A stretch of 64,000 nucleotides of DNA from Nitrospirae bacterium UBA2233 (lineage in GTDB: Bacteria; UBA2233), in contig DDYN01000031.1 of the NCBI GenBank assembly GCA_002347965.1, positions 20,177 through 84,176 of the forward strand, read 5' to 3'. Within the stretch, counting starts at the first letter, position 1, and every line of letters starts with the position of its first letter. Under the pieces are notes generated by a model. It did no database searches and was not told the origin of the DNA. It saw only the letters and a list, made by a program, of their open reading frames with translations. This document shows, in pieces, positions 1 through 64,000 of the stretch. The position numbers were made by a program, and so were the translations under genes.

Positions 1-433
1 ACTCTTTCCTAGACTCCTTGACCAACCCCTTAGGGCTCTCGAGCCCTGCCTGGTCAATGACCTTGGCATCGACGTAGATCGGCGCCTGGAACCTAAGGGC
101 CAAGGCGACAGAATCGGACGGCCTTGCATCGACCTCGAACGTTTTCCCGTCCTTCTGAACATGAAGTTTCGCATAAAAAGTAGATCCCACCAAATCGCAG
201 ACGACAATGTGCTCTACGATCGCATCGAGTGCGATGAGCAGCGACTTTATGAGGTCGTGCGTGAGCGGCCTTGGCGGTGTCTTATGGCCCATCTCCATAA
301 GAATCGCTTGGGCCTCGAACTGTCCGATCCATATCGGAAGGACTCGCTTCCCGTCCTTCTCTTCGAGCATGACGATCCAAGTATCCTGAAAAGGATCCTT
401 GACCAACCCGGCTACCTTGACTTCACTCAGCAT
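1..433 (-). CDS. Bifunctional nuclease (BFN/DUF151) domain protein, 3' end lies beyond window start
   Basis: Manual minus-strand translation from ATG at 433: MLSEVKVAGLVKDPFQDTWIVMLEEKDGKRVLPIWIGQFEAQAILMEMGHKTPPRPLTHDLIKSLL...ARPSDSVALALRFQAPIYVD. The run is open to position 1 and is missing from the ORF track because it runs off the edge. The RPLTHDL and ARPSD...ALR motifs are typical of DUF151. Confidence 0.55.
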   Translation of the reverse strand, partial: MLSEVKVAGLVKDPFQDTWIVMLEEKDGKRVLPIWIGQFEAQAILMEMGHKTPPRPLTHDLIKSLLIALDAIVEHIVVCDLVGSTFYAKLHVQKDGKTFEVDARPSDSVALALRFQAPIYVDAKVIDQAGLESPKGLVKESRKE

Positions 434-455
434 AAGGCATCCTCTTCCTAAGTCA

Positions 456-1022
456 TTAGGCCAGGATTTCGCGCTCCTTGCGGTTCAAGAGCACATCCGC
501 CTGCTCTATAAACCGGTCTGTAAGCTTTTGGAGCTCGTCTTGGGCCCTATGAAGGTCGTCTTCGGAAAGGATCTTGTCTTTCTGAAGGCTCTTGAGCCTA
601 TCGAGGGTATGACGACGCACGTTCCTGAGCGCCACCTTGGCCTCTTCCCCGAGCTTGTGCACATACTTGACAACCTCTACGCGTCTTTCATGGGTAAGCT
701 CTGGAATCGAAACCCTCAACTTGGCCCCGTCGCTCGCAACGCCGACCCCTAGGTTGGCACTTTGGACAACCTTCTGAAGGGGCTCAAGCATGGCCTTGTC
801 CCATGGCTCCACGATGAGCGTCCTGGCATCCTGGACTGAGAGCGTGGCCATCTGGTTCATGGGAAGCGTACTCCCGTAGTAATTGACCTTAAGATGCTCT
901 ATGAGCCCGGCATGCGCCCTTGAAGTCCGCACACTGGTGAGCTCGGAGGACAACACCTCCAAGGTCTTTTCCATAGACTGCCTTGTTTCCTCGAAAAGTG
1001 CCGAGGCTTCGCTTCCTTCCAT
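456..1022 (-). CDS. frr: Ribosome recycling factor
   Basis: 188 aa, full-length RRF-like sequence. Conserved position after pyrH. Confidence 0.95.
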   Translation of the reverse strand: MEGSEASALFEETRQSMEKTLEVLSSELTSVRTSRAHAGLIEHLKVNYYGSTLPMNQMATLSVQDARTLIVEPWDKAMLEPLQKVVQSANLGVGVASDGAKLRVSIPELTHERRVEVVKYVHKLGEEAKVALRNVRRHTLDRLKSLQKDKILSEDDLHRAQDELQKLTDRFIEQADVLLNRKEREILA

Positions 1023-1025
1023 CGC

Positions 1026-2282
<1,257 letters not shown>

Positions 2283-2286
<4 letters not shown>

Positions 2287-3089
2287 GCTTTGTTCGCACC
2301 CTCCTCCAAAAATGTCTCCTCGATGGATCCCGGGGGCATGTCCTGCGGTGCGACTGCGGCATCTTGCGGAATGTCCACGCGAATCCCCATGTCTTTGGCC
2401 AGCCTCATGCCCTCCAAAAGGGCATCGGCAACGCCAGAGGCAAAAAACCGCACCGATTTGATCGCGTCGTCGTTGGCGGGCACGATGTATTCGACAAAGT
2501 CAGGGTCGCCGTTTGTATCTACCAGCCCAACGACGGGAATTCCTAAGATGTTTGCCTCGTGGATCGCGATAGCCTCTTTCTTGGTATCCACGACGAAGAG
2601 GGCATCTGGAAGCCTCGTCATCGTTTGGATGCCTCCTAGGTAGGTCAAAAGCTTTTCGCGCTCCTTACGGAGCTTCGTCGCCTCCTTCTTGGTGTGCAGC
2701 TCGAGCTGGCCTTCTTTTTCCATCTGCTCAATCTGCTCTAGGCGTTCCACGGTCTTTCGAATTGTCGGAAAGTTTGTCAACATCCCGCCAAGCCAGCGTT
2801 TGATGACATAGGGCATTCCGCAACGGCTCGCCTGTTCCCGGATAACTTCCTGGGTTTGAGGTTTTGTGCCGACGAAAAGCACTTTTCCTCCGCGTGCTCC
2901 AACTTCCCTGACGAACCTAAGGCTTTCTTCGTAGAACTTGACTGTCTTCTGAAGATCGATGATATACAGGCCGTTTCGCTGGCCGAAGATATATGGCCTC
3001 ATTTTTGGGTTCCACCTGCGCACTTGATGCCCGAAATGAGCGCCGGCTTCCAGCATTTGCCTGATCGAGACTTGCCCTGGGTTCACCAT
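2283..3089 (-). CDS. rpsB: 30S ribosomal protein S2
   Basis: 268 aa with AGAHFGHQVRRWNPKM... S2 signature. It is followed upstream by a 370-nt AT-richer leader/promoter region (3090-3462). Confidence 0.95.
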
Positions 3090-3462
3090 GTCTTTGCTCT
3101 TTTAGCCTCCATTTGGTTACAGAACCCTTAAAAACCGCACCATAAGCGGGTAGTCTAGCCTATCTAAACGAAAAGCACAATCCTTCTTTTCATCATAGCA
3201 GCCTCCCGATGCTTAGGAAATAGGAGTAAAAACGGCTGATTTGTTGAGTGCTTTATCGATCGCCTCGTATACCTACAATAGACTTCAGATTTTTATGCAT
3301 GCGCTTTTTGGTAAGCCTTAAACACCCCTTATCTCTCGAATATCAAACTCTGGGTCGTCTTAGCTGAACTCCAGCCGCCGCTGAGCTCCCCCAAAAAGCG
3401 CTTGCCCGCAGGACGTGCCATGAAAACGCTCAGAGCCTGGAAGACCCTTTGCTGCTATAGCT

Positions 3463-5085
3463 TTAAAACACATACTGAAGCCCCAAATCAACTCCGTCGT
3501 GCCGGGCAAACTGGCCAAAGACGCCTCCTGGCTTGCCCCAGTAGAGATGCCCGCCCAAAAGAACGGTAAGTTTTTCCGAAAGCTCATAGGTCATGTTCGG
3601 CTCGTAGCGGAACCCCCCATCACCCGAAAGCCATATCCAAAGGCTTCTAAAAGTAAGCCTGTCGTTGGTAAACCCGAAAGGCTTGAGAACCGTCCAGTAA
3701 ATACCCTCCTGGTTGCGGTTCAGGGGCGAGCCGACGGGCAAATCGAGCATGTCGCCGTCATAGCCGAAGATGTGCTCGTGGTCCCAGCGCAGTATGTTTG
3801 TCCAGTCCTTATAAAAGTAGGTCTCGAGCTGAACGCCGGTCAACAGCGAGTCGGCCTTGTCCCACCCGTGGTTTTCCGGGGTGTAGTTCCTCACCTGGTA
3901 GTAGCGGCCCTTTAAATAGCGTCCCTCGAACTTAAGCGCCCACTGGCGGCCAAGCCAGTCAAAGGAGCGGTCGGCGCCCAGGCCGAACTTGTGCACCCGG
4001 TTGTATTTGGGGTTCAAGTGAACGTGGACGGGCGGCCAAAGGTCGCGAATAAAACCCGTGTTCAAGCTTGATGAGGCAGCTAAAGAAGACTTTGGCATGG
4101 GCGGGAGGTTAAACCGATCGAACAAAAGCACGTTTTGAAACATCGTGGGCATGTCGTACCAGCTCCAAAGATAGTGCAGCGATACATCCCAGCCGCTTTT
4201 CATCATCCCCAGCTTGACCCCGATTTGGCTGTTTTCAAAGGTCCTCGCTGGCTTGTCCGCCTTGGCAAACGACACGCGCGAGAAGCGGTCCATGGCCGAG
4301 GAAGCTCGCTGGTTAAACTCCCAGACGCTGCCCGAAACTGTCGGCCCAAAGCTCGGCTCGAAGTTTGGAATCCACAAAAACTGGAATTCGTAGTCCTTAA
4401 AAAAATAATCGGCGTTTACCATGAACTCGGGGATTCTTTGGTACTCCACGGGAATAAAGGGGTTGATCGTGGGAAAGGGGTACCATGTGTAGTCAAAGCC
4501 GTGCACCATGTCCAGGATCTGACGGCCGTCTACGCGCCCCCAAGAGACCTGCTGCTTTCCCACGCGCAGCTGTAGCCCGCCAACCTGGTAATCGGCGTAC
4601 CACTCCCTGAAGATCTGGTCCATGGAGTTGTAGTAATGGAGCGTATCCATAGAACCGTAGAACGAGTTACGGAACCCGTCGTTCCAGTCGTAGGCGGAGT
4701 CGTACAAGAACATGTTCCGAACCGTAAACTTTAAATCCGGGCTCATCCTGTAAGCCGTCTGGAGGTCCATGAGCCAGTGGATGCCCTGGAAGTTAGAGCT
4801 AGTAGACGGAAGGTTTCGGTTTTGGTTCATATCCTTGTGGATGCTTAGGCTCGTTAGATTCTGCAGGTTGGCCTTTAGCTCTAGCCCTGGAACGCTCATT
4901 TGGAGGGGCTGAGTAATCGCCTTACCTAAAGGGTCAAACTCTTCAATCTTGCGACGAAAATCGGCGCCGTCGAGTGCCATCGCACCCCCAGCCCAACCCG
5001 CGAGCAAAACGCCCGCAATCAAGCCTTTGCCTGCTGCCCCGAACATGCTCGGAATCCTCCTTGTCTGCAGTTTTGACCGGGGCAA
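3463..5085 (-). CDS. Outer-membrane beta-barrel protein, DUF1302-like
   Basis: 540 aa with an N-terminal signal peptide (MFGAAGKGLIAGVLLAGWAGGAMA), an aromatic-rich sequence with alternating hydrophobic strands, and a C-terminal ...GLQYVF ending in Phe (OMP signature). It sits in the position DUF1302 occupies in DUF1302/DUF1329/RND triads. Confidence 0.6.
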   Translation of the reverse strand: MPRSKLQTRRIPSMFGAAGKGLIAGVLLAGWAGGAMALDGADFRRKIEEFDPLGKAITQPLQMSVPGLELKANLQNLTSLSIHKDMNQNRNLPSTSSNFQGIHWLMDLQTAYRMSPDLKFTVRNMFLYDSAYDWNDGFRNSFYGSMDTLHYYNSMDQIFREWYADYQVGGLQLRVGKQQVSWGRVDGRQILDMVHGFDYTWYPFPTINPFIPVEYQRIPEFMVNADYFFKDYEFQFLWIPNFEPSFGPTVSGSVWEFNQRASSAMDRFSRVSFAKADKPARTFENSQIGVKLGMMKSGWDVSLHYLWSWYDMPTMFQNVLLFDRFNLPPMPKSSLAASSSLNTGFIRDLWPPVHVHLNPKYNRVHKFGLGADRSFDWLGRQWALKFEGRYLKGRYYQVRNYTPENHGWDKADSLLTGVQLETYFYKDWTNILRWDHEHIFGYDGDMLDLPVGSPLNRNQEGIYWTVLKPFGFTNDRLTFRSLWIWLSGDGGFRYEPNMTYELSEKLTVLLGGHLYWGKPGGVFGQFARHDGVDLGLQYVF

Positions 5086-5086
5086 T

Positions 5087-6166
5087 TTAAGCCCCCTTGT
5101 CTTCCTTGCGCTCTTTCTCGATCAAGCGCTTGGTCTCTTCTGGAATTTCCCATTTGCGCTCGCTGGGAAACCTGCCTTCCAAAAGAGGAGGAAGCTTCGG
5201 CAAGTCCTTTGGAGACTTAATGTAGGGGTAGGCACCGATGTCGGGCACGCGCCAGGTGAACTCTTTTCTCAGGAAATTGGGCTCGAACTCCGTTTCCTTG
5301 AAGTTGCCCTCGTGGGTTACGTTAAAGATCCGCACCCACTGCCTAAAGTGCTTCTTGACGTTCCAGTCGTACCAGTTCGTATGATCGAGGATGGCGTCTT
5401 TGCCCTGAGGTTCCATGCGTCTTTCAAAAATCTTCCAGAGGTCGCCCTTCTTGTCGTACTGCTCTTCTCTCCAGCGGATGAAGCGCTTTTTATCTATCCA
5501 AACGATGCGTTTGCCCAAATAATAGCCGGGATCGGTATGGACGGCCTTGATCACGTAGCAACCGACGGGCTCAGGGATAATGCCGTCCGCTGGAAGCGTG
5601 TCTTCACCCAAAAGCGTGTGCGTTTCGTCGAAGGGCTCCCGGCCGACGATGTCGTCGTAGGTCATGTCGCCACCCGCGACGCCATCCGAGCGCTCCCCCG
5701 TGGCCAGCCGCCTGACCTGTCTCAAGGCGGGAATGTATATCCACCAGTCCACCATCTTGCGCACGTCCGGAGTTTCTTTGTATGTCCAAGAAAGAAGCGT
5801 CTGGTTCTTAAGCTGCGGGGGGGTAAGCATGAAGATGATATCCTTGCGCTTTGGGGCTCCAGGCTTGAGCGTGACGCCTTTGAAATCGAGGAGATCTCTG
5901 TAGTCTTCGTATTGCTGCAAGCGCTTTCGCATGGTGGCCCTTTGCCTCATGTAGCCGCGGGCGTCCACTTCAATTTCTAAGGCATCGCAATCGTAGTTCT
6001 TTACCGCCGGAAAATACGTGGCATCCTCCAAGAAGGCAATTTGGTCCGCCGTGTAGGGTGGCTTCCATGGGAACGCCTCGGGATGGAGCGTCTTCATATC
6101 TAGCCCGAATGCCAAGGCTGGAATCATAGCCTGGGCAAATAGAAGGCCTAACAATCTTTTGAGCAT
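5087..6166 (-). CDS. DUF1329-like (LolA-like) periplasmic/outer-membrane protein. ORF-track start is 6235; the favoured start is M24.
   Basis: Classic signal peptide MLKRLLGLLFAQAMIPALAFG if started at 6166, immediately after the RND stop. The middle motif YIPALRQVRRLATGERSDGVAGGDMTYDDI resembles DUF1329. Confidence 0.55.
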   Translation of the reverse strand: MLKRLLGLLFAQAMIPALAFGLDMKTLHPEAFPWKPPYTADQIAFLEDATYFPAVKNYDCDALEIEVDARGYMRQRATMRKRLQQYEDYRDLLDFKGVTLKPGAPKRKDIIFMLTPPQLKNQTLLSWTYKETPDVRKMVDWWIYIPALRQVRRLATGERSDGVAGGDMTYDDIVGREPFDETHTLLGEDTLPADGIIPEPVGCYVIKAVHTDPGYYLGKRIVWIDKKRFIRWREEQYDKKGDLWKIFERRMEPQGKDAILDHTNWYDWNVKKHFRQWVRIFNVTHEGNFKETEFEPNFLRKEFTWRVPDIGAYPYIKSPKDLPKLPPLLEGRFPSERKWEIPEETKRLIEKERKEDKGA

Positions 6167-6168
6167 GT

Positions 6169-8541
6169 CTAACCCCCTGTGGAAGGTGTTTTTGTGAGGC
6201 GTCCGGCTTCCGTCAGGAATTTTGGCCGGATCCAAAAGACCAAGAAGGGCAAAACGGCTGAGGCAAGCACCATGTTGGCCAAAAAATCCAACGCCAAAAG
6301 TCCGCCCAAATATCCATGCACCTTGAGCCCCGTCCCCAAAAGGGCGAGAGAGCCCAAAGAGAGCGCAATCGCCGTGAATAGGACCGCCTTCCCGGAGCTA
6401 GCAAGCGCCCTGGTGACGCCTTGATCGAGCGAGCCGAGGGCCGCAAACTCTTCTTTGATTCGGCTGAGTACGTAAAACGAGAAGTCTACGCCGATCCCGA
6501 TACCCAAGGAGGCCACTGGGACGGTCGGGATAAACATACCAAAGCGGCTGAAGCCCATCACGCCGGCCGTAATCAGGCTGGCAATGACGAGCGGCACCAA
6601 AAGCACCAGAGCGGCCAGCACAGAACGGTACGTAAGAAGCGCAAGGACAACCACCACGGCGCTTACTACGAGCACGTTGGGCATGTTCTCGTTGGCGATC
6701 GATTGCATGGCGGCGTAGTAGAGCGCGGCAGTCCCGCCGGCACGGCGAATCTCGATGCCATCGATAGGCGGCTTGCCCTTCAAGAACGCCGAAATGGTAT
6801 TTTCAAGGTCTTCGAGGTGGTGGTTCTGCCGGTCTTTCAGGAGAATGAGCATGTTTGCCCTTGAGTAGTCCATAGTAAAGAAGCTGCGGGTGTCCTCCGG
6901 GTCGCCGCCGCCAGAAACGAACATCTCCAAGTATACGTAGGCCAGCTGGTCGGTTGGCGGAATTTCAGGCCTTTTGGTGTTCGCCCAGAGGAAATGGATG
7001 TTCTTTAAGATGTCCCCGTAGTGGCTCACGTAGCCGACGTAGGACTTTTGAACCAGGATGCGCTCGAGCTCGTCTAGCCTCTTGAGCAGCTCGACGTTGG
7101 CGATGGCACCCTCGCCCTGCCCCTTGATTTGGAGCATGTAGCTCTCCGAACCGGCAAAGTTCTTTCCGATACGCGCGACATCTTTATTGACCTCGCTTGA
7201 CGGCCAGAACAGGTAAGAGCCTTTATCTAAATCTCCGTACTGAAGCTTCGAGGCACCGTAGGCAAACACGCAGGCTACAACAAGAATAGCGGCCAAGACG
7301 CCGAACCGTGCCTTGGTTTTGGCCTGGCTCGCAATCTTCAAAAAAATCCTGTCTAGGAGCCCTATCTTGTATGCCCTCTTGAGCTCGGGCAGCTTGGGGC
7401 TCGACATAAGCGTGCACATGAGCGGGATGAACAGAAGAACGGTGAAAAAGACGGAGAGTATACCTAGCCCGGCCAAGATCCCCATATTTTTAAGCCCGCT
7501 AAACGGGAACAAGGCAAGCGCCACGAAGCCCGCACCGTCGGTGATGATCCCTGCCGAGGTCGGCACGATCAGGTTGACGATTGTCTTGTGAGCGGCCAGG
7601 TTTTTGTCTTTTTCAAACCCGTAGGTTTCGTAGAAGCGTTTTAGCACCTGGATACTGTGGGCGACCGAGAGCGCCACGATCAAAAACGGCGCCGTGAGCG
7701 TCATCGGGTCTAGCTTAACGCCCATCCAACCCATGATGCCAAGGCACCAAACGAGCGACAGTAGCCCCCCGGATAACGGCAAAAAGACGCCCCGCTTCGA
7801 TTTGAACAAAGCCCAGAGGACAAAGCCCATCAATACGAGCGCCACGACCCCGATAATCACGAAGCGTCGAACCCCCTCGAGCAACACGCCGATCTCTACC
7901 GGCTGGCCAGCCAAAGAGACCCGAAGAGATGGGTTTTCCCGTTCGAGCGATCGCTTGAGCCGCTTGAGCCCCCCGTAGATAGCCCCAGGGTCGGTGTAGG
8001 GGCTGTAATCGGCCTGCACAAGGGCCCCCTTGAGGTCCTTCGAAACGAGCGTCCCTAATACTTGCGGGTCCCGAAGGACCCCTTGCTTGAGTGCGACCCT
8101 CGCCCAGGCATCGCCTTTAAGGGCACGCTCCGCCAATGCTCGGAACGGTACGGCGTTAAGCACCTCCAGCCCGTCCGGGTCTTTTGTGATATAGAGATAC
8201 CGGAGCTTGTTGGCCGCGATGGAGAGCACCCTGTAGCCGTAAACCCCCTCCATGTCCAAGAGCCCCTGGGTCGCCCTTATGACCGAGCGGAGGTTTTCTT
8301 CGGTGAATACATCGCCCTTTTTAAACCGAAGGCCAAACGATACAAGGTTTCCGCCGCCGAAATCGCTCTCGATTTCTTCGTTCACACGCGTGTAGGGATG
8401 GTTTTGAGGGACGAGGAAGCTTAAATCCTTTGTAAGGCCAAACCTGAGGGCTCCCGCCCCCAGAGCGAGGGTGACGATAAACAGGAAGGCCAAAAGCCAA
8501 GACCTGTGACGAATAATTTTAGGCTCCATCCCCTCCTCCAA
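6169..8541 (-). CDS. RND/MMPL-family exporter (12-TM, two large periplasmic loops)
   Basis: 790 aa. N-terminal TM followed by a large loop, then a TM bundle (IIGVVALVLMGFVLWALF..., GILAGLGILSVFFTVLLFIPLM...), a second loop and a second TM bundle. This topology and length are typical of HpnN/MMPL-like RND transporters. Confidence 0.8.
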   Translation of the reverse strand: MEEGMEPKIIRHRSWLLAFLFIVTLALGAGALRFGLTKDLSFLVPQNHPYTRVNEEIESDFGGGNLVSFGLRFKKGDVFTEENLRSVIRATQGLLDMEGVYGYRVLSIAANKLRYLYITKDPDGLEVLNAVPFRALAERALKGDAWARVALKQGVLRDPQVLGTLVSKDLKGALVQADYSPYTDPGAIYGGLKRLKRSLERENPSLRVSLAGQPVEIGVLLEGVRRFVIIGVVALVLMGFVLWALFKSKRGVFLPLSGGLLSLVWCLGIMGWMGVKLDPMTLTAPFLIVALSVAHSIQVLKRFYETYGFEKDKNLAAHKTIVNLIVPTSAGIITDGAGFVALALFPFSGLKNMGILAGLGILSVFFTVLLFIPLMCTLMSSPKLPELKRAYKIGLLDRIFLKIASQAKTKARFGVLAAILVVACVFAYGASKLQYGDLDKGSYLFWPSSEVNKDVARIGKNFAGSESYMLQIKGQGEGAIANVELLKRLDELERILVQKSYVGYVSHYGDILKNIHFLWANTKRPEIPPTDQLAYVYLEMFVSGGGDPEDTRSFFTMDYSRANMLILLKDRQNHHLEDLENTISAFLKGKPPIDGIEIRRAGGTAALYYAAMQSIANENMPNVLVVSAVVVVLALLTYRSVLAALVLLVPLVIASLITAGVMGFSRFGMFIPTVPVASLGIGIGVDFSFYVLSRIKEEFAALGSLDQGVTRALASSGKAVLFTAIALSLGSLALLGTGLKVHGYLGGLLALDFLANMVLASAVLPFLVFWIRPKFLTEAGRLTKTPSTGG

Positions 8542-8596
8542 TCCTTTACATGTAAAGCTTTCGGTATTTTACCGAACCAAGAGGGGATTGTCAACG

Positions 8597-9817
8597 CTAC
8601 GCCTCGATTTTGTAGCCGGACTCCAGGTGTTCGGTCAGGTCAAGCCCGCTCTGTTCGGCCTCAGAGGCCACCCGAAGCCCCATGAAACGCTCCAAGAGCC
8701 AAACGATCAAGAAGGTCACCAAAAGAGAATACGTCACGGCCACGACTACGCCGATTCCTTGAATCGCGATTTGGGAGAAATTGCCGAACAAAAGCCCGTC
8801 TGCGCCGGAAGGGTTCCAGTATTTTGCGGCAAAGATGCCCGTCGCCAGGCCTCCCCAGACTCCGCCGACACCGTGGATACCGACCACGTCGAGCGCGTCG
8901 TCGTAGCCGCCCTTAAATTTTGCGAACACCCCCGCGTAACACAGCAGGCCCGCGACAAGCCCGATGAACAGCGCGGGGGCAGGTCCGACGAACCCTGCCG
9001 CCGGAGTGACGGCCACAAGCCCGGCCAGCGCCCCCGAGGCGATCCCTAAGGTTGTGGGCTTGCCCCTATGAACGGCCTCGGCCAAGATCCAGGATAGCGC
9101 CGCACCGGCCGTGGCCGCCTGGGTGTTGAAGAATGCGAGCGCGGCCAGGGGGCTTGCCGAAAGGGCGCTGCCCGCGTTGAACCCGAACCATCCAAACCAC
9201 AAAAGCCCGGCGCCCAAAAGCGTCAAGGGGAGGTTGTTCGGGTGGAACGGCTCGTGGCCCCAGCCCATGCGTTTGCCGATGAACCAGGAGCTCACGAGGG
9301 CCGCCGCGCCCGAGTTGACATGAATAACTGTTCCGCCCGCAAAATCGAGCGCTCCCAGCTTCTGAAGCCATCCGCCCCCCCAGACCCAGTGGCACACGGG
9401 CAGGTACACGAACGTCGTCCAGAGGACCACGAACCAAAAAAACGGCCAAAAGCGCATTCTTTCGGCGAACGCGCCCGTAATCAGGGCGGGTGTAATAATC
9501 GCAAACATCAGTTGGAACGCGCAGAACAACACGTGTGGAATCCCTGGAGCGTAGGGCCCAGCATCGAGCCCCACCCCTTTTAGCATCACCCAGTCGAAGT
9601 TGCCCAAAACCCCGCCCACGTCCGGGCCGAACGCGAGCGAATAACCATAAAGCACCCAAATCACGGAAACAATGCCCATGCACGCAAAGCTATGCATGAC
9701 AACCGAAAGGACGTTCTTAGCGCGCACTAGCCCGCCGTAGAAGACGGCAAGTCCCGGCGTCATCAGCATGACCATGGCGGAAGCGATCAGCATGAATCCC
9801 GTATCCGCGGCGTTCAT
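8597..9817 (-). CDS. amt: Ammonium transporter (Amt family)
   Basis: 406 aa, 11-TM Amt signature (MLIASAMVMLMTPGLAVFYGGLVRAKN..., FGFNAGSA). No adjacent glnK/PII gene. Confidence 0.9.
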   Translation of the reverse strand: MNAADTGFMLIASAMVMLMTPGLAVFYGGLVRAKNVLSVVMHSFACMGIVSVIWVLYGYSLAFGPDVGGVLGNFDWVMLKGVGLDAGPYAPGIPHVLFCAFQLMFAIITPALITGAFAERMRFWPFFWFVVLWTTFVYLPVCHWVWGGGWLQKLGALDFAGGTVIHVNSGAAALVSSWFIGKRMGWGHEPFHPNNLPLTLLGAGLLWFGWFGFNAGSALSASPLAALAFFNTQAATAGAALSWILAEAVHRGKPTTLGIASGALAGLVAVTPAAGFVGPAPALFIGLVAGLLCYAGVFAKFKGGYDDALDVVGIHGVGGVWGGLATGIFAAKYWNPSGADGLLFGNFSQIAIQGIGVVVAVTYSLLVTFLIVWLLERFMGLRVASEAEQSGLDLTEHLESGYKIEA

Positions 9818-10698
9818 CGAAGGCCCTCCTGTTTCCCCAATAACGTGAGTGTGTTCAACCCCCCGATGTTCGCCCGCTCCTGGCTAGAGATGGGAAGCTT
9901 GAAGAATCGCTCCAAGTTCCGCTCGGCGCTGCCGTAGGGCGTATCCGTCCCGAAGAGCACCTTATCGTCCCCGTGCTTTTGGATGATCTCGAGCACCGTA
10001 CCCTGCTCCAAAAAGCCGAGCGCGTAGGAGAGATCGAGGTATACTTCCGAACCCAAAAGCTCTTCATGAATCGCCCCCCAGTTGTAAATGGCTCCGAGGT
10101 GCGCGGCGATGATCTTGAGCCCCGGGAAAGCTTGAGGCAGCCTGGCCAGGTCGTTCGCCGCTCTGGGGGATTTCTGGACGATTTCGTCGTAGAAGACCGT
10201 GCAGGTAAGCACCACGAGGCCCAAATCGCGGCAGGCTTCAAAGAGCCTAAGCCAGATAGGTTCAAAAAAAGGGCTCATTGTCGCGCCCTTTTGGAAGAAC
10301 GGGTGGATCTTCACGCCCAGGAACCCTCTTGCCTTAAGATCCTCAAGCGTGGCCTTGAGATCGTCAAGGTCTGGATGAATCGCGCCGAACGGCAGCAGTC
10401 TGGGAAAGCGCTTCGTCACCTTTTCGGTGAAGTCGTTGAGCTTATGCACCTGGTGAGGCTTCATGGCGAGCGGCAAGATGACGCCGTAGGCAAAGCCCTC
10501 ACGCTCTAGCCAGGCGTCATAAGCCTCAGCCGTCCCGTCAAGATCCGTATCGCCATCATAGTTGGATTCTCCCTCGAGCCTTCTTTGCTCTCTAAAGGCA
10601 AGCGCTTTTTTTGCGAGCTCGGGCGGGTAGACATGCGCATGGCAATCGACAACGGGGGTCAAACCCCCAGGCTCAGGCATCCCCATACCCCGCAACAC
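9814..10698 (-). CDS. Amidohydrolase-2 family TIM-barrel metal-dependent hydrolase
   Basis: VVDCHAHVYPPE N-terminal metal-binding motif; ...HPD..., ...AAHLG..., ...GTDTPY... His/Asp ligands. The stop overlaps the amt start as ATGA (9814-9817). Confidence 0.7.
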   Translation of the reverse strand: MLRGMGMPEPGGLTPVVDCHAHVYPPELAKKALAFREQRRLEGESNYDGDTDLDGTAEAYDAWLEREGFAYGVILPLAMKPHQVHKLNDFTEKVTKRFPRLLPFGAIHPDLDDLKATLEDLKARGFLGVKIHPFFQKGATMSPFFEPIWLRLFEACRDLGLVVLTCTVFYDEIVQKSPRAANDLARLPQAFPGLKIIAAHLGAIYNWGAIHEELLGSEVYLDLSYALGFLEQGTVLEIIQKHGDDKVLFGTDTPYGSAERNLERFFKLPISSQERANIGGLNTLTLLGKQEGLR

Positions 10699-11035
10699 AT
10701 CCGGGCGCCTCTTCGACCTCGACCCGTAGGGGCGCCGAGCGGAATGTTGGCTTGAGCGTCTCGTACACGAACCTGGCGAAGCGCTCGGCCGTGGGGCTGG
10801 TGTGCTCGAAGGGGGGTACCTCGTTCATGAGCCTTTGTGAAAAAGGGGCGATCGTGTTTTTTAGGAGCGCCTTGAGCTCCAAGAAATCGACGATCATCCC
10901 CTCGTTTCCCGGGTCTCCGTACACGCGTACACGAACGCCGAAAGAATGGCCGTGAACGGGCTCGGGGCTTCCCTTATAGCTCGTTAAGTAGTGGGCCGCC
11001 TCAAAACGCTCGAATGCTTCCACATACCCGATCAT
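10673..11035 (-). CDS. 6-pyruvoyl-tetrahydropterin synthase (PTPS/QueD) family protein, lacking the QueD catalytic Cys
   Basis: 120 aa; EAAHYLT...PVHGHSF...E zinc-binding HGH motif of the PTPS fold. No Cys precedes HGH, so probably not a canonical QueD. Confidence 0.65.
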   Translation of the reverse strand: MIGYVEAFERFEAAHYLTSYKGSPEPVHGHSFGVRVRVYGDPGNEGMIVDFLELKALLKNTIAPFSQRLMNEVPPFEHTSPTAERFARFVYETLKPTFRSAPLRVEVEEAPGCVAGYGDA

Positions 11036-11151
11036 CGGAGCCCTTCACCTTTCTTTTGGCTTGAGGCGATAATCTTCCAGACACAAAACGCGCTGAGGAC
11101 AATGATAGCCGACCAGGATAATACCATTAGAGCAAGGCCATAGCCGTTCAT
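11032..11151 (-). CDS. Predicted 39-aa single-TM microprotein, translationally coupled on both sides
   Basis: MNGYGLALMVLSWSAIIVLSAFCVWKIIASSQKKGEGLR. The ATG overlaps the NSS transporter stop as ATGA (11148-11151) and the stop overlaps the PTPS-like start as ATGA (11032-11035). Hydrophobic core plus a basic C-tail. Confidence 0.45.
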   Translation of the reverse strand: MNGYGLALMVLSWSAIIVLSAFCVWKIIASSQKKGEGLR

Positions 11152-12710
11152 TCTGGAACCTCCAGGGCTGTCATCTGGGTGAGCCGTTCTTTCTTGAGCT
11201 TGATGAGCACGCAAATCACGCTGAACATGACGAGCACGAACGCCCTGGCCGCCCAGCGCGTGCCTATATGTTCCTTGGGAATCCCCTCGAAAAACAAAAA
11301 CGCCGGCGCTTCCTTTACGCACCACGCTAGGAGCAATACAAGAAGTGCGACTGGTGTAACCCATGTGAGCAGAGGCTTGAAGAAGGAAGGGACTGCGATG
11401 TCGTTGTCTCGCGTAATCTCTTTCCAGGCCCTGTTTGCCCCGAACACCCACACGAACAAGACAACCTCGATGAGCCCAAAAAAAACGATCCCCATAGTCC
11501 CAGCGATAAAGTCCAGCTCATCCAAATACCCTTTACCCAAAAAGAAGTAAACGGGCTGGACGCACGCGAACATCACGACCCCTACGATCGAGGACGCCCT
11601 GGTCGAGTCCATGTCGAAGGCGCTGGCCAAAAAATGCACGCTCGGCTGGATCAAAGCGATCGAGCTCGTGATGCCGGCAAAGAATAAAAGTAGAAACCAA
11701 AAGAAGGCAAAGAGCCTGCCGGCCGGGATTTGCGTGAAGATCACGGGCATCGAGACAAACCCCAAATCGAAGCTGCCGCCCTTGGCGATCTCAACCGTCA
11801 TCTGAGGCCCGAAAAACAGGTAGGCCGCGATGATACCGATCGAAGCACCCAAGATTACCTCGCACGCCTCGTTTAGAGACACGGCGGTTAGGCCGCTTAG
11901 CGCAATGTCGTCGTTTTTGTGCAAATAAGTAGCGTACGTAAGGATCTGACCCCAGCCCAACGACAGCGTGAAGAAAACCTGCCCCGCCGCGGCGAGCCAA
12001 ACCCCCGGGTTGGTGAGCGCCTTGAAGTCCGGGTTCCACAAGAACCCGAGTGCGGCGTTAAGGTTCCAATCGGGCCGAAAAGGAGAGCCAAGGCTGAACA
12101 CCCGAACGACCAAAACCAGCCCCATAAAGAATAAAAGCGGCATCGCTAGCTTTGAAAACCACTCTATTCCTTTTGAAATGCCGCGTGAGAGGATCCAGAG
12201 GTTGATAACGAGCGTTACGAGCAAAAAAAAGTAAGCCCAACCCCCGCCCTGAAAGAATTCGTTTCTTTCGAGGCCCTGGAAGCCCTTCAAGAAGCTCGCC
12301 ATCTGAGTGTGCTCGGTAATCCGCTCAAAGCGGCCTGTAAGCGCAAAGAAGCTGTATGCCAGGCTCCAGGATTCGATGTAGACGTAGTATACGCTGACAA
12401 CGAACGTTAAAAGAATGCCGATTCCGCCTAAGTACTTAGCGACGCGCCTTGGCCACAGAAGGTGAAACACGCTGGGCAGCGAGCCACGGGTAAAGGCCCC
12501 TCCGTACCGCCCCATCGCCCATTCCATCCACATTAAAGGGATGCCGAGGATCACGAGCGACACGAGGTAGGGGATAATGAATGCCCCGCCGCCGTTCTGA
12601 CTGGCCTGCACGGGAAAACGAAGGAAGTTGCCAAGGCCCACGGCAGACCCAGCCATGGCGAGGATCATCCCCCACCTGGACGCCCAGCCGTCGTGCTTTG
12701 TCCCTTCCAT
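11148..12710 (-). CDS. Sodium-dependent transporter, neurotransmitter:sodium symporter (NSS/SNF) family
   Basis: 520 aa; N-terminal GMILAMAGSAVGLGNFLRFP... NSS signature; about 12 TM. Confidence 0.85.
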   Translation of the reverse strand: MEGTKHDGWASRWGMILAMAGSAVGLGNFLRFPVQASQNGGGAFIIPYLVSLVILGIPLMWMEWAMGRYGGAFTRGSLPSVFHLLWPRRVAKYLGGIGILLTFVVSVYYVYIESWSLAYSFFALTGRFERITEHTQMASFLKGFQGLERNEFFQGGGWAYFFLLVTLVINLWILSRGISKGIEWFSKLAMPLLFFMGLVLVVRVFSLGSPFRPDWNLNAALGFLWNPDFKALTNPGVWLAAAGQVFFTLSLGWGQILTYATYLHKNDDIALSGLTAVSLNEACEVILGASIGIIAAYLFFGPQMTVEIAKGGSFDLGFVSMPVIFTQIPAGRLFAFFWFLLLFFAGITSSIALIQPSVHFLASAFDMDSTRASSIVGVVMFACVQPVYFFLGKGYLDELDFIAGTMGIVFFGLIEVVLFVWVFGANRAWKEITRDNDIAVPSFFKPLLTWVTPVALLVLLLAWCVKEAPAFLFFEGIPKEHIGTRWAARAFVLVMFSVICVLIKLKKERLTQMTALEVPE

Positions 12711-12954
12711 TGGTATTGTCCCGCAAAGGTTTTAAGTGACAAAACATCCCCCGCCGGTCTATTATGCCAACGGAGCGGCCTCATTTCAAGGAGGATGAGA
12801 ATTGCAACGCAATAAACAAAACTTGTTCCTTAATGTCCCTTAAAAAAGGAGGGCGCCCAGACGTTCGATGGCTCGAGGATTACGATAGGAGCGTGCAATG
12901 CGCGATGGGACGGGTGCTTTTCGCTCGAAACCCCCTTGGGAAAGCGCTTCTATC

Positions 12955-13878
12955 TTACCTTATGCCCGCGTAAACGCCCTTAGGAGAATTGATTCTCGAT
13001 AAGACGAAGCGCATGAGGGCTTCTTTATCTTCAAAGGTATGGCGCTCGCATGGGAACACGACAAACTCCTTGGGGTCGCTTGCGGCACGGAAGAGGTCGA
13101 GAGCCCTTGGCAGCGTGACGGTTGCATCGAGCGCACCGTGGAGCAACAAGACAGGGGTTGGCGAGAGCAGGCCGATGGAGTCCTTCATCCGTACTCTGTT
13201 GCCGTCGATGACGAGCTCTTCGAAGGACGTCTGATCGAATAAGATCCCTCCTACCGGCTTAGGGGAACGAAAGAACAGCTCAAGAACGGGGAAGCCCCCG
13301 TTTTCCACCCTAAGGTTCAGCATATCGAGCAACGGCTGCATGCGATACAAGTCGCCTAGCTTTGAGGGCGAGGCAACCGACACGACGAGCTCAACAAGGT
13401 CCTTGGCGCGGGTCGTTCCGAGCATGCAGCCCAGCGAAGCCCCCAGCGAATGGCCATACACAACAAGACGCTTCTTGGGGTATGCCTCCTTCAGCCAAAC
13501 GATCAGCGTTTCCAGGTCGGAAAGGCTGCCTAGAAACGAGAACGGAACCTTGGAATCCCCGTGTCCACGTTGATCGAACCCTACCCAGCCGATTCCATCG
13601 GCCTCCAACATGGACTTTTCTTTAAGGAAGCCCCCCTTCGTGCCGCCCATCCCGTGAAGGAACACGACCAACACGTCGGCGCCTTCTACGAGGTTCGCCA
13701 AGCAAGGAATTTCCACTCTGTCGGCTGGGTTTGTTAAGGCGAACGCCTTGGGTTCGCTCCATTGAAACTCCTGCGCGCAGAGAGCAAGCCCGGCCTCAAA
13801 TACCCAGCCCCCCGCTACGGCAAACCCGCAAAGTGTCCCAACGAAGGCCACCAGCAGGCGTAAGCCTACGCTATGCAC
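12955..13878 (-). CDS. Alpha/beta-hydrolase fold protein with N-terminal membrane anchor/signal
   Basis: HGMGG oxyanion motif, GHSLGAS nucleophile elbow (GxSxG), and a C-terminal His region. Confidence 0.7.
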   Translation of the reverse strand: MHSVGLRLLVAFVGTLCGFAVAGGWVFEAGLALCAQEFQWSEPKAFALTNPADRVEIPCLANLVEGADVLVVFLHGMGGTKGGFLKEKSMLEADGIGWVGFDQRGHGDSKVPFSFLGSLSDLETLIVWLKEAYPKKRLVVYGHSLGASLGCMLGTTRAKDLVELVVSVASPSKLGDLYRMQPLLDMLNLRVENGGFPVLELFFRSPKPVGGILFDQTSFEELVIDGNRVRMKDSIGLLSPTPVLLLHGALDATVTLPRALDLFRAASDPKEFVVFPCERHTFEDKEALMRFVLSRINSPKGVYAGIR

Positions 13879-13880
13879 GA

Positions 13881-14270
13881 CTAAGATAGCGCGCTAAGCC
13901 TTGGAGTAGGGCTTTTTTCTGCCACGATCCTGTTTTTTTCGTCTACATACACAAGCCTCGGGCGATGATGCGCAACCTCTTCGTTCGTAAGCGTGTCAAA
14001 CGCGGCGATAATGACAATATCGCCCTTCTTGGCCAGGTGTGCAGCCGCCCCGTTGATGACGACCTCGCCCGTATCCCTTCCCCCAAGAATCGCGTAGGTC
14101 TCAAAGCGCGTTCCGCTGGTTACGTTCCAGACATGCACCTGCTCGAACGGTAGAATCCCAGAGGCCTCCAGGACCCTTGCGTCTATCGTGATCGAGCCCT
14201 CGTAGTCCAGGTTGGCATCGGTCACTCTCGCCCGGTGAATCTTCGCTTTCAGCATCGTCTTCATACTCAC
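13881..14270 (-). CDS. panD: Aspartate 1-decarboxylase
   Basis: 129 aa; MLKAKIHRARVTDANLDYEGSITID...; the pyruvoyl-forming G-S site is in the expected position. Confidence 0.9.
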   Translation of the reverse strand: MSMKTMLKAKIHRARVTDANLDYEGSITIDARVLEASGILPFEQVHVWNVTSGTRFETYAILGGRDTGEVVINGAAAHLAKKGDIVIIAAFDTLTNEEVAHHRPRLVYVDEKNRIVAEKSPTPRLSALS

Positions 14271-14278
14271 TCCTTTCT

Positions 14279-15118
14279 TTAAAGACGAACGTTATCGATC
14301 AGCCTAGCCCTTCCCACTCTCGCGGCAACCATCATTCTGCATCCCGGGTAAGCTTGGTTTGGGGTTTCGAGTGTTTCCGGTTCGATCAGGGTCACGTAGT
14401 CCAACGTCTCGATACCGGATTCCAAAAGAGCCTTCCTCACGATCGCAACGAGCACATCCGGGTCTTTTGTCCCGCGCTCAAAGCACACTCTGCCCGCTTG
14501 TAGCCCAAGAAATATCCCCGCCGCTAGCTGGCGCTCTCGAGGAATGAGGTAAGCATTCCTGGAAGAAAGCGCAAGGCCGTCTTTCTCTCGCACCGTTTCT
14601 ATAGCCTCGAGGGCCACTTGAAGGTTCAAATCTTTGACCATTCTTTGAAGGATGACGAACTGCTGGAAGTCTTTCTCGCCAAAAAGCGCGAGGTCAGGCG
14701 ATACGATCTCGAACAGCTTCAGGACAACCGTGGCCACCCCGTCAAAATGCCCTGGCCGAAACGCCCCGCAGAGCTTTTCAGAGAGCCCTTCCACCCGAAC
14801 TTTCGTAGTAAAGCCCTTGGGGTACATCTCTTGAGCTTCTGGTGCAAACACAAGGTCTACCCCTTCTGCCCGGCATAGCTCCAAGTCTTTCTCGAGCGTG
14901 CTGGGGTAGCGTGCGTAGTCCTCGCTCGGACCGAATTGGGCTGGGTTCACAAAAATGCTCACGACCGCCACGTCGCTTTTTTGCCTGCACGCTCGAATGA
15001 GAGCCCTGTGGCCTTCATGGAGCGCGCCCATCGTGGGGACGAGGCCGACACGCCGATCGGCCCGGCTCTTTGAAGCCAGCCATTCCCTTGTGGACCGGAT
15101 AGTCGCCTTCTTTTCCAC
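14279..15118 (-). CDS. panC: Pantoate--beta-alanine ligase
   Basis: 279 aa; VPTMGALHEGHRALIR HIGH-like motif. Confidence 0.9.
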   Translation of the reverse strand: MEKKATIRSTREWLASKSRADRRVGLVPTMGALHEGHRALIRACRQKSDVAVVSIFVNPAQFGPSEDYARYPSTLEKDLELCRAEGVDLVFAPEAQEMYPKGFTTKVRVEGLSEKLCGAFRPGHFDGVATVVLKLFEIVSPDLALFGEKDFQQFVILQRMVKDLNLQVALEAIETVREKDGLALSSRNAYLIPRERQLAAGIFLGLQAGRVCFERGTKDPDVLVAIVRKALLESGIETLDYVTLIEPETLETPNQAYPGCRMMVAARVGRARLIDNVRL

Positions 15119-15123
15119 GACCC

Positions 15124-15921
15124 CTACCCGTACGTTTCGTCGGGCCCGGGAAAGGATCCTTCCCGAACGGCTGAGGCGAACGCAGTAAGCGCGTTCCGCG
15201 CCTCTTGAGAGGTTTTTCCGAACGCGCGGGCAAGCTTAGGAGGAGAGGGGCTGATTCCGACTACGTCGTGGAACACCAAGATTTGCCCGTCTGTGTAGGG
15301 CCCGGCCCCGATCCCGATCGTAGGGATGGAAAGCCGCGTCGTAAGGCTCCTGGCAACCTCGGAGCGAGTGCCCTCAATCACGACAGAAAAGGCCCCGGCC
15401 GCCTCGAGGCTGAGGGCGTCCTCGAGCAGCCTGCTTGCCGATTCTTCGGTTTTGCCCTGGATGCGGTACCCCGCCATGGCCCGAACATGCTGGGGCATGA
15501 GGCCGATATGGCCCATTACCGGGATACCTGCTTCGACCATGGCTCGGACCGTGGGGGCGACCTCTTTCCCGCCTTCGAGCTTGACGGCAACGGCGCGGGT
15601 TTCCTTGAGCACCCTTCCTGCGGCCTTAAGCGCGGCTGGAACGCTAGTTTGATAGCTCATGAACGGCAGGTCTACGATGACGGGGAGAGCCTTGGCTCCC
15701 CTCGAAACAGCCTTAGCGTGGTGAAGCACCTCGCCTAGCGTCACGGGCAGGGTCGTTTCGTAGCCGAGCTCGACCATACCCAACGAATCACCGACCAAAA
15801 TCGCGTCCACCCCTGCCTCCTCGGCAAGATGGGCCTGCCAGGAGGTATAGGCCGTGACCATCGCCAGGGTTCGTCCTGGTTTGGAGCGGAACAAAAGCGT
15901 CCCTTCAAACACGCGCGGCAT
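15124..15921 (-). CDS. panB: 3-methyl-2-oxobutanoate hydroxymethyltransferase
   Basis: 265 aa; TAYTSWQAHLAEEAGVDAILVGDSLGMV signature. Confidence 0.9.
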   Translation of the reverse strand: MPRVFEGTLLFRSKPGRTLAMVTAYTSWQAHLAEEAGVDAILVGDSLGMVELGYETTLPVTLGEVLHHAKAVSRGAKALPVIVDLPFMSYQTSVPAALKAAGRVLKETRAVAVKLEGGKEVAPTVRAMVEAGIPVMGHIGLMPQHVRAMAGYRIQGKTEESASRLLEDALSLEAAGAFSVVIEGTRSEVARSLTTRLSIPTIGIGAGPYTDGQILVFHDVVGISPSPPKLARAFGKTSQEARNALTAFASAVREGSFPGPDETYG

Positions 15922-16188
15922 CGCGACGCCTTCCCTTAAGTTCCTTAAGAAAATTTGACCACAATAACGCTGGAATCAGCAGGACCGGAGCAAACCAAAG
16001 ACGGGCGGAACGCCAGGCTCCCTTACCCGCATAGAAGGGCTGACACGCTTACATTCTCTCGGTCCCGGTCCTTGCAAGATCCAGGCCTCATTTTTATTCA
16101 AGCATTAAGAGAAAAAAAGAGCAAGATATAAAAGCCTTGCACGGCCAGGCTAATCTATGTTTGGATGAAAATCAGGAGGTTAGGAGCG

Positions 16189-17339
16189 TGAAACTTGGAG
16201 TTCTCAAGGAAACCTGCGAGGGCGAAAGGCGCGTTTCCCTCGTGCCCGAGCTAATCTCTGCCTACGCGAAGCTCGGGATCGAAGTCTTTTTCGAGCCCGG
16301 CGCGGGGGAAGACGCAAACTTCGGCGACGAGGCCTACCTTGGAAAAGGAGCAAAGTCCACACCCAAGAATCGACTTCTTCACGATTCCGACATCTTACTT
16401 TGTGTGCGCGCCCTTGGCGCCAACCCGAAGAGTTACCGGGACGACCTGGAAAAAATGCACCCCGGGCAGCTCTTGGTGGGCTTTTTGGACCCACTAGATG
16501 CTCCCTCGGCCATCCAAGAGGCGGCCAAAAAAGGCGTCACGGCATTTGCCATCGAACTTTTGCCCAGGATAACGCGTGCCCAGAGTATGGACGCGCTTTC
16601 TTCGATGGCCACTATCACGGGCTATAAGGCGGCCGTCATCGCTGCCGAGGCCCTGCCCAAGATCTTTCCTATGCTCATGACGGCCGCCGGCACGCTCTTG
16701 CCGGCCAGAGTGTTCGTGATCGGTGCCGGGGTGGCCGGGCTCATGGCCATCGCAACGGCCAAACGACTAGGCGCCAAGGTTCGGGCCTACGACGTCCGGC
16801 CGTCCGTCAAGGAGCAGATCCAAAGTTTGGGAGCCAGCTTTGTCGAGCTAGGCCTCGAGCAAAAAAAGGCCGAGGACGAATCTGGGTACGCCAGGGCGAT
16901 GGACGAGTCTTTCTACCAAAAACAGCGGGAACTTTTAGGCGAGGTTCTTTCGGAATCAGACGTGGTTATCTCTACCGCGCTTGTTCCCGGCAAACTCGCG
17001 CCCGTCTTGATTACGGAGGCAATGGTCCAGGCCATGCCAAAAGGTTCTGTCATCGTGGACGTCGCCGCAGAACGGGGTGGAAACTGCGAGTTGACCAAAC
17101 CCGGCAGCGTGGCCGTAAAGCACGGCGTGACGATTTTAGGGCCTACAAACCTTCCTTCCAGTGTGCCGCAGCATGCAAGTATGATGTTTGCCAGGAATAT
17201 GTTCAACTTCCTCAAGCCGATATTCACGGAAGGCAGGCTCGAGATCGACCTTGAGGACCAGGTCTTGCGAGAAGCACTCGTCGCCAAGGACGGCAATGTC
17301 GTTCACCCAAGGGTTATTGACCTGCTTCGAGGGGGATAG
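16189..17339 (+). CDS. pntAA: NAD(P) transhydrogenase subunit alpha part 1 (start taken at GTG with an aggagg RBS; ORF track starts at 16137)
   Basis: Alanine dehydrogenase/PNT N- and C-domains with an NAD Rossmann motif VFVIGAGVAGL. RBS caggagg lies 8 nt upstream of GTG 16189. Confidence 0.85.
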
Positions 17340-17344
17340 AAGGC

Positions 17345-17632
17345 ATGGATGTATTCATCGGGCTGCTGACCATATTTGTCCTCGCCATGTTCGTTGGGTT
17401 CGAGGTGATCACCAAGATCCCTCCCATCTTGCACACGCCTTTGATGTCCGGCTCGAACGCAATCTCCGGCATTACGATCATCGGGGCCATCCTTTCTGCG
17501 GGCACAAAGCTTACCATGCTGACCACGGTCCTTAGCTTCCTTGCCGTCGTGCTCGCCATGGCAAACGTCGTGGGCGGCTTTTTGATCACCCACAGGATGC
17601 TTCGCATGTTCCGGACGAAGGGGCGCGCATGA
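17345..17632 (+). CDS. pntAB: NAD(P) transhydrogenase subunit alpha part 2 (membrane)
   Basis: 95 aa, 3-4 TM helices, typical of the split PntA. Overlaps the pntB start by 4 nt. Confidence 0.85.
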   Translation: MDVFIGLLTIFVLAMFVGFEVITKIPPILHTPLMSGSNAISGITIIGAILSAGTKLTMLTTVLSFLAVVLAMANVVGGFLITHRMLRMFRTKGRA

Positions 17633-19026
17633 ACCCCGCCGTAGTCCAGCTTGCCTACCTCTTCTCTTGCATCCTGTTCATCGCAGGGTTCATGCAGCTT
17701 TCACGCCCCAAGACCGCCAAGCGGGGGAATCTTTTGGGGGCATCCGGAATGCTCTTGGCCATCGTGGTCACGCTGCTCGATAAACAGATCGTGAGCTTCG
17801 AGATTATCCTTGTAGGGCTTTTGGTGGGTACGGCGCTCGGCATATTTACGGCGCTTACCACCCCCATGACGGCCATGCCACAGATGGTCGGGCTGTTAAA
17901 CGGGTTCGGCGGCGCGGCCTCCGCCCTTGTTGCGGGCGCCGCGCTGTTCGAAATACTGAGCCTTGGCAACCCTTTGACGCTGCAGTTTCGCATCGCCACG
18001 GCAGCCTCCAGCCTCATCGGTACCCTCACACTCTTTGGCAGCCTCGTCGCGGCGGGAAAGCTCCAGGGCTTAATCAAAGAGAGCCCGATCCGATACAAAG
18101 GAGAGCAATGTATCAAGCTGCTTGTTTTGTTCGTGTGTCTTTTCTTGGGTTCCATGCTTACCACACGGCCTGATACGCTCTGGGCCTACTGGGCGCTACT
18201 TGGCGTCTCCGCGCTGCTAGGGGTTCTCCTCACCGCCCCTATAGGCGGTGCGGACATGCCCGTCGTCATCTGCTTGATGAACTCCTACTCTGGGCTTGCC
18301 GGAGCGGCCACAGGGTTCGTCTTGAGCAACACGGCGCTCATCATCGCGGGCTCGCTGGTCGGTGCCTCGGGCATCATCCTCACCCAAATCATGTGCAAGG
18401 CGATGAACCGCTCACTCGCAAACGTCCTACTTGGAGGATTTGGCGAGCTCAAAGAGGATACGGCACTAGCGGGCACCATCTACGCAGGCAGAGTTAAGTC
18501 GACAGACCCAGAAGAGGTGGCCATGCTGCTCGAGGCGGCCTCGAGAGTCGTTCTGGCCCCTGGATACGGGCTTGCCGTCGCTCAGGCGCAGTACGCCGTC
18601 CGCGATTTGTACAACTACCTGACATCGCTCGGGGTCGAGGTTGATTTTGCCATTCACCCCGTTGCGGGAAGGATGCCGGGCCACATGAGCGTCCTTCTGG
18701 CCGAGGTGGACATCCCCTACGAAAAGCTCAAGGAAATAGACGAGATCAACCCAGAGTTCGAGCAGGTTGACGTCGCGATTGTCGTCGGAGCCAACGATGT
18801 CGTTAACCCACTGGCCAACACCGACCCAAACAGCCCGATCGCTGGCATGCCGATCCTTGAAGTCTACAAGGCAAAGACCGTCGTGGTAATCAAACGCAGC
18901 CTCTCGCCAGGGTTTGCCGGTGTTCCAAACCCTTTGTTTGCCTACGACAACACGCTCATGCTGTTTGCCGACGCCAAGCAGGCCCTTCAAGCCGTTCTTG
19001 CCTCCCTTAAGGAACTTAAAGCCTAA
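17629..19026 (+). CDS. pntB: NAD(P) transhydrogenase subunit beta
   Basis: 465 aa; N-terminal TM domain plus a C-terminal NADP(H)-binding dIII domain (VLAPGYGLAVAQAQ...). Confidence 0.9.
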   Translation: MNPAVVQLAYLFSCILFIAGFMQLSRPKTAKRGNLLGASGMLLAIVVTLLDKQIVSFEIILVGLLVGTALGIFTALTTPMTAMPQMVGLLNGFGGAASALVAGAALFEILSLGNPLTLQFRIATAASSLIGTLTLFGSLVAAGKLQGLIKESPIRYKGEQCIKLLVLFVCLFLGSMLTTRPDTLWAYWALLGVSALLGVLLTAPIGGADMPVVICLMNSYSGLAGAATGFVLSNTALIIAGSLVGASGIILTQIMCKAMNRSLANVLLGGFGELKEDTALAGTIYAGRVKSTDPEEVAMLLEAASRVVLAPGYGLAVAQAQYAVRDLYNYLTSLGVEVDFAIHPVAGRMPGHMSVLLAEVDIPYEKLKEIDEINPEFEQVDVAIVVGANDVVNPLANTDPNSPIAGMPILEVYKAKTVVVIKRSLSPGFAGVPNPLFAYDNTLMLFADAKQALQAVLASLKELKA

Positions 19027-19039
19027 AAGCAAGCCAACT

Positions 19040-20338
19040 ATGCAAACAAGCGTCCCGCTCGCCGAGCGTATCCGGCCGATGAACCTTGGAGCGTTCGTCG
19101 GCCAGAGACATCTGTTGTTCCGAGGGCACCCCTTAAGGGAGGCGCTCGAACAGCAAAAGCCCTTTTCTATGCTCCTTGTCGGCCCTCCTGGGTCGGGCAA
19201 AACGAGCCTTTTTGCACTCATGGCCGGCCGCTTCCCCGGGGCTATTCTGACCAAAGGCCAAGACATTACGGCCGTATGGGTTCGAAGCCTCAAAGACAAG
19301 GGCTCCCCGGTTGTCCTGCTCGTCGACGAGGCGCACAGGCTTAGCCGGATCGAGCAGGACAGGCTTCTGCCTATGATCGAGAAAGGAGAAGCCGTGTTTA
19401 TCGGGGCAACGACCGAAAACCCCAACTTCTACCTAGGCAGGGCGATTCTTTCGAGGCTTAGCGTCTTCCGGTTCGAGGCGCTAAACCCAGAAGAGATCGT
19501 CGCCATACTCAAGCGGGGGGTCCTATTCCTCCAAGGCGGCGAACAGCCGGCCGCACCCGCCTTCCTGGAGGCATGGCTCGATAAGATCGCTCGGGCGGCA
19601 AACGGAGATGCAAGGGTTGCGCTGGGAATGCTCGAGAGGGTGTACGCCCAGCTTCTTGCCAAGGGGTCGCTTCCAGAACCAGACCATGGGCGCCTTATGG
19701 AAATTGCGGGCCAAGCCCCGCTGCCCTACGACAGGACGGGCGATGAGCACTACGACGAAATTAGCGCCTTCATCAAGAGCATGCGCGGCTCCGACCCGGA
19801 TGCCGCGCTCTACTGGCTCGTTAGGATGATCGAAGGCGGAGAAGACCCGCTGTTCCTCGTAAGGCGTATGCTTATCCTGGCGGCCGAGGACATCGGCAAC
19901 GCCGACCCGAACGCGTTGGTTCTAGCCTCGGCTTTAAAGCAAACAATCGAACTCGTCGGCCTTCCCGAAGGGCTTATCCCGATGGTGCAGGTATGCATCT
20001 ACCTATCGCTCGCCCCCAAATCCAACGCGGCCTACGCCGCGCTCAACCAGGCCAAACGCGCGCTTAAAACGCTCGGCGCGAGGCCCGTCCCGGATTTTCT
20101 CAGGAACCCCGTGAGCGCGCTCGACAGAAAGCTCGGTAAGGGCGTGGGCTATATTTACCCGCACGACGACCCCGAGAGGATCGGAAACGCAAGCTTCCTC
20201 CCTAAGGGAATGGAGAGCCTCTCTTTCTATCAACCGGGCGATTTGGGCTTCGAGAAGGTCCTTAAGGACAGGCTCGAAGCCCTCAAGGCGAAAAAACGAC
20301 CCACGAGGTCGGCTAAACAGAAGCCAGAAAGCTCGTAG
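19040..20338 (+). CDS. rarA: Replication-associated recombination protein A (AAA+ ATPase RarA/MgsA). The ORF-track start at 18914 would overlap pntB.
   Basis: N-terminal LAERIRP...L.DFVGQ.HLL, Walker A GPPGSGKTS, Walker B LLVDEAHR, and a C-terminal MgsA domain (ALYWLVRM...). Confidence 0.85.
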   Translation: MQTSVPLAERIRPMNLGAFVGQRHLLFRGHPLREALEQQKPFSMLLVGPPGSGKTSLFALMAGRFPGAILTKGQDITAVWVRSLKDKGSPVVLLVDEAHRLSRIEQDRLLPMIEKGEAVFIGATTENPNFYLGRAILSRLSVFRFEALNPEEIVAILKRGVLFLQGGEQPAAPAFLEAWLDKIARAANGDARVALGMLERVYAQLLAKGSLPEPDHGRLMEIAGQAPLPYDRTGDEHYDEISAFIKSMRGSDPDAALYWLVRMIEGGEDPLFLVRRMLILAAEDIGNADPNALVLASALKQTIELVGLPEGLIPMVQVCIYLSLAPKSNAAYAALNQAKRALKTLGARPVPDFLRNPVSALDRKLGKGVGYIYPHDDPERIGNASFLPKGMESLSFYQPGDLGFEKVLKDRLEALKAKKRPTRSAKQKPESS

Positions 20339-20359
20339 CCAGGCCCATTACGGCGGCCG

Positions 20360-21679
20360 TCAGGAGCGTGACGGCGGGAACAGTTCGCGCCGAACGATCG
20401 TTTGGTGCCGCTGCGGCCCAGTCGAAAGGATTGCCACGGGTACGCCCGTTGCCTCTTCGATGCGGCCGATATAGCCCTTGAGTGCTTTGGGCAGCCCTTC
20501 GAACGTCTGGATCCCCTCCAGCGAAGACCCCCAACCGGGGAGCTCCTCGATTACGGGCTCGGAGGCCTGCAAAAACTTAACATCTGGGTTGAACGTCTTG
20601 GTCAGCGCCCCTTCGTAGCGGTATGCCGTAACAAGGCCGATCGTTTCGAACTCGTTCAACACATCTAGTTTCATGATGGCCAAGCCCGTCAAGGAATTGA
20701 CCTCGCAGGCATACTTGAGCGCTACAAGATCGAGGTATCCGCAACGCCTCGGCCTTCCCGTCGTAGCCCCGTACTCTCCACCGCGCTCACGGAGCCTGTC
20801 CCCTTCCTCCCCAAAAAGCTCGCTAGGAAACGGCCCTTCGCCCACGCGCGTCGTATAGGCCTTGGAAACGCCCAGAACGTCCGTAATCTTGGTCGGGCCT
20901 ATACCGCTACCCGCGCAGGCGTGTCCGGCAAGCGTATGCGACGCGGTAACGTAGGGGTAGGTTCCGAGCTCCACATCGAGGAGCGTTCCCTGAGCCCCCT
21001 CGAACAGGACATGCCTTCCCTCTTCAACAGCCTTGAAAAGCACGTGCGGAACGTGCGTTTCGATAAACGGGGCGAGCCTCTCACGCTGCTCAAGCAGGCC
21101 TTCTAAAATTTCTTGCGCATCCAGCTCGCGGGGTTCGTGGGCACCCTTGCCGAAATGTTCGAACAAAATCCGCTTCTCTTCGATCAAGTCGAGCAGCTTT
21201 TCTTTGAGTTGAGCAGGATACTGAAGGTCCTCCACGAGCACGGCCTTCCTTGCAGCCCTGTCCTCGTAGGCAGGCCCTATACCCCGCCCTGTCGTACCGA
21301 TCTTCTTGGCGCCTTTATGCTGCTCGCGGATCACGTCCAGGCGCTTGTGAAACGGAAGGATCAGCGCGGCCCTGGATGAAACCCTTAAATCTTGCGGCCC
21401 GACGGCGATGCCGAGCTTTGAGAGCGTGTCAATCTCCTCGAACAGCACCCCCAAGTCCACCACAACGCCGCTCGCGATCACAGACACCTTCCCCGGGTGG
21501 AGGATGCCGGACGGGAGCAGGTGGCAAACCACCCGCTTGCCTTCCACGACGATCGTATGGCCAGCGTTGTTCCCGCCTTGGAACCGAACGATACAATCGG
21601 CCCTAGAAGCGAGCATGTCGACGATCTTGCCCTTACCTTCGTCTCCCCATTGAGCGCCTACCACAACCAGGTTGGCCAT
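20360..21679 (-). CDS. purA: Adenylosuccinate synthetase (start at internal MANLVVVGAQWGDEGKGK; the ORF track begins at an upstream TTG, 21811)
   Basis: GAQWGDEGKGK P-loop and GNNAGHT motifs. Convergent with rarA with only a 21-nt gap. Confidence 0.9.
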   Translation of the reverse strand: MANLVVVGAQWGDEGKGKIVDMLASRADCIVRFQGGNNAGHTIVVEGKRVVCHLLPSGILHPGKVSVIASGVVVDLGVLFEEIDTLSKLGIAVGPQDLRVSSRAALILPFHKRLDVIREQHKGAKKIGTTGRGIGPAYEDRAARKAVLVEDLQYPAQLKEKLLDLIEEKRILFEHFGKGAHEPRELDAQEILEGLLEQRERLAPFIETHVPHVLFKAVEEGRHVLFEGAQGTLLDVELGTYPYVTASHTLAGHACAGSGIGPTKITDVLGVSKAYTTRVGEGPFPSELFGEEGDRLRERGGEYGATTGRPRRCGYLDLVALKYACEVNSLTGLAIMKLDVLNEFETIGLVTAYRYEGALTKTFNPDVKFLQASEPVIEELPGWGSSLEGIQTFEGLPKALKGYIGRIEEATGVPVAILSTGPQRHQTIVRRELFPPSRS

Positions 21680-21704
21680 CACATTCTCCTCAAAAGTTGG
21701 CAGG

Positions 21705-22703
21705 TTAACGCCGAACCTCCATGATGGCGCTGAGCTTGAACCCAGCACCGACCGCCGGCACGTTTGTTTCAAAAACGGAAAAAAGCTGGTCGTAGCGGCC
21801 GCCCAAGGCAATCAGCTGAGGAAAGCCCTCCGCATAGACCTCGAAGAACAGCCCTGTATAGTAGGCGTGCTTCGGAGTGGCACCATAGTCTAGCTCGATG
21901 CATGCCTCAGCTTCGGGAAGGACGTCTTCTAATGCCTTAAAGAGCCCCTCGACCCGCAGAAGGCTCTTTTGAAGCGGCCTCCAGGGGGAGGGAAAATCCC
22001 GTCCTTTGAGCGCATCCCTGGAGCTTACGAAGAAAGGCAGGTTAATGAGAGTACCCTTAGTTTCCTGGTCTACAGGAAGCTTCTCGACGATCACCTCGAG
22101 AGCCTCAAGATTCCTTTGACGCCACGCACACCAGAACGCATGGCGGGTAGTGCTATCTTGAAAAGGAAGCGCAAGAAGGGACCTAACGAAAGCGGCATCC
22201 CCTATGTACACCTTGAAACGCTTAAAACCCATGGCTTTTAAGGAGAGACAAACCGCCCCTAGGACCTCTGCATCAGCCCTGATCCCTGCCTCGCCGATCA
22301 GCTCGGCCCCGCCTTGGTGCTCCTCGAGCCTCGAGCCGCCCCCATCATGGCCAAACGTGGGTCCTAAATAAAGCAAACGCATAGGAAGCTGGACGAATTT
22401 CAGGCGAGAGGCTACAAGCCTCGCTATTTGCGGGGTAAAGTCCTGCCTTAGCGCAAGCAGCCTTCCCGTGACTGGCTCCAAGAAGCCAAAGATGCCCGCG
22501 GGCAACTCGTCTTTGCGAGCATCGGTCAGGAAAGTGTCGAGGTATTCAATTGTCGGAAGAACGACCTCTTGGTATCCTAACCGGCCGAAATCCTGCCTGA
22601 TCGCGCCTTCCAATTCCCGCAACCCCTTCGCTCCTTCGGGCAAGAGATCGCAAACCCCCTCGGGCAGCAAAGGAACAAGCCTGGCAGGCTGAGACCCGCT
22701 CAT
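21705..22703 (-). CDS. hisZ: ATP phosphoribosyltransferase regulatory subunit (HisRS paralog)
   Basis: 332 aa class-II aaRS-like core without an anticodon domain. Conserved hisZ-purA adjacency. Confidence 0.8.
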   Translation of the reverse strand: MSGSQPARLVPLLPEGVCDLLPEGAKGLRELEGAIRQDFGRLGYQEVVLPTIEYLDTFLTDARKDELPAGIFGFLEPVTGRLLALRQDFTPQIARLVASRLKFVQLPMRLLYLGPTFGHDGGGSRLEEHQGGAELIGEAGIRADAEVLGAVCLSLKAMGFKRFKVYIGDAAFVRSLLALPFQDSTTRHAFWCAWRQRNLEALEVIVEKLPVDQETKGTLINLPFFVSSRDALKGRDFPSPWRPLQKSLLRVEGLFKALEDVLPEAEACIELDYGATPKHAYYTGLFFEVYAEGFPQLIALGGRYDQLFSVFETNVPAVGAGFKLSAIMEVRR

Positions 22704-24304
22704 TTAAAGCGGACAACCTTGGCCCGGATGATGTCGGGCATCTGCCGGATCCTTTCGAGCAAATGAGCCGGAATATCGTTGTCGACGTGGTAGAGCGCGT
22801 ATGCCCGGCCGCCGCTTTCCTCCCTTCCCAGCATAAGGCCCGCGATATTAACGCTTTCCTTCCCGAGCTCCGAACCGATTCTACCGACAACACCCGGCAC
22901 GTCGCGGTTTTCTAGGAATAGAATGAACCCGGCCGGGGAAAATTCTAGCTGAAACTCTCCCATGCGCACAACCCGGGGGTTGTTTTTGCCGAACACGGTC
23001 CCTTCTGCGCGAAATTCCCGGGAACCGTCCCGGACGTTCACGGCGATCAGGCTCGTGTATTCCGTGCTCTGCGAGTTGCTCGCTTCGACGACCTCGATGC
23101 CGCGTTCTTTGGCTAGATAAGGCGCGCTCACCTCGTTGACCTTCTCGCCGAGCATGAACCCAAGGAATGTCTTAAGAAACGCGGAAGTCAGGATGGCTAC
23201 GGGCATGGAGGCAAGCTCGCCCCTGTATTCGAGCCTAACGCTTTGGACAGGCCCTTCCCACAATTGGCCCATGAGCTCGCCAAGCTTGACGGAAAGCCCC
23301 TGAAAAGGCTCGATGCGCAGGGCGACCTCCGGAGGGACGGCTGGGAAGTTCACGGCGTTGCGCAAAATCCCCTTCTCGAGGTAATCGGCGATCTGCTGGG
23401 CGATCCCTAACGCTACGTTACGCTGGGCCTCCTTCGTCGCAGCCCCGATGTGGGGGGTCATGACCACGTTGTCCATCGACCGGAAAGGGTGCTCCTTGGG
23501 AAGCGGCTCTTGCTCGAACACGTCCATCCCGGCTCCGGCGACGATCCCCTCTTCAAGCGCCCAAAGAAGGTCTTTTTCGACGACGATCCCGCCGCGGGCC
23601 GCGTTGATCAGGAGGACCCCGCGCTTCATGCGTTCAAAAGCGCTCCTGGCGATGAGCCCGCGCGTTGCGTCCGTCATGGGGGTATGAATCGTGATTACAT
23701 CGGACCTGGAAAGAAGCGTGTCCAGGTCTACGAGCGTTGCGTTGTAGGGTCTAGCCAGGTCTTGGGTAAGATAAGGGTCGAAGGCTATCACCTCCATCCC
23801 AAACCCGGAAGCCTTCGTGGCGACGATCTTCCCGATATTGCCCAACCCTACGATACCCAGCGTCTTTTGCTCGAGCTCGACGCCAAGAAAGCGGCTCTTG
23901 TCCCAAAGCCCGGAATGCATGGACATGTTGGCCTGAGGAATGTTCTTGGCCAGGGCAAGAAGGAGCGCGAGCGCATGCTCTGCAGTCGTGGTCGTGTTCT
24001 CGGAGGGGGTGTTCATCACGAGTATACCCCGCCTCGTAGCTTCGGCCATGTCGATGTTGTCTACTCCAATCCCTGCCCTTCCTATCAGCTTGAGCCTGGG
24101 AGCGTGTTCGAGAAGCTCTTTGTCCACCTTCGTGGCGCTTCTTACGACGAGCGCGTCCACGTTGGCGATTTTCTCCTTAAGCTCCTCCCGAGAGAGCTTC
24201 TTGATCGCCTCGGTACGGAGCACATCCGAGCCCTTAAGAATCTCGATTCCGCTCTCTTCAAGCCCGTCCAAAACAAGAACGTTCCATGTTGGCATGCTGG
24301 CCAC
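22700..24304 (-). CDS. serA: D-3-phosphoglycerate dehydrogenase (long form with ASB and ACT domains)
   Basis: 534 aa; 2-hydroxyacid dehydrogenase NAD motif GIVGLGNIGKIVA, and a C-terminal ACT domain. Confidence 0.9.
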   Translation of the reverse strand: MASMPTWNVLVLDGLEESGIEILKGSDVLRTEAIKKLSREELKEKIANVDALVVRSATKVDKELLEHAPRLKLIGRAGIGVDNIDMAEATRRGILVMNTPSENTTTTAEHALALLLALAKNIPQANMSMHSGLWDKSRFLGVELEQKTLGIVGLGNIGKIVATKASGFGMEVIAFDPYLTQDLARPYNATLVDLDTLLSRSDVITIHTPMTDATRGLIARSAFERMKRGVLLINAARGGIVVEKDLLWALEEGIVAGAGMDVFEQEPLPKEHPFRSMDNVVMTPHIGAATKEAQRNVALGIAQQIADYLEKGILRNAVNFPAVPPEVALRIEPFQGLSVKLGELMGQLWEGPVQSVRLEYRGELASMPVAILTSAFLKTFLGFMLGEKVNEVSAPYLAKERGIEVVEASNSQSTEYTSLIAVNVRDGSREFRAEGTVFGKNNPRVVRMGEFQLEFSPAGFILFLENRDVPGVVGRIGSELGKESVNIAGLMLGREESGGRAYALYHVDNDIPAHLLERIRQMPDIIRAKVVRFK

Positions 24305-24329
24305 CTTGTTTGTATGTTTATTCCCCCAC

Positions 24330-25496
24330 CTACACCTCTTTCAGGAAGCCTGCCTCAAGAAAGGCCTGCTCCGCAATCCCTACGGCCTTTCCGGGCTCAA
24401 CGCGTACACCGAAGCGCGCAAGGCCAAGCTCCAGGGCTGCAATGGCAAGTAGCGTATCCAACTCTGAAAGGTAGCCTATGTGGGCCATTCGTACGACCTT
24501 GCCCTTAAACTTGTCCTGCCCTCCTGCGAACGTAATGCCCGCTTGGTCCCTAAGCGCCTTTACGAGTTTTTCGCCTGGCACGCCATCCGGAAGAATAACG
24601 CCCGTAAGCGCGGGGCTCGGCGCATCTTTGGCTAGCAACTCCAGACCAACCCCCTCAAAGGCGAGCCTTGTGGCCGTCGAAAGCAGGGCCGTGTGGGCAA
24701 ACAACGCTTCAAGCCCTTTTTGGCGGATATGCTCGAGAGCCACCCTAAGGCCGATAACGAGCGATACGGCCGGCGTATAGGCGCTCGTACGGTCTTTAAG
24801 CGCCTTTCTTTCTTTGGCCAGGTTAAAATAATAGCGGGGAAGGTCGGACCGCTTGTTCCTCGCCCACGCCTTTTCCGAAAGTGCAATAAAGGCAAGACCC
24901 GGCGGAATCATGAATGCCTTCTGGGAGCCGGACAAAAGAACGTCGAGTTTGAGCGTATCGAAGGGAATGTCGAACACGCCCACGCCCGTGATGCCGTCGA
25001 CTATCAGCAGCGTGTCCTCCTTTGGGGAGACGATTTTGGCCAGCTCCTCGATCGGGTGGCGGACTGCGGTCGATGTCTCCGTCGCCTGAACGAGCACTCC
25101 TTTGATGTCCGGCTCAACTCTAAGCGCCTCTTCGACCTGGCCGGGGTCTACAGCCTTCCCCCACTCGACGTCGATACAAACAACCTCCAGGCCGTAGGCC
25201 TTGGCGATGTCCCTCCATCGTTCGCCGAACTTCCCGCCGACAACGGCTAGAACTTTCTCCCCTTTAGCAAAAAGGTTGCTGATGGAGGCTTCCATCGCGC
25301 CCGTCCCCGAGCTTGACAGAATAAGCACGTCCTCTTTGGTTTGGAACAGGAATTTCAGCCCCTCTGCCGCTTCCTCGAAGATTTTGCTGAACTCCGGCGT
25401 CCTGTGGTGCACGAGGCTTTTTGCCATGGCAAGCATGGCGTCGTCCATCGTCTGCGTCGGCCCGGGGGAGAACAGGTAGTTCTTCTTAATAAACAT
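24330..25496 (-). CDS. Class-V aminotransferase (SGAT/archaeal-type phosphoserine aminotransferase-like)
   Basis: 388 aa; PLP-Lys context SGSQKAF. Adjacent to serA, which suggests a phosphoserine aminotransferase role. Confidence 0.75.
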   Translation of the reverse strand: MFIKKNYLFSPGPTQTMDDAMLAMAKSLVHHRTPEFSKIFEEAAEGLKFLFQTKEDVLILSSSGTGAMEASISNLFAKGEKVLAVVGGKFGERWRDIAKAYGLEVVCIDVEWGKAVDPGQVEEALRVEPDIKGVLVQATETSTAVRHPIEELAKIVSPKEDTLLIVDGITGVGVFDIPFDTLKLDVLLSGSQKAFMIPPGLAFIALSEKAWARNKRSDLPRYYFNLAKERKALKDRTSAYTPAVSLVIGLRVALEHIRQKGLEALFAHTALLSTATRLAFEGVGLELLAKDAPSPALTGVILPDGVPGEKLVKALRDQAGITFAGGQDKFKGKVVRMAHIGYLSELDTLLAIAALELGLARFGVRVEPGKAVGIAEQAFLEAGFLKEV

Positions 25497-25529
25497 GCAC
25501 GCATCTCCTTTTTTGGGAGTTTTCTGGTT

Positions 25530-27029
25530 TTAGAAGCACGTAGAAGAAGAAGCTGGAATGGCCCGATCATGCGCCCATTTCTTGATTGCCTTGATCTGCT
25601 CGAACATCGTGACGGAAAGCGGCACGAAGGAGCCGATCGAACGGTATATGTCGGCCTCGGAAACCTCCCTAGCCTCCGCAAGCCCTTCGATAAGGGCCTG
25701 CTTGACCACCTGCTCGATCTCCGCCCCGCTGAACCCCTTTCCCGCCTCGGCAAGGTTCTCCGCATCAAACCCTGATGGGTTTATGCCAAACCGCTCGAGC
25801 TGGATGCGGAAAATTTCCTTTCGTTCTGCAAAATCCGGCAGATCGAGGAAAAAGACGTCATCAAACCGGCCCCGCCTCAGGATTTCCGCGGGCAACATCA
25901 TGATCCTGTTTGCCGTTGCCACGACAAAGATCCGGGAGCGTCGTTCCTGCATCCACGTAAGAAAGCTCGCCGAAATGCGGGATGAGGAAGACCCGCCCGC
26001 GTCAATCCCCGAGACGAACCCTTTTTCAATCTCATCCACCCACAGGACGCAGGGTTCGAGGTTCTCCAGCTCATCGATCGTCCTAAGAAACACCGTATCG
26101 GGGCTATCCTGATCGCTTTGCTGCGCAAACAACGCCGACAACTCGAGCCTCAAGAGCGGAAGCTCGAAGATGCCCGCGGCAACCTTGGCACAAAGACTCT
26201 TTCCCGTCCCTGCAACGCCCATGAGTAGAACCCCCTTTGGGACAAGAAACTCCCCCGCCGCCTCGGGAGGATGAAAAAACAACGGCCTCCTTTTCACGAG
26301 CCAGCCTTTAAAGCGGTCCAAACCGCCGACTTTCGAGAGGTCGACGTCCGGTTCGACATAACTGAGCGCACCCGACCTTTTGAACACCCGAACCTTCTCT
26401 CTGGCCAACGTCTGGAGAAACGCCGCCTTTGTCTTCCCCGTTGAGAGCGCCAGCCGAAAGGCCAAAAGCGCCTCATGCTCCAACAGTCCTTTCAACACCA
26501 AGCAGGCTTGCCTCTTAGCGTCTTCATCGAGCACTGCTACCAAAGGGTTGGCCGCATTCTCGCCGCTTAGGACGTCTTCAAGAAGGCGCAAAAGCTCCTG
26601 CACCCCGGGCGAGGGAAGAAGCGCCGGAACGGCAAACCGCTCCAACTCTCTGGGCGGATGCTGGAGATCGGACACGACAATGAGCGATTTTTTCTTGGAT
26701 AGCAGCTCCGGGTATGCGCTTCGAACGCGCAGGGCCCAACCAAGAAGGTCTTTCCTGTCCGGCCCGAGGACGACCAGCACGCTGGCCTCGGGATGTCCAA
26801 AAAACCCCTCGAGCACCTCCTCAAACCCGGACACGGAACCGCAGTCTTGGTGGGCATACCTAAGCGTCCCGCCCAACGGCTCGTAGGTCCAGAAAGCACA
26901 GCTTGACCCGATGAGCCGCAGGGCCCTCTGTTCTTCCAGCGTGAAGACCCATACCAACGGGTGGCCAGCCCCTAGAAGCTCCCCGAGCTTCTGAATAAAT
27001 TCCTCGCTACCTTGAGCTAAGATTCTCAT
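25530..27029 (-). CDS. AAA+ ATPase with an uncharacterised ~260-aa N-terminal domain (start at internal MRILAQ...)
   Basis: Walker A GVAGTGKS; Walker B VLWVDEIEKG; second region of homology ATANRIMMLPAEILRRGRFDDVFFLDLP. The N-domain has no recognisable motif. Divergent from the GGDEF sensor gene. Confidence 0.7.
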   Translation of the reverse strand: MRILAQGSEEFIQKLGELLGAGHPLVWVFTLEEQRALRLIGSSCAFWTYEPLGGTLRYAHQDCGSVSGFEEVLEGFFGHPEASVLVVLGPDRKDLLGWALRVRSAYPELLSKKKSLIVVSDLQHPPRELERFAVPALLPSPGVQELLRLLEDVLSGENAANPLVAVLDEDAKRQACLVLKGLLEHEALLAFRLALSTGKTKAAFLQTLAREKVRVFKRSGALSYVEPDVDLSKVGGLDRFKGWLVKRRPLFFHPPEAAGEFLVPKGVLLMGVAGTGKSLCAKVAAGIFELPLLRLELSALFAQQSDQDSPDTVFLRTIDELENLEPCVLWVDEIEKGFVSGIDAGGSSSSRISASFLTWMQERRSRIFVVATANRIMMLPAEILRRGRFDDVFFLDLPDFAERKEIFRIQLERFGINPSGFDAENLAEAGKGFSGAEIEQVVKQALIEGLAEAREVSEADIYRSIGSFVPLSVTMFEQIKAIKKWAHDRAIPASSSTCF

Positions 27030-27088
27030 GGTTCCCTCTGTTTCTATCCTATACCTACGCCTCGTCGTATAGGCAAAAAAACCGGCCC

Positions 27089-29389
27089 ATGAACCGCGAA
27101 AATGCCGTCTTTCATGGTACAATGAACGCCAGGTTGTTCATTTCGGGTCGAAAAGCTATGACCTATGCCTTCCTTCGAAGTGTTCGGTCTAGACTGCTGA
27201 TGGCATTCTTGCTGACCGCGGCAACCCCCCTTTTGTTGCTGAGCATCCTTTTTTACGCCGGCTTCAAAGAAGAGATGCAAGCCATCCAAACCGACACCCG
27301 CAGGCAGGTTTGGGATAGTTTGACCGAACGCGCCCATGAAAGCGTTGAATCCGCCCAGCGGCTCGCACAGACAAAGCTTCTTTATTGGCGAGAAAGGCTG
27401 GAAGCGATCGCATCGCTCGCAAGCAACATTTACCTCCACCCGAAAAACTACAAAAGAGTGCCTCTCTTATGGAGCCCCCTTGACTTTTTCTTCTCGAGTA
27501 ACGAGGGTAACCCCGATGTCGGCCTCATTTACTCCCCATCCTCCAAGAACATCCTTTCTCCCTCCCACTTCTCTAGATTCTCCTACGTTGCCCCCCTTTT
27601 GGCAAGCGTCTATGAAGGCGGAGATATTCAAAACGTCTGGATAGTGCTAAAAAACCGGGCATACATCATCTACCCCGGTGTAAACCACGAGCGGCTTGCT
27701 AAAGAGGGGAAATTGGACCTCAAGACGATTACAACCCCTGAACCTTCGGGCGCTATCACCGATTTTTCCGAAGGTGAGAGCGCACGACTAGACCCAGTTT
27801 ACCTCGATGTTTACGGGGGCGGTTACCTCTCCTGTTTTCGCGTTCCGATTCGTTCGGCTAACAAAACTCTAGGGGCCGTTGCGATCGACATCGTGCCGGA
27901 AAAGCTCCTGGAGGCGTTCGACGTCGAGATGCTGATCGACCCAAAAGGCCATATTATTGCCAAAGGAAGGCCTGTCCGGGGAGGGGTGGACCCTTCTCTT
28001 CGCCGTAAAGCAGGAACACCGTTAACCCTTAAGGATTCCGGGCTCAAGCTTGTGGATGGGGTTAAATACCAACAGGGCCGATTCGTCGCTCTCAAGCCGC
28101 TAAAGGGGCTTGGAGCTGGATGGTGGGTTTCCAAGGTCGAGGACCCAAAGGCTCTGTCGAAAGGACTCTTTGACCCCACGTTCCTCAAACGCTCGAGAGA
28201 AAGGTTTTTAGCCTACATCCGGAACGTCTTCATCCTCGCGCTGTTCTTGTCTTTCGTACTGACGTTCACTATTAGCGGCCGCATTCTAGAGATGTTCGAG
28301 CGGATCCGAAGGAACCTCCTGCTTATCGCCGAGCGCAAGTTCGAAAGGGTACCCAGGTCCAAACAAGCCGGCCGGAAAGACGGGGATGAACTCTCTAAGC
28401 TTCTTGCCATTACTTCGGAGTGCGCGACCCTCATCTCTAAACAGATTCAAGACATCGAGGCTTTTTCAAGCCTCGATCCTTTAACCAGGCTGTTCAACCG
28501 TAGGCCCATCTACGCGATCATGGCATCAAAACCGAGAAAAGGCGCCATGGTCTTGCTAGACATCGACCACTTTAAGCACGTCAACGACACCTATGGGCAC
28601 GCGCTCGGCGATGCCGTGATCGAGCACATTGGCCAGGCTCTTCGGGCAAACACACGCGACGGCGACATGGCGGTTCGCTGGGGCGGGGAAGAATTCCTCG
28701 TTTACCTTCCGCGCACGACCAAAGAAGATGCCGCGCTCATCGCAGAAAGAATAAGACGCAAGGTGGCCCTAGATCCGGTCGAGGGCATTTTCGTCACGAT
28801 AAGCCTTGGCGTGGCGGATGGAACGCTCAGCCACCAGTTGATCAAACAAGCAGACGAGGCGCTGTACAAAGCCAAGCAGGCTGGAAGAAACTTGGTCATG
28901 GTCTACGAAGACGGCAATTTGCTCGAGGTTTCGAGGGCACTCCATAACATCTTGGTTTCTTCGGCCTACTTGCCCAAAAGGATAGGTGACGAACAAGGCA
29001 CCCCTAGGCCTTCCTTGTGGCTTCGAATTCCTGTAGTCTTTCAGCTTGGACAAGCACTATCCGTACTCAAAAAGCTGGGATACCGTCTAAACGTGATCAA
29101 CGGGGTTTTTCCGGACATACCTATTGAGCAGCTCAAACAAGGCCCATTTTTTTGTGAGCGATGCAACCAAGAAGGCTTAGGTGTAGGCGTTTTGCTCGTG
29201 GATAACGCCGGAGTCGTCTCTATGCCTAAGGGCTTCTCGCTTCAAAGCTGCGAGCCTCCAAGCCAGGACGGTTCGACGAACATTTTATTGATGAACATTT
29301 TAAAGGACATCCTCGAAGCCCACGGGTTCATCATGCCAAACCCAAGCCAGCCGTGGCACTTTGAGCTCCCCAACATGGATCAGCTCTAA
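27089..29389 (+). CDS. Membrane-anchored sensor diguanylate cyclase (TM, periplasmic sensor, HAMP-like region, GGDEF) with a degenerate VanY/peptidase-M15-like C-terminal tail. The start could instead be 27122 or 27158.
   Basis: TM helix LLMAFLLTAATPLLLLSILFYAG; GGDEF domain with RWGGEEFLVYLP active-site motif and RLFNRRPIY... I-site context. After the GGDEF there are ~160 aa ending ...LKDILEAHGFIMPNPSQPWHFELPN, resembling the YGFI..YP...EPWH.RYVG C-terminus of M15B enzymes. Confidence 0.8.
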   Translation: MNRENAVFHGTMNARLFISGRKAMTYAFLRSVRSRLLMAFLLTAATPLLLLSILFYAGFKEEMQAIQTDTRRQVWDSLTERAHESVESAQRLAQTKLLYWRERLEAIASLASNIYLHPKNYKRVPLLWSPLDFFFSSNEGNPDVGLIYSPSSKNILSPSHFSRFSYVAPLLASVYEGGDIQNVWIVLKNRAYIIYPGVNHERLAKEGKLDLKTITTPEPSGAITDFSEGESARLDPVYLDVYGGGYLSCFRVPIRSANKTLGAVAIDIVPEKLLEAFDVEMLIDPKGHIIAKGRPVRGGVDPSLRRKAGTPLTLKDSGLKLVDGVKYQQGRFVALKPLKGLGAGWWVSKVEDPKALSKGLFDPTFLKRSRERFLAYIRNVFILALFLSFVLTFTISGRILEMFERIRRNLLLIAERKFERVPRSKQAGRKDGDELSKLLAITSECATLISKQIQDIEAFSSLDPLTRLFNRRPIYAIMASKPRKGAMVLLDIDHFKHVNDTYGHALGDAVIEHIGQALRANTRDGDMAVRWGGEEFLVYLPRTTKEDAALIAERIRRKVALDPVEGIFVTISLGVADGTLSHQLIKQADEALYKAKQAGRNLVMVYEDGNLLEVSRALHNILVSSAYLPKRIGDEQGTPRPSLWLRIPVVFQLGQALSVLKKLGYRLNVINGVFPDIPIEQLKQGPFFCERCNQEGLGVGVLLVDNAGVVSMPKGFSLQSCEPPSQDGSTNILLMNILKDILEAHGFIMPNPSQPWHFELPNMDQL

Positions 29390-30411
29390 TGGCACGGCTT
29401 GTTCTGACCGTCAACCTTTGTACCGTAGCGGAGAATATAAGGCGGATCGCTCGCGCCACAGAGCGCCGGCTGATCGCCGTGCTGAAGGCCGACGCCTACG
29501 GCATGGGGGCAACAAGCCTGGCCCGCCAGCTCGAAGCAATGACGGAAGTGTTCGGCTTTGCCGTTTCGTGTCCGCTTGAAGGGGTCGTATTGCGGAAGGC
29601 TAAGATCGTCAAGCCCATCCTCGTGCTTACGGGAATCTTGCCTGGCGAGCTAAACTTAATCGAACGTTGGCGTCTTACCCCGGTTGTTTCGGACCCGGCG
29701 CATCTCCTTACGCTAAAAGACAGCACCCTCCCCTACCACGTCAAGTATGATACTGGAATGGGTAGGCTCGGTTTCTTGTCCCCTCAAAACCACGACCCTA
29801 GAATCTGCGGCGTCATGTCGCACCTTTCCTCGGCTGGCACGGATTCGGACTACACGAAAGAACAAATTGAGCGGTTCGAGGGCTTTTTAGGAGCACACGG
29901 CCCGCTTCCCTTCGTCCACCTGCAAAACTCCGCGGGTATCGCCTTCAAGGTACCTCGGGCAAACCTTGTACGCGTAGGGCTAGCGATGTTTGGCGAACAG
30001 CCTGCCGAGCCGTTCCCGGTGCAGCTCTCTTACGCCCTAGAACTCAAGGCTAGAGTCGTTTCGGTAAAGACGCTCGCCAAGGGCTCGAGCGTTTCCTACA
30101 ACCGCTCGTGCGTCCTTTCAGAAGACGTCCAGATTGCCGTGGTGAACATCGGTTATGCCGACGGGCTTACGAGGGCCCTGTCCAACAAGGGATTCTTGCT
30201 TGTGCATGGCAAGCCGGCCCGGGTCCTGGGGGACATTACGATGGACATGGTGCTTATCGATACAACGGGAATGGATGTGCGCGTGGGAGATTGGGTTGTC
30301 GTAGTCGACGCATCCCAAACTTTCGGAGCCCTGGCAAGGCTTGCAGGAACAATACCCTACGAGCTAATGTGCAACCTATCTTCAAGGACAAGGCGTGTCT
30401 ACAGGCGCTGA
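29389..30411 (+). CDS. alr: Alanine racemase (short, 340 aa)
   Basis: PLP-lysine motif AVLKADAYGMG near the N-terminus; C-terminal beta-domain. The start overlaps the upstream stop as TAATG (29387-29391). Confidence 0.85.
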   Translation: MARLVLTVNLCTVAENIRRIARATERRLIAVLKADAYGMGATSLARQLEAMTEVFGFAVSCPLEGVVLRKAKIVKPILVLTGILPGELNLIERWRLTPVVSDPAHLLTLKDSTLPYHVKYDTGMGRLGFLSPQNHDPRICGVMSHLSSAGTDSDYTKEQIERFEGFLGAHGPLPFVHLQNSAGIAFKVPRANLVRVGLAMFGEQPAEPFPVQLSYALELKARVVSVKTLAKGSSVSYNRSCVLSEDVQIAVVNIGYADGLTRALSNKGFLLVHGKPARVLGDITMDMVLIDTTGMDVRVGDWVVVVDASQTFGALARLAGTIPYELMCNLSSRTRRVYRR

Positions 30412-30837
30412 AACAGCCCCCCCGTTCTCGGACATCCCCCTGTACGCCGCATCCAACAGGCCGTTCACGAACGCGGGAGATTGCTCAGCACCAAACACCT
30501 TGGCAAGCTCGATCGCCTCGTCAATCGCCACCTTGGGAGGCGTTTTGGTGCGCTCCGGATAGGTCAGCTCGAACAGGGCCAGCCTAAGAATACACAGGTC
30601 GACCAGGCCGATCCGGTGTAGCGGCCAGTTGCGGGAAATTCCCCCGATCGTACAGTCGAGGGCCTGCTTGTTGTCGATGGTACCATGGACCAAAAGCTCG
30701 AAAAACGGGTCTTCGTCTTCTTTCGGGAAAAAGGCCTTCAGGGTACGCTCAACGAACCCCCCCAAGTCGGCCTCCTTCGCGACCGTCAGCCCGTAAAGCA
30801 GCTGGAAGGCCTGAATGCGGGCTTTGTGCCTTGTCAC
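30382..30837 (-). CDS. nusB: Transcription antitermination factor NusB
   Basis: 151 aa; MTRHKARIQAFQLLYG..., all-helical NusB signature. The 3' end overlaps the convergent alr by 30 nt. Confidence 0.9.
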   Translation of the reverse strand: MTRHKARIQAFQLLYGLTVAKEADLGGFVERTLKAFFPKEDEDPFFELLVHGTIDNKQALDCTIGGISRNWPLHRIGLVDLCILRLALFELTYPERTKTPPKVAIDEAIELAKVFGAEQSPAFVNGLLDAAYRGMSENGGAVSAPVDTPCP

Positions 30838-31323
30838 CTAAGCCAAGCCATCCTTGAGGTGTTTTTTAAGCGTTGCCATTTCTACGGCGGCAAGCGCCGC
30901 TTGGTACCCCTTGTTCCCATGCTTAGAGCCGGAGCGCTCGATGGCCTGTTCGAGCGAGTCTGCCGTAACGATGCCGAACGCTACTGGAAGCCGAAATTCG
31001 CGCATCACCTGACCAATGCCCCGGGTCACCTCGGCGCTGATATACTCAAAATGTGGCGTTGCACCGCGAACAAGCACTCCAAGCGCGATAATGGCATCGA
31101 ACCTGCCGGTCTGAGCAAGCTCTCTAACATAAAGCGGGACTTCATAGCTGCCTGGCACCTTCACCACGACAACGTCTTCCTTACTGACTCGGCACTGCCT
31201 TAAGGCCTCGAGGGCACCTTCGAGCAGGCGAAGCGAGAACAGCTCGTTGAACCTGGAGGCCACGAGCCCGAATTTTAGGCCTTCCCCGCTAAGATGGCCT
31301 TCAAACGTCTTTACCGTCTCCAT
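30838..31323 (-). CDS. ribH: 6,7-dimethyl-8-ribityllumazine synthase
   Basis: 161 aa; [11 protein letters not shown]..., [16 protein letters not shown] motifs. Confidence 0.9.
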
Positions 31324-32551
31324 TGACTTCTCCTACGCCGCATTGCTGAAAATGAGAAAGGAGGTGGCCTAATTTCTCGGACTTTGTCTTCAGGTAAAAA
31401 TAATTCTTCTCGTTTGGAGGGATTTCGATGGGCACGCGCTCGACAATATCAATCCCGTAACCCTTCAAGCTGACCACTTTTTTGGGGTTGTTCGTAAGGA
31501 GCCGAATGTTTCGTACCCCCAACTCCACCAAAATCTGGGCGCCGGTCCCGTAATCTCTCAGATCAGGCTTAAACCCAAGCCTTTCGTTCGCCTCGACCGT
31601 ATCCAGCCCCTCATCTTGGAGGGCATAGGCATGAATTTTATTTTTGAGCCCGATCCCCCTGCCCTCCTGGCGCATGTACACAAGAATGCCCTTGCCTTCT
31701 TTGCCGATCAAGTAAAGCGAAACGGCAAGCTGTTCCCCACAGTCGCACCGAAGCGACCCGAACACGTCACCAGTCAAGCACTCGGAGTGCATCCGCACAA
31801 GGACGGCGTCATCCGGACCGACGTCTCCTTTGACCAGCGCCACATGCTGCTTTTTGTCGATCTTGCTCTCGAACAAAAGAATTGAGCACTCTCCCGCTAG
31901 CCTTACCGGGAGCGTCGCCCTGGCTACCTCCTTTACAAGCCGCTCTCTTCTGATCCTGTAGGCAATCAAATCGGCGACCGTCAGGATCTTCAACCCATGA
32001 GTCTTTGCAAACGCTATCAGCTGAGGCATACGAGCCATCGTACCGTCCTCGTTCATGATCTCGCAGATCACGCCGTAAGGCTTGAGACCTGCAAGCCTGG
32101 CCAAATCGACTGACCCCTCTGTTTGCCCGGCTCGCACGAGGACTCCGCCGTTCTTGGCCCTTAAGGGAAAAATATGGCCTGGTACGGTGAAATCCGAAAG
32201 TACCGCATCGTCTTGAGTTGCCTTCAGGATGGTGATAGCCCTGTCAAAGGCGGATATGCCTGTCGTTACGTCTTTTTTGGCATCGATCGAAACCGTGAAA
32301 GCCGTCTGGTGGGGGGATGTGTTTTCGGGGACCATCATAGGAAGGCCAAGCGAGGCAACTTTTTCTTCCGTGAGCGTCAAACAGATCAACCCTTTGCCAT
32401 GCGTGGCCATAAAGTTGACGGCCTCGGGGGTAACCATTTGGGCTGCCATGAACAAATCACCCTCGTTCTCCCTATCTTCATCGTCCACCAGGATCAGCAT
32501 CCTGCCGGCTTGGATCTCTTCCAAGGCCTCTTCAACGGTCGCAAACGACAT
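31301..32551 (-). CDS. ribBA: Bifunctional 3,4-dihydroxy-2-butanone-4-phosphate synthase / GTP cyclohydrolase II
   Basis: 416 aa; DHBP synthase N-half (ENEGDL) plus GCHII C-half (CxxC...C zinc motif RCDCGEQL). Confidence 0.9.
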
Positions 32552-32561
32552 GCATGCCTCC

Positions 32562-33209
32562 TTAAAAAAAACCGTGCTCTTGGAGCAGGTCCAAGCTGAT
32601 CGTTTCTTTTACGGCCACTTTTCCACGTTTGGCGCCCAAGAGCCTTTCTACGTACTTGGCCAAAACATCTACCTCCAGGTTGACCGACTCTCCAGCCTTG
32701 ACATATTGAAGCGTCGTGTGCTCACGCGTCAAGGGAAGGACCGCAACGGCGAAGCATTCTTCGTTCGTACCTAGCTCGGCTACCGTAAGCGAAACGCCAT
32801 CGACGGCGATGGAGCCTTTCTCGGCGATGTAGGCCATGAGCCGCTTGGGCGGCTCTACCCACACGAGCATCTGGTTGGGCCCTGCCGCCAGGTTCATCGC
32901 TCTTCCAACGCCGTCGACATGCCCCTGGACGATGTGCCCGCCGAGCCTCCCGCCGAGCCGAAGCGCTCTTTCTAAGTTAACCAACGCCCCTGGCCGCTTT
33001 CTTTGGAGCGTCGAACGCACGAGCGTTTCCTTCGAAACTTCGGCCCGAAACCATTCTTTGCTCCGTGCGATTACGCTCAAACAAACGCCGTCCACGCTGA
33101 CACTCTCGCCAATATCGAGCTCTAAGGACTTCGCGGTAAACCCGATCTCGAGAAACCCAGCCCCCGCGGCCCTTACGACGCCCAGAGTTTCGATCAACCC
33201 TGTGAACAC
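32562..33209 (-). CDS. ribE: Riboflavin synthase (alpha subunit)
   Basis: 215 aa; [10 protein letters not shown]... duplicated lumazine-binding halves. Confidence 0.9.
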
Positions 33210-34363
33210 GGGGGGTTTGCCTTTTTGAGGACAATAAGGATATCCGGCCCGTTGCGCCGGATACCGGCTAACTCCAAGGATAGCGCGTCTTCGATGGAAC
33301 GAACTCCGGTTTCTTGAATAAACGGCACGCCGTGCATTCCGATAAGTTTGGGTGCCATGTTTAGGTATAGCGTATCATAGCGCCCCGAAAGGATGAAGGA
33401 GGTCAATACTCGAGACCCCCCCTCGACCAGTATGTTCACAACCTCCTTCGACCCAAGAACCCTAAGGACATCCCCTAAGTCAACGCCGCCCACGGCGGAA
33501 TTTCCAGCGGCGACAAATACACTCACCCCCCTAGCAAGAAGCGCTTCCTTGCGGGCGGAATCGTGCTCGGAAGAGCAGAAGACCCACGTCTTGGAAGCGT
33601 CCTCATCCGCCACAATGGAGGCGTCCAAGGGCACCCGGAGGTGCGAATCCAGGAGGACGCGGATAGGCTTTTTTCGAACCCTGCCTAGGGCATCCCGGGC
33701 TGTAAGCCTCGGGTTGTCGGCAATGACCGTTTCCACGCCGACTAGGATCGCGTCCGCTCGAAGGCGGAGTTCGTGGGCGAAAGAAAGGCCGTGCTTCGAG
33801 CTTATCCACTTGGAGCTTCCGTCCGGGGCGGCAATTTTACCGTCCAGCGAAACGGCCGCCTTGAGCACAACGCGGGGCAACCGTGTGCGGACCCACTGGA
33901 AATAGTCCTCGTTGACCTGAAAACAGGAGCGGCTGAGCACGCCGAGCGAAACATCGAGGCCTGCACGGCTCAAACGCTCCACGCCCTTGCCGGATACGAG
34001 CGGGTTTGGGTCGAGCGTCCCGATGACAACCCTACGAATTGGAGGAGAGTGCTTTAGGATGATTTCCGTGCAGGGGGCCGTCTTCCCGAAATGGTTGCAG
34101 GGTTCTAGCGTACAGTAAAGCGTAAGGACTTGGCATTTGTCAAAAGAAGCTCCCAAACGCCTCTTGGCATCCTCGATCGCCTCAACCTCGGCGTGGGCTT
34201 TGCCAAAGGCCTTGTGATAGCCCTGACCAACAAGCTCATCTCGACAGACAAGCACGCACCCGACATAAGGGTTGGGGTGAGTTTTGCCCAGGCCCTTCGT
34301 TGCAAGCCGAAGGGCCTTGCGCATCCAAGAGGCATCCTTGTTTGCATCCGAAACAACGCTCAT
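33194..34363 (-). CDS. ribD: Bifunctional riboflavin biosynthesis deaminase/reductase
   Basis: 389 aa; CMP/dCMP deaminase zinc motif (HAE...PCxxC: TLEPCNHFGKTAPC) plus a C-terminal RibD reductase domain. Confidence 0.9.
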   Translation of the reverse strand: MSVVSDANKDASWMRKALRLATKGLGKTHPNPYVGCVLVCRDELVGQGYHKAFGKAHAEVEAIEDAKRRLGASFDKCQVLTLYCTLEPCNHFGKTAPCTEIILKHSPPIRRVVIGTLDPNPLVSGKGVERLSRAGLDVSLGVLSRSCFQVNEDYFQWVRTRLPRVVLKAAVSLDGKIAAPDGSSKWISSKHGLSFAHELRLRADAILVGVETVIADNPRLTARDALGRVRKKPIRVLLDSHLRVPLDASIVADEDASKTWVFCSSEHDSARKEALLARGVSVFVAAGNSAVGGVDLGDVLRVLGSKEVVNILVEGGSRVLTSFILSGRYDTLYLNMAPKLIGMHGVPFIQETGVRSIEDALSLELAGIRRNGPDILIVLKKANPPCSQG

Positions 34364-34378
34364 AAGTTGCCCGCGCGG

Positions 34379-35608
34379 CTAGGCGTAGAGAGGAAACGCC
34401 TCACAAAGCTCTAGAACACGGTGCTGTACGCGCAATTTCACGCTTTCGTCGTCCTTTTGCTTGAAGACATCGGCGATCAGACGTCCGACTTCTTCGGACT
34501 CCTGGCCGGTAAACCCGCGGGTTGTGATCGCAGGGGTTCCTATCCGGATACCGCTCGTCACTCCGGGAGGTAAAGGATCAAACGGGATGACATTCTTGTT
34601 CGTCGTAATGCCCACCTGCTCCAGCAAGCTCTCGGCCTGCTTGCCCGTAAGGCCAACGGAGCGGACGTCCAAAAGGAGCATATGCGTGTCCGTTCCGCCG
34701 CTCACGAGCCTAATTCCAGCTGCTTCGAAAGCCCTGCTCATCGCGCGGGCGTTCTCAACCACCCGTCGTTGGTAGGCTCGGAATTCCTCCGTGGAAGCCT
34801 CTTGAAACGCAACGGCCTTTGCCGCGACGACGTTCATCAGCGGGCCGCCCTGTATTCCTGGAAACACGGCCTTGTCGATGCTTTGGGCATGCTGCTGCCT
34901 GGTGAGGACAACCCCGCCTCTCGGGCCCCTTAACGTTTTATGCGTGGTAAAGGTTACATACTCACAGAATGGGACGGGGTTTGGAAACAGCCCAGCCACG
35001 ATAAGCCCCGCATAATGGGCCACGTCCGCCATGAGCTTGGCCCCGACCTCGTCCGCAATCTCACGGAAAGGTTCGAATGGGATCGTTCTTGGATAGCTCG
35101 ACGCTCCGACAACGATAAGCTTCGGCCGAACCTTCATGGCCTGGAGACGTACTCGGTCAAAGTCGATCCGCTCGGTTTTTTCATCCACCCCGTAGGAATG
35201 GACATCGTAAAGGATACCGGAAAAATTTACAGGGCTTCCGTGGCTTAAATGCCCGCCATGCTTCAAGTCCATGGCCAAGATGGCATCGCCCGGCTTGAGG
35301 CAGGAGAACAAAACGGCCATGTTCGCCTGCGTTCCAGAATGGGGCTGAACGTTGGCATGCTCCGCCCCAAAAAGACGTTTAACCCTGTCGATCGCCAAGG
35401 TTTCCGCCCGGTCCATGTACAGGCAGCCGCCGTAGTAGCGCTTGCCAGGGTAGCCTTCGGCGTATTTATTCGTCATCACGCTGCCAAGCGCCTCGAGGAC
35501 CTCCTTTGAGGTAAAATTCTCCGAAGCGATGAGCTCCAGCCCCTCTCTTTGGCGTTCCGTCTCATGCTGAATAACGGCGGCAATTTCAGGGTCAATCTCT
35601 CTTAACAT
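34379..35608 (-). CDS. glyA: Serine hydroxymethyltransferase
   Basis: 409 aa; PLP site [12 protein letters not shown]. Confidence 0.95.
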
Positions 35609-36081
35609 CGCTCTTGGCCTATATCGCCTATATCGTCCATCATACGAACGCGCCTCAAGTGTCTTCCTCCATCAAACGGCGTGACCATCCAAGCCTTCAT
35701 CACTTCCAACGCCGTCTTTGTATCGAGGAACGCGGCGGGGAGGACGAGCACGTTGGCATCGTTGTGAGCCCTGGATAACTTGGCAACCTCCTCGCTCCAG
35801 GCAAGCGCCGCCCGGACCCCCCGCAAACGATTGGCCATAATACTCATCCCCACGCCCGACCCACACAAGAGCACGCCACGAAAATGGGACGAGATGGCCA
35901 CCTTCCGGGCCAGACGCAGGGCAATCAGCGGATAATCCACGCTTTCTTCGTCAAAGCTCCCAACATCCTCAACATCGAGGCCACTCTCTGCAAGGTACCC
36001 TACAACGACCCGCTTCAGAGAAAAGCCTCTATGGTCCGCACCCACGAACCAGCGGGAAACCTCCGGATGCCCTTGGCTCAT
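35602..36081 (-). CDS. rpiB: Ribose-5-phosphate isomerase B
   Basis: 159 aa; [15 protein letters not shown] RpiB/LacAB motif. Confidence 0.85.
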
Positions 36082-36314
36082 GCCTTGACGCGCTGCTTGA
36101 TGTAGTCGATCGTGTCTTGAACGGTACGGATTTTTTCGAGCTCATCGTCCGAAATCTCGATGTCAAACTCTTCTTCCAGCGCCATGACGAGCTCCACGAC
36201 ATCGAGCGAGTCGGCCCCTAGGTCGTCCACGTAAGAGGACTCGTTGGCTACCTCCTCTAAGCTCAGGCCTAGCTGTTCGGCAATGATCTCTTTGACCCTC
36301 TTTTCGATGTCCAT
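36078..36314 (-). CDS. acpP: Acyl carrier protein
   Basis: 78 aa; phosphopantetheine-attachment motif [11 protein letters not shown]. The stop overlaps the rpiB start as ATGA. Confidence 0.9.
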
Positions 36315-36340
36315 TCACGTTCTCCTTTTGAGTGGTTCAC

Positions 36341-37366
36341 TTAATTCCCGTCGTAAAGTGTAGAGAGTTTTTTCAAGAGCTCTTTGGTTTCCATGCCTTC
36401 GATGATTCGCTTTCCTACCTCTTTTTCGTTGCACTCTTTTGCCCTTCGAAGCGCATTCAGGATTGCCCTTGCCGAGGAGCGCCCGTGTGCAACCAGGACA
36501 ACCTCGTCAATCCCCAAGAGCGGGGCCCCCCCGTAAGCTTCGTAATCGTAGGCCTTCAGGAAGGAAGAGAGTGGACGCTTGATTAACGCGCCTCCCAAGC
36601 GCGAAAGAATACTCTTCCCAACCACCGAACGAAGGCCGCTCGAGAGGACTTCGTACACGCCCTCCATACTCTTAAGCGCAATATTCCCGTAAAACCCGTC
36701 GGCAACCACAACGTTCGCAACGCCCTTGAGAAGGTCCCTTCCCTCTACGTTCCCGATGAAGTTAAGGCCGGATATCCTAAGGAGCTTGTTCGCCCGTTTG
36801 GTCAGCTCGTTTCCCTTGTCATGCTCCTCCCCGCAGGAGAGCACGGCTACAGAAGGGTTTTCGAGCCCATGGATTGTTTTTGCGTACACTTCCCCCATGA
36901 ACGCAAACTGCACGAGATGGTAAGGCTTGCAATCTACGTTCGCCCCGGCATCGATCAATAAGGCGGGCTGGTCTCCGGACGGAAGCGGGATGGCGATGGC
37001 CGGCCGATCTACCGTCTTTAGGCGGCCGAGCGTAAAAAACGCGCTGGCCATGACCGCCCCGGAATTCCCCGCGCTGACGAAGGCGCCTATTTTTCCGTCC
37101 CGAAGGAGCTCCATCCCGACGGCAATCGTGGAAGATCGCTTCTTTCGAAGGGCATGCGATGGGGATTCACCCATCCCAACGACCTCGGGAGCGTGGACAA
37201 CCTCAATTTCCCGCGCGGTTGGGCTGTGCCTCCGGAGTTCATCCCTCAGAACCTCTTTAGGGCCGACCAGAACCACGTCGAGCCCTTCTTGGAGCGCGGC
37301 GAGCGCGGCGCCGATGCATACACCGGGAGAGTGATCCCCTCCCATCGCATCGAGGCCGATCTTCAC
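36341..37366 (-). CDS. plsX: Phosphate acyltransferase PlsX
   Basis: 341 aa; MKIGLDAMGGDHSP N-terminus. Confidence 0.9.
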   Translation of the reverse strand: MKIGLDAMGGDHSPGVCIGAALAALQEGLDVVLVGPKEVLRDELRRHSPTAREIEVVHAPEVVGMGESPSHALRKKRSSTIAVGMELLRDGKIGAFVSAGNSGAVMASAFFTLGRLKTVDRPAIAIPLPSGDQPALLIDAGANVDCKPYHLVQFAFMGEVYAKTIHGLENPSVAVLSCGEEHDKGNELTKRANKLLRISGLNFIGNVEGRDLLKGVANVVVADGFYGNIALKSMEGVYEVLSSGLRSVVGKSILSRLGGALIKRPLSSFLKAYDYEAYGGAPLLGIDEVVLVAHGRSSARAILNALRRAKECNEKEVGKRIIEGMETKELLKKLSTLYDGN

Positions 37367-37382
37367 GCAACCCTCTTCATGG

Positions 37383-37574
37383 CTAAGAGGCCGCCTCCGC
37401 CTTCTTCTTTAAAACAACGCGCCCCTTGTAGGTTCCGCACGAAGGACATACGCAGTGAGGCTGCTTCGGTTCGCGACATTTGGGGCATCGCGAGAGCGTC
37501 GGAGGAACCACTCGAAAGTGTGAACGGCTTTTGTCTCTTCTTGCGCGGGAGTGCCTGTACTTTGGTTGTGCCAT
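37383..37574 (-). CDS. rpmF: 50S ribosomal protein L32
   Basis: 63 aa; MAQPKYRHSRARRDKSRSH... with CPKC...CPSC zinc ribbon. Confidence 0.9.
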   Translation of the reverse strand: MAQPKYRHSRARRDKSRSHFRVVPPTLSRCPKCREPKQPHCVCPSCGTYKGRVVLKKKAEAAS

Positions 37575-37589
37575 AAATAACCTTCTTTG

Positions 37590-38159
37590 CTACGTTGTTG
37601 GCTCGTTTCGTTGCTTGGTCTGAACAATCAAGTCGCGTAGGCTTAAGGCCGCCCCTTCATTGGAACACGAACACGAAGAGAGGTTGAGATTGACCCCGCA
37701 ATTTGGGCACAGGCCGCGACACCCTTCACGGCAGACCGGGTTGATCGGCATCTCCAAAAAAACGGGTTCCATAAGAAAAGGAAACAAGTCGATGGAATGC
37801 CCTTGGTAGGTCGCCACAACGTCCCCCTCATCCTTAGGGTCGAGGGCCGGTAGCTCCCCTTGCGGGATGAAGGTAAGGTCGATTTCGCGTGCAACCGCAA
37901 AGGCAAACCTCTCCGCGCATCGCGAACATACATCCGAAAGGCTTGCATGGTTGACCCCATGGATATGGACCCATTCTTGGTCGTTCTTTTCGAGATCGAG
38001 CGCGAACGAAAGCCCTTCTACTTTGAGAAACGCCATCCCTTTGAGCGTCTTAACGGCCTCCATCAAAGGAGCCTCACGCTCGCGCGAGTCATAACGGACG
38101 GCGCTCTGGCCGGCTGGGATGCCCTGCACGTTTAAGGTAAACCCCTTGAGCATTTCCAT
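37590..38159 (-). CDS. yceD: YceD/DUF177 family protein (23S rRNA accumulation protein)
   Basis: 189 aa; C-terminal Cys cluster (CREGCRGLCPNCG) and a conserved position upstream of rpmF-plsX. Confidence 0.8.
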   Translation of the reverse strand: MEMLKGFTLNVQGIPAGQSAVRYDSREREAPLMEAVKTLKGMAFLKVEGLSFALDLEKNDQEWVHIHGVNHASLSDVCSRCAERFAFAVAREIDLTFIPQGELPALDPKDEGDVVATYQGHSIDLFPFLMEPVFLEMPINPVCREGCRGLCPNCGVNLNLSSCSCSNEGAALSLRDLIVQTKQRNEPTT

Positions 38160-38348
38160 GGCAAAGGCCTTTTTCGCCCGAGAAAGAGCGCTTTTATTAT
38201 AATTGCCATACTTCTATTGTCAAGCAAGCCATCATCGCTTGCAGCGAGAGTTGTTTTCGCCTACACTTAAAAAACGAAGTCCCGCCGGCACTGGTGAGGC
38301 CTGATATTTTCACTATACACGAGAACTGACCCGGAGGAAAGAAACACC

Positions 38349-38630
38349 ATGGCACAGCACAAAAGTGCGATCAAGCGCTACAAGCAAAGCTTGCGGAACA
38401 GGGCGGCAAACAGGACGTACAAGGCTACCATAAAGACGGCCGCCAAGAAGGCTATAGGCTTAGCCACGGCAGAAGGAAAAACGGAGCAGAGCCTTGAGGC
38501 CATGAAGACGGCTGTTTCCTTGATCGCCAAGGCTGCCCAAAGGGGTATAATGCATCGCAACACCTCGAGGCGAAAAATCTCCAAGCTCATGCGTACGACG
38601 AATGGAACAAAGCAGGCCTCGGCCTCTTAA
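38349..38630 (+). CDS. rpsT: 30S ribosomal protein S20
   Basis: 93 aa; MAQHKSAIKRYKQSLRNRAANR...; RBS ggaggaaag upstream. Confidence 0.9.
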   Translation: MAQHKSAIKRYKQSLRNRAANRTYKATIKTAAKKAIGLATAEGKTEQSLEAMKTAVSLIAKAAQRGIMHRNTSRRKISKLMRTTNGTKQASAS

Positions 38631-39502
38631 AAAACCCGGGGCCGGGTTTTTTGAAGCAGCGTTTGTGCAAGGCTAAGCTCTACGACGAGAGCCTTAGGAA
38701 GCCTGCTTGTTTTGAGCGTGATCTCGAGCTCACCCAGGGTCTGTAAGTGCTCATTGTCGAGCGTGTTGAACTTAAGCAGGTTTTGGCGTACCCGCCAAAC
38801 AAGCGCCCCAAGGACGGAGAACGCCGAAGAGGCGTTTGAATACAGCTTGGCGGTCTCCTTGAACAGGTCAGGGTTCTTTTGCTCAAGCATGCGTAAAACC
38901 TCAAACGCATCGGCCTGGACGGACCCAGGGGGCGAAAGGGCGCCTTCTTGGCCGGTTAGGAGCATCTTTTCGAGCTCATAGCAGGCCTGGAGCGTGTCGT
39001 ATTTATAGTGCTCCCACAGGAAGCGCTTTGCCTCGGTGGAAACAGATCCGCCAAACTCCTCCAAAAGACCCTTTAAGCGCGCGCCCCAAAGTGATTTTTG
39101 CTGCCTGTCTCCATCTATTACGGTTGCAGTATCCAGTACAAAAGAAAACAGCGGGTTGTCCGGCAGAGGCTCCTCGGCTAGGAATACGACGGTTGTACGT
39201 ACAGGCAGGGCAAGGAGTGCCTTTTCCCAACGACGAACCCCTTGAGACTTCCCATCTACGGAAGGAAATTTATCGAAGGCGATCATCCGAGCGCTAGCAA
39301 ACAGTGGAGGGACCGAAAGGAGCCTTAGCAGCCCTTCGTAGCCATCATCTTGGACCGGATCGATTCGTAAAAAACCAAGCATACGGTCCTGATCGCCCGG
39401 AAGCTTCTCGGCAAGGAGCCGCTCCAGGAGCGTTCTTCGTGTTAGGTTGTCCCTGGCGACGATCAGGTAAATGGTGTTTGCATCCATGTCGCTCAAGCTC
39501 AA
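38627..39502 (-). CDS. holA: DNA polymerase III subunit delta
   Basis: 291 aa helical AAA-lid-like protein in the conserved leuS-lptE-holA arrangement. Sequence motifs alone are weak; the assignment relies mostly on context. Confidence 0.65.
   Translation of the reverse strand: MSLSDMDANTIYLIVARDNLTRRTLLERLLAEKLPGDQDRMLGFLRIDPVQDDGYEGLLRLLSVPPLFASARMIAFDKFPSVDGKSQGVRRWEKALLALPVRTTVVFLAEEPLPDNPLFSFVLDTATVIDGDRQQKSLWGARLKGLLEEFGGSVSTEAKRFLWEHYKYDTLQACYELEKMLLTGQEGALSPPGSVQADAFEVLRMLEQKNPDLFKETAKLYSNASSAFSVLGALVWRVRQNLLKFNTLDNEHLQTLGELEITLKTSRLPKALVVELSLAQTLLQKTRPRVF
38631..38654. terminator. Perfect GC-rich hairpin flanked by an A-run and a T-run (aaaaacccgg-gg-ccgggtttttt); bidirectional intrinsic terminator for rpsT. 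It lies within the last 9 codons of the convergent holA.
   Basis: Read directly: 38627 ttaaaaaacccggggccgggttttttgaag. The rpsT and holA stop codons share the TTAA palindrome at 38627-38630. Confidence 0.6.
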
Positions 39503-40014
39503 AATGGATAGAGGATCCTCTCGGAAATGTCCCTGGCCAAATCCGCTGAAACCGCCTGCATGGCCTGTTTGCGATTCTGTTCCGCCTCCAGGATGCTCGG
39601 AAGGAACAGGTATTGACCGAACCTGGTCAAGAATGGGTCCTTCCAGTACACCTCTTCAGAAGAGGCACGCCTTAGGCGAACCTCCGCGATCATCGTCAAG
39701 CGATACTCGGCCACGTTATCCTGCTTGTTGTAGGCAAACGCCCGCGTACGAACTTCTTGGACCCTACCCTCGAGGACAGCATCGGCAGAGCCCTCGTCGT
39801 AGACAAGCCGCACACCGGAAGCCCCTTGGAGCCGTTCGATAAGGGCGGCGTAAAGCCACTGTTCCACCCCGATCTCTTCCGAGCCGTTTATAAACTTTTT
39901 GACCAATACGCTCTTGTAAGGAAGGTCTGCCTGTGCGCGATACCCAACCCTGTACCCGCAAGAAAGGGCAAAAAGGGCGAGAAAGACGACGGACCATGCC
40001 CTACCGCGTAACAA
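39499..40014 (-). CDS. lptE: LPS-assembly lipoprotein LptE-like (start taken at TTG 40014; ORF-track start 40068 would overlap leuS by 68 nt)
   Basis: Signal peptide MLRGRAWSVVFLALFALSCG with a lipobox Cys; ~170 aa; conserved position between leuS and holA. Confidence 0.6.
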   Translation of the reverse strand: MLRGRAWSVVFLALFALSCGYRVGYRAQADLPYKSVLVKKFINGSEEIGVEQWLYAALIERLQGASGVRLVYDEGSADAVLEGRVQEVRTRAFAYNKQDNVAEYRLTMIAEVRLRRASSEEVYWKDPFLTRFGQYLFLPSILEAEQNRKQAMQAVSADLARDISERILYPF

Positions 40015-42487
40015 GGTTAAGCAACCTGCCCGGAACGTACACAACCCGCATAACTTCCTTTCCTTCAAGAAGCTTTTTTATCTTTTCGCTCTGGAGGGCG
40101 ACTCGATAAACTTCCTCTTGGCTTGCCTCGCCGTTGAAGACAAGCGTTTCTCTTACTTTGCCGTTCACTTGAACAACCATCTCTTTAGCAGGGCTCTCGA
40201 TCGTTCCAGGCTCAACCCTCGGCCAGGAAGCCTGCATGGCAAACCCATTCTCCCCCATGAGGGCACGCAACTCATCGGCATGGTGGGGGGCAAAAGGCGC
40301 AAGCAGGAGGGCGTAGCGCTTGAGCGCACCCAGGAAGGCAAGCCTTCCCTCTGCGGAATCAAGCAGGCCGTTAAGCTCGGTAAGGCTGTTCAGGCATTCC
40401 ATGAGAGCAGCAACGGCCGTGTTGAGGTGCTGCCTTTCGATATCCTGGCTAACCTTGTGCGTAGCGCGCAGAATGGCCATTTCCAGCGCCCTCAGAGATT
40501 CTCTATTGCCCTCCTGAACCAGAAAGGGGCGTTTGAGGCTTTGGGCAACCTCCTGAAACAACCGCCAGACGCGGGACAAGAAGCGTGCGCAGCCCTCTAT
40601 CCCTTTTTCGTTCCACTCCAGGTCTTTTTCCGGAGGGGCCGCAAACACCATGAACAACCTAACCACGTCCGCCCCGTATTTCGCGACCATGTCGTCCGGG
40701 TCGACGACGTTCCCTTTGGATTTACTCATCTTCGACCCGTCCTTGATCACCATCCCCTGCGTGAGCAGTCGGGCAAAGGGCTCGTCGAAGCGCAAGACTC
40801 CCGTCGCCTTAAGCAGCCTCGTAAAGAACCGTGCGTAAAGAAGATGCAGGACGGCGTGCTCGATCCCCCCGATGTACTGATCGACGGGATTCCAGTAATG
40901 GACTCTGGCTGTATCGAGCGGGCCGGCTTCGTAATCGGAGCATGTGTAACGCAGAAAGTACCACGAGGATTCCACGAACGTGTCCATCGTGTCCGCCTCG
41001 CGCCTGGCTGGCCCTCCACAGTTTGGACAAACGGTTTGAAGGAATTCCTCGAGCTTGGCAAGGCCAAAACCAGGAGCAATCTTGCGGGACAAATCAATCG
41101 GAAGAACGACAGGGAGTTGATCGTCTGGCACGGGAACGACCCCGCAGACCTCGCAGTAGACGACGGGAATGGGCACCCCCCAGTACCGTTGTCTAGAAAT
41201 TCCCCAGTCTTTTAGCCTGTATTGCACGACCCCCTTGCCCACGCCAAGCGATTCAAGCTTGGAGATAATCGCCCGCCTCGCCTCCTCGGAGGGCATACCG
41301 GAAAACTCGCCCGAGTTTACCAGCACGCCGTCGTCCTCGAACGCGGCAGGCTCCATGGGGTGAGAACCATCCGCAGGTCGAACAACCTCCGCAATCAAAA
41401 GGCCCATTTCCTCGGCGAATTCGAAGTCGCGGCTGTCGTGGGCGGGGACACCCATGACGGCCCCCGTTCCGTAGGCTGTCAGGACAAAGTTGGCGGCAAG
41501 CAGCGGGACTTTCTCGCCCGTCAGCGGATGAATGGCCTCAAGTCCCAAAAGGACACCTTTTTTACTCAGCTCGGTCTCAAAGCGGCTGGAGAGCTTTTCT
41601 TGCCTTAGCGCTTCGATTTCCCTCCACACCGCCTGTTGAATGCGGCCCGTTTGGTACCAGGAGTCGAGTATATCGTGCTCGAGTGCGAGCGCCACGAACG
41701 TCACGCCAAAAAGCGTGTCCGCGCGCGTGGTGAACACCTCGAGCGTGTCTTGAGTTTCGTCGACGGGAAACCGTACGAGCGCCCCGTGTGATTTCCCAAT
41801 CCAGTTGCGTTGCATAGCGCGGACCTTTTCTGGCCAGCCGTCTAACGTTTCAAGCCCCTCCAAGAGTCCCTCGGCAAACGCGGTAATCCTAAGGAACCAT
41901 CCTTCCATCTGCTTGAGGATTGCCGATGAACCACACCGCCAACACCGCCCCTCCAGGACCTGCTCGTTGGCCAGCACGGTCTGGCATTTGGGACAGAAGT
42001 TCACCATGGAGGGCTTTTTGTACGCGTAGCCTTGCTTAAGGAAACGGAGGAACATCCACTGCTCCCAGCGGTAGTACGCAGGGTCGCACGTCACCACCTC
42101 CCGGCTCCAGTCGTAGCTAAACCCGAAGCGTTTGAGCTGCGCCTTCATGGTGGCGATGTTTTCGTACGTCCATTTCGCGGGGTGCACGCCGTGCTCGATG
42201 GCCGCATTCTCGGCAGGAAGGCCAAAGGCATCCCATCCCATCGGATGCAGGACGTTCTTCCCTTGCATGCGAAGATAGCGGGCCAGAACATCGCCGATCG
42301 TGTAGTTCCGGATATGGCCCATGTGGATCCTTCCGGAAGGATAAGGAAGCATCTCGAGGACGTAATACTTTTGCCTGTCCGTTTCCTCGAATACGCGATG
42401 AAGGCCAGCCTCTTCCCAGCGTTCCTGCCAGAAAGCTTCCAACGCATTCGGGGCATACTTGGCTTGCTCGTTCGTGGTCATGCTCAA
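40001..42487 (-). CDS. leuS: Leucine--tRNA ligase
   Basis: 828 aa; HMGHIRNY (HIGH) and KMSKS motifs, plus a CP1 editing domain. Confidence 0.95.
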   Translation of the reverse strand: MSMTTNEQAKYAPNALEAFWQERWEEAGLHRVFEETDRQKYYVLEMLPYPSGRIHMGHIRNYTIGDVLARYLRMQGKNVLHPMGWDAFGLPAENAAIEHGVHPAKWTYENIATMKAQLKRFGFSYDWSREVVTCDPAYYRWEQWMFLRFLKQGYAYKKPSMVNFCPKCQTVLANEQVLEGRCWRCGSSAILKQMEGWFLRITAFAEGLLEGLETLDGWPEKVRAMQRNWIGKSHGALVRFPVDETQDTLEVFTTRADTLFGVTFVALALEHDILDSWYQTGRIQQAVWREIEALRQEKLSSRFETELSKKGVLLGLEAIHPLTGEKVPLLAANFVLTAYGTGAVMGVPAHDSRDFEFAEEMGLLIAEVVRPADGSHPMEPAAFEDDGVLVNSGEFSGMPSEEARRAIISKLESLGVGKGVVQYRLKDWGISRQRYWGVPIPVVYCEVCGVVPVPDDQLPVVLPIDLSRKIAPGFGLAKLEEFLQTVCPNCGGPARREADTMDTFVESSWYFLRYTCSDYEAGPLDTARVHYWNPVDQYIGGIEHAVLHLLYARFFTRLLKATGVLRFDEPFARLLTQGMVIKDGSKMSKSKGNVVDPDDMVAKYGADVVRLFMVFAAPPEKDLEWNEKGIEGCARFLSRVWRLFQEVAQSLKRPFLVQEGNRESLRALEMAILRATHKVSQDIERQHLNTAVAALMECLNSLTELNGLLDSAEGRLAFLGALKRYALLLAPFAPHHADELRALMGENGFAMQASWPRVEPGTIESPAKEMVVQVNGKVRETLVFNGEASQEEVYRVALQSEKIKKLLEGKEVMRVVYVPGRLLNLVTR

Positions 42488-42492
42488 AAACC

Positions 42493-44241
42493 CTATTCAA
42501 CAAAGAAGCGCTGAGTAATGGGCATGCGCCTGTCTTTACCGAACGCCTTGGGGGTAATCTTTACACCGGGCGGGGCCTGCCTTCGCTTGTATTCGTTCGA
42601 GTCAACCATCCGAATCACGCGCCTTACGACCTCCTCGGAAAAGCCCAACCCTACAATCTCTTTCAAGCTCGCATCCTCCTCAACGTAGGCATGCAGGATT
42701 GTGTCCAAATCCCGGTAAGGGGGAAGCAAATCCTCGTCTTTTTGGTCCTGTTTGAGCTCTGCAGAAGGAGGCCTAAAAATCACCTCTTCCGGAATGAGCG
42801 AGAACCCCGCCTTTTGATTCACAAGATGTGCCAGCTCGTAAACGAGCGTTTTTGGGACATCCTTGATCAGCGCGAACCCCCCGGCCAGATCCCCGTAAAG
42901 CGTGCAGTAGCCGACGCTGAGCTCGGATTTGTTCCCTGTGGCCAACACGAGGTAGCCCAGTTTGTTCGACACGGCCATCAAGAGATTACCCCGAATGCGC
43001 GCCTGGATGTTCTCCTCTGCCGTCCCATGGGGAAGATCGTGGAAGTGGGGCTCAAGGTCGGCAAGGTAGGAAGAAAACGTGTTGTCGATCGGCATGGACC
43101 AGACTTCGACCCCAAGGTTCTCGGAAAGCTGTTTGATGCACTGAAAGGACAATTCCGAAGTAAAACGCGAAGGCATGGATACGGCAAGCACGTTTTCTTT
43201 CCCTAGCGTCAATACGGCCAACGAGGCGACAAGCGCGCTGTCAATACCGCCGCTTAAACCCACGACTACCCTGGAAAAGCCGTTTTTGGTCACGTAGTCT
43301 TCGAGCCCTAGCTTTAGGGCCTCGAGCACTTCTTCTTGATCGGAAAGCGGATAGGGCACCCCTACAGGAGGGAGCGGAGGCTTGGGTTCAGCGGTTAGGG
43401 CGTTAGGGAGCTCAACTGCGCCCATGCCTACATTGTACGAGCCATCTATACCCATGAGTTCCTTGCGCAACCTTGGGTTCCGCAGCTGTCGCCTGAAGGG
43501 CTCGGGAACCTTTAAGTCGAACACGACGGAGTCTTCCTCGAAGGCCTTGGCCTTTGCAGGGATCGAGCCGTCCGAGTCGAACACGGCGGAGTTGCCGTCA
43601 AAGACGAGTTCGTCCTGACCGCCCACCAAGTTACAAACCAACACAGGGCAGCCGTAATCCAGCGCCCTGGTCTGAAACATGCGCTCCCTTTGGAGCGTTT
43701 TGCCCCGCTGGTAGGGCGAGGCCGAGATGTTCACCAAAACATCCGCACGGCCTTGGAAGGCTTCATCCTTGCACACCCCCGAAGGCAGCCAAAGGTCTTC
43801 GCAAATGCTGAGCCCTATGCGGACGCCCATGTCGAGCAACGCCATAGCCGTACCTGGCCGGAAGTACCTGTCCTCGTCGAAGACGCCGTAGGTAGGAAGG
43901 TTCCGCTTTCGGTAGCGGGCAATCATTTGCCCGGCATGAAGGACTGCCATGGTGTTGTAGATGTCGAAATCCGAATCCACGCCCCCCAAGAGGACAACCT
44001 CTCGATGGACGGTTTGAGCAATGGCTTCCATCGCCTCTTTTGCCGCCCGAATGAAGTAGGGTTTTAACAGCAAGTCCTCCGGCGGGTAGCCCGTAATCGC
44101 CATCTCCGGGAATACGATGAGGTCCGCCTGAAGCTTTCTTGACCAGGCAATCTTTTCAAGAATTTTGAGCTTATTGCCCGAAATATCCCCAACCGTAACG
44201 TTGACCTGCATAAGGGCGACCCGAAGCGTAGGCATACTCAT
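42493..44241 (-). CDS. nadE: Glutamine-dependent NAD+ synthetase
   Basis: 582 aa; N-terminal CN-hydrolase domain (E...K...C triad region LSICEDLW) plus a C-terminal NAD synthetase domain (SGGIDSA P-loop). Confidence 0.9.
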   Translation of the reverse strand: MSMPTLRVALMQVNVTVGDISGNKLKILEKIAWSRKLQADLIVFPEMAITGYPPEDLLLKPYFIRAAKEAMEAIAQTVHREVVLLGGVDSDFDIYNTMAVLHAGQMIARYRKRNLPTYGVFDEDRYFRPGTAMALLDMGVRIGLSICEDLWLPSGVCKDEAFQGRADVLVNISASPYQRGKTLQRERMFQTRALDYGCPVLVCNLVGGQDELVFDGNSAVFDSDGSIPAKAKAFEEDSVVFDLKVPEPFRRQLRNPRLRKELMGIDGSYNVGMGAVELPNALTAEPKPPLPPVGVPYPLSDQEEVLEALKLGLEDYVTKNGFSRVVVGLSGGIDSALVASLAVLTLGKENVLAVSMPSRFTSELSFQCIKQLSENLGVEVWSMPIDNTFSSYLADLEPHFHDLPHGTAEENIQARIRGNLLMAVSNKLGYLVLATGNKSELSVGYCTLYGDLAGGFALIKDVPKTLVYELAHLVNQKAGFSLIPEEVIFRPPSAELKQDQKDEDLLPPYRDLDTILHAYVEEDASLKEIVGLGFSEEVVRRVIRMVDSNEYKRRQAPPGVKITPKAFGKDRRMPITQRFFVE

Positions 44242-44903
44242 TCACCCTTCTCGTGTGGCGCATGGCGGATGTCCTTGCCCTGAACCATGAACACGATCAT
44301 CTCGGCGATGTTCGTCGTATGGTCTCCTACCCTTTCTAAGCTCTTGGCGATGGAAGAAAGGGCGAGAGCCTTCCGGATGTTCTTCGGGTCTTCCATCATG
44401 TAGGTCAGAAGCTCCCGAAACACTTGAATGTTGAGGTCATCGACAAACTGGTCGTCCGCAATCACGTCTTGGGCAAGCTCGACGTCCCCTTCGAAGAAGG
44501 CGTCCAAGCTCCTGCGGATCATCTTGCGTACCTGCTCGGCCATTCTGGGCAGGTCCACGTAGGGCTTTAAAGGGGGCTCATTGACGATTTCCAACACCCT
44601 TTCGCCGATGTTGACAAGAAGGTCCCCGATTCGCTCCAGATCTGTCGTAATCTTTATGGCCGTGAACACAAACCTGAGGTCTTTGGCCGCCGGCTGTTTT
44701 AGAACGATCATATTCCTAGAAATCCTGTCGATCTCGAGCTCAAGCTGGTCGATCTTGTCGTCAGATTCGATAACCATCTGGGCCTTCCGTTCGTCCTTTT
44801 CGACGAGCGCGCCGAGCGCCATTTCAAGGCGCTCTTCGATCATCGCCCCCATCTTGAGGATCAGCCTTCGTACCTCCAGGATGTCTTCGTCGATTCTTCG
44901 CAT
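44238..44903 (-). CDS. phoU: Phosphate signalling complex protein PhoU (start at internal MRRIDEDILEV; ORF-track start 45041)
   Basis: Two PhoU repeats (...DLERIGDLLVNIGE... and ...SLERVGDHTTNIAE...). The stop overlaps the nadE start as ATGA. Confidence 0.85.
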   Translation of the reverse strand: MRRIDEDILEVRRLILKMGAMIEERLEMALGALVEKDERKAQMVIESDDKIDQLELEIDRISRNMIVLKQPAAKDLRFVFTAIKITTDLERIGDLLVNIGERVLEIVNEPPLKPYVDLPRMAEQVRKMIRRSLDAFFEGDVELAQDVIADDQFVDDLNIQVFRELLTYMMEDPKNIRKALALSSIAKSLERVGDHTTNIAEMIVFMVQGKDIRHAPHEKGE

Positions 44904-44917
44904 TTTTTGCCTAAAAC

Positions 44918-45691
44918 CTAGCCGAATTTTCCGGTAATGTAGTCTTCCGTTTCCTTCTTGGTCGGGGTGACAAAGATCGCCTCGGTCTTGTCGTACTCGA
45001 TCAAGCGGCCCATGTAGAAGAATGCAGTGGAGTCGCTGCACCTTGCCGCCTGCTGCATGTTGTGCGTAACGATGACGATCGTGTACGAGCTCTTCAAGTC
45101 TTGAATCAACTCTTCGAGCTTTGCCGTTGCAATCGGGTCGAGCGCGGAGGCCGGCTCATCCAAAAGAAGAATCTTCGGGCCTACTGCCAAGGCCCTGGCT
45201 ATGCAAAGCCGCTGCTGCTGCCCCCCCGAAAGGCCGAGTGCGGGTTCTCTAAGCCTGTCTTTAACCTCGTCAAACAGCCCGGCCCTTCGCAGGCTATCCT
45301 CGACGATAGCATCCAAATCTCTTGCGCCGCGAACCCCGTGCAACTTCGGGCCAAACGCCACGTTGTCGTAGATGGACTTAGGGAAGGGGTTGGCCTTCTG
45401 GAACACCATCCCTACGTTTTTGCGAAGCTGGGCCACATCCACACCGTTGTTGTAGATATCGGCCCCTTCGATCGTCACCCGGCCTTCTACCCTGGCCCCT
45501 GGGACAAGCTCGTGCATACGGTTCAATACCTTGAGGAACGTCGATTTTCCGCAGCCTGACGGGCCAATCAGCGCGGTGATCTGGTTGCGGTAAATCTCGA
45601 TGCCGACACCAAACAGCGCCTGTTTCTTGCCGTAAAAAAAGTTAAGCCCCTCGACTAGAATCGAAACCCTGCCGTTCGCCATAATAAACAC
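44918..45691 (-). CDS. pstB: Phosphate ABC transporter ATP-binding protein PstB (no pstS/pstC/pstA adjacent)
   Basis: 257 aa; [23 protein letters not shown] PstB-type Walker A region, LSGGQQQR signature, and Walker [13 protein letters not shown]. Confidence 0.85.
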
Positions 45692-45704
45692 AACCCTCCA
45701 TGAG

Positions 45705-46481
45705 TCAGGCTGACGGAACGAATAAAGACCCTAGCGTGACTTGAGGAAGCGCGGCAAAGCTCCGTATGGACTCAAGAACGCCAGAAAAATACCCCTTGCA
45801 CTCGATGTCTCCAGGATGAAACTCTACACGTAGAACGGGCGAACGCTGCACTCGAACGCCAAGGCGGACGTACGGAAGGGCAAACACCCTCCGAAGCGGG
45901 GTTCGAACAGACCCGGAGATGACCTTCGAGCGAACACCAAGCCTTTGACGGAAGTCTACAAGCCACCCAAAGGTTGCAAGCGAACGAAACCCGGCCATTT
46001 GTACCGCAGCCCATTGTTTCCTGGAAAGCATCCAGGCGGGGGCAACAAACCCCCCCGGGGAAAGTCCGGCCTGCGATAGTATTTCAAGGCCCTCTTGAAG
46101 GCGCTCGAGGAGGTAGGGTTCAGCCATACCCAAACACTCCCCTTCCCCGTTGGTCGCCACTCTTTGCAGGACACGCCTATGGGCCCATTTTAAGCCTTTT
46201 GCCAGAGATGGATCCCAGCGGTGAAGAATACCGTGCATCGCCACGTCGTCTCCCTTGGCCGTTCTCTCTTTGACATACTTCACGAGCCTGGCTTCCTGCG
46301 AAAACTTCAGCCTGCCATGATACCACGGAACGGCAAGCAGCGTTACCCGCTCCACCCCGACCGTCTCCAGCGCACGCCGGATGGCCACAACCTGGCAAAA
46401 GCTTCCGGGGTATACGTCATGAATGGCGACGTAAAGAGACTTACTGGCCAAAAAGGCTTCTTTGATCCCGCAGGGCAACAT
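45705..46481 (-). CDS. DUF2334-like (polysaccharide-deacetylase-like) protein
   Basis: 258 aa; N-terminal [12 protein letters not shown] motif resembling the DUF2334 'IHDVSP' start. Overlaps the upstream GT4 gene by 41 nt. Confidence 0.55.
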
Positions 46482-47613
46482 ACAAAGCCTTCAGCGATTC
46501 GAACGTACGGTTCCAACTGAAACGATCAAGGACAAGCCTCCTTGCAAGCGAACCCAAGCGTTCGCGATCCATACCGAGAACTTTCGCAACGACATCGGCA
46601 AACGCGCCCGGAGAGGGGTCTGCAACGGGAAAGCTTGCTTGTCCCATGTCGGCACACAGAAACCCGAGGTTTTTTTGGAATACCACGGGCGTCCCGGAAG
46701 ACAGCGCTTCGAGCGCGGCCAAGCCGAACGTCTCGTAACGGCTTGGCATCACCAGCACGTCCACGCTCGCGTACAGCACGGAAAGCGTTTGTTTTGGCAG
46801 ATAGCCCAAGTACCGAACCGCTTGTGGGTATTCCCGCTGAAGCTCCAGGGCTTGGGGGCTCATAGGCCCGTCCCCCGCGATCAGGCAATTTGTAGCCATT
46901 CTTTCCCAAAGCATGCGCTGCATCTCGAGAAATAGCGGAAAACACTTGTCTTTACTAAGCCTGCCAACGTAAAGAACCGAGGGGAGCGAGGGGTCTAGCC
47001 CTAAGGCTTGGAGCAGTTGAGGGTTACGTTTTTCTGGGGCAAACAATGAGGTATCCACACCGAGGCTCACGAGCGTTGCGTTTTCGATTCCTAATCGCCT
47101 CAGCTTGTCTAATAGGGGTTGGCTAGCGGCAAGCGTGGCATCGAACCGGTTATAGAGGGCCTTTGTGTATTTAAGCGCGATCGTATACGGAAGGCTTGCA
47201 AGCCGCCATGTATTCCAATTCTGGGCAGATACCCGAAAATATGTATCCGAGAAATCGCTGTGGTAAAACCCGACGCATGGAACCTTCCGAGTCCTGGCGT
47301 AGTACAACGCGCTCCAGGGCAAAAGGTCCGGAGAGCCTACTTCAAGCACATCAGGCGCTTCTTTTCTCAAGATTCGAAGGCATGCGAGCGGGTTTAGAAT
47401 GAGCCGGTACTGCATGTTCCATGGAACGGGCATCCCGTGCACCCTGTAGATTTTCCTACCCGGCACCTCGAGGACCTCATTCCGTTTGTAAGGCACGATA
47501 AGCAGCTGCTTCCACGCGCCCGTCCTCACGCCATATTCGCCTTTGGCCTCAAGGTAGGTCTTGATCCCACCGCTCCTTTCCGAGTAGAACTGCGTAAGGT
47601 CGCAAACGTACAT
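46441..47613 (-). CDS. Glycosyltransferase family 4 (GT-B fold)
   Basis: 390 aa; C-terminal VGRLSKDKCFPLFLE... and the EX7E region YETFGLAALEALSSGTPVV. Confidence 0.8.
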   Translation of the reverse strand: MYVCDLTQFYSERSGGIKTYLEAKGEYGVRTGAWKQLLIVPYKRNEVLEVPGRKIYRVHGMPVPWNMQYRLILNPLACLRILRKEAPDVLEVGSPDLLPWSALYYARTRKVPCVGFYHSDFSDTYFRVSAQNWNTWRLASLPYTIALKYTKALYNRFDATLAASQPLLDKLRRLGIENATLVSLGVDTSLFAPEKRNPQLLQALGLDPSLPSVLYVGRLSKDKCFPLFLEMQRMLWERMATNCLIAGDGPMSPQALELQREYPQAVRYLGYLPKQTLSVLYASVDVLVMPSRYETFGLAALEALSSGTPVVFQKNLGFLCADMGQASFPVADPSPGAFADVVAKVLGMDRERLGSLARRLVLDRFSWNRTFESLKALYVALRDQRSLFGQ

Positions 47614-47685
47614 TTTCTGCGCTCCGGAGCGGTACGAGTGTTTTTTCCATTGTACGCGCGTTCCTCACGATTCGGCAAAGGGCTT

Positions 47686-50220
47686 TCAAGAAAGGCGCTT
47701 GAGGGCAAACGTCTCTCTTGCGTGCATTTGCCAAAATGCCTCAAACGCCTTGTCGAACGAACGGTTTTCCATGTAGCGCCTGGCCTCGATCATCATCTCC
47801 TGTCTTCTTGCTGGGCTCTCGAGTAGCTCTTCGATGGCCTTGACGAGCGCGAAGCTGCTCCCAGCCTTGAACACAAGGCCCGTCCTGCCTGCTTCAAGGT
47901 TCTCGGAGGGTCCGCCCTCATCGGCCACGACGACGGGGATACCGGAGGCTTGGGCTTCGAGGACGACGTTCCCAAACGTATCCGTCGAGGAGGGAAAGAC
48001 AAAAATATCGGCCGAAGCGTAAACGCTCGAGAGCTCTTCCCCTTCAAGCGGCCCTGTGAATGTAATGCCAGAACCTTCGTATTTTGCCTTCAGTGCCCCT
48101 AGATAAGGGCCATCTCCCACGACAACCAACTCGGCGGTCTTATGGCGCTCTTTGATAAAAAGGTAGGCATCGATCAGCAGGTCCAACCCCTTCTCTTTCG
48201 ATACTCTTCCCACGTACAGGAGCTTTGTTCCTCCGTTGTTCGAAAAATTTTTCCAGATATCTTGGTTGCGAAAGCGCGGATGAAAACGCTGAATGTCTAT
48301 CCCCCTCGGAAAAACCTTGATCTTATCCGGCGTAAAACCGTTTTGCACCAGTTGGTTCATCGTCGCCCTGGAGGGGACGAACACGATGTCCATCTGTTCG
48401 TAGTACCAGCGGATATATCGCCAGCTCATCTCCTCCATCGAAAAATCCCCCGTTAGGATCCGGACATACTGAGGGATGTCTGTGTGATAGATGCCGTTGA
48501 TCGGGATGTCCAAGAGCCTTGCAACCAACAGCCCGGCTAGTCCCATTGGGCCGGGCGTCGAAGAGATCACGGAGTCAAACCCCTCACGCTCGCAAAACTC
48601 CACGATGTCCAAGAAGGGCGGGACGTATAGCTTAATGCTCTCGTATTCCGGGATCGGGAATGTCAAGAGCGGAAGAAACTTGACGAATACGTCCTCTAGG
48701 TAGGCCTCAATTTTGGCGTTCTGCGGGCATGCCACGACTTTTAAGTCTTTGGCGCTCCTCTTGGCGGATCGTGCCATCTCGAGGATGGTCCTGGCTACGC
48801 CGTTGACGTCGAAGATGGTGTCCGAAAACCATACCCTCCTGTCTAAGGGTTCCCCGCGTAGGTCCTCTAGAAGGCCGAGCCCGTCTAGGACTTCACGAAT
48901 ACGCTTTTTGTCTTTGTTTTGATGGTGGTAGGAAAAAAAGTAAGGCATAAGGAACATTTGAACCATGGTAAGGGCGGAGAGGTGGTTAAAGTTGTCTAGA
49001 ATCTTGAAGGTTTTTAAGTTTTTTAAGAACTTCGAGACAAAGTTCAAAGTCATGTGCTGCGAGATGCCGGAAGCAAGCTTTAGGTAGTTGTCGTTTATCG
49101 CCTCCCACTTTGCCTCGTCCGTAGCCCAAAGGCCCGAAAGCTCTTCGCTATGCGTCAAAAAAGAGGCCCTTCGTCCAAGAATACGAAGGAGGGCTTGATC
49201 GCCCTTTGGGATGTCCTCTCTGGGCTCGTAGCGTTCGATGAGCCGTTTGACCTTTTTCGCGATCCCCGACTGGAGTGTGCCCTTGGCGCTGGACTTGGAG
49301 TTTTCTCCGTTGCTCCCCGACCCTTGGGAAATCTTGTCAAGCAACGAAAATAGCAAATCTTCCGGCTTTTTGGCCTCCTTGAGCACGTCCTTTGCTAAAA
49401 ACTGGTAAGCAATCGCGTATAAACTATGGGCAAGCCCCAGAGGCGAGCCGTACCGTCCTGCACCCCTGCTCTGGCCAGATCGAAGGAACGAAAGAAACTC
49501 TTCAGGCGTGGCAGCTTTGGGCACAACCGTGTAGGCATGGCCGACAAACAGGCCCCCGTGGTCGTCCGAACCCCCTGCCATACCTCGCCTTGTCTCAAGG
49601 ATAGGCTCGAGGTCCATCGGGTTTCGGTCGGCAAGCTCGAGCAGGAAGTCTCTCGTAAGGCACCCTAAAAGCCTCTCGAAGGCCATGCTCGTGATCGCTT
49701 TCCTCGAACCATTCACCGTCTCGAACGCAGGAAACAAGAGCAGCAACCTCTCGATATGGTAGCGCTTCAGGCGGTCGTTAATGGCATAGAAGGGGTGAGT
49801 CACGTAATGGACGACGTTCTTTTCGCGCAGATAAGCGACGAGCTCGTAGATATTGTCCCGCACGCTCGCAACATCCTCGTGAATCTTTTCGTCTATCCCT
49901 AGCACCTGGACGTGAATCTTGCAATCGTCCTCGGGAAAATACGTCGTGACTTCTTCGCCGACAATCACGTCCGGGTGGTGGGCGATTTCGAGCGCTCCGT
50001 CGATCACGTTATGGTCGGTGATCGTCACGAAGTCCATTCCTAGCGCCTTCTCCGTGGTGTACACCCAAGAAGGCTCGAGGTAGCACTCCTGGCAGCCTAG
50101 CCGCCTCAAGAGCCACTGCGTGGGCTTTGTGGAGTACTTTGAGTGAACGTGAAGATCGGCCACGGATACCAACGCCCGGTCTATATTCGAAGAAAGCGCT
50201 TTCCCTTGTTCGGTGTCCAT
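47686..50220 (-). CDS. PHP-domain phosphoesterase fused to a GT4 glycosyltransferase (844 aa)
   Basis: N-terminal PHP motifs (DLHVHSKYS..., TITDHN, ...GGSDDHG); C-terminal GT4 domain (LLYVGRVSKEKGLDLLIDAY, SSTDTFGNVVLEAQASGIPVV). Confidence 0.75.
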   Translation of the reverse strand: MDTEQGKALSSNIDRALVSVADLHVHSKYSTKPTQWLLRRLGCQECYLEPSWVYTTEKALGMDFVTITDHNVIDGALEIAHHPDVIVGEEVTTYFPEDDCKIHVQVLGIDEKIHEDVASVRDNIYELVAYLREKNVVHYVTHPFYAINDRLKRYHIERLLLLFPAFETVNGSRKAITSMAFERLLGCLTRDFLLELADRNPMDLEPILETRRGMAGGSDDHGGLFVGHAYTVVPKAATPEEFLSFLRSGQSRGAGRYGSPLGLAHSLYAIAYQFLAKDVLKEAKKPEDLLFSLLDKISQGSGSNGENSKSSAKGTLQSGIAKKVKRLIERYEPREDIPKGDQALLRILGRRASFLTHSEELSGLWATDEAKWEAINDNYLKLASGISQHMTLNFVSKFLKNLKTFKILDNFNHLSALTMVQMFLMPYFFSYHHQNKDKKRIREVLDGLGLLEDLRGEPLDRRVWFSDTIFDVNGVARTILEMARSAKRSAKDLKVVACPQNAKIEAYLEDVFVKFLPLLTFPIPEYESIKLYVPPFLDIVEFCEREGFDSVISSTPGPMGLAGLLVARLLDIPINGIYHTDIPQYVRILTGDFSMEEMSWRYIRWYYEQMDIVFVPSRATMNQLVQNGFTPDKIKVFPRGIDIQRFHPRFRNQDIWKNFSNNGGTKLLYVGRVSKEKGLDLLIDAYLFIKERHKTAELVVVGDGPYLGALKAKYEGSGITFTGPLEGEELSSVYASADIFVFPSSTDTFGNVVLEAQASGIPVVVADEGGPSENLEAGRTGLVFKAGSSFALVKAIEELLESPARRQEMMIEARRYMENRSFDKAFEAFWQMHARETFALKRLS

Positions 50221-50241
50221 ACCTTATTCCCTCTTAGGGTT

Positions 50242-51714
50242 CTACCTGGTTTGGCCTTGAAACAGCTCCTTCAACCCCTCGGCCCAGGCCAGCATAGCCT
50301 GAAAAACATCCAAGGAAGCCGATTCGAAATACAGCCTAATTTTATTCTCGGTGCCAGACGGGCGGATCAAAACCCAAGAGTCATCTTCAAAGTACCTCTT
50401 GTAGCCGTCCAGCGAGGCATCGTGCAGCATCGAGGCCCCTTGGAAGGCGCTTGGGAGGCTTTCGATCGTCGAGCGAAAGGCTTTCTCGGATCGGGCTTCC
50501 GCAACGGGGACGTCCAACCTTCGGAATGTAAGCTCTCCGTACCGAGACCTAAGCCTTAAGAGTTGTTCATGGAAAGGCCCTTCTTTGATCCGCATTTCAA
50601 GCGCAAACATGTCGGCCAAAAGCCCGTCTTTATCCGGGATGTTCGGGGAGTACGCAAAACCTCCACTCTCTTCGACGCCCAGAAGTCCCGAAGATTGCAG
50701 CATCCGCGACGCAATGTTTTTGAATCCTACGGGGCTCTCGATCACCTCGACGCCAAAGGCTCTTGCGATACGGTCAACCATGCTTGAGGTGGAAACGCTC
50801 TTGACGATGGTGCCCCTTTCCCCCCGCACACGGAGCAGGTAATCTACAATCAGCGCAATCAAATCGGTGTTATCAACATAAACCCCTTGATCGTCCATCA
50901 CCCCAAACCGGTCCCCGTCGCCGTCCGTTGCCAGACCAAGGAGCGCCCCTCTTTGGCGAACCTCGCAAGCCAGGCCACGAAGCGCCCTGGAAGAAGGGGC
51001 GGTTTCTTCAAGACCTCCAAAGTATGGGTCTGGCTGAGCATGCAACGGAAACGCTACCGCTCCCGCTTTGTTCAGCAGGCGTCCAAAGCATCGGGCACTG
51101 GCGCCGTAAAGGGAGTCGTATACGACGACGGGATTGGCTTTGCAAATTGCCCGCACATCTAGCAGCGAACACAGGTGCTCTACATAATTCTCGCTCGCGG
51201 ACACGCTCCGGAGCATCCCCTCGTTTTCGATCGGCTTAGGCACGGCGGCGTTTCTATCGCACAAGGCCTCAATTTCGCCCGTTAAAGAGCCGTCCGCAAG
51301 CCCCGTACACGTTGTAAGCTTGACGCCATGATAGTAAAACGGATTATGACTTGCCGTAACGTTGACCCCCAAGTCGTATTTGCCCTGAATGGTCGCAAAC
51401 GTCAACGCCGGGGTTGTGTTCGGATGAGCCTCAAAATCGACTGAAACCCCGGAGCGCACGAGCGTACAAGCGATCAATTCTGCAAACAACCTGGAAAAAA
51501 AGCGCGTATCGTACCCCAGACGAACAACGCGTTGGGCCTCCGAATCGCCCCGACTCAGGTAGGCGGCAATTGCGTTTGCAAGGGTTACAACCTTGGAAAG
51601 CGTAACTTCTCGGGCAAGTATGCCCCGCCAACCGGAGGTACCAAACCGGATTGGAAAATCGCTTTTGTCGAACGTCAGGTTCTCAAAAAGCCCTAAAAAT
51701 TGGATGATATCCAT
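50242..51714 (-). CDS. Phosphoglucomutase/phosphomannomutase family (alpha-D-phosphohexomutase); start taken at internal MDIIQF...
   Basis: FGTSGWRG N-terminus, active-site loop TASHNP, and metal-binding DGDGDR. Confidence 0.85.
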   Translation of the reverse strand: MDIIQFLGLFENLTFDKSDFPIRFGTSGWRGILAREVTLSKVVTLANAIAAYLSRGDSEAQRVVRLGYDTRFFSRLFAELIACTLVRSGVSVDFEAHPNTTPALTFATIQGKYDLGVNVTASHNPFYYHGVKLTTCTGLADGSLTGEIEALCDRNAAVPKPIENEGMLRSVSASENYVEHLCSLLDVRAICKANPVVVYDSLYGASARCFGRLLNKAGAVAFPLHAQPDPYFGGLEETAPSSRALRGLACEVRQRGALLGLATDGDGDRFGVMDDQGVYVDNTDLIALIVDYLLRVRGERGTIVKSVSTSSMVDRIARAFGVEVIESPVGFKNIASRMLQSSGLLGVEESGGFAYSPNIPDKDGLLADMFALEMRIKEGPFHEQLLRLRSRYGELTFRRLDVPVAEARSEKAFRSTIESLPSAFQGASMLHDASLDGYKRYFEDDSWVLIRPSGTENKIRLYFESASLDVFQAMLAWAEGLKELFQGQTR

Positions 51715-52775
51715 GATGCAAGCTGCTCCGGTGCGAACTTTCCTTTTGCTTGAAGCACCCTCACCCGACCGTTGAAATTTTTGAACAAAGCCAGGTCGGA
51801 TGCTTTCGGACAAGAACGGTCTACCGTCCCGACGACGGGAACCTTCAAGGTTTTACCAGCGAACGAAGACAGTTCTTCTTGCTCCAGCTGATCTATTTTG
51901 AAATCCTCCTTTGCATTGCGAGACCACTCCAAAAACACAACCCCCTTCAGCTCTCCCCAGGGCTTTGCAATGCCATGGCCGTACACTTCTTGTACGGGAA
52001 CGTCACGCTTCATCTCGAGGTTCCAGAGGCTATCTTGCCCTAAAGATGCGAGCTCTTTTAACTCCTTGTGACTCAAGAGCGTCCGGAGGCGGGGGTCCGA
52101 AAAGATCGTCCCAGGGTTCACCCTAGGGAGCTTTGGAAACCCGACGGCCTGCATGGATGACCCCGTATATCCTACGAGCACCCTATCGTTGGCCACGTAA
52201 CGGAACCCTTCGCCAAGGAGCCTGAGGAGCGTTGTCGTCTTGCCGCTCCCCGAGCTCGAGGCGATGAGAACAACGCCACCCTTTCTCGTAGCCGCGGCGC
52301 CTGCGTGGAACAGCAAGAACCCCGCCTCAAGCCAGGCAAGGCTCAACACGTCGTTCACAACATTGACCGCGGAATTCCAATCCGAAACGCCGGGCTCTTC
52401 AAGCCATACCGCTCGCCGCTCGCCGTTTACGATGTAGCGCAAGCCAGAGCGAACTTTCTTTATCACCAGGAACGACCCTACTTTCAGCAAGGCTTCTTTC
52501 GCCGAAATCGGCGCAAAGGAGAGCCCGTCGAGCCCTTCTGGGAACCTTCCCGCAAGCACCGCCTTGAACTGGAGGCTTGGTCCAAAAGGCATCCTCCCCT
52601 CTTCTACGAGGTAGGGGGCGTAGCGGTCCAGCAAGGAGGTTAGAGGCTTCGGGGTGGGTGCGCTGACAATCAACTCCTGCCCCATGAGGACAAGCGGAAA
52701 ACGATGGGTAGCCCTACGTTCCTGTTGCGCCAGAAAGGCCGCCAGAGAAGACTCAAGCGAGTCGTCGAAGGACAT
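51693..52775 (-). CDS. HprK C-terminal-domain-like P-loop kinase with an unknown ~190-aa N-domain (start uncertain: 52775, 52685 or the ORF-track 52910)
   Basis: LIASSSGSGKTTTLLRLLGEGFRYVANDRVLV matches the HprK GxSGxGKSE...LVADD core. Overlaps the ATP-grasp stop and the PGM start. Confidence 0.65.
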   Translation of the reverse strand: MSFDDSLESSLAAFLAQQERRATHRFPLVLMGQELIVSAPTPKPLTSLLDRYAPYLVEEGRMPFGPSLQFKAVLAGRFPEGLDGLSFAPISAKEALLKVGSFLVIKKVRSGLRYIVNGERRAVWLEEPGVSDWNSAVNVVNDVLSLAWLEAGFLLFHAGAAATRKGGVVLIASSSGSGKTTTLLRLLGEGFRYVANDRVLVGYTGSSMQAVGFPKLPRVNPGTIFSDPRLRTLLSHKELKELASLGQDSLWNLEMKRDVPVQEVYGHGIAKPWGELKGVVFLEWSRNAKEDFKIDQLEQEELSSFAGKTLKVPVVGTVDRSCPKASDLALFKNFNGRVRVLQAKGKFAPEQLASWISSNF

Positions 52776-53643
52776 AGCCGGCAAACAGTCGGGCGGCATC
52801 CAGCCCGTATGCTTCATGCAGCCCACGAAACCCGCCAAAGGCGCTGACTTCGTAGACCAAAAAACCGTCCGGCCCCTCGACGAGGTCCACTCCGGCATAA
52901 CTAAGGCCAAACACGCGCTCGGCCTGTTTTGCTATCTCAAAGGCCGACCCAGGAAGGTCGTAAGGCTCGTAATACCCGCCTTCTGCGGTGGTCGTTTTCC
53001 AGCTCCCCTCCTTCGCCACACGAGCGTAGGCTTTAAGGAACTCTCCGCCAAGAAACATCACCCCGATGTCCCTCATCCCCTTGGCAGGAATGAACTCTTG
53101 CGCATAAAAGAAAGGGCCGTGTGTTTGCTTCCAGGCCTCTAGCGCACCCTTTTCGGCTTCCGGCCTGCCCAAACCAACCCGGATCATTCCACGAGCCTTT
53201 GAGGTAAAAAGCGGCTTGATGACGACCTCTTGCACCTCCTTGAGAAAATTCAACACATCCTCGGCCCGCTCCGTGATCAGGGTTCTTGGCATGGGAACGC
53301 CCGCAAGGGCAAGTTGGAGCGTCATTCTCATACGATCAATCGCCGCCTCGATCGCTTCGGGAGGAGAAAACACGGGCGTTCCCAGGGATTGTATCGCTTT
53401 GAGCTGCGCTACGCGCTCTGTCAGCGTAATATCGGAGGAATCGCCCAGCTTCTTCACTACCACGGCATCGACGGATAGTGCATCCTCCAACCCGAGGCGG
53501 ACTTTAAGCGAAGGCAACGATGCCGCGATCGCATCGTAAGGGACCAAAAAAGCCTCGGCCCCCTCCTTGAGAAAGGCTTCTTTAAGCCTTTCGGAAGACC
53601 AAGCGCCTGGGATACCGACAACCGCTATTCGCTTTGAGGCCAT
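52753..53643 (-). CDS. ATP-grasp enzyme (RimK-like, small form)
   Basis: 296 aa; ...VIKPLFTSKARGM..., ...YAQEFI..., ...YAGVDLVEGPDGFLVYEVSAFGGF... consistent with an ATP-grasp nucleotide-binding core. Overlaps upstream and downstream genes by 19 and ~20 nt. Confidence 0.75.
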   Translation of the reverse strand: MASKRIAVVGIPGAWSSERLKEAFLKEGAEAFLVPYDAIAASLPSLKVRLGLEDALSVDAVVVKKLGDSSDITLTERVAQLKAIQSLGTPVFSPPEAIEAAIDRMRMTLQLALAGVPMPRTLITERAEDVLNFLKEVQEVVIKPLFTSKARGMIRVGLGRPEAEKGALEAWKQTHGPFFYAQEFIPAKGMRDIGVMFLGGEFLKAYARVAKEGSWKTTTAEGGYYEPYDLPGSAFEIAKQAERVFGLSYAGVDLVEGPDGFLVYEVSAFGGFRGLHEAYGLDAARLFAGYVLRRLA

Positions 53644-55229
53644 GCGATAAACCGCTCCAAGTGTAGAATGCCTAGTAGATAGAGCTTTTTTGCCAACTCC
53701 AGTTGGTTGACAACCCTGCTCGAAGTAATGAACACGCGTCCCAACGCAACCATGAGCCTTCGTTTGACATGGCGATCAGAGTAAGCGCTACCAAACGCTT
53801 CGGCAAACCTTTCGAGCGATTCATTCACAAAGACTAAGTCTTCTTTAAGGTAGGTAGAAAGCAGGGGGTTTCGAATGTTTGAAACGATGATCGTCGCGAT
53901 ATCCTGAATATAGTCCCCGTAGCCGGAGCGGTGCACATCGATGAACTTTACGCCGTCTGTTCTGCTGTCGTAAAACACGTTGTTGGAGTTAAAGTCTCCG
54001 TGAATCCAAACTTCAAACGGCGGGAAAACCTCCTCTTCTAGCAGGGCGGCTCTTTGAAGGAGTTCGCTCAATGAAGGGGCGGACTTGCCGCAAAAGGAAA
54101 CGGGAAACTTCCTGATCTCTTCGAGCTCCGGATAAAAGGCATGCACCTCTTTTAGTCTCTTGATCAATTGAGGAACATAGCGGGTCGAAGGCTCTGCTTT
54201 TCGGATTGTCGATTGCCATAGCATTCGAAGAACTTCGATAATCCTCTCGAGCGAGCGACGTTTTAGATCAAAGTCCCCGAAAAAGAGGATCTCTTCGAAA
54301 GTCTTGCCCTGGAGGTATTCCGTGACGAGGATCTCTCGGTCCCCAAAGTACTGCTCGACCGTTAGTTTAGGAACGACCCCAGGATAAACCCTCTGCCAAT
54401 CATCGATCTTCTGCGCCTCTTCCGAAATTTTACTCCGCTCGCCTTCTTTAAGCACAAGACGCCGATGGCCATCCTGCTCCACGAGGAAAACGCGCGCGCC
54501 GCTTTTCCCCCCCCAAAGCGCTTGCATCCCGGCTACCGACTGATTTTCTAACGTTTCCCGGATATGCAGCAATTGATGGACTTTTATCTTTTCTCCTAGA
54601 ATCGTGTATACTCCGAGCTCTCCCAAATTGGCAAGGACATCCCCCATGTTCTCGGCATATTTGAGGGCAAAGAGATAAGTGATCGGAAAACTCTCTTCAG
54701 TTAAGCCTACGCGACTCGCCTCTTCGAAAAGAGCGGTCACTCCTCGCTGGTAAATTTCATCCAGCCTCACCTCGAAAGCGCAGACATCCTGTGCAAGCTC
54801 GATATTTTTTTGAAAGAGCGCGTCTAGAGCCATCTTGAGCCCGGCATCGATGATACCTACAAGCTCATCAACGGGCACCCACGGGGGCATCGGGGAGTTG
54901 TCCTTGAGGTGAAGGGTTTGCTTTGCGATGTTCACCCCATAATCGGCCAGCTTCTCTAAGTTGGTCGAAACCCTCACGTATCCCCTAAGAGAGAGAACCT
55001 CGGGCTTGGGGAGCCTACCTTGCTCAATGAGATCAAAACAGCGGTCTACAATAAGGACGTTAAGGGCGTCGATCTGGTCGTCCTTCTCGATAACACCCTG
55101 GGCAAGCGTTTTATCCCTCCCCTTAAAGGCCCCGAAGGCCTCCGCCACGAGAGCTCCGACCATTCGGCCCATCTTGCCCAGCTCGTGCTGGATGCTTTCT
55201 GCATTCAGCCTTGCGTCTGCAATATCCAT
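53625..55229 (-). CDS. PhoU-domain protein fused to an aminoglycoside-phosphotransferase-like (PF01636-type) kinase domain
   Basis: N-terminal ~215 aa with two PhoU-like repeats (...STNLEKLADYGVNIAK..., ...ENMGDVLANLGE...). C-terminal domain with Brenner motif WIHGDFNSNNVFY and downstream FIDVHRSGYGD. Confidence 0.7.
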   Translation of the reverse strand: MDIADARLNAESIQHELGKMGRMVGALVAEAFGAFKGRDKTLAQGVIEKDDQIDALNVLIVDRCFDLIEQGRLPKPEVLSLRGYVRVSTNLEKLADYGVNIAKQTLHLKDNSPMPPWVPVDELVGIIDAGLKMALDALFQKNIELAQDVCAFEVRLDEIYQRGVTALFEEASRVGLTEESFPITYLFALKYAENMGDVLANLGELGVYTILGEKIKVHQLLHIRETLENQSVAGMQALWGGKSGARVFLVEQDGHRRLVLKEGERSKISEEAQKIDDWQRVYPGVVPKLTVEQYFGDREILVTEYLQGKTFEEILFFGDFDLKRRSLERIIEVLRMLWQSTIRKAEPSTRYVPQLIKRLKEVHAFYPELEEIRKFPVSFCGKSAPSLSELLQRAALLEEEVFPPFEVWIHGDFNSNNVFYDSRTDGVKFIDVHRSGYGDYIQDIATIIVSNIRNPLLSTYLKEDLVFVNESLERFAEAFGSAYSDRHVKRRLMVALGRVFITSSRVVNQLELAKKLYLLGILHLERFIAWPQSE

Positions 55230-55232
55230 GCC

Positions 55233-55538
55233 TCAAGGCTGGGCCTCATTCTCGACGGACTCCCGTTCGACCGTAATCAGCAGCGGCTCGGCGGCTAATT
55301 CAGCCTTTTTCTCCCAGGAAAGCTTCAGCACAAGCTTTGCTTTTCCTCCCTTCTTTTTTGCCTCTACATCCAGTTCGATCGCCCCTTCGGGGGTCAGGTA
55401 CATCTCTTCCACGCCGCTTGTCAGGCGTACGGCCCCATTCCTTAGGGCGCTTGCGAGGCTCTCCAGGTATTCGGCAACGACATACGGTTCGGCGAAAGTG
55501 CTAAACTCAAACTCTTCCTTCTGCCCTCTTTTTGCCAT
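55233..55538 (-). CDS. Small protein, paralog 1 of 3 (possible amphi-Trp domain)
   Basis: 101 aa; ...VAEYLESLASALRNGAVRL...ELDVEAKKKGGKAKLVLKLSWEKK. The conserved LxLKLSW strand is shared with paralog 2. A 3-nt gap separates it from the PhoU-kinase gene. Confidence 0.5.
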   Translation of the reverse strand: MAKRGQKEEFEFSTFAEPYVVAEYLESLASALRNGAVRLTSGVEEMYLTPEGAIELDVEAKKKGGKAKLVLKLSWEKKAELAAEPLLITVERESVENEAQP

Positions 55539-55596
55539 CTGTGTCGCTCCTTTTATGACATCCTAAGACCATTTTAGCGTTTTTATTCGGCAAGTC

Positions 55597-56124
55597 TCAA
55601 TGCCCAAGAACCCTAAAGCCTCTTTCTGGGCCGCTTAAAGCCTTGTAGATTTTTCCTTCCTTTTGGAGCTTTCCCTCTCCGATCAGCCGGAGCACGACAG
55701 GAGCGAGCCTTCTCCAGTTCTCTCCAAGGCCCTCACCCAACTCTATCAACGAGGCACCGTCAGGTTTTACGCGCAACAAATAATCCAGCACCCTTTCTTC
55801 CTGCAAATTACTTCCGACGGCTGAGGCAGGCTGAAATGCGTCCTCGACAGTGGTGCCGGACTCTTGGGGTCGAACATCTAGACCGACCAACATAGTAGCA
55901 TCTTTCCAGCTCAAAACAACTTTTATTTTTTCTCTATACTTGCTGGAGCTTGTAGGCCTGCGACTCGCCTTGATCCGCAACAGCGGGAGAGACGATCGAG
56001 CAAAACTGAGGTGTTGCACCCCGGCTCGGATCGTAAAACGCCCCTCTCGCACGCCGTCGGCAAGGAAGCTAAGCAGGTCGGCCACCCTTTCCTTGTCCAG
56101 TTTCAGCAGCTCCTTTATCGTCAA
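55597..56124 (-). CDS. Small protein, paralog 2 of 3 (same N-terminal ~85-aa domain plus a ~90-aa C-terminal extension, possibly winged-helix-like)
   Basis: 175 aa; ...VADLLSFLADGVREGRFTI...KYREKIKVVLSWKD aligns with paralogs 1 and 3. The C-terminus is LDYLLRVKPDGASLIELGEGLGENWRRLAPVVLRLIGEGKL. Confidence 0.45.
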   Translation of the reverse strand: MTIKELLKLDKERVADLLSFLADGVREGRFTIRAGVQHLSFARSSLPLLRIKASRRPTSSSKYREKIKVVLSWKDATMLVGLDVRPQESGTTVEDAFQPASAVGSNLQEERVLDYLLRVKPDGASLIELGEGLGENWRRLAPVVLRLIGEGKLQKEGKIYKALSGPERGFRVLGH

Positions 56125-56347
56125 TGTCCAAGGCCCTCCCCTTCAACCCCTCGACCTTGAGAGTAATACGGAAGCGATCCCCATCCTCTTTGAGCTCAAA
56201 CTCGAGCGCTACTGGACCGACAAGGAGCACGGGCTTGGAGGGCCCAAGCCCGCCTTCTACGACGAGCCTCCCCTTTGCAAACCCATACCCTAGGGTTCGA
56301 AGAAATTCCGCAGCTTCATCTCGGTTTAGCGTACGCTTAAAACGCAT
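56069..56347 (-). CDS. Small protein, paralog 3 of 3 (Trp replaced by Gly at the conserved position)
   Basis: 92 aa; ...AAEFLRTLGYGFAKGRLVV...ALEFELKEDGDRFRITLKVEG aligns with the other two. Overlaps paralog 2 by 56 nt in another frame. Confidence 0.4.
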   Translation of the reverse strand: MRFKRTLNRDEAAEFLRTLGYGFAKGRLVVEGGLGPSKPVLLVGPVALEFELKEDGDRFRITLKVEGLKGRALDIDDKGAAETGQGKGGRPA

Positions 56348-56375
56348 TCTCTTTTTTTGTCACACGCATAACGGG

Positions 56376-57155
56376 CTAACAGGCCAAACGGCCGGGAACC
56401 TCCAAGGGGATTTCATCGATTCCCCTTGCACGCTTCACGACCCTCTTGATCTTATGGCTCATGTACACCCTGAGCGCAGGGAATTTGCCGCAGTAATAGT
56501 TGGTCTTCCGGTCGTGGATGGCGTCAAACAGGTGCTCAAGGCCAAACCGCTCGTCCGGAACGAGGGTCGCTCTAACGGCCAATTGAAGCCAATGGTGGGC
56601 ATCCGACCCGCCTGTCACGGCAAGTTCGAGCTCAGAGGCACGCTGAAGGAGCTTAACCTCCAGCCCGTAATCCTTCCCGTTCACCTCCACGGCATCAAGA
56701 CGCTTGAGCAGCCTTTCGGGAAACTTTTCGAGGTTTTTTTCCCCTCTAAACATGTGCGCACCGATCAGCAACAACTCAAGCCCATCGCGGGCACCGAGCA
56801 ATTCCTCGAACGGCGGCTTGTAGCCCGACGCTGGGGGCATCGAAAGCCTCGCTGCAAGGATACGAACGTGTTCAACCGGGCCTATGGCCAAGATGTCCCC
56901 CCCCTCGGCTACGCTAACCTCCGCCCCAGGAAGAAACGCAAAATTCTTTCCGACTCGGTACACTCCATCCTTGTAAGGAAAACGAGACGAAAGGTAGCGG
57001 TATACGCTAAAAAAATCCGGCGCGTGCAAGTGCTCTGTAACCGCTATGCCTTGCAGGCCGACTACAGAAGCGGTCCTGATGTAACGATCGACGCGCTTCG
57101 GCTCGAACGTGAACGTTTTGGATAGCATCATATGGGTGTGCAGGTCTATGACCAT
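56376..57155 (-). CDS. PHP-family metal-dependent phosphoesterase (histidinol-phosphatase-like)
   Basis: 259 aa; MVIDLHTHMM..., ...AVTEHLH..., ...GGSDAHH... PHP His/Asp motifs. Confidence 0.75.
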   Translation of the reverse strand: MVIDLHTHMMLSKTFTFEPKRVDRYIRTASVVGLQGIAVTEHLHAPDFFSVYRYLSSRFPYKDGVYRVGKNFAFLPGAEVSVAEGGDILAIGPVEHVRILAARLSMPPASGYKPPFEELLGARDGLELLLIGAHMFRGEKNLEKFPERLLKRLDAVEVNGKDYGLEVKLLQRASELELAVTGGSDAHHWLQLAVRATLVPDERFGLEHLFDAIHDRKTNYYCGKFPALRVYMSHKIKRVVKRARGIDEIPLEVPGRLAC

Positions 57156-57248
57156 TTATTGCCTCCTGACGGCTAGTGTTTTACCAATCATGAGATTAGC
57201 GTACCACAGCCCAGGTTGCAGGTTTATGACGGAAACGTTACAGTTTTA

Positions 57249-59528
57249 TTACAAGGCATCGGCTTTCCACGAGGCGACAAAGCAGCTCGCAGGGTTTTTC
57301 TTGGCGACCTTTTTGAGTTTGGCCGCCTCCTCGCCCACCTCAAGATGCCCATTAAACACTCCAGGCTCAAGCAGAACGCCAGCCAAAGAGATGGCGATGA
57401 GGGGAAATTCCCGAACGTGCCCTTCTCTATCCTGGGACACGATGTATCCTCGGCTCCGGTCCTCTTCGGTGTAGAAGTTCACGATGGAGGCGTCGAAACG
57501 TTCGACAATTTCCATGCAGGCTTTTGCCGAGTTTTCTACAGGGAGGATAAAGATAAAGTCATCCCCTCCGACATGCCCCAAAAACCCGTCCTCGGCTTGA
57601 TCAATCGCGCTCTTGAGCGTAAAGGCCGTGTATTTGATTACGTCATCCCCATGGGTGAACCCATAACGGTCGTTGTAGGCCTTGAAGTTGTCGAGGTCCG
57701 CATAGACAACCACGTGCTCAAGACGCCCCTGAATCCTTCGGTTGATCTCGTCGTAAATCGGGATGTTTCCGGGTAGCCCCGTCAACGGGTTTGCGTACGT
57801 CGCGAACAAGATCTGGAGCTCGGAGGTCTTTCGGAATAGCTCGTGGACCGTGCCTAGCCCCGAATACTTCCCGGACGTCGTCACAAGAAACGGGTCGTAC
57901 ACACGAGAAGGCGGGCGTTCCAGGCAGGCCCTGGAAACACGCTCTAGAGAATCCGTTGCTTCGACGATAACGGGGTTGGGGTCCATTAGCCGCTCGATCG
58001 GCTTTTCGCAGTACAAGGCATACCCGAACTCACTCGAGAGCTTAAGGAACAAGGGTTCACGGACAACGAGGCCGACGGGACTTCCCGTTGGGTTGACGAC
58101 AGGCAGCGCCACCAGGTCTTCTTTCTCCTTGAACCTCTGAACCACCACCCTTACCTTTGTGTTTGGGAAAATTGGTTCGACAAAATATTTCAGTTCCTCG
58201 ATGACGCTTCCCGAGACGGGCCTTTCGCCGACTTCTACCTTGGAGAACAATTTATGGATATTAGTAAACGACTCCGAAAAACCAGCCACCGATTCGTTCG
58301 GCCTTCCCAAGAAATAGCCTTGCCCTAGGTCTACTCCAAGCTTGTAGACCTCTTTGAGCTCGTCAAAGGTCTCGATCCCCTCGGCAACAACGAGGATCCC
58401 TAAGGCGTGGGCCAAATCCACAAGCGAACGCACGAGGCGGAGCTTGATGTACGACTTGCCGAGGTCTTGAATAACTCCCCTGTCTATCTTGATGATATCC
58501 GGCGTTTGATGGACAAGGATGGGGATGAGGCTGATGCCGGCACCCACGTCGTCGATTGCCACGACAAACCCCTGACGCTTGTAATGGGCAATGGCCTCGA
58601 GCACGCCCTGTAGGCTAGGGAGCCTGACGTTTTCAGTAACCTCCACCACGAGCTGGTCGTAGGAAAGCCCATACCTCCGGGCAAGCGCTTTGGTAAGCCC
58701 AATTTCTCGGGAAGGCGCCAAGACCACTTCCGGATCAATGTTGACGGCAAGCCTTTTTTGGATTTTTTGCCTTGAGGCGTTGAAGAAGGCGCGTTCCCGC
58801 ATGGCTCCCTCGAGCAACGTCAGCTGGCTAGTCTCTTTGGCCGCTTCAATAAGCCGAATGATGCTTAAAAACGGCACCGAGGTGGTAGGGAAGGAGAGGC
58901 ATTCGTAGCCAAACAGCTCGGCCGTCTTGAGCGAATAGATCGGCTGGAAACGCGTAGAAATCAGCCCCCTTTGAACAATCTCCTGAATGCAGGCCTCAAT
59001 CTTGTAAGAGGTGTCGTAGCCCTTGTCAGCCCCCTTCCCTCCGTCGTTTAGCGTAGTGTTGAGGTCTTGGAAAATACGAAGAACCTGATAGTCCAAGGAA
59101 AGCTTGCAGTTCAACGCCGCTTCCAGCACGCCAACACGAATGTCCCCCCGCAAAGAGGCGGCATCTTCTATCCCAAAGGCCTGAAGGGAGGCGGGGTTCA
59201 GGAAAAACTCCCGAATTTTTGGTACCACGACTATTTTCTCGCTATGCTCAAGCGGCGCGTCGGGGATTAGGAGGAGCTCCCATGGGCCTATCACGCAGCC
59301 GGTCCCATCGATGCCCGCATATTCGGCCAGCGATTCCGCAAGGGTTCGCATCTGGTAAAGATCGGACTTAGGGGATGCGCTTGCCTGGCCATTGCCAAGA
59401 ATCTCCCGGAAGTTCACAGAAAACACACAAAACTTCTGACTTTCGGAAAGCAGGCGCTTCATGAACACGATCAGGGATTCTAGGTCGGGCAAGAGGCTAA
59501 GGCGTCTCGATTTTTCTCGTATAAACAC
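57249..59528 (-). CDS. c-di-GMP turnover protein: unknown N-domain, EAL, tandem CBS, degenerate GGDEF (GGDDF)
   Basis: EAL motifs (EVTENV, AIDDVGAG, IIKIDRGVI, VVAEGIETFDELKEV); a CBS-like region; C-terminal GGDEF fold with HVGGDDFIFILP. Confidence 0.8.
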   Translation of the reverse strand: MFIREKSRRLSLLPDLESLIVFMKRLLSESQKFCVFSVNFREILGNGQASASPKSDLYQMRTLAESLAEYAGIDGTGCVIGPWELLLIPDAPLEHSEKIVVVPKIREFFLNPASLQAFGIEDAASLRGDIRVGVLEAALNCKLSLDYQVLRIFQDLNTTLNDGGKGADKGYDTSYKIEACIQEIVQRGLISTRFQPIYSLKTAELFGYECLSFPTTSVPFLSIIRLIEAAKETSQLTLLEGAMRERAFFNASRQKIQKRLAVNIDPEVVLAPSREIGLTKALARRYGLSYDQLVVEVTENVRLPSLQGVLEAIAHYKRQGFVVAIDDVGAGISLIPILVHQTPDIIKIDRGVIQDLGKSYIKLRLVRSLVDLAHALGILVVAEGIETFDELKEVYKLGVDLGQGYFLGRPNESVAGFSESFTNIHKLFSKVEVGERPVSGSVIEELKYFVEPIFPNTKVRVVVQRFKEKEDLVALPVVNPTGSPVGLVVREPLFLKLSSEFGYALYCEKPIERLMDPNPVIVEATDSLERVSRACLERPPSRVYDPFLVTTSGKYSGLGTVHELFRKTSELQILFATYANPLTGLPGNIPIYDEINRRIQGRLEHVVVYADLDNFKAYNDRYGFTHGDDVIKYTAFTLKSAIDQAEDGFLGHVGGDDFIFILPVENSAKACMEIVERFDASIVNFYTEEDRSRGYIVSQDREGHVREFPLIAISLAGVLLEPGVFNGHLEVGEEAAKLKKVAKKNPASCFVASWKADAL

Positions 59529-59693
59529 TGATAACGCCCTTTTTGTTTCTTTTCAGCGTAACACAACGGATGCACGCACAAGTCCTAAGCCGTGCCGCAT
59601 TCACCCAGAAAGCCCGCCCGTATAGGCGCTTTCTGGGTAGCTCTCTATCTTTAAGGAAAGAAAGGGTTTAAAAAAATGCGACCCCTAGGAGCG

Positions 59694-61016
59694 TTACACG
59701 TCCCTTTCGGCGTCGAAGATTCGGGGGGTCGTCAAATCAACCCGCAACTCTCTTAGGAGTACCTCGCCGTTGGAACGCTCAAGAGTGCTCGTCGCGATAC
59801 CGACCTGCATGTCCGGGTTTGGCAAGGTCGGAACCATTCCTACCGGAAACTCCAGGATCCGAGAGGCCGGGTCGAACCGGAACTTTTGGAAGCCCGACCT
59901 CTGGAATGCTCGAAGGACCTCCATGGCATCCTTGCCGTATACCTTGGCTGAAACCAAGAAGTAGCTGTTCTCCGAGAAGGTGTGCGTTTTTGGGATTGGA
60001 CCGCCCGCATTCTGGCGAAACAGCTGGGCCGTGTGCTTGTTCTCGCCGGAGCAATAATGCACCCCAAGCTTAAGGCCCTCCTCAAGGGCATACTCCAGTA
60101 GATTCAGACAGGCCGCTTCGCTGCCCGCAATCGGCAAAGTGCCGGGGTACCAATAGTCGTATAGAACGGACCAAGGGGGATTTTTAATCAGGTATCCCCG
60201 CTCTTTATAGGCGCCGGGGTGAACGAGCGAACAAAGCATTTCGAGCAGGTTGATGCCGAATATCCCGATCTGGTTGAGCTTACTCAAGATGCCTTGCATC
60301 ACGCCTTCCGTACCGGGCTCTATGGGCATCTCGACCATCGTTACAAGGTGGTGCTCGTTGGCCGAAACAAGCGAATCAAATATGGTTTTTCCCTCGTAAA
60401 AATCCTCCATCTTGATGCTGAAACGAATCTCGTTCAGTCCTGCCTTTGAAAGCGCCCGAAGGATGGAAGAATCTACAAAATCCCCGTTGGTATAAAGCCT
60501 CGTGTAGGCCTCCGGAAAAAGCGTACGGGCGGTCTGAAAAAAATCGATCACTTTTTCAGGATGAAGCAGCGGCTCTCCTCCGCTAAGGCCTACAAACTGC
60601 AATCCTGGCGTTTTTTCTGCCAAAGCATAAAGGTCTGCTTTGGCATCCCTCTCATGCTGAAGGTAGTAGCCGTAATCCTTCATTGCATGGTTAAAACAAA
60701 AATAACAATCCCTGTTACACTGGAAGGAGATGAAAAACGTCCGGCTTCCTATGCCTTTCTCGCAAGCCCTGCATGCGGGCGAGAGACGGCCGACGTGAAT
60801 GCTCCTTCCTCCATTGAGAAAGATGGCCCCTCCTTGCTTGAGCCGTTCCAGCTGCTCTTTTGGCTGAACCGGGTCGGGTTTGGGAGCAAATTCAAACCCA
60901 AGCCGGCGAACCTGCCCGTAGAAATCTTCTTGGATTTGGAGGTACCCGGCGGCCTCCTCGCGAAGCTGCGGGTTCTTCGCCAAGGCCATCGAGTCTGCAT
61001 CCAAAGGAATGATCAT
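59694..61016 (-). CDS. Radical SAM protein of unknown function, with a ~95-aa N-terminal extension carrying CxxC and a ~150-aa C-terminal domain
   Basis: CNRDCYFC (CxxxCxxC) at residues ~99-106, a GGEP SAM-binding motif (LSGGEPLL), and an upstream CRAC pair. Confidence 0.75.
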   Translation of the reverse strand: MIIPLDADSMALAKNPQLREEAAGYLQIQEDFYGQVRRLGFEFAPKPDPVQPKEQLERLKQGGAIFLNGGRSIHVGRLSPACRACEKGIGSRTFFISFQCNRDCYFCFNHAMKDYGYYLQHERDAKADLYALAEKTPGLQFVGLSGGEPLLHPEKVIDFFQTARTLFPEAYTRLYTNGDFVDSSILRALSKAGLNEIRFSIKMEDFYEGKTIFDSLVSANEHHLVTMVEMPIEPGTEGVMQGILSKLNQIGIFGINLLEMLCSLVHPGAYKERGYLIKNPPWSVLYDYWYPGTLPIAGSEAACLNLLEYALEEGLKLGVHYCSGENKHTAQLFRQNAGGPIPKTHTFSENSYFLVSAKVYGKDAMEVLRAFQRSGFQKFRFDPASRILEFPVGMVPTLPNPDMQVGIATSTLERSNGEVLLRELRVDLTTPRIFDAERDV

Positions 61017-61037
61017 TGGCTTTTGAAGGAAACCTGA

Positions 61038-61463
61038 TTAGTCCTTTTCTTCGGACTTAAGCTCTTCTTCGGCCTTGGAAAGCTCTTCTTGGATCGTCTT
61101 CTTTCCCGCATCGATCGCATCCAGCAGTTCTTTTTTCCTGGTCTCCGCCAGCAACCTCCCGCGCTCGAACAACTCCGTCGATGCCCGAAGAATCCGGTCC
61201 AAGGCTTGTCTCGCCGATTCAGAAAAGCTAGAGCCCATTGCTTCGGCTTTGTCTTTCAGCCTTTCAGAAAAGCTAGAACCCATTGCTTCGGCTTTGTCTT
61301 TTAGCCTTCCTGCCAAATCCTTCGCCTTTTCCGCATACTCAAGCTCACGCCTTGAAGACAGAAGAAAGCCCGTCAAGGCGCCCATGCCCCACCCCACTAA
61401 GAACATCGCCACCATAGAAAGACCGCCGCGCTCACGATCCAAAGGCACTTCTTTTCTCTCCAT
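61038..61463 (-). CDS. YtxH-like membrane-anchored stress protein with an internal 15-aa duplication
   Basis: 141 aa; N-terminal TM (MVAMFLVGWGMGALTGFLL), then helical low-complexity K/E/A-rich sequence with RLKDKAEAMGSSFSE repeated twice. Confidence 0.55.
   Translation of the reverse strand: MERKEVPLDRERGGLSMVAMFLVGWGMGALTGFLLSSRRELEYAEKAKDLAGRLKDKAEAMGSSFSERLKDKAEAMGSSFSESARQALDRILRASTELFERGRLLAETRKKELLDAIDAGKKTIQEELSKAEEELKSEEKD
61218..61307. repeat. 2 x 45-bp tandem direct repeat, in-frame inside the YtxH-like gene
   Basis: ttcagaaaagctagaGcccattgcttcggctttgtctttCagcc followed by ttcagaaaagctagaAcccattgcttcggctttgtctttTagcc (2 mismatches). Confidence 0.8.
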
Positions 61464-61493
61464 TGCTGCCCCTCCCTTTGTTGTGTCTAAACC

Positions 61494-61913
61494 TTAAGAA
61501 CCAAACGAACGACCCTTCCTTTGCTGCCTATCCAAGAAAAACCTTAACCCTTTGTAGATGCCATACGCCGTAGCGTACGTAGTGTTGACGGCCGGCAGGA
61601 CACGGGTGCTTAGCACTGAAACCGACTTCACCACGCCGTCCGTCGCCTGCAGCAGGCCCTTATGGACGTATTCGAGGGTTTGATCGCTCCTGCGAAGCTG
61701 AAATTTTGCATTCTCGGAAATATCCCGAACATCTCCGATGAGGCGGTCAAGGGAATGAGCCACTGGGCTCACTTCTTTTTTGACAACCTCGGCCAGTTCT
61801 TTCGTTTTTTTTGCAAGAAGGGCTAGCTGGGCAAGAAACAAAATGCAGAGAATGACCTGGAAAAGCGCAAAAAAGCACAATACAATCGCAAGAATCAACA
61901 GGGGCCGGTCCAT
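61494..61913 (-). CDS. DUF948 (YtxG-like) membrane protein
   Basis: 139 aa; N-terminal TM (LLILAIVLCFFALFQVILCILFL), then a helical domain. Pairing with the downstream YtxH-like gene mirrors the B. subtilis ytxG-ytxH order. Confidence 0.55.
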   Translation of the reverse strand: MDRPLLILAIVLCFFALFQVILCILFLAQLALLAKKTKELAEVVKKEVSPVAHSLDRLIGDVRDISENAKFQLRRSDQTLEYVHKGLLQATDGVVKSVSVLSTRVLPAVNTTYATAYGIYKGLRFFLDRQQRKGRSFGS

Positions 61914-61995
61914 GGTCCCTCCTTCGTAGTTTAAAGCGAACCTGGTTCCATTATACTAGGAATTCCTGGCTGTATCTACGGCAGCCTGGTCGTCC

Positions 61996-62304
61996 TTACT
62001 TAACAGGCGTTTGGGATGCATCCAGCTTGGCATCCGGGAGCCCAGGCTCGAGTGCTTGAATTTTCTTGGCAAGCTTCTTTGCCTTTCGCCAATGCTTCAT
62101 GTCCATCTCTTGCTGCATCTGAATAAACAGATTGCGGTAGTCCTCGTATTTCTTCGGGTCTATGGCCTGTACCATCGGGGCCTTTGTCTCGTAGGTTTGC
62201 TTTGCCGCGTAGTAGTCCCTGTATGGTGCCGTGGCACAGCCTCCAACGAGAAAAAAGACTCCAAAACATACAGCAACGGAAACGGGATGCTTTTGGCTCT
62301 CCAT
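61996..62304 (-). CDS. Small lipoprotein
   Basis: 102 aa; signal peptide with lipobox LVGGC; basic, K-rich mature part. Confidence 0.5.
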   Translation of the reverse strand: MESQKHPVSVAVCFGVFFLVGGCATAPYRDYYAAKQTYETKAPMVQAIDPKKYEDYRNLFIQMQQEMDMKHWRKAKKLAKKIQALEPGLPDAKLDASQTPVK

Positions 62305-62439
62305 TTCCCTCTTTCTCTCCTTTTTTTACACAAACTTATTGTGCGTGCACGCACGAAACAGCCACCCTTCCTGCGGCCGAAAGCCCGCAGAACGAGGCAA
62401 GCGGCGTTTTATCGGCAAGGCGGCTACAACCTCCTGGGC

Positions 62440-64000
62440 TTATGCGTCCAATCCCCCCGTCTCTGCCTTTGACTTCACGAGCCGTATCCCAAGCTCTTGA
62501 AGCTGATCCTCGCTAACGGGAGAGGGCGCTTGGGTCATCAAGCAGGTTCCTTTTTGCGTTTTTGGGAAGGCAATCACATCGCGGATGCTGGAAGCCCCTA
62601 CTACCAGCGTAACGATGCGATCCAACCCGTAGGCAATGCCGCCATGCGGAGGGGCTCCGTAGGCCAAGGCGTCCAACAAAAAACCGAACTTCTGCCTCGC
62701 TTCTTCCTTGGAGATTGCCAGCAAGGAAAACACGCGCTCTTGGAGGGCGGAATTGTAGATTCGCATCGATCCACCTCCAATTTCGTTGCCGTCTAGGACC
62801 ATGTCGTAGGCCTTCGCACGGACCGCCAGAGGGTCTTGCTCGAGCTTATGTACATCCTCGTCCATCGGGGCAGTGAACGGGTGGTGCATCGAAGTATACC
62901 TTCCTTCTGCCTCGTCGTACTCCAATAGCGGAAAATCTACCACCCAAAGGAACGCGTGGCTTCCAGCCGGGACAAGCCCAAGCTTGTCGCGAAAGTAGAG
63001 ACGAACCTGGGAAAGCGCTGTACAGAGTCTAGCGTTGGGCCCGACTGCAAGTATTCCCCATTCACCGTCCCCGAGGCCTAGCGTTTCTATGGTTCCGGAT
63101 GTCTCAGCCTCGGAGAAGTGTCGAGTAAGTCGGCCCTTGAGGGCGCCTCCTTCTCGCCTTATGATCGTCAACCCCCCCAACCCTACACTTCGGGCCATTT
63201 CTTCGAGAACGGACTGCTCTTTTGGGGGAAACTCATTCAGCCCTTCCGGCTTGAGCCCCTTGATAACCCCTCCCGACTCCATGGCCTTGCGAAAAACCTC
63301 GAGAGACGAGCCCGAAAAGACGGCCGAAAGATCCTTCAGGTGCATACCAAAACGAACATCCGGCTTGTCCGTCCCGTAAGTCTCGATGGCATCCTTGTAG
63401 GAAATCCTACGTAAGGGCCTCTCAAGCGGAATCTCAAGCTCACCAAAAATCTTCTCAAGGAGCCTTTCGTTAACCTCGAGGAACTCTTCGAGCGTGAGGA
63501 AGGACGCCTCGATGTCGATCTGGGTAAATTCCGGCTGCCTGTCTGCCCTTAGGTCTTCGTCTCGAAAGCAGCGGGCAATTTGAAAGTAGCGGTCGAACCC
63601 CGCAACCATCAAGAGCTGCTTGAACAGCTGCGGGGACTGCGGAAGGGCATAGAAATGTCCCCTTGTAAGCCGTGAAGGGACGAGAAAATCCCTTGCGCCC
63701 TCCGGAGTGCTCTTCGTCAAGATGGGGGTTTCGACCTCCATGAACCCGTTATCGCTCAAGAATTTCCGCGTGGCCTGCATCGCGGAATGCCTTACCCTAA
63801 GGTTTTCGATCATGCGCGGACGACGCAAGTCAAGGTACCTGTAAAGAAGCCTGACGTTCTCCTGAACTTCTGCATCGTCCTCGACGAGAAAAGGAAGCGG
63901 CTTGCAGGCATTCAGTACGGTTAGCCTAGAAATACGGATCTCGACATCCCCGGTGCGATGCTGCAGGTTCTCGGTACCCGAGGGTCGCCGCTTTACTTCA
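62440..64000 (-). CDS. aspS: Aspartate--tRNA ligase, N-terminus beyond the window end
   Basis: Class-II aaRS motifs (FRDEDLRADRQPEFTQID motif 2 region; GGGSMRIY and GLDR motif 3); the reading frame stays open to position 64000. Confidence 0.9.
   Translation of the reverse strand, partial: EVKRRPSGTENLQHRTGDVEIRISRLTVLNACKPLPFLVEDDAEVQENVRLLYRYLDLRRPRMIENLRVRHSAMQATRKFLSDNGFMEVETPILTKSTPEGARDFLVPSRLTRGHFYALPQSPQLFKQLLMVAGFDRYFQIARCFRDEDLRADRQPEFTQIDIEASFLTLEEFLEVNERLLEKIFGELEIPLERPLRRISYKDAIETYGTDKPDVRFGMHLKDLSAVFSGSSLEVFRKAMESGGVIKGLKPEGLNEFPPKEQSVLEEMARSVGLGGLTIIRREGGALKGRLTRHFSEAETSGTIETLGLGDGEWGILAVGPNARLCTALSQVRLYFRDKLGLVPAGSHAFLWVVDFPLLEYDEAEGRYTSMHHPFTAPMDEDVHKLEQDPLAVRAKAYDMVLDGNEIGGGSMRIYNSALQERVFSLLAISKEEARQKFGFLLDALAYGAPPHGGIAYGLDRIVTLVVGASSIRDVIAFPKTQKGTCLMTQAPSPVSEDQLQELGIRLVKSKAETGGLDA

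Follow-up and report, generated by a model that had tools for sequence, protein, structure and literature searches.

Five overlapping genes on the minus strand of the 64-kb stretch of DNA analyzed here (hereafter "the window") come from an uncultured Nitrospirota bacterium. We consider it probable, though not by much, that they constitute a single operon driven by a sigma-70-type promoter and composed of three independently evolving modules, rather than a linear pathway running from import through hydrolysis to ammonium. The first module would comprise a Na+/amino-acid symporter orthologous to LeuT and, translationally coupled to it, a dedicated single-TM partner of 39 aa. The second would be a clade-specific pair formed by a T-fold protein with the PTPS-III signature and a divergent Amidohydro_2 metalloenzyme, whose PTPS-like step is likely a Zn/Glu-dependent side-chain cleavage that converts dihydroneopterin (tri)phosphate to 6-hydroxymethyl-dihydropterin and bypasses FolB. 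The third would consist of an ammonium channel of the AmtB type that lacks an accompanying GlnK. The logic shared by these modules may be that functions in nitrogen and amino-acid acquisition are co-expressed from one promoter.

Overlapping genes behind a conserved promoter

The five open reading frames encode, in order, an NSS transporter, a 39-aa protein, a PTPS-fold protein, an Amidohydro_2 protein, and an Amt channel, and their positions were confirmed. A sequence-only reading had described these genes as an overlapping chain, and direct inspection agrees, revealing three ATGA overlaps and one 8-nt overlap. Specifically, "tcat" on the plus strand at 11148-11151, 11032-11035, and 9814-9817 corresponds to ATGA on the coding strand; these three sites join the NSS stop to the start of the 39-aa frame, the stop of that frame to the start of PTPS, and the amidohydrolase stop to the start of Amt, respectively. 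The PTPS stop codon occupies 10673-10675, and its overlap with the amidohydrolase gene is 8 nt if the latter starts at ATG 10680, or 14 or 26 nt if it starts at ATG 10686 or GTG 10698. The length given by the start at 10680 is also that of MDY7016982.1, an NCBI call of 288 aa for a protein that is at least 90% identical and belongs to the same cluster.

A single ATGA overlap is unremarkable because overlaps are common in this genome: about 7 to 9 of the 36 other same-strand junctions in the window overlap, up to four of them possibly by 4 nt. Four overlapping junctions in a row are unusual. Comparative evidence is stronger than these within-genome counts. At both junctions flanking the 39-aa frame, the 4-nt overlap is kept in relatives despite a changed start codon (ATGA, TTGA, or GTGA), and the ATGA overlap between the NSS and microprotein genes recurs in three other phyla. 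The overlapping genes are predicted to be translationally coupled. The GC and GC3 values of the cluster genes are those of their neighbors, and thus the cluster is native.

A consensus scan located a sigma-70-type promoter-like site on the minus strand at 12761..12789 (TTGAAA-17-CATAAT with a TG extension), approximately 50 nt upstream of the NSS start. With its extended -10 element, this site reads TGGCATAAT. The core CTTGAA...TnGGCATAAT is invariant in an alignment of four lineages (the window, L001, L003, and L006), and in L001, which lacks the NSS gene, this promoter immediately precedes the PTPS gene. Conservation of this promoter in four lineages supports the existence of one operon. The same type of scan found no minus-strand promoter-like sites inside the cluster, and terminator-like matches occur at shuffle expectation (10 found versus 9.6 expected). 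Good Shine-Dalgarno sequences are present 7 nt upstream of the microprotein start (GGAGG) and 7 nt upstream of the Amt start (AGGAGG), the latter sitting inside the amidohydrolase gene. Given these features, the five genes look like one transcription unit and are predicted to be co-transcribed. The single-unit part of the original proposal is therefore supported by the promoter, the lack of internal promoter-like sites, the overlaps, and the Shine-Dalgarno sequences, whereas its linear salvage part is not supported. A second promoter-like site on the minus strand (8566..8594; TTGACA, 17 nt, TAAAAT; 11 of 12 matches) falls in the 55-nt gap after Amt, probably marking the 3′ limit of the operon as well as the beginning of an MMPL/HAE3 transporter unit.

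Modules that separate in related genomes

Conservation of the five-gene order is confined to a single clade (identity of at least 70%), in which the neighboring abhydrolase and MMPL genes are syntenic too. Descent alone would be expected to produce synteny within such a clade. All five genes are present in L006 and L093. As L006 is the most divergent member of the clade, the ancestor of the clade probably had this arrangement already. In L001, the arrangement is promoter-PTPS-amidohydrolase-Amt, the NSS and microprotein genes having been lost together. In L003-L005, the NSS, microprotein, PTPS, and amidohydrolase genes are kept, and Amt is a 26-codon remnant. The PTPS/amidohydrolase pair is retained in the lineages that lost either the NSS and microprotein genes or Amt.

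Phylogenetic profiling of this pair, which had been suggested as a check on the salvage proposal, shows that the pairing is limited to a narrow Nitrospirota clade (70-95% identity). It is missing from all 79 metagenome loci that carry PTPS relatives (42-52% identity) and from all 80 genome loci that carry amidohydrolase relatives (28-36% identity), which amounts to 0 of 159 loci of relatives outside the clade.

The enzyme pair and the ammonium channel

Matches to PF00209, PF01242, PF04909, and TIGR00836 uphold the domain assignments made previously from the sequence. The T-fold PTPS-family enzyme (120 aa; 10673..11035, minus strand) matches PF01242 with 95 bits and falls below the QueD equivalog cut-off of TIGR03367 (72.8 versus 89.25 bits). 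Alignment to QueD confirms that the catalytic Cys of that enzyme is missing, as had been noted. The protein carries an ExxHGH motif (E25-P-V-H28-G-H30), the Zn ligand H15, and the pterin-anchoring Glu109, and neither Glu109 nor any Zn-ligand His varies in the alignments. ExxHGH defines the PTPS-III motif, and in PfPTPS its Glu is required for forming 6-hydroxymethyl-dihydropterin (PMC5041015; PMC2229834). Thus, the missing Cys is part of a known signature and is not evidence of unknown chemistry. The predicted structure (pLDDT 94), with Foldseek TM-scores of 0.8-0.88 to QueD, PTPS, and PH0634, confirms the T-fold at the level of the model.

The protein shares its T-fold, three Zn-ligand His residues, the ExxHGH Glu, and the lack of the Cys with PTPS-III proteins (COG0720), which include the Plasmodium falciparum enzyme and bacterial paralogues that replace FolB. 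However, structural alignment gives only 16-19% identity to the Plasmodium enzymes, and the protein does not cluster with folK or folP and carries Ser-Gln in place of the catalytic Asp-His dyad found in QueD and rat PTPS. This last position varies across the ExxHGH family (DH, HH, RH, SG, QN, HN). A tblastn search of the window found no folK, folP, folE, or folB, and in the wider PTPS-like family the downstream slot is occupied in 61 of 79 loci by an unknown lipoprotein gene, not by folate genes. From the motif content, we infer PTPS-III chemistry for this protein.

Its partner is a divergent Amidohydro_2 TIM-barrel metalloenzyme (288 aa; 9814..10680, minus strand, with alternative starts at 10686 and 10698) that matches PF04909 with 83.5 bits and gave no match to NCBIfam models. 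It has HxH (H14, H16), K124, H126, H194, and D246, and its metal ligands are conserved in the alignment. Among PDB folds, the predicted structure (pLDDT 90) best matches gamma-resorcylate decarboxylase, LigW, ACMSD, and LigJ (TM-score about 0.7; Foldseek E 5e-13), which confirms its fold at the level of the model, and the best PDB sequence match is the uncharacterized protein 3cjp (E 1e-4). The (beta/alpha)8 barrel, N-terminal HxH, beta-6 His, and beta-8 Asp are shared with the ACMSD-like branch and 3CJP, from which the window protein differs by an invariant beta-4 Lys and an identity to these folds of only 12-18%. The beta-5 His of binuclear amidohydrolases is shared by more distant relatives of the window protein and is replaced by Cys in this clade. 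Decarboxylases and a hydratase, rather than deaminases or ammonia-releasing amidases, are thus its closest structural relatives, which is one of the points on which the linear salvage route is not supported.

One possibility, which we regard as rather unlikely, is that the PTPS-like protein and the amidohydrolase carry out the two steps of a self-contained pterin pathway specific to this clade, their genes being merely embedded between two transporter genes. In one such scheme, the metal hydrolase might act on an intermediate such as a neopterin phosphate or a carboxy-pterin, either preparing or processing it. The two genes are the invariant core in every clade member, always overlapping by 8-26 nt, and an overlap as tight as 8-14 nt throughout the clade could reflect a real two-step pathway. 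Both proteins keep complete sets of metal and catalytic residues, and the conserved lipoprotein partner downstream in the wider family suggests that proteins of this PTPS subfamily usually act together with a second protein. However, neither fusion nor co-occurrence of the two families was found outside the clade, the amidohydrolase relatives are found instead with the IorAB, PaaK, and ACT genes of arylpyruvate metabolism, and inheritance alone can explain adjacency within so narrow a clade.

The last gene encodes an Amt/AmtB-type ammonium channel (406 aa; 8597..9817, minus strand) that scores 458 bits on TIGR00836 (cut-off 343) and 401 bits on the AmtB model, and also matches PF00909. The protein is canonical, as in amtB-glnK operons, but its gene is the last of a mixed operon without P-II and is lost in one sister lineage. 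A search of the 64 kb found no P-II/glnK homologue, consistent with the prior claim that glnK is absent. Amt proteins generally take up or recapture ammonium rather than dispose of it, which argues against the salvage route.

The LeuT-type symporter and its microprotein

The first gene (11148..12710, minus strand) encodes a LeuT-type Na+/amino-acid symporter of the NSS/SLC6 family (520 aa; PF00209 SNF, 188 bits). A phmmer search against PDB LeuT entries returned a full-length match (E 1e-143, 482 bits, 49% identity), and by sequence comparison the protein is a LeuT orthologue. It is collinear with the full-length 12-TM Aquifex aeolicus LeuT (2A65; 519 aa), and the Na1, Na2, and substrate residues are shared (A22-N27, Y108, F253, T254, S256, N286, T354, S355). 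The substrate pocket differs by N21S, F259W, and I359L as read from the LeuT alignment, and among the listed relatives, only members of this clade have a natural Trp at position 259. Residues F259 and I359 of LeuT form a volumetric sensor (PMC6689989; PMC8602798), and F259W alone has been shown experimentally to render LeuT glycine-selective (PMC6689989). The natural F259W and I359L changes therefore predict that the transporter prefers very small amino acids such as glycine. Import of an unusual nitrogenous compound, as first envisaged, is not supported, since a LeuT orthologue is an amino-acid carrier.

This predicted selectivity invites a reading, improbable in our estimation, in which the symporter imports glycine, folate supply is raised by the PTPS-III-type enzyme, possibly together with the amidohydrolase, and Amt recaptures leaked NH3. 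Glycine cleavage uses tetrahydrofolate and yields NH3, which is established biochemistry, ExxHGH is the signature of the folate branch, and one promoter serves all the genes. However, the link is thematic only, as none of the four folate genes was found by tblastn in the window, and a Pfam scan of 18 of its proteins identified no gcv or further folate genes. Moreover, the modules are lost independently, the amidohydrolase has no role in the scheme, and a cofactor-synthesis enzyme need not share regulation with substrate uptake.

Still less credible is the salvage route, in which the symporter imports a pterin, nucleobase, or amino-acid amide, the two enzymes open or hydrolyze it, and Amt handles the ammonium: the shared promoter of five overlapping genes, the complete set in L006, and the binding of pterin- or purine-like rings by the PTPS fold speak for it, and the Na+-coupled SSF symporters that adjoin amidohydrolase relatives in 12 of 80 loci leave some room for a link between import and processing, but the close LeuT orthologue has an intact alpha-amino-acid site and a narrowed pocket (PMC6689989), the modules separate while the enzyme pair persists, and that pair is clade-limited.

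Within the three-module operon that we favor, the symporter gene is followed by that of the 39-aa single-TM microprotein (MNGYGLALMVLSWSAIIVLSAFCVWKIIASSQKKGEGLR; 11032..11151, minus strand). The earlier identification of this small protein proved correct, as relatives preserve its reading frame, length, and 4-nt overlaps. Homologues that align without gaps occupy the same position in L093, L003 (TTG start), L006 (GTG start), L173, L175, and L180, and homologues with the same 4-nt overlap lie downstream of LeuT-type NSS genes in Margulisiibacteriota, Elusimicrobia, and Schekmanbacteria.

A precedent for this arrangement is MetPS of Corynebacterium glutamicum (Trotschel et al. 2008, as cited in PMC2807442). 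In both cases, an NSS gene is directly followed by an overlapping gene whose product, roughly 30-50 aa long, has a single TM helix and ends in a basic tail, and a comparable MetS-like example occurs in Priestia megaterium (L179, 2697-2813). The partner transporter is different, being of the LeuT clade here versus a more distant NSS (about 34% identity, a value that refers to the Priestia example and not to MetP). A search of Pfam and NCBIfam with the microprotein matched no model, MetS included, and neither it nor its homologues matched the MetS models NF033493 and PF16951 even at E 10, whereas a genuine MetS-like protein scored 54.9 and 29.5 bits on these models. Given also an hhalign probability of 0.6% against MetS, no sequence relationship to that family can be detected.

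The microprotein may physically associate with the transporter as a dedicated partner. We consider it the most interesting part of the operon, because it accompanies LeuT-type transporters in several phyla and matches no family in Pfam or NCBIfam.

Arrangement and conservation of the gene cluster

All five genes of the cluster lie on the minus strand. ORF reading places the NSS transporter gene at 12710..11148, the gene for the 39-aa microprotein at 11151..11032, the PTPS-fold gene (PF01242) at 11035..10673, and the Amt gene (TIGR00836) at 9817..8597. The Amidohydro_2 gene (PF04909) ends at 9814 and has three candidate starts (10698/10686/10680..9814). These domain assignments are borne out by Pfam and NCBIfam. 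The sequence-only reading described the genes as a chain joined by ATGA overlaps, and direct inspection agrees, as the plus-strand sequence 'tcat' at the three named junctions corresponds to ATGA on the coding strand. The PTPS stop codon is located at 10673-10675, and its gene overlaps the amidohydrolase gene by 8 nt if ATG 10680 is the start, or by 14 or 26 nt under the alternative starts. Use of 10680 yields a protein of 288 aa, which equals the length called by NCBI for a same-cluster member with at least 90% identity.

Overlap is common in the window, occurring at about 7-9 of the 36 remaining junctions between same-strand genes, and therefore a single ATGA means little. The run of four overlapping junctions is unusual, and the five-gene chain is confirmed from the sequence. 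A promoter-like site, TTGAAA-17-CATAAT with a TG extension, is present on the minus strand at 12789..12761, and its core (CTTGAA...TnGGCATAAT) is identical across four lineages in the promoter alignment (A3). No other minus-strand promoter-like site was found within the cluster, and terminator-like matches there are as numerous as those obtained by shuffling (10 observed versus 9.6). Shine-Dalgarno sequences are located 7 nt 5′ of both the microprotein start (GGAGG) and the Amt start (AGGAGG). Amt is followed by a gap of 55 nt that holds a second minus-strand promoter-like site (8594..8566), at which the neighboring unit, encoding an MMPL/HAE3 transporter, probably begins. The proposal of a translationally coupled operon remains plausible, with comparative support for the NSS-microprotein junction.

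Searches for other regulatory features upstream of the NSS gene were negative. Rfam yielded no riboswitch or leader RNA at the gathering threshold over the whole window, and no match with E values up to 1 over positions 12600-13000. Likewise, a sigma-54 promoter (TGGCAC-N5-TTGC) was not seen when the sequence upstream of the NSS gene was inspected by eye. Horizontal transfer of the cluster was rejected, given that its GC and GC3 values are as in neighboring genes.

The names of members of the same sequence cluster place the organism among the uncultured Nitrospirota bacteria. Close relatives within the Nitrospirota clade (70-95% identity), all from metagenome contigs, retain the cluster to different extents. 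All five genes are present in the loci L093 (95%) and L006 (70%). In the locus L001 (83%), the same promoter is found directly 5′ of the PTPS-amidohydrolase-Amt genes, and both the NSS and microprotein genes are missing. The deletion junction in L001 is not placed precisely because the promoter alone aligns convincingly, and by parsimony alone we infer that the two genes were lost and not gained. In contrast, the loci L003-L005 (80%) keep the NSS-microprotein-PTPS-amidohydrolase genes, and Amt is reduced to its first 26 codons. These codons reside in a 46-aa ORF (L003 11225-11365; also in L004 and L005), which shares 88% identity with the N-terminus of Amt over its first 26 residues and is what a deletion of Amt left behind in this sister lineage. 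Because of these separate losses, the PTPS/amidohydrolase pair constitutes the invariant core of the cluster, and each transporter module is dispensable.

The pair itself appears to be confined to this clade. PTPS relatives (42-52% identity) were examined at 79 metagenome loci, and no neighboring gene there encodes an Amidohydro_2, NSS, or Amt protein. Among the matches listed for the amidohydrolase (28-36% identity), PTPS genes are lacking within 10 kb at all 80 genome loci. Moreover, the abhydrolase and MMPL neighbors are syntenic across the same clade, and so conservation of the order of the five genes does not by itself argue for a pathway. The sequence-only reading had interpreted the cluster as a single salvage route for a nitrogenous compound, but this is unsupported given that the transporter modules are dispensable and the enzyme pair is absent from the loci examined outside the clade.

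The best account is a mosaic operon for nitrogen and amino-acid acquisition that has three parts. The first would be a LeuT-type symporter, probably tuned to glycine, accompanied by a small partner of a novel type. The second would be a clade-specific pair formed by a PTPS-III-like enzyme and a putative Amidohydro_2 metalloenzyme, and the third would be the Amt channel. The cluster illustrates how a pathway-like operon may be assembled from modules that can separate.

Several features of the surrounding DNA were also recorded. Directly upstream on the same strand are panB, panC, panD, and an alpha/beta hydrolase gene (12955-15921), separated by gaps of 2-8 nt, and this order is preserved in clade relatives. 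Downstream are genes for an MMPL/HAE3-family RND transporter (HpnN-like, with a low score) and a LolA-like/DUF1329 protein (5087-8541). After these comes a gene (3463..5085) whose 540-aa product has no Pfam match, and all three genes are kept in all clade relatives. In L003, the alpha/beta hydrolase and NSS genes are separated by aldehyde dehydrogenase and DUF779 genes (6287-8107) of opposite orientation, which indicates that the region from panD/abhydrolase to MMPL is a hotspot for insertion and deletion. The alpha/beta hydrolase upstream was rejected as a functional partner, because its identity to hydrolases near distant PTPS genes is only 26% and few of those loci carry one, and we take the proximity to be a coincidence.

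The PTPS-like protein, the amidohydrolase, and Amt

The PTPS-like protein is predicted to adopt the T-fold (model pLDDT 94), with Foldseek TM-scores of 0.8-0.88 to QueD, PTPS, and PH0634. It matches PF01242, and alignments reveal that the zinc-ligand residues H15, H28, and H30 are invariant and that Glu109 is kept. As the sequence-only reading had claimed, the catalytic Cys of QueD is absent; no Cys precedes HGH, and the motif is instead E25-P-V-H-G-H. The ExxHGH arrangement is the signature of PTPS-III enzymes, wherein Glu takes the place of the catalytic Cys (PMC5041015). In Plasmodium falciparum PTPS, the residue equivalent to E25 (Glu38) is required for formation of 6-hydroxymethyl-dihydropterin (PMC2229834). 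The window protein carries the T-fold, the three zinc-binding His residues, and the ExxHGH motif of PTPS-III.

NCBI names this protein (MDY7016983.1; window 10673-11035) as 6-carboxytetrahydropterin synthase, or QueD. This name is probably wrong, judging from its sequence, because the protein scores below the cut-off for the QueD model (TIGR03367; 72.8 bits versus 89.25), lacks the catalytic Cys and its CxxxHGH context, and carries the PTPS-III motif. A PTPS-III assignment nevertheless calls for caution on two counts. Ser-Gln stands where QueD has its Asp-His dyad, although this position is variable across the ExxHGH family, and no homologues of folK, folP, folE, or folB were found by tblastn within the 64-kb window.

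Members of the PTPS-like family beyond the clade, which carry ExxHGH/NEVPPF and are 42-52% identical, come mostly from soil metagenomes. In 61 of their 79 loci (L094-L172), the PTPS-like gene is followed by a gene for a lipoprotein of ~300 aa, and the same is true of the relatives at L007 (8448-9350) and L008 (8482-9408). This protein has a lipobox (LTGC or LACG) and no Pfam match, and it forms a conserved pair with the PTPS-like gene. A search of the window did not reveal this gene, and the possibility that the amidohydrolase is its homologue was rejected because BLASTP yielded no match.

The amidohydrolase matches PF04909 with 83.5 bits (cut-off 26.4) and is modeled as a TIM barrel (pLDDT 90). 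Residues D12, H14, H16, H102, K124, H126, H194, D216, and D246 are invariant, and the metal-ligand pattern HxH...H...D is present. The nearest solved folds identified by Foldseek are gamma-resorcylate decarboxylase, LigW, ACMSD, and LigJ (12-18% identity), and the best PDB match by sequence is the uncharacterized protein 3CJP. Because the characterized structural neighbors are decarboxylases and a hydratase, the Amidohydro_2 name implies no amidase activity. In every clade member, C158 of the 288-aa protein (within LTCTVFYD) replaces the beta-5 His found in the H-x-G-D motif of distant relatives, and two insertions also mark the proteins of this clade.

Distant amidohydrolase relatives (28-36% identity) are found mostly in Clostridia-type MAGs (for example, Lachnospiraceae and Christensenellaceae), together with one Victivallales and one Paludibacteraceae locus. 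Among the matches listed, 25 of 80 loci carry operons of the form IorA-IorB-PaaK-ACT-amidohydrolase, often with an SSF Na+ symporter next in line (L014, L019, L020, L031, L040, L065, L076, L080, L091, and others). The recurrence of this neighborhood points to a role for the distant branch in arylpyruvate or arylacetate metabolism.

The Amt protein is canonical (TIGR00836; 458 bits versus a cut-off of 343.3). Unlike an amtB-glnK unit, the cluster lacks an adjacent P-II gene, and the earlier remark that glnK is missing holds for the entire 64-kb window, in which tblastn with GlnK found nothing.

A LeuT-type transporter and the microprotein encoded by the overlapping gene

The NSS protein matches PF00209 with 188 bits, and the SNF domain extends over its full length. 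Comparison with LeuT chains by phmmer gives 482 bits (E 1e-143; residues 4-511 aligned to 3-509) and 49% identity. Residues of the Na1, Na2, and amino-acid sites are identical to those of LeuT, including A22-V23-G24-L25-G26-N27, Y108, F253-T254-S256, N286, and T354-S355. The substrate pocket of the transporter (gene at window 11148-12710) differs by three natural substitutions: N21S, F259W, and I359L. F259 and I359 of LeuT act as a volumetric sensor, and F259W alone raises selectivity for glycine (PMC6689989). Furthermore, Trp occupies the position corresponding to LeuT 259 in glycine transporters (PMC8602798). Among 128 full-length NSS sequences compared, comprising relatives among the matches listed and the clade cluster members, W259 occurs solely in this Nitrospirota clade, whereas the others carry I, M, or F. 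Given the F259W and I359L substitutions, we infer that the transporter carries small amino acids, with glycine the probable substrate. This natural F259W orthologue offers a ready-made test of the volumetric-sensor model of substrate selectivity.

The 39-aa microprotein has a short N-terminus, a single hydrophobic helix, and a basic tail. Its length and frame are conserved in L003 and L006, where the start codons are TTG and GTG, respectively, and the 4-nt overlap (TTGA, GTGA) is preserved at both junctions. The gene is absent exactly where the NSS gene is absent. Five LeuT-type NSS genes from distant relatives (50-54% identity) were also inspected in the DNA on their 3′ side, and a homologous ORF with an ATGA overlap follows the transporter gene in three of these loci. 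The ORFs encode 50 aa in Margulisiibacteriota (L173 4569-4721), 35 aa in Elusimicrobia (L175 4536-4643), and 32 aa in Schekmanbacteria (L180 3057-3155). No such ORF was found in the downstream DNA read for Ignavibacteria (L174) or Nitrospinota (L176). Including the present clade, such ORFs occur in Nitrospirota, Margulisiibacteriota, Elusimicrobia, and Schekmanbacteria.

An ungapped alignment (A5) of the first 33 positions accommodates six of the seven microproteins, the exception being that of Schekmanbacteria, and G5, W13, I16, and C23 are invariant. An exhaustive phmmer search with the 39-aa query against 1.84 billion representatives produced two matches, with 92% and 48% identity (the latter is P0367), although such a search cannot gauge the size of the family. 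The ORF is skipped in NCBI record MDY7016981-84, whose accessions are consecutive, and it is named 'hypothetical protein' where it is called. None of the three distant ORFs is called as a gene on its contig.

The most relevant precedent is MetS, the small subunit of the Corynebacterium glutamicum MetPS importer (Trotschel et al. 2008, as cited in PMC2807442). Similar to MetS, the microprotein is a small single-TM protein whose gene is located immediately 3′ of the NSS gene and overlaps it, which is the same architecture as in a Priestia megaterium example. However, the microprotein matches neither MetS family model. Five homologues produced no Pfam or NCBIfam match at E values up to 10, including to NF033493 and PF16951, whereas the annotated P. 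megaterium MetS-type small subunit, used as a positive control, scored 54.9 and 29.5 bits with these two models. Also, hhalign detected no relationship between the microprotein and MetS-type proteins (probability 0.6%). Given the shared gene architecture and the lack of a model match, the microprotein may, by analogy, work like MetS and yet be no detectable member of the MetS family.

We therefore tentatively put forward, at somewhat less than even confidence, that the 39-aa protein could be the founding member of an unrecognized family whose proteins serve LeuT-clade NSS transporters as accessory subunits, present in at least four phyla and unrelated in sequence to MetS. The same tentative reading also holds that a 4-nt overlap always couples the gene translationally to that of the transporter and that gene callers mostly miss it. 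The LeuT-coupled microprotein family is the part of the cluster most worth follow-up, and parts other than the microprotein and its transporter matter less.

For the structure and mechanism of neurotransmitter:sodium symporters, LeuT serves as the reference, and work on it has treated it as a single polypeptide. A conserved, coupled single-TM partner in several phyla would give this system a testable accessory subunit, and it would constitute a second family of NSS partners, independent of MetS. If the microprotein indeed binds and tunes the transporter, then many LeuT-type relatives would be heteromers in vivo, and the partner in this lineage would be a LeuT that is naturally tuned to glycine through W259.

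Follow-up and report, generated by a model that had tools for sequence, protein, structure and literature searches.

What is the segment of some 160 residues that follows the GGDEF domain of a membrane diguanylate cyclase and runs, at its stop codon, into the start of an alanine racemase gene, and why has it been kept? The locus lies within the window, that is, the whole 64,000-nucleotide stretch of DNA analyzed here, and the C-terminal segment is referred to below as the tail. In a sequence-only reading, the tail had been taken for a VanY-like, probably non-catalytic domain that might recognize D-Ala-D-Ala and feed cell-wall-precursor sensing into c-di-GMP signaling.

The cyclase gene and its junction with alr

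The start listed for the cyclase–tail open reading frame (ORF; Table 1) is its first ATG; M12 or M24 may be the true start, because positions 27089-27122 overlap the longest version of a divergent AAA ORF. The predicted layout resembles that of YfiN/DgcN and DgcQ—that is, a large periplasmic region between two transmembrane segments and, after these, a cytoplasmic GGDEF domain with GGEEF and RxxD motifs—but, unlike in these proteins, the periplasmic region fits no known sensor family, with its ~315 residues giving neither a Pfam match nor a PDB sequence match below an E value of 0.05. The GGDEF domain itself is complete, as had been stated from the sequence, and matches PF00990 over residues 461-601 with an E value of 1.7e-36 (125.9 bits against a cutoff of 23.8) and TIGR00254 with 134 bits (cutoff 37.4). 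Because both the A-site (GGEEF) and the inhibitory I-site (RxxD) are intact, the cyclase should still make c-di-GMP, an activity predicted from these motifs.

From the end of the GGDEF domain, 165 residues follow, and the tail terminates in AHGFIMPNPSQPWHFELPNMDQL directly before the stop codon; the C-terminal end quoted in the sequence-only reading is present, with the protein extending four residues further. The identification of the downstream gene as alr was confirmed by a TIGR00492 score of 237 bits (cutoff 168) and by the presence of both PF01168 (Ala_racemase_N) and PF00842 (Ala_racemase_C). The TAATG overlap described earlier was likewise found, with the TAA (29387-29389) and the ATG of alr (29389-29391) sharing one base. 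A promoter and terminator scan gave results near shuffle expectation, with no site before the tail, M604, or alr, and no Rfam match was obtained for positions 26000-31000.

Table 1. Features of the cyclase–tail–alr locus, with positions in the window.
Feature	Residues	Position	Strand	Basis
Membrane diguanylate cyclase with C-terminal tail, 766 aa, two transmembrane segments		27089..29389	+	ORF
Predicted transmembrane segment 1, LLMAFLLTAATPLLLLSILFYAG	36-58	27194..27262	+	Kyte-Doolittle 19-mer >1.6
Presumed periplasmic region between the two transmembrane segments, ~315 aa		27263..28207	+	
Predicted transmembrane segment 2	374-400	28208..28288	+	Kyte-Doolittle
GGDEF domain	461-601	28469..28891	+	Pfam PF00990, TIGR00254
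DxDxFKxxND motif, DIDHFKHVND	491-500	28559-28588	+	Motif search in GGDEF domain
I-site RxxD (RDGD), five residues upstream of GGEEF		28655-28666	+	
A-site GGEEF	532-536	28682-28696	+	
C-terminal tail, lineage-restricted sequence	606-766	28904..29386	+	Comparison of relatives, dN/dS
Degenerate VanX/DdpX-like (M15D) core (putative)	654-763	29048..29377	+	NF007557, hhalign, MAFFT
Tail block LGYRLNVINGVFP, resembling GYGLLLWDGYRP of VanX/DdpX		29075-29113	+	
Tail block RCNQEGLGVGVLLVD, resembling SSHSRGSAIDLTL..D of VanX/DdpX		29159-29203	+	
Tail block SMPKGF, resembling VPMGSRF of VanX/DdpX		29219-29236	+	
15-nt tandem duplication GACGAACATTTTA / GATGAACATTTTA, giving TNILL-MNILK		29276..29305	+	
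Tail block ILKDILEAHGF...QPWHFELP, resembling LRSIMENSGF...EWWHYVL of VanX/DdpX		29297-29371	+	
TAATG stop/start overlap of cyclase–tail ORF and alr		29387..29391	+	Sequence TAATGG
alr, alanine racemase, 340 aa, PLP-lysine motif AVLKADAYGMG		29389..30411	+	Pfam, TIGR00492

Resemblance of the tail to VanX/DdpX

The tail was compared with the VanX/DdpX family (MEROPS M15D; Pfam PF01427; PDB 1R44; E. coli DdpX, b1488). Its sole NCBIfam match is to DdpX (NF007557), with 13.7 bits against a cutoff of 176 and a library-wide E value of 0.035, already corrected for 18,950 models, and this match recurs for two members of the tail family. In hhalign comparisons, the tail family gave a P value of 3.6e-4 against a VanX-only profile, with none of 1000 shuffles reaching the score. 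With a more diverse M15D profile as the target, the score rose to 34.3 (P 7e-5, Prob 63%, 105 collinear columns), which none of 800 column shuffles reached (maximum, 23.6; Gumbel p ~8e-6). Significance is seen only with family profiles, the comparison with a single VanX sequence being insignificant (P 0.17). MAFFT independently gives the same register for the tail blocks, and the elements shared with VanX/DdpX are collinear: a ..LGYxLxVxxG..P helix-strand, an SxHxxGxAxDLxL..D.xG...MG.xF block, and a helix-GF-loop-ExWH[FY]xL block, with near-native spacing (99 residues in the tail versus 110 in DdpX).

VanY and LdcB (M15B, PF02557) share with the tail the general LAS elements, namely an H..D motif and the C-terminal GF...ExWH. 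However, 6 residues separate the GF motif from (E/Q)xWH in the tail, as against 5 in DdpX/VanX and 16 in VanY, and hhalign against the single VanY-A sequence aligned 10 residues with a P value of 0.48, versus 7e-5 for M15D. Hence the proposed M15/LAS relationship is supported in part, with its VanY assignment giving way to one closer to VanX/DdpX: as judged from these alignments, the likeness to M15D is more than chance and points to the VanX/DdpX subfamily, not to VanY.

The last 28 residues supply most of the hhalign signal, with the N-terminal two thirds alone scoring an insignificant 15.9, matched by 23 of 300 shuffles (p ~0.08), as would be compatible with a fortuitous likeness, the tail then being a lineage-specific orphan of unrelated or no stable fold that carries a short WHFELP-like end. 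Yet the best alignment of this N-terminal part lies in the same M15D register, and a single DdpX match in a search corrected for the whole library, a score that rises with the diversity of the target and exceeds those of all 800-1000 shuffles, four collinear blocks that hhalign and MAFFT alike place at near-native spacing, and alr as the functional neighbor all argue against coincidence. On the other side stand the restriction of the tail to two representative clusters among 1.84 billion proteins, the choice of the M15 hypothesis after the motif was seen, and the results of several searches. No M15 family, including PF01427 and PF02557, was found by Pfam at E values up to 10 for the tail, its last 71 residues, or two homologues; PDB sequence searches with phmmer and the family profile returned only noise (E >0.2) and did not retrieve VanX. 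AlphaFold models were of low confidence, with a pLDDT of 35.4 from the 6-sequence family alignment and 43.2 from a tail–VanX hybrid alignment that is circular as evidence, and Foldseek found no match to either model in the PDB at E <= 0.001. Weighing both sides, we consider a merely fortuitous likeness unlikely.

The active site of VanX we take to comprise the zinc ligands His116, Asp123, and His184, the catalytic Glu181, and the transition-state residue Arg71. In the hhalign and MAFFT alignments, His116 is replaced by N693, Asp123 by G700, and Glu181 by Q754, while Arg71 corresponds to F674 (hhalign) or to a deletion (MAFFT), with the 25-residue segment around it shortened or missing in MAFFT; H757, at the position of His184, is thus the sole survivor, four of the five residues having been replaced. 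The zinc motif SxHxxGxAxD aligns with R-C-N-Q-E-G-L-G-V-G. By this alignment, the tail cannot be a canonical zinc dipeptidase, because His116, Asp123, Glu181, and Arg71 are lost. The earlier description of a complete cyclase with a degenerate, non-catalytic tail related to M15/LAS is therefore in line with the PF00990 score, the hhalign results, and the lost residues. Its Glu-to-Gln exchange is recovered at Q754, and the zinc site that it called loosely matched is indeed degenerate (N693, G700), with the exception that the Asp of ...LLVD, which it had assigned to that site, aligns with the Asp in the beta-hairpin that comes next. In a more distant relative, L004, a His is still present at the His116 position (HCHQEG).

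The tail differs from VanX further in lacking a counterpart to the N-terminal ~40 residues and in having a shorter segment behind the first strand, and from both VanX and DdpX in being joined to another protein rather than free-standing. Alike are the cytoplasmic location, predicted in the case of the tail, and the neighborhood of D-alanine metabolism.

Relatives, deletions, and selection on the tail

In an exhaustive phmmer search of 1.84 billion representative proteins, relatives of the tail turned up in only two representative clusters (P0005 and P0006), with no bridge sequences leading from the tail to M15D. Scans of genomes and metagenomes with tail patterns returned one MAG contig (listed twice), which starts inside the tail. 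The distribution is that of one narrow, uncultivated Nitrospirota lineage.

Among the relatives found, an intact GGDEF–tail–alr arrangement is present only in the window; L002 has the full length but carries a frameshift. The sensor and/or the GGDEF domain were deleted independently in at least six further architectures, nearly all of which retain the tail ORF abutting alr. In L001, L012/13, L014, and L004, most of the sensor and/or GGDEF domain is gone and a complete tail ORF stands against alr; in L005-7 and L010, the tail is internally deleted, leaving in-frame tail fragments only. No relative keeping the cyclase without the tail was found. In all tail-bearing relatives found, the tail lies next to alr. 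The conserved unit is tail–alr, not GGDEF–tail: the sensor and GGDEF domain were deleted repeatedly and the tail was kept at alr, and the tail is therefore tied to alr, not to the cyclase.

An assembly artifact was considered as the source of the deletion variants and ruled out, because the 0-3 nt of microhomology at the deletion junctions is too short for k-mer collapse and because one variant was found in two separate metagenomes and another in three. Repeats inside the gene are limited to pairs of 12-15 nt, at chance level.

The 1-nt stop/start overlap is also found in L001, L002, L005-7, and L012/13, counted as the architectures of five relatives, with the junction in the distant L004 and L010 consisting instead of TGA, 4 nt, and ATG. 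L009, whose alr is 80% identical, shows no tail in the 119 nt of upstream sequence available, and alr expression therefore does not strictly require the tail.

The dN/dS of the tail against three close relatives is 0.27-0.33, compared with 0.18 for alr, 0.27 for ribE, and 0.43 for the sensor remnants of L001, values below 1 being a record of past selection that cannot prove present function. Furthermore, the tail frame is still open, at 47% identity, in a lineage in which alr identity is down to ~68%. The tail sequence has thus been kept under moderate purifying selection, and it may for this reason retain a non-catalytic protein role of some kind. The 5-residue insertion resulting from the 15-nt duplication in the tail occurs only in the copy in the window and in P0001.

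One such role would be that of a stand-alone protein of ~160-210 residues, translated from a start inside the ORF, for example M604 (MVYEDG), and working with Alr, the junction with the cyclase being incidental. Separate ORFs of 158-208 residues are called in L001, L012/13, L014, and L004, beginning within or just after the last GGDEF helix, and the unrelated deletion lineages L012/13 and L004 both keep ~45 residues of the GGDEF C-terminus together with the tail. Nevertheless, a promoter-like site before M604 was not found, and the internal deletions in L005-7 and L010 affect the tail itself, so that we regard a functional stand-alone product as quite unlikely.

Origin and role of the tail

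The explanation that we favor, and to which we give slightly better than an even chance, is that the tail is the fossil of a ddpX-like gene, catalytically dead and fused to a dispensable cyclase, with the tail–alr unit retained. In the most economical history, a ddpX-like gene would once have stood directly upstream of alr, forming a sensible catabolic pair for the conversion of D-Ala-D-Ala to two D-Ala and then to L-Ala. This gene would have lost its activity and subsequently been joined in frame to the 3' end of the neighboring cyclase gene, with the last ~110 residues of the present protein representing its diverged VanX/DdpX-type remains, whose secondary-structure-forming blocks would still stand in their original order. 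The open tail frame would bring ribosomes, and probably the transcript too, to the overlapping start of alr, and the sensor–cyclase part would be dispensable and independently undergoing deletion in sister lineages. Both the fusion history and translational coupling as the reason for retention of the tail are what we infer from the sequences, and the former is a conjecture, because an intact, separate ddpX between cyclase and alr was absent from the relatives found.

The role originally proposed for the tail, namely that of a non-catalytic cytoplasmic binder of D-Ala-D-Ala or another cell-wall precursor that modulates the cyclase and so links the precursor pool, D-Ala supply, and c-di-GMP, would draw on the same relationship to M15D, on past purifying selection, and on the presence of alr beside the tail in all tail-bearing relatives. 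The tail is also predicted to be cytoplasmic, as are VanX/DdpX, because it is positioned after the cytoplasmic GGDEF domain. A parallel may be seen in E. coli, where ddpX lies immediately downstream of dosC-dosP, the dosC-dosP-ddpXABCDF locus placing diguanylate cyclase and D-Ala-D-Ala dipeptidase genes on the same strand within ~2.7 kb; there, however, the genes and operons are separate, DdpX is active, and alr is not adjacent, so the likeness may be coincidental. Against such binding, Arg71, His116, Asp123, and Glu181 of the zinc/substrate site are all replaced and the stretch of 25 residues around Arg71 is truncated or deleted. Moreover, the cyclase has been lost while the tail was kept, and an input domain with a regulatory task should not persist after its output domain is gone; only a single intact copy is known, and the literature searched offers no precedent, with no relevant paper found on a GGDEF domain followed by an M15D-derived domain, VanX, or a D-Ala-D-Ala dipeptidase. 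A cell-wall-sensing role is thus unlikely, because relatives keep the tail at the racemase and have repeatedly deleted the signaling part, and modulation of the cyclase by a precursor-binding tail appears distinctly improbable. It is very improbable that the dead VanX/DdpX-like domain serves as a pseudoenzyme receptor binding D-Ala-D-Ala or D-Ala and coupling the precursor pool to c-di-GMP and/or Alr; were this true, second-messenger signaling would have its first sensory domain derived from M15.

Expectations of cell-wall-precursor sensing by c-di-GMP enzymes are accordingly tempered, the tail being confined to one narrow lineage and its binding-site residues being gone. If the homology is true, a GGDEF domain followed by a catalytically dead M15D peptidase would be a previously undescribed architecture, and the fossil ddpX-like tail would provide a natural example of an enzyme gene that has become a pseudoenzyme appendage and is kept because of its position against an essential gene. 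The independent deletions in sister populations amount to a natural dissection of the locus, in which the sensor and cyclase are dispensable and the tail–alr junction is not.

A membrane diguanylate cyclase with an orphan tail

GGDEF is the sole Pfam domain in the 766-aa cyclase protein (E 1.7e-36), in agreement with the NCBIfam model TIGR00254 (134 bits). Together with the GGDEF motifs, two hydrophobic segments predict a membrane cyclase with two TM segments and ~315 aa of periplasmic sequence, for which no Pfam family and no PDB sequence match was found. The frame runs on for 165 aa past GGDEF to the C-terminal end ...AHGFIMPNPSQPWHFELPNMDQL, and the TAA of the cyclase ORF has its last A in common with the ATG of alr (TAATGG). 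The alr gene (29389–30411) encodes a 340-aa alanine racemase (TIGR00492, 237 bits versus a cutoff of 168) in which Pfam finds both racemase domains. The descriptive elements of the sequence-only reading—the ORF, GGDEF with GGEEF, the continuing tail, the TAATG overlap, and the downstream alanine racemase—were thereby borne out.

Features of the cyclase ORF and its surroundings (nucleotides of the window, or residues of the cyclase protein where marked aa)
Feature	Position	Strand	Remark
AAA-ATPase ORF	25530-27122	-	divergent; extent from first TTG
Terminator-like hairpin + T-run	27096-27083	-	exactly at the AAA-ATPase/cyclase divergent start region (27030-27160)
Cyclase ORF	27089..29389	+	766 aa; presence confirmed
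Hydrophobic segments (two)	aa 36-58 and 374-400		
GGDEF domain	aa 461-601		
DIDHFKHVND	aa 491-500		direct inspection
RxxD I-site, RDGD	aa 523-526		five residues ahead of GGEEF; direct inspection
GGEEF	aa 532-536		direct inspection
15-nt tandem duplication	29275-29302		within the tail
alr/nusB 3' overlap	30382-30411	+/-	convergent, 30 nt

If translation began at its first TTG, the AAA-ATPase ORF would share 34 nt with the 5′ end of the cyclase ORF. It more probably starts at MRILAQG (~27030), which would make the shared intergenic space only ~60 bp. M12 (27122) or M24 (27158) may serve as alternative cyclase starts.

Sequence searches mark the tail as an orphan. Among 5.8 billion proteins searched by word index there were five close relatives (58–93% identity), none with a Pfam domain; an exhaustive phmmer search of 1.84 billion representatives returned only two clusters, P0005 and P0006, the latter a 70-aa fragment 47% identical to the tail; and scans of genomes and metagenomes contributed just one further sequence, a MAG contig of Nitrospirae bacterium WOFB21 that begins inside the tail. 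The tandem duplication (GACGAACATTTTA / GATGAACATTTTA), present only in the window and the related tail protein P0001, and absent from P0002-4 and the related loci L003 and L004, inserts TNILL before MNILK, adding five residues to the helix ahead of the GF...WH motif.

Resemblance of the tail to VanX/DdpX dipeptidases

No M15 family in Pfam matched the tail at E values up to 10, and PDB sequence searches were likewise without match. In NCBIfam a single family matched, NF007557 (D-Ala-D-Ala dipeptidase DdpX), with an E-value of 0.035 that takes the library of 18,950 models into account; this match recurred in a second tail-family member. For hhalign, eight tail sequences, among them translations from L003, L004, and L010, were aligned and compared with an M15D set of VanX relatives, E. 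coli DdpX, and four further diverse M15D proteins; the VanX sequence was identical to PDB 1R44, and the VanX-M and VanY-A sequences were taken from plasmid records. Against the VanX-dominated profile, P was 3.6e-4 across 104 columns, and 0/1000 column-shuffled tail alignments reached the real score (maximum 26.8 versus 30.6). With the more diverse M15D profile, which aligned tail aa 654–763 to DdpX 51–171, the score rose to 34.3 (Prob 63%, P 7e-5), 0/800 shuffles exceeding 23.6 and a Gumbel fit giving p ~8e-6. An independent MAFFT alignment of the tail with VanX sequences reproduced the register of the blocks. The hhalign signal comes mostly from the last 28 residues (score 24.7, reached by 0/300 shuffles). 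Taken by itself, the part before them falls short of significance (score 15.9, matched by 23/300 shuffles), although its best alignment is in the same collinear register.

The M15/LAS-like character first proposed for the tail thus stands as a resemblance to VanX/DdpX, and VanY was rejected as the relative (hhalign against VanY-A, P 0.48). The spacing from GF to (E/Q)xWH is 6 residues in the tail and 5 in DdpX/VanX, whereas in VanY-A 16 residues separate GF from EPWH. On these alignments, true M15D ancestry appears quite probable. AlphaFold models of the tail had a pLDDT of 35.4 with a family-only alignment and 43.2 with a hybrid tail and VanX alignment, an admittedly circular input, and Foldseek with both low-pLDDT models yielded no PDB match at E ≤ 0.001.

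The roles of VanX H116, D123, E181, H184, and R71 are those described in the VanX literature. SSHSRGSAID aligns with RCNQEGLGVG of the tail (H116 to N693, D123 to G700) and EWWH with QPWH, confirming the proposed replacement of the catalytic Glu by Gln (E181 to Q754); H184 is retained as H757. The YRP arginine, R71, corresponds to F674 in hhalign and falls inside a 25-residue deletion in MAFFT. In L004, a distant relative, His persists at the H116 position (HCHQEG), but the Gly and Gln replacements are shared. With these catalytic positions replaced, the tail would be unable to act as a canonical zinc dipeptidase, and its substrate pocket appears heavily altered.

Repeated loss of the cyclase and persistence of the tail–alr junction

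Related loci were aligned to positions 26800–29500 of the window.

State of the cyclase gene and tail in related loci
Locus	Cyclase part	Tail
L002	full length, 92% nt identity, frameshifted	kept
L001	three deletions (185, 224, 820 nt): start, part of sensor, and nearly all of GGDEF gone	kept
L012/L013 (two metagenomes)	two deletions (505, 380 nt)	kept
L014	one in-frame deletion (897 nt)	kept
L005-7 (three metagenomes)	deleted; three deletions in all	in-frame 37-codon deletion within tail
L010 (alr 68% identical)	sensor fragment fused directly to tail remnant	last 40 aa only
L004 (related to L010)	last ~45 aa of GGDEF only	whole tail kept
L009 (alr 80% identical)	not visible; contig covers only 119 nt upstream of alr	none in those 119 nt

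At least six different architectures were found, with one to three deletions each (L001, L005-7, L012/13, L014, L010, L004). Collapse of k-mers during assembly was rejected as their source: the junctions share only 0–3 nt of microhomology and internal repeats in the cyclase gene are negligible, and the deletions are therefore genuine illegitimate deletions. Some breakpoints nearly coincide between lineages, at ~27775–27778 and ~28038–28047, and the flanking genes (AAA, alr, rib operon) are intact and conserved. In L002, the assembly also splits serA, an aminotransferase, and the AAA gene.

Wherever the tail is present, alr lies directly 3′ of it, with a 1-nt overlap or, in L004 and L010, TGA plus 4 nt. 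Conservation of the arrangement thus held for the tail–alr adjacency, but GGDEF–tail–alr is intact only in the window among the loci compared; from the state of these loci, the tail–alr junction is what persists, while the cyclase part has been repeatedly lost.

Among closely related populations, the cyclase gene (27087–28984) forms a hot spot for deletions. One sequence was deposited both as a MAG contig (L003, WOZJ01000018.1) and as a metagenome contig (L008, WOYI010906093.1); its position 1 lies within the tail, at aa 635 of the cyclase protein. Assembly broke off at the variable cyclase gene, which would fit a sample with mixed alleles. The convergent overlap of alr with nusB, the last gene of the minus-strand ribD-ribE-ribBA-ribH-nusB cluster, recurs in L001 (7470–7499), L012, and L009.

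Origin and retention of the tail

The dN/dS of the tail was 0.27–0.33 (Nei–Gojobori, versus L001, L002, and L003), compared with 0.18 for alr, 0.26–0.28 for ribE, 0.43 for the GGDEF domain, and 0.30–0.43 for the sensor; such values are averages over history and no proof of present function, and ratios below 1 are likewise seen in L001 for sensor remnants that are plainly dead. In the L004/L010 lineage the tail frame is still open at 47% identity, while alr has diverged to 68%. The low ratio and the open frame argue that the tail has long been translated and constrained.

Within its own small clade, alr shows 91%, 80%, and 68% identity, dropping abruptly to ~50% for the nearest proteins outside, nearly all of them from Aquificota (Thermocrinis, Aquifex, Hydrogenivirga), although the sole named genome relative is annotated Nitrospirae. 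This gap may reflect an old transfer of alr or, alternatively, sparse sampling of a thermophilic lineage. One of these Aquificota loci, L011, carries neither cyclase nor tail upstream of its ~50% identical alr.

The best-supported reading is a fossil domain on a dispensable cyclase, with retention of the tail tied to alr. The cyclase part is probably active, membrane-bound, and dispensable; its C-terminus would be a fossil VanX/DdpX-type domain, kept as an upstream reading frame ending on the alr start, perhaps with some residual non-catalytic role as protein. An ancestral ddpX–alr gene pair, which we infer, would make metabolic sense; no pair of this type was observed among the related loci. 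The sequence-only reading had instead proposed that the tail senses D-Ala-D-Ala and feeds c-di-GMP signaling, which is improbable given the loss of the binding-site residues, the survival of the tail in relatives that have lost the cyclase, and the extremely narrow distribution.

In the literature searched, no paper connected GGDEF proteins with VanX/DdpX domains. The architecture is new and limited to one uncultivated Nitrospirota lineage, the domain being apparently dead and its function putative. An M15D gene also lies close to c-di-GMP enzymes, as a separate and independent case, in E. coli K-12 (NC_000913.3, 1562495–1567140), where an active ddpX lies 257 bp downstream of dosC-dosP (diguanylate cyclase and c-di-GMP phosphodiesterase) on the same strand. 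In a Dub-seq screen, ddpX fragments scored for phage N4 resistance alongside c-di-GMP phosphodiesterases (PMC7553319).

What the first reader, a model, noticed from the sequence alone, without database searches (positions are those of the whole stretch)
51693..57155. Uncharacterised kinase / ATP-grasp / small-protein cassette (HprK-like kinase, ATP-grasp, PhoU-APH kinase fusion, three paralogous small proteins, PHP phosphoesterase)
Six to seven minus-strand genes are joined by overlaps or gaps of 3-58 nt. They are, in order: three tandem paralogous small ORFs (101, 175 and 92 aa), a PhoU-domain::aminoglycoside-phosphotransferase-like kinase fusion, a small ATP-grasp enzyme (19-nt overlap with its neighbour), an HprK-C-terminal-like P-loop kinase, and a PHP phosphoesterase just upstream. 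None is a housekeeping enzyme. The combination of two unrelated kinases, an ATP-grasp ligase, a phosphoesterase and a small-protein family reads like a phosphorylation/ligation system acting on those small proteins or on a metabolite. From memory, TIGRFAMs describes HprK-related kinases, an 'amphi-Trp' domain and an ATP-grasp 'GAK system' enzyme in shared neighbourhoods with no known function. If that memory is right, this is an instance of that unexplained system; I cannot verify it here. This is the strongest candidate in the window for a novel system.
Basis: partly seen in the sequence, partly recalled or inferred. Interest (0 to 1): 0.85.

Follow-up and report, generated by a model that had tools for sequence, protein, structure and literature searches.

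The report
Divergent phosphate-linked GAK kinase–ligase cassette
The gene set is real: it is a divergent branch of the catalogued but never studied bacterial "GAK system" (small amphi-Trp proteins, two kinases and a glutamate-ligase-type enzyme), and its neighbours across many phyla point to a role in phosphate sensing or storage.

Summary
On the minus strand lie a PHP-fold metalloenzyme, three amphi-Trp paralogs, a PhoU-PhoU-APH kinase fusion, a RimK/MptN-type ATP-grasp and an HprK-related kinase B, joined by overlaps or short gaps. In 80 species-level genomes from over 10 phyla, the order amphi-Trp > PhoU-APH > ATP-grasp > HprK-B is kept in 70-76 loci, so the PhoU-APH kinase is a fourth core component.

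The window belongs to an exclusive sister clade (12 of 86 loci). This clade scores below the curated cut-offs, lacks the CofD-like, XXXCH and 389-aa proteins of canonical loci, and carries a PsfC-like PHP enzyme instead.

New here:
- A phosphate link: pstB-phoU, phoBR, ppk/ppx or alkaline phosphatase lie next to many loci, and a conserved Pho-box-like repeat array precedes the cassette.
- A confident amphi-Trp model has no solved structural relative.
- A family-wide tail motif, W-x(8-16)-L-x-I-S-S.

No paper describes the system. The favoured but unproven mechanism is phosphate-responsive phosphorylation and glutamylation of the amphi-Trp proteins. The main rival is a small-molecule pathway.

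The parts
57215..57254 (-). Pho-box-like array: four 7-bp direct repeats at 11-bp period (TTGTAAT aaaa CTGTAAC gttt CCGTCAT aaac CTGCAAC). A TGgTACGCT extended -10-like element follows at 57198-57206.
   Evidence: Read. The only such array in the window, though the pattern was defined post hoc. The block is conserved in L001 and L081, and in L082, where the surrounding intergenic DNA does not align. The E. coli consensus alone is not significant. PhoB binding is inferred, not shown.
56376..57155 (-). PHP-fold binuclear/trinuclear metalloenzyme (259 aa), PsfC-like. Marks the 'PHP-type' GAK clade.
   Evidence: Pfam PHP_C 23.3 bits. The only PDB relative is PsfC 7rty, E 2.2e-10 over residues 2-197, with the HxH, E-H, E, H and D-x-H positions aligned. 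Present in 12 loci and mutually exclusive with the 389-aa 'c4' protein of canonical loci.
56069..56347 (-). amphi-Trp paralog 1 (92 aa). Lacks the family's Trp.
   Evidence: TIGR04354 40.3 bits, cut-off 31. Counterparts of 77-80 aa occupy the same position in L082 and L083.
55597..56124 (-). amphi-Trp paralog 2 (175 aa): an N-terminal amphi-Trp domain plus a ~75-aa C-terminal extension that matches no family.
   Evidence: TIGR04354 29.3 bits, just below cut-off; Pfam 23.3 bits. Counterparts of 169 and 205 aa in L081 and L082. The extension has no Pfam or NCBIfam hit.
55233..55538 (-). amphi-Trp paralog 3 (101 aa). This is the conserved copy immediately upstream of the PhoU-APH kinase (3-nt gap).
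   Evidence: TIGR04354 59.1 bits. An ortholog is at this position in about 58 loci. AF2 pLDDT is 85.7, with no PDB fold match. Tail motif L-L-I-T.
53625..55229 (-). PhoU-PhoU-APH kinase fusion (534 aa); a core component.
   Evidence: PhoU 92.5 bits with two stretches, APH 53.3 bits. Found in 75 of 80 loci. The PhoU metal motifs and the kinase HGDFNxxN / ID motifs are conserved at >=80% in 73 sequences. The PhoU half matches PDB PhoU structures at E 1e-13.
52753..53643 (-). RimK/MptN-type ATP-grasp ligase (296 aa), PHP-type GAK clade.
   Evidence: TIGR04356 277 bits (cut-off 300), MptN 164, RimK family 135, LysX 104. PDB RimK/LysX at E 1e-20. Falls in an exclusive clade of 12 of 86 loci.
51693..52775 (-). 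HprK-related kinase B (360 aa from the ATG at 52775; the ORF extends to 52910).
   Evidence: TIGR04355 135 bits, cut-off 200. Found in 76 of 80 loci. The Walker A SGxGK(S/T), NDR and KxPRxNPGT motifs are conserved. Only the P-loop region resembles HprK/P.
50242..51714 (-). Phosphohexomutase (PGM/PMM/GlmM-like, ~490 aa). Overlaps HprK-B by ~22 nt. Lineage-variable accessory.
   Evidence: Four PGM_PMM Pfam domains; Arch_GlmM 269 bits, below its cut-off of 439. Directly follows HprK-B in L001, L081, L082 and L083.
47686..50220 (-). PHP-like N-terminal domain fused to a GT4 glycosyltransferase (844 aa). Recurrent accessory.
   Evidence: GT4 Pfam domains 124 bits, weak PHP_C. Homologs are in 10 of 85 GAK loci from several phyla.
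46441..47613 (-). GpgS-like GT4 glycosyltransferase (390 aa).
   Evidence: NF053787 GlcNAc-PG synthase 218.8 bits, full length, below its cut-off of 480. Enzyme function from PMC12713373.
45705..46481 (-). GpgD-like deacetylase (DUF2334, 258 aa).
   Evidence: NF053788 122.6 bits, cut-off 280. Pfam DUF2334 in L082.
44918..45691 (-). PstB, phosphate ABC transporter ATPase. No pstS, pstC or pstA in the window.
   Evidence: TIGR00972 395.6 bits, above its cut-off of 343. No PstA homolog in the window.
44238..44903 (-). Stand-alone PhoU.
   Evidence: TIGR02135 217 bits, above its cut-off of 130.

Best explanation
The cassette is a PHP-type sister-clade variant of the NCBIfam/TIGRFAM 'GAK system'.

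Its invariant core is four co-transcribed genes: amphi-Trp small protein(s), a PhoU-PhoU-APH kinase, a RimK/MptN-type ATP-grasp ligase and HprK-related kinase B. In this Nitrospirota lineage the core is preceded by a PsfC-like PHP metalloenzyme and two extra amphi-Trp paralogs. It is followed by a phosphohexomutase, glycosyltransferase/deacetylase genes and an orphan pstB-phoU pair. A PhoB-type promoter probably drives it.

I think it most likely works as a phosphate-status-responsive modification module that acts on the amphi-Trp proteins:
- The PhoU domains couple the APH kinase to the phosphate signal.
- HprK-B and/or the APH kinase phosphorylate a hydroxyl residue in the flexible tail motif L-x-I-(S/T)-(S/A), which lies after the invariant Trp.
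- The ATP-grasp adds glutamate to a carboxylate of the same tail, as RimK does on S6.
- The PHP enzyme (or the 389-aa protein of canonical loci) reverses or further processes the modification.
- The resulting change in charge alters what the abundant amphi-Trp protein binds, possibly polyphosphate or another polyanion.

Shown: gene content, family assignments, co-conservation, clade structure, phosphate-gene neighbourhoods, intact catalytic motifs, the fold model and the tail motif.

Inferred: the substrate, the chemistry, the direction of regulation and PhoB control.

My confidence is about 0.9 for the identity, about 0.65 for the phosphate link and about 0.4 for protein modification.
For: Identity:
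- The best models are TIGR04356, TIGR04355 and TIGR04354.
- Among the 80 best genome loci, amphi-Trp is present in 70, PhoU-APH in 75 and HprK-B in 76, on the same strand and in the same order. Most misses lie at contig ends.
- All 12 PHP-type loci form one exclusive ATP-grasp clade.
- Canonical members score 424-513 bits; PHP-type members score 135-277.

Phosphate link:
- Two PhoU domains with conserved metal motifs sit in the core kinase.
- Bona fide PstB and/or stand-alone PhoU lie within 10 kb in 14 of 85 loci from at least 8 lineages. Roughly one locus would be expected by chance (my estimate).
- phoB(-phoR)-pstB-phoU run directly into the GAK genes in L044, L072, L012 and L033.
- L085 carries ppx, ppk1, CYTH-CHAD and alkaline phosphatase, and L084 carries alkaline phosphatase.
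- A protein with three amphi-Trp domains sits next to ppx-ppk1.
- pstB-phoU end the window's gene string.
- A conserved Pho-box-like array lies upstream.

Protein substrate:
- Amphi-Trp is always present, usually as 2-4 paralogs per locus, and is translationally coupled to the kinase (3-nt gap).
- The motif W-x(8-16)-L-x-I-[STG]-[SA] is family-wide, lies in a low-confidence tail, and many upstream copies end exactly at ...I-x-S.
- HPr-kinase homologs phosphorylate the C-terminal Ser of lasso-peptide precursors (PMC8498205).
- RimK and LysX, the nearest solved relatives of the ATP-grasp, act on protein C-termini.
- An amphi-Trp protein is among the 20 most abundant proteins of Dissulfuribacter thermophilus (PMC13490349).
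Against: - No experiment or paper bears on the system.
- The ATP-grasp is closer to MptN, a small-molecule ligase (164 bits), than to RimK (135 bits) or LysX (104 bits).
- Canonical loci carry a CofD-like protein, and the PHP protein's only solved relative acts on a phosphono-carboxylate. All three fit a metabolite pathway.
- The tail motif could be a docking strand rather than a modification site. In the window copy it is L-L-I-T-V, followed by 13 more residues, so C-terminal chemistry is not obvious here.
- The amphi-Trp C-terminal residue is not conserved: S 19, E 11, A 6 of 59.
- Phosphate genes are adjacent in only about 20% of loci.
- The Pho-box match to the E. coli consensus is no better than chance, and the degenerate pattern was defined after seeing the site.
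- No phoB or phoR is in the window.
Confidence: 0.5

Rival explanations
1. Small-molecule pathway. The enzymes build or recycle a phosphorylated hydroxy-acid/glutamate conjugate, comparable to the phospholactyl-glutamyl tail of F420 or the hydroxyglutaryl-phosphate-glutamate tail of sarcinapterin. The two kinases make the phospho-intermediate. The CofD-like protein, where present, transfers it. The ATP-grasp caps a carboxylate with glutamate. The PsfC-like enzyme processes a phospho/phosphono-carboxylate. The amphi-Trp proteins would be carriers (LysW-like) or binding/regulatory partners.
For: - After the GAK model, the ATP-grasp's next-best model is MptN (164 bits; 183 bits in L083), and it also hits CofF.
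- TIGR04357 CofD-like is present in 51 of 80 loci.
- The only solved homolog of the PHP protein is PsfC, which acts on 2-phosphonomethylmalate.
- APH-family kinases are mostly small-molecule kinases (established knowledge).
- LysX-LysW shows that a RimK-type ligase can work together with a small carrier protein (established knowledge).
Against: - The CofD-like gene is absent from the whole PHP-type clade and from 17 of 47 full-flank loci, so it is not essential.
- No gene supplies an obvious precursor: no PEP mutase, CofC or CofE was seen in the neighbourhoods.
- Multiple amphi-Trp paralogs with very variable charged tails are unusual for a carrier protein.
- There is no conserved acidic C-terminus like that of LysW.
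Confidence: 0.28
2. Polyphosphate or polyanion scaffold. The amphi-Trp proteins are abundant structural proteins that coat or organise polyphosphate granules or another polyanion. The enzymes only tune this assembly. This overlaps in part with the best explanation.
For: - amphi-Trp genes lie next to ppx-ppk1 in L085 and L086.
- The core has a conserved Lys-rich hairpin, AKxKxxKxKL.
- Many downstream paralogs carry long Lys/Ala/Pro-rich or poly-acidic tails.
- Protein abundance is high.
- The fold has no solved relative and the model's pTM is only 0.63, which would fit an oligomer-forming protein.
Against: - ppk/ppx adjacency was seen in only 1 of 85 GAK loci, plus one non-GAK contig.
- Other non-GAK amphi-Trp contexts show no phosphate genes.
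- There is no direct evidence of polyphosphate binding.
Confidence: 0.12
3. RiPP-like or defence/conflict system. The amphi-Trp proteins are precursors of a modified peptide product (graspetide-like), or the cassette is an anti-phage module.
For: - HprK-related kinases A and ScmC occur in peptide-maturation cassettes, and both give weak hits here.
- Precursor-like paralog arrays are present.
- There are weak hits to the TCAD9 and GT4-conflict Pfam families.
Against: - No PADLOC family matches, apart from one marginal P-loop hit at E 7e-4.
- There is no protease, exporter or leader/core architecture in the neighbourhoods.
- The amphi-Trp domain is a folded 70-residue domain with pLDDT >94.
- The ATP-grasp is RimK-type, with MvdC/D-type models at only about 1e-8.
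- The locus sits among housekeeping genes, with even GC content.
Confidence: 0.05
4. Ordinary housekeeping enzymes that happen to be adjacent: RimK for ribosomal protein S6, HprK/P for PTS HPr, PhoU, and an aminoglycoside kinase.
For: Public pipelines name the homologs 'ribosomal protein S6--L-glutamate ligase' or 'tetrahydromethanopterin:alpha-L-glutamate ligase'.
Against: - All equivalog models are far below cut-off: RimK 64 vs 331, MptN 164 vs 350, APH(3') 61 vs 205, PhoU 97 vs 130, Hpr_kinase_C 17.9 vs 33.3.
- No rpsF, ptsH or lysW is in the window.
- The four genes stay together across more than 10 phyla.
Confidence: 0.02

Closest known systems
Canonical GAK system (NCBIfam TIGR04354 amphi-Trp, TIGR04355 HprK-related kinase B, TIGR04356 ATP-grasp, TIGR04357 CofD-like, TIGR04358 XXXCH domain); function unknown
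   Same: Same three signature families as best hits. Same gene order amphi-Trp > PhoU-APH > ATP-grasp > HprK-B. Multiple amphi-Trp paralogs per locus.
   Different: The ATP-grasp and kinase score below the curated cut-offs (277 vs 300 and 135 vs 200; canonical members score 424-513). The CofD-like, XXXCH and 389-aa 'c4' genes are absent. A PsfC-like PHP enzyme, a phosphohexomutase and a PHP-GT4 fusion are present instead. The locus falls in a separate, exclusive clade.
RimK / ribosomal protein S6 glutamylation (RimABK)
   Same: The ATP-grasp belongs to the RimK family (135 bits; PDB RimK at E 1e-17 to 1e-20). A small protein is encoded beside the ligase. In this lineage an EAL-domain protein lies upstream, with a generic hit to the RimA model.
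   Different: The RimK equivalog model scores 64 against a cut-off of 331. There is no rpsF. The small protein is amphi-Trp, which has no Glu-Glu C-terminus. The EAL-GGDEF gene is conserved only in close relatives.
LysX-LysW amino-group carrier protein system
   Same: A RimK-family ATP-grasp (LysX 104 bits; PDB 1uc8 at E 4e-19) is encoded together with a small protein and a kinase.
   Different: There is no LysW-like zinc-ribbon protein or EDWGE tail, and no lysZYJK genes. The LysX model is far below its cut-off of 275.6.
HprK/P-HPr, and the HPr-kinase homologs of lasso-peptide clusters
   Same: A P-loop kinase with the HprK-type Walker A and following Asp region. The lasso-peptide kinases phosphorylate a C-terminal Ser of a peptide, and many amphi-Trp proteins end in ...I-x-S.
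   Different: Only about 40 residues align to HprK/P (E 0.15). The N-terminal domain is unrelated. There are no HPr and no lasso-peptide genes.
MptN / CofF with CofD (cofactor tail biosynthesis)
   Same: The ATP-grasp's second-best model is MptN. Canonical GAK loci carry a CofD-family protein.
   Different: MptN scores 164 against a cut-off of 350. CofD-like is absent from the window. The hosts are bacteria, with no methanopterin or F420 genes seen nearby.
PsfC (PDB 7rty), the dinuclear non-heme-iron enzyme of Pseudomonas fosfomycin biosynthesis
   Same: It is the only solved homolog of the 259-aa PHP protein (E 2.2e-10 over residues 2-197), and the metal-ligand motifs align.
   Different: Sequence identity is low. 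There are no PEP mutase or phosphonate genes. The hosts are mostly anaerobes, so an O2-dependent reaction is unlikely (inference).
PhoU / PstB phosphate signalling complex
   Same: The kinase's N-terminal half is a full two-repeat PhoU (96.7 bits, profile positions 8-211 of 212) with conserved metal motifs. Genuine pstB-phoU pairs neighbour many loci.
   Different: It is fused to a kinase and scores below the PhoU equivalog cut-off (130). Interaction with PstB or PhoR is untested.

Membership tests
GAK system (NCBIfam/TIGRFAM) | ATP-grasp matching TIGR04356 at or above the curated cut-off (300 bits) | tested here: not met
   277.3 bits, full length and the best model by 113 bits. Canonical members score 424-457, and the PHP-type L083 scores 271.
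GAK system (NCBIfam/TIGRFAM) | amphi-Trp domain protein(s), TIGR04354, cut-off 31 bits | tested here: met
   59.1 and 40.3 bits pass. The third paralog scores 29.3 bits, just below.
GAK system (NCBIfam/TIGRFAM) | HprK-related kinase B, TIGR04355, cut-off 200 bits | tested here: not met
   135.2 bits, aligned to profile positions 86-290 only. Canonical members score 490-513, and L083 scores 243.
GAK system (NCBIfam/TIGRFAM) | Conserved neighbourhood: amphi-Trp, ATP-grasp and HprK-B adjacent on one strand | tested here: met
   The order is the same as in 70-76 of 80 loci, with PhoU-APH between amphi-Trp and the ATP-grasp.
GAK system (NCBIfam/TIGRFAM) | CofD-like protein, TIGR04357 | tested here: not met
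   tblastn of 70 family members against the window finds nothing beyond one spurious hit. The family is absent from all 12 PHP-type loci.
GAK system (NCBIfam/TIGRFAM) | XXXCH-domain protein, TIGR04358 | tested here: not met
   No tblastn hit in the window. There is zero co-occurrence with PHP-type loci.
RimK (S6 glutamate ligase) | Equivalog model NF007764 at or above 331 bits, with S6 as substrate | tested here: not met
   64.4 bits.
HprK/P | Hpr_kinase_C domain at or above 33.3 bits, with HPr present | tested here: not met
   17.9 bits. PDB HprK at E 0.15 over 38 residues. No HPr in the window.
LysX/LysW carrier system | LysX equivalog at or above 275.6 bits, with a LysW carrier bearing an acidic C-terminal tail | tested here: not met
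   104.3 bits. No LysW homolog. The amphi-Trp C-termini are not conserved.
Pho regulon member | PhoB-binding Pho box at the promoter and induction by phosphate limitation | tested here: inconclusive
   A four-repeat, 11-bp-period array is conserved in four related loci, but the match to the E. coli consensus is at chance level. Binding and induction are not testable with these tools.
PHP phosphoesterase | PHP fold with metal ligands, and phosphoester hydrolysis | tested here: inconclusive
   PHP_C scores 23.3 bits, and the ligand motifs align with PsfC. However, PsfC is an oxidative decarboxylase. Activity is not testable here.
Anti-phage defence systems (PADLOC) | Match to a known or candidate defence protein model | tested here: not met
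   Eight of nine proteins have no hit. The ninth has one marginal P-loop hit at E 7e-4.

The most novel reading that the evidence does not exclude
GAK would be a bacterial, phosphate-controlled 'charge code'. A PhoU-gated kinase, an HprK-type kinase/phosphorylase and a RimK-type polyglutamylase would write phosphate and glutamate marks on the disordered tails of a previously unseen protein fold (amphi-Trp). The marked protein would in turn control polyphosphate granules or Pst/PhoR signalling. That would make it a new branch of phosphate homeostasis, present in sulfate reducers, Nitrospirota, Planctomycetota, Chloroflexota and others.
Probability: 0.2. Interest if true: 0.85.

Novelty: new variant of a known kind. 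Interest (0 to 1): 0.66.

Why it matters
The four-gene core is conserved from Nitrospirota to Planctomycetota, Chloroflexota and Alphaproteobacteria. Even so, no paper mentions the system.

It combines three enzyme types whose relatives write protein marks (HprK, a protein/small-molecule kinase fold, RimK) with a small protein whose confident model has no solved structural relative. Its neighbourhoods tie it to PhoU/PstB/PhoB signalling and, in places, to polyphosphate enzymes. How PhoU transmits the phosphate signal, and how anaerobes manage phosphate storage, are open questions. A PhoU domain fused directly to a kinase offers a tractable handle on the first.

The PHP-type clade described here falls below NCBI's naming cut-offs. 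Such loci are therefore annotated as generic 'RimK family' or 'ATP-grasp' proteins and go unnoticed. Cultured hosts exist for experiments: Desulfoluna butyratoxydans, Maridesulfovibrio sp. FT414, Aestuariispira insulae and strain NaphS2.

Tried and rejected
- **389-aa 'c4' protein as a divergent PHP enzyme.** By eye it shares an H-P ... D-x-E-V-x-N ... G-D-D-T-H pattern with the PHP protein. hhalign gave E 0.11 and probability below 1%, so homology is not claimed. Only the mutual exclusivity at the same position stands.
- **Word-indexed protein searches for amphi-Trp.** These returned only 5-6 close relatives, even with a 55-sequence profile. The exhaustive representative search was needed.
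- **afdb50 fold library.** It was unavailable.
- **E. coli Pho-box consensus across all loci.** With up to 2 mismatches it gave 5 scattered hits and no positional enrichment upstream of GAK operons. A general Pho-box claim is therefore not made.
- **Promoter, terminator and Rfam scans.** The promoter/terminator scan found no more sites than shuffled controls. Rfam found nothing between 42 and 62 kb.
- **Extra amphi-Trp contexts.** L087-L090 were uninformative.
- **Frameshift artefact joining the 92- and 175-aa ORFs.** Rejected, because L082 keeps two separate genes at the same place.
- **Desulfovibrio alaskensis phosphate-limitation study.** Its text (PMC5193443) mentions no ATP-grasp or HPr-like gene. 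Whether that strain has a GAK locus could not be checked.

Full report
**1. What is in the sequence**

| ORF | Best family evidence |
|---|---|
| 259 aa | PHP_C, 23.3 bits |
| 92 aa | amphi-Trp TIGR04354, 40.3 bits (cut-off 31) |
| 175 aa | amphi-Trp TIGR04354, 29.3 bits |
| 101 aa | amphi-Trp TIGR04354, 59.1 bits |
| 534 aa | two PhoU domains plus an APH-type kinase |
| 296 aa | TIGR04356 'GAK system ATP-grasp enzyme', 277 bits; then MptN 164, RimK family 135, LysX 104 |
| 405-aa ORF | TIGR04355 'HprK-related kinase B', 135 bits |

- Alignment with 68 orthologs and the gene call in a 64%-identical relative put the kinase start at 52775 (360 aa). That gives a 23-nt overlap with the ATP-grasp.
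- The 92- and 175-aa ORFs overlap in different frames. A relative keeps two separate genes at that place, so this is not a frameshift artefact.

**2. Is it the GAK system?**

The three signature families are the best hits.
- The RimK, HprK, LysX, MptN, PhoU and APH(3') equivalog models all score far below their cut-offs.

I examined the 80 best loci. They come from Nitrospirota, Thermodesulfobacteriota, Planctomycetota, Chloroflexota, Nitrospinota, Zixibacteria, Rokubacteria, Ignavibacteria, Gemmatimonadota, SAR324 and Alphaproteobacteria.

In those 80 loci:
- amphi-Trp is present in 70, the PhoU-APH fusion in 75 and HprK-B in 76.
- They lie on one strand in the fixed order amphi-Trp > PhoU-APH > ATP-grasp > HprK-B.
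- Most misses are at contig ends. All 47 loci with full flanks have both amphi-Trp and PhoU-APH.

The PhoU-APH kinase has no dedicated NCBIfam model, yet it is as much a core component as the three named ones. Its PhoU metal motifs and its kinase catalytic motifs (HGDFNxxN, ID) are conserved. So are the Walker A, NDR and KxPRxNPGT motifs of HprK-B.

**3. A distinct variant**

De novo clustering of the neighbours recovered the other canonical partners:
- a CofD-like protein (TIGR04357) in 51 of 80 loci;
- an XXXCH-domain protein (TIGR04358) in 27 of 80 loci;
- an upstream 389-aa protein with no Pfam or NCBIfam match in 55 of 80 loci.

None of the three is present in the window.

The PHP protein occurs in 12 loci. 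These include the window, three relatives at 93%, 64% and 53% ATP-grasp identity (L001, L081, L082), loci from Chloroflexota and Rokubacteria MAGs, and two from other samples (L083, L085). It never co-occurs with the 389-aa, CofD-like or XXXCH proteins.

In a neighbour-joining tree of 86 ATP-grasp sequences, these 12 form an exclusive clade.

| Clade | TIGR04356 (cut-off 300) | TIGR04355 (cut-off 200) |
|---|---|---|
| Canonical | 424-457 bits | 490-513 bits |
| PHP-type | 271-277 bits | 135-243 bits |

The window is therefore a sister-clade variant that annotation pipelines will not label as GAK. Public names for its relatives are 'RimK family' or 'ATP-grasp family protein'.

**4. The PHP protein**

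Its only solved relative is PsfC (7rty), at E 2.2e-10 with the metal-ligand motifs aligned. PsfC is a dinuclear non-heme-iron enzyme. It converts 2-phosphonomethylmalate to 3-oxo-4-phosphonobutanoate (bioRxiv 10.64898/2026.01.15.699783). 'Phosphoesterase' is therefore an assumption.

I suspected that the 389-aa protein is a divergent PHP enzyme. Profile-profile comparison did not support this (E 0.11).

**5. The phosphate link (new here)**

- *Within the window.* The co-directional string continues past HprK-B. It carries a phosphohexomutase (about 22-nt overlap), a PHP-GT4 fusion, a GpgS-like glycosyltransferase, a GpgD-like deacetylase and then bona fide PstB and PhoU, both above cut-off. 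The window has no pstS, pstC, pstA, phoB or phoR. The same string is kept in relatives at 64% and 53% identity.
- *pstB and phoU across loci.* Genuine PstB and/or stand-alone PhoU lie within 10 kb in 14 of 85 loci, from at least eight lineages and in different arrangements. I estimate roughly one such locus by chance, given one pst cluster per 3-4 Mb genome.
- *Pho master genes.* In Desulfovibrionaceae and Desulfurivibrionaceae, phoB(-phoR)-pstB-phoU run straight into the GAK genes on the same strand.
- *Polyphosphate and phosphatases.* One locus carries ppx, ppk1, CYTH-CHAD and alkaline phosphatase, and another carries alkaline phosphatase. A protein with three amphi-Trp domains, outside any GAK locus, sits beside ppx-ppk1.
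- *Recurrent accessories.* The PHP-GT4 fusion recurs in 10 of 85 loci and the phosphohexomutase in 8.
- *Promoter.* Upstream of the PHP gene are four 7-bp direct repeats at 11-bp spacing (TTGTAAT/CTGTAAC/CCGTCAT/CTGCAAC, 57215-57254), followed by an extended -10-like TGgTACGCT. The array is unique in the window. It is conserved in three related loci, including one whose flanking intergenic DNA does not align. It has the layout of a Pho box. However, the match to the E. coli consensus alone is at chance level, and the degenerate pattern was defined after I saw the site. I treat PhoB control as plausible, not shown.

**6. The amphi-Trp proteins**

- *Family size.* An exhaustive profile search found 1670 cluster representatives. 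Nearly all are stand-alone proteins of 80-200 aa, and a few have two or three tandem domains.
- *Structure.* With an 81-sequence alignment, AlphaFold gives pLDDT 85.7, above 94 for residues 11-75. The model has one helix (18-34) packed on two long beta-hairpins (37-48, 55-74). The tail has lower confidence.
- *Conserved features.* These are the invariant Trp at the end of the last strand, a Lys-rich hairpin, and the motif L-x-I-[STG]-[SA], which lies 8-16 residues after the Trp (L in 64 of 81 sequences, I in 66 of 81).
- *Tails.* Copies upstream of the kinase often end exactly at ...I-x-S. Copies downstream of HprK-B or the CofD-like gene continue from 'LKISSEEPE' into long acidic or Lys/Ala/Pro-rich tails.
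- *Copy number.* Loci usually hold 2-4 paralogs.
- *Only published mention.* An amphi-Trp protein is among the 20 most abundant proteins of Dissulfuribacter thermophilus (PMC13490349).

**7. Mechanism**

I favour a phosphate-responsive protein-modification module acting on amphi-Trp, at about 0.4. The reasons are:
- The small protein is obligatory and multi-copy.
- Its gene is translationally coupled to the kinase gene.
- A conserved hydroxyl-bearing motif sits in a flexible tail.
- HPr-kinase homologs phosphorylate the C-terminal Ser of lasso-peptide precursors (PMC8498205).
- RimK and LysX, the nearest solved relatives of the ATP-grasp, act on protein C-termini.

In this model the PhoU domains would gate the kinase by phosphate status. 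The PHP or 389-aa protein would reverse or process the mark.

The main rival, at about 0.28, is a small-molecule pathway. It rests on the MptN/CofF-like affinity of the ligase, on the CofD-like partner of canonical loci and on the PsfC-like enzyme. In that case amphi-Trp would be a carrier or a binding protein.

A scaffold role for amphi-Trp on polyphosphate overlaps with the favoured model. Defence, RiPP and housekeeping readings are unlikely. None of these can be settled without experiments.

**8. Verdict**

- The system is a catalogued 'known unknown', and no literature on it was found.
- The window holds a previously undelineated PHP-type variant of it.
- The analysis adds a fourth core gene, a phosphate-regulon context, a fold with no solved relative and a candidate modification motif.

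I rate it as a new variant of a known kind, with interest 0.66.

Noticed in passing
window 57198-57254 (minus strand): Four 7-bp direct repeats at 11-bp period (TTGTAAT/CTGTAAC/CCGTCAT/CTGCAAC) overlap the stop codon of the EAL-GGDEF gene. A TGgTACGCT element follows. The layout is Pho-box-like, conserved in L001, L081 and L082, and unique in the window.
   Followed up: partly
window 45705-47613 (minus strand): An adjacent GT4 glycosyltransferase (390 aa) and DUF2334 protein (258 aa) resemble GpgS and GpgD, the glucosaminyl-phosphatidylglycerol synthase and deacetylase of Pseudomonas aeruginosa. Both score below the curated cut-offs (219 vs 480; 123 vs 280). They may form a membrane-lipid glycosylation module beside pstB-phoU.
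   Followed up: partly
window 44238-45691 (minus strand): A bona fide pstB-phoU pair has no pstS, pstC, pstA, phoB or phoR anywhere in the 64-kb window. The same orphan pair ends the gene string in L001 and L082.
   Followed up: partly
window 47686-50220 (minus strand): An 844-aa fusion joins a PHP-like N-terminal domain, a long linker and a GT4 glycosyltransferase. Homologs recur in 10 of 85 GAK loci from several phyla, on either strand.
   Followed up: partly
window 55597-55830 (minus strand): The C-terminal ~75 residues of the 175-aa amphi-Trp paralog match no Pfam or NCBIfam family. By eye the segment (…VLDYLLRVKPDGASLIELGEGLG…KLQKEGKIYKAL) looks like a winged helix. This was not tested by structure prediction.
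   Followed up: partly
window 57249-61016 (minus strand): An EAL-CBS-GGDEF protein (759 aa) and a 440-aa radical SAM protein lie directly upstream. They are syntenic in L001, L081 and L082 but not in other phyla. The EAL domain gives a generic hit to the RimA model (116 bits, cut-off 430).
   Followed up: no
L036:6850-8019 and 54 other loci (not in the window): A 389-aa protein family with no Pfam or NCBIfam match is found in 55 of 80 GAK loci, immediately upstream of amphi-Trp. It is mutually exclusive with the PHP protein. hhalign does not support homology to PHP (E 0.11).
   Followed up: partly
L086:167-4214; L085:1-6174: amphi-Trp genes lie next to ppx and ppk1 in two unrelated contigs. 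One of them encodes three tandem amphi-Trp domains. L085 adds CYTH-CHAD, a histidine phosphatase and PFK before its GAK genes.
   Followed up: partly
L088:7290-9233; L090:5274-7363: A second recurrent amphi-Trp context lies outside GAK. It consists of an ~88-aa ORF, an 82-91-aa amphi-Trp protein and a 410-459-aa protein with two amphi-Trp-like stretches, located a few kb from a sigma-54 activator. In L088 it is also close to pspA and pspC.
   Followed up: no
window 55571-55600 (minus strand): A sigma-70-like promoter match (TTGAGA-18-TAAAAT, 10 of 12) lies in the 58-nt gap before the 101-aa amphi-Trp gene. It could give that gene extra expression, but the region as a whole has no more such matches than shuffled controls.
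   Followed up: no
L012:4307-5941: A 544-aa protein with a CehA/McbA-family (PHP-like) metallohydrolase domain (71.9 bits, cut-off 80) sits between phoB and the XXXCH gene of a canonical GAK locus.
   Followed up: no
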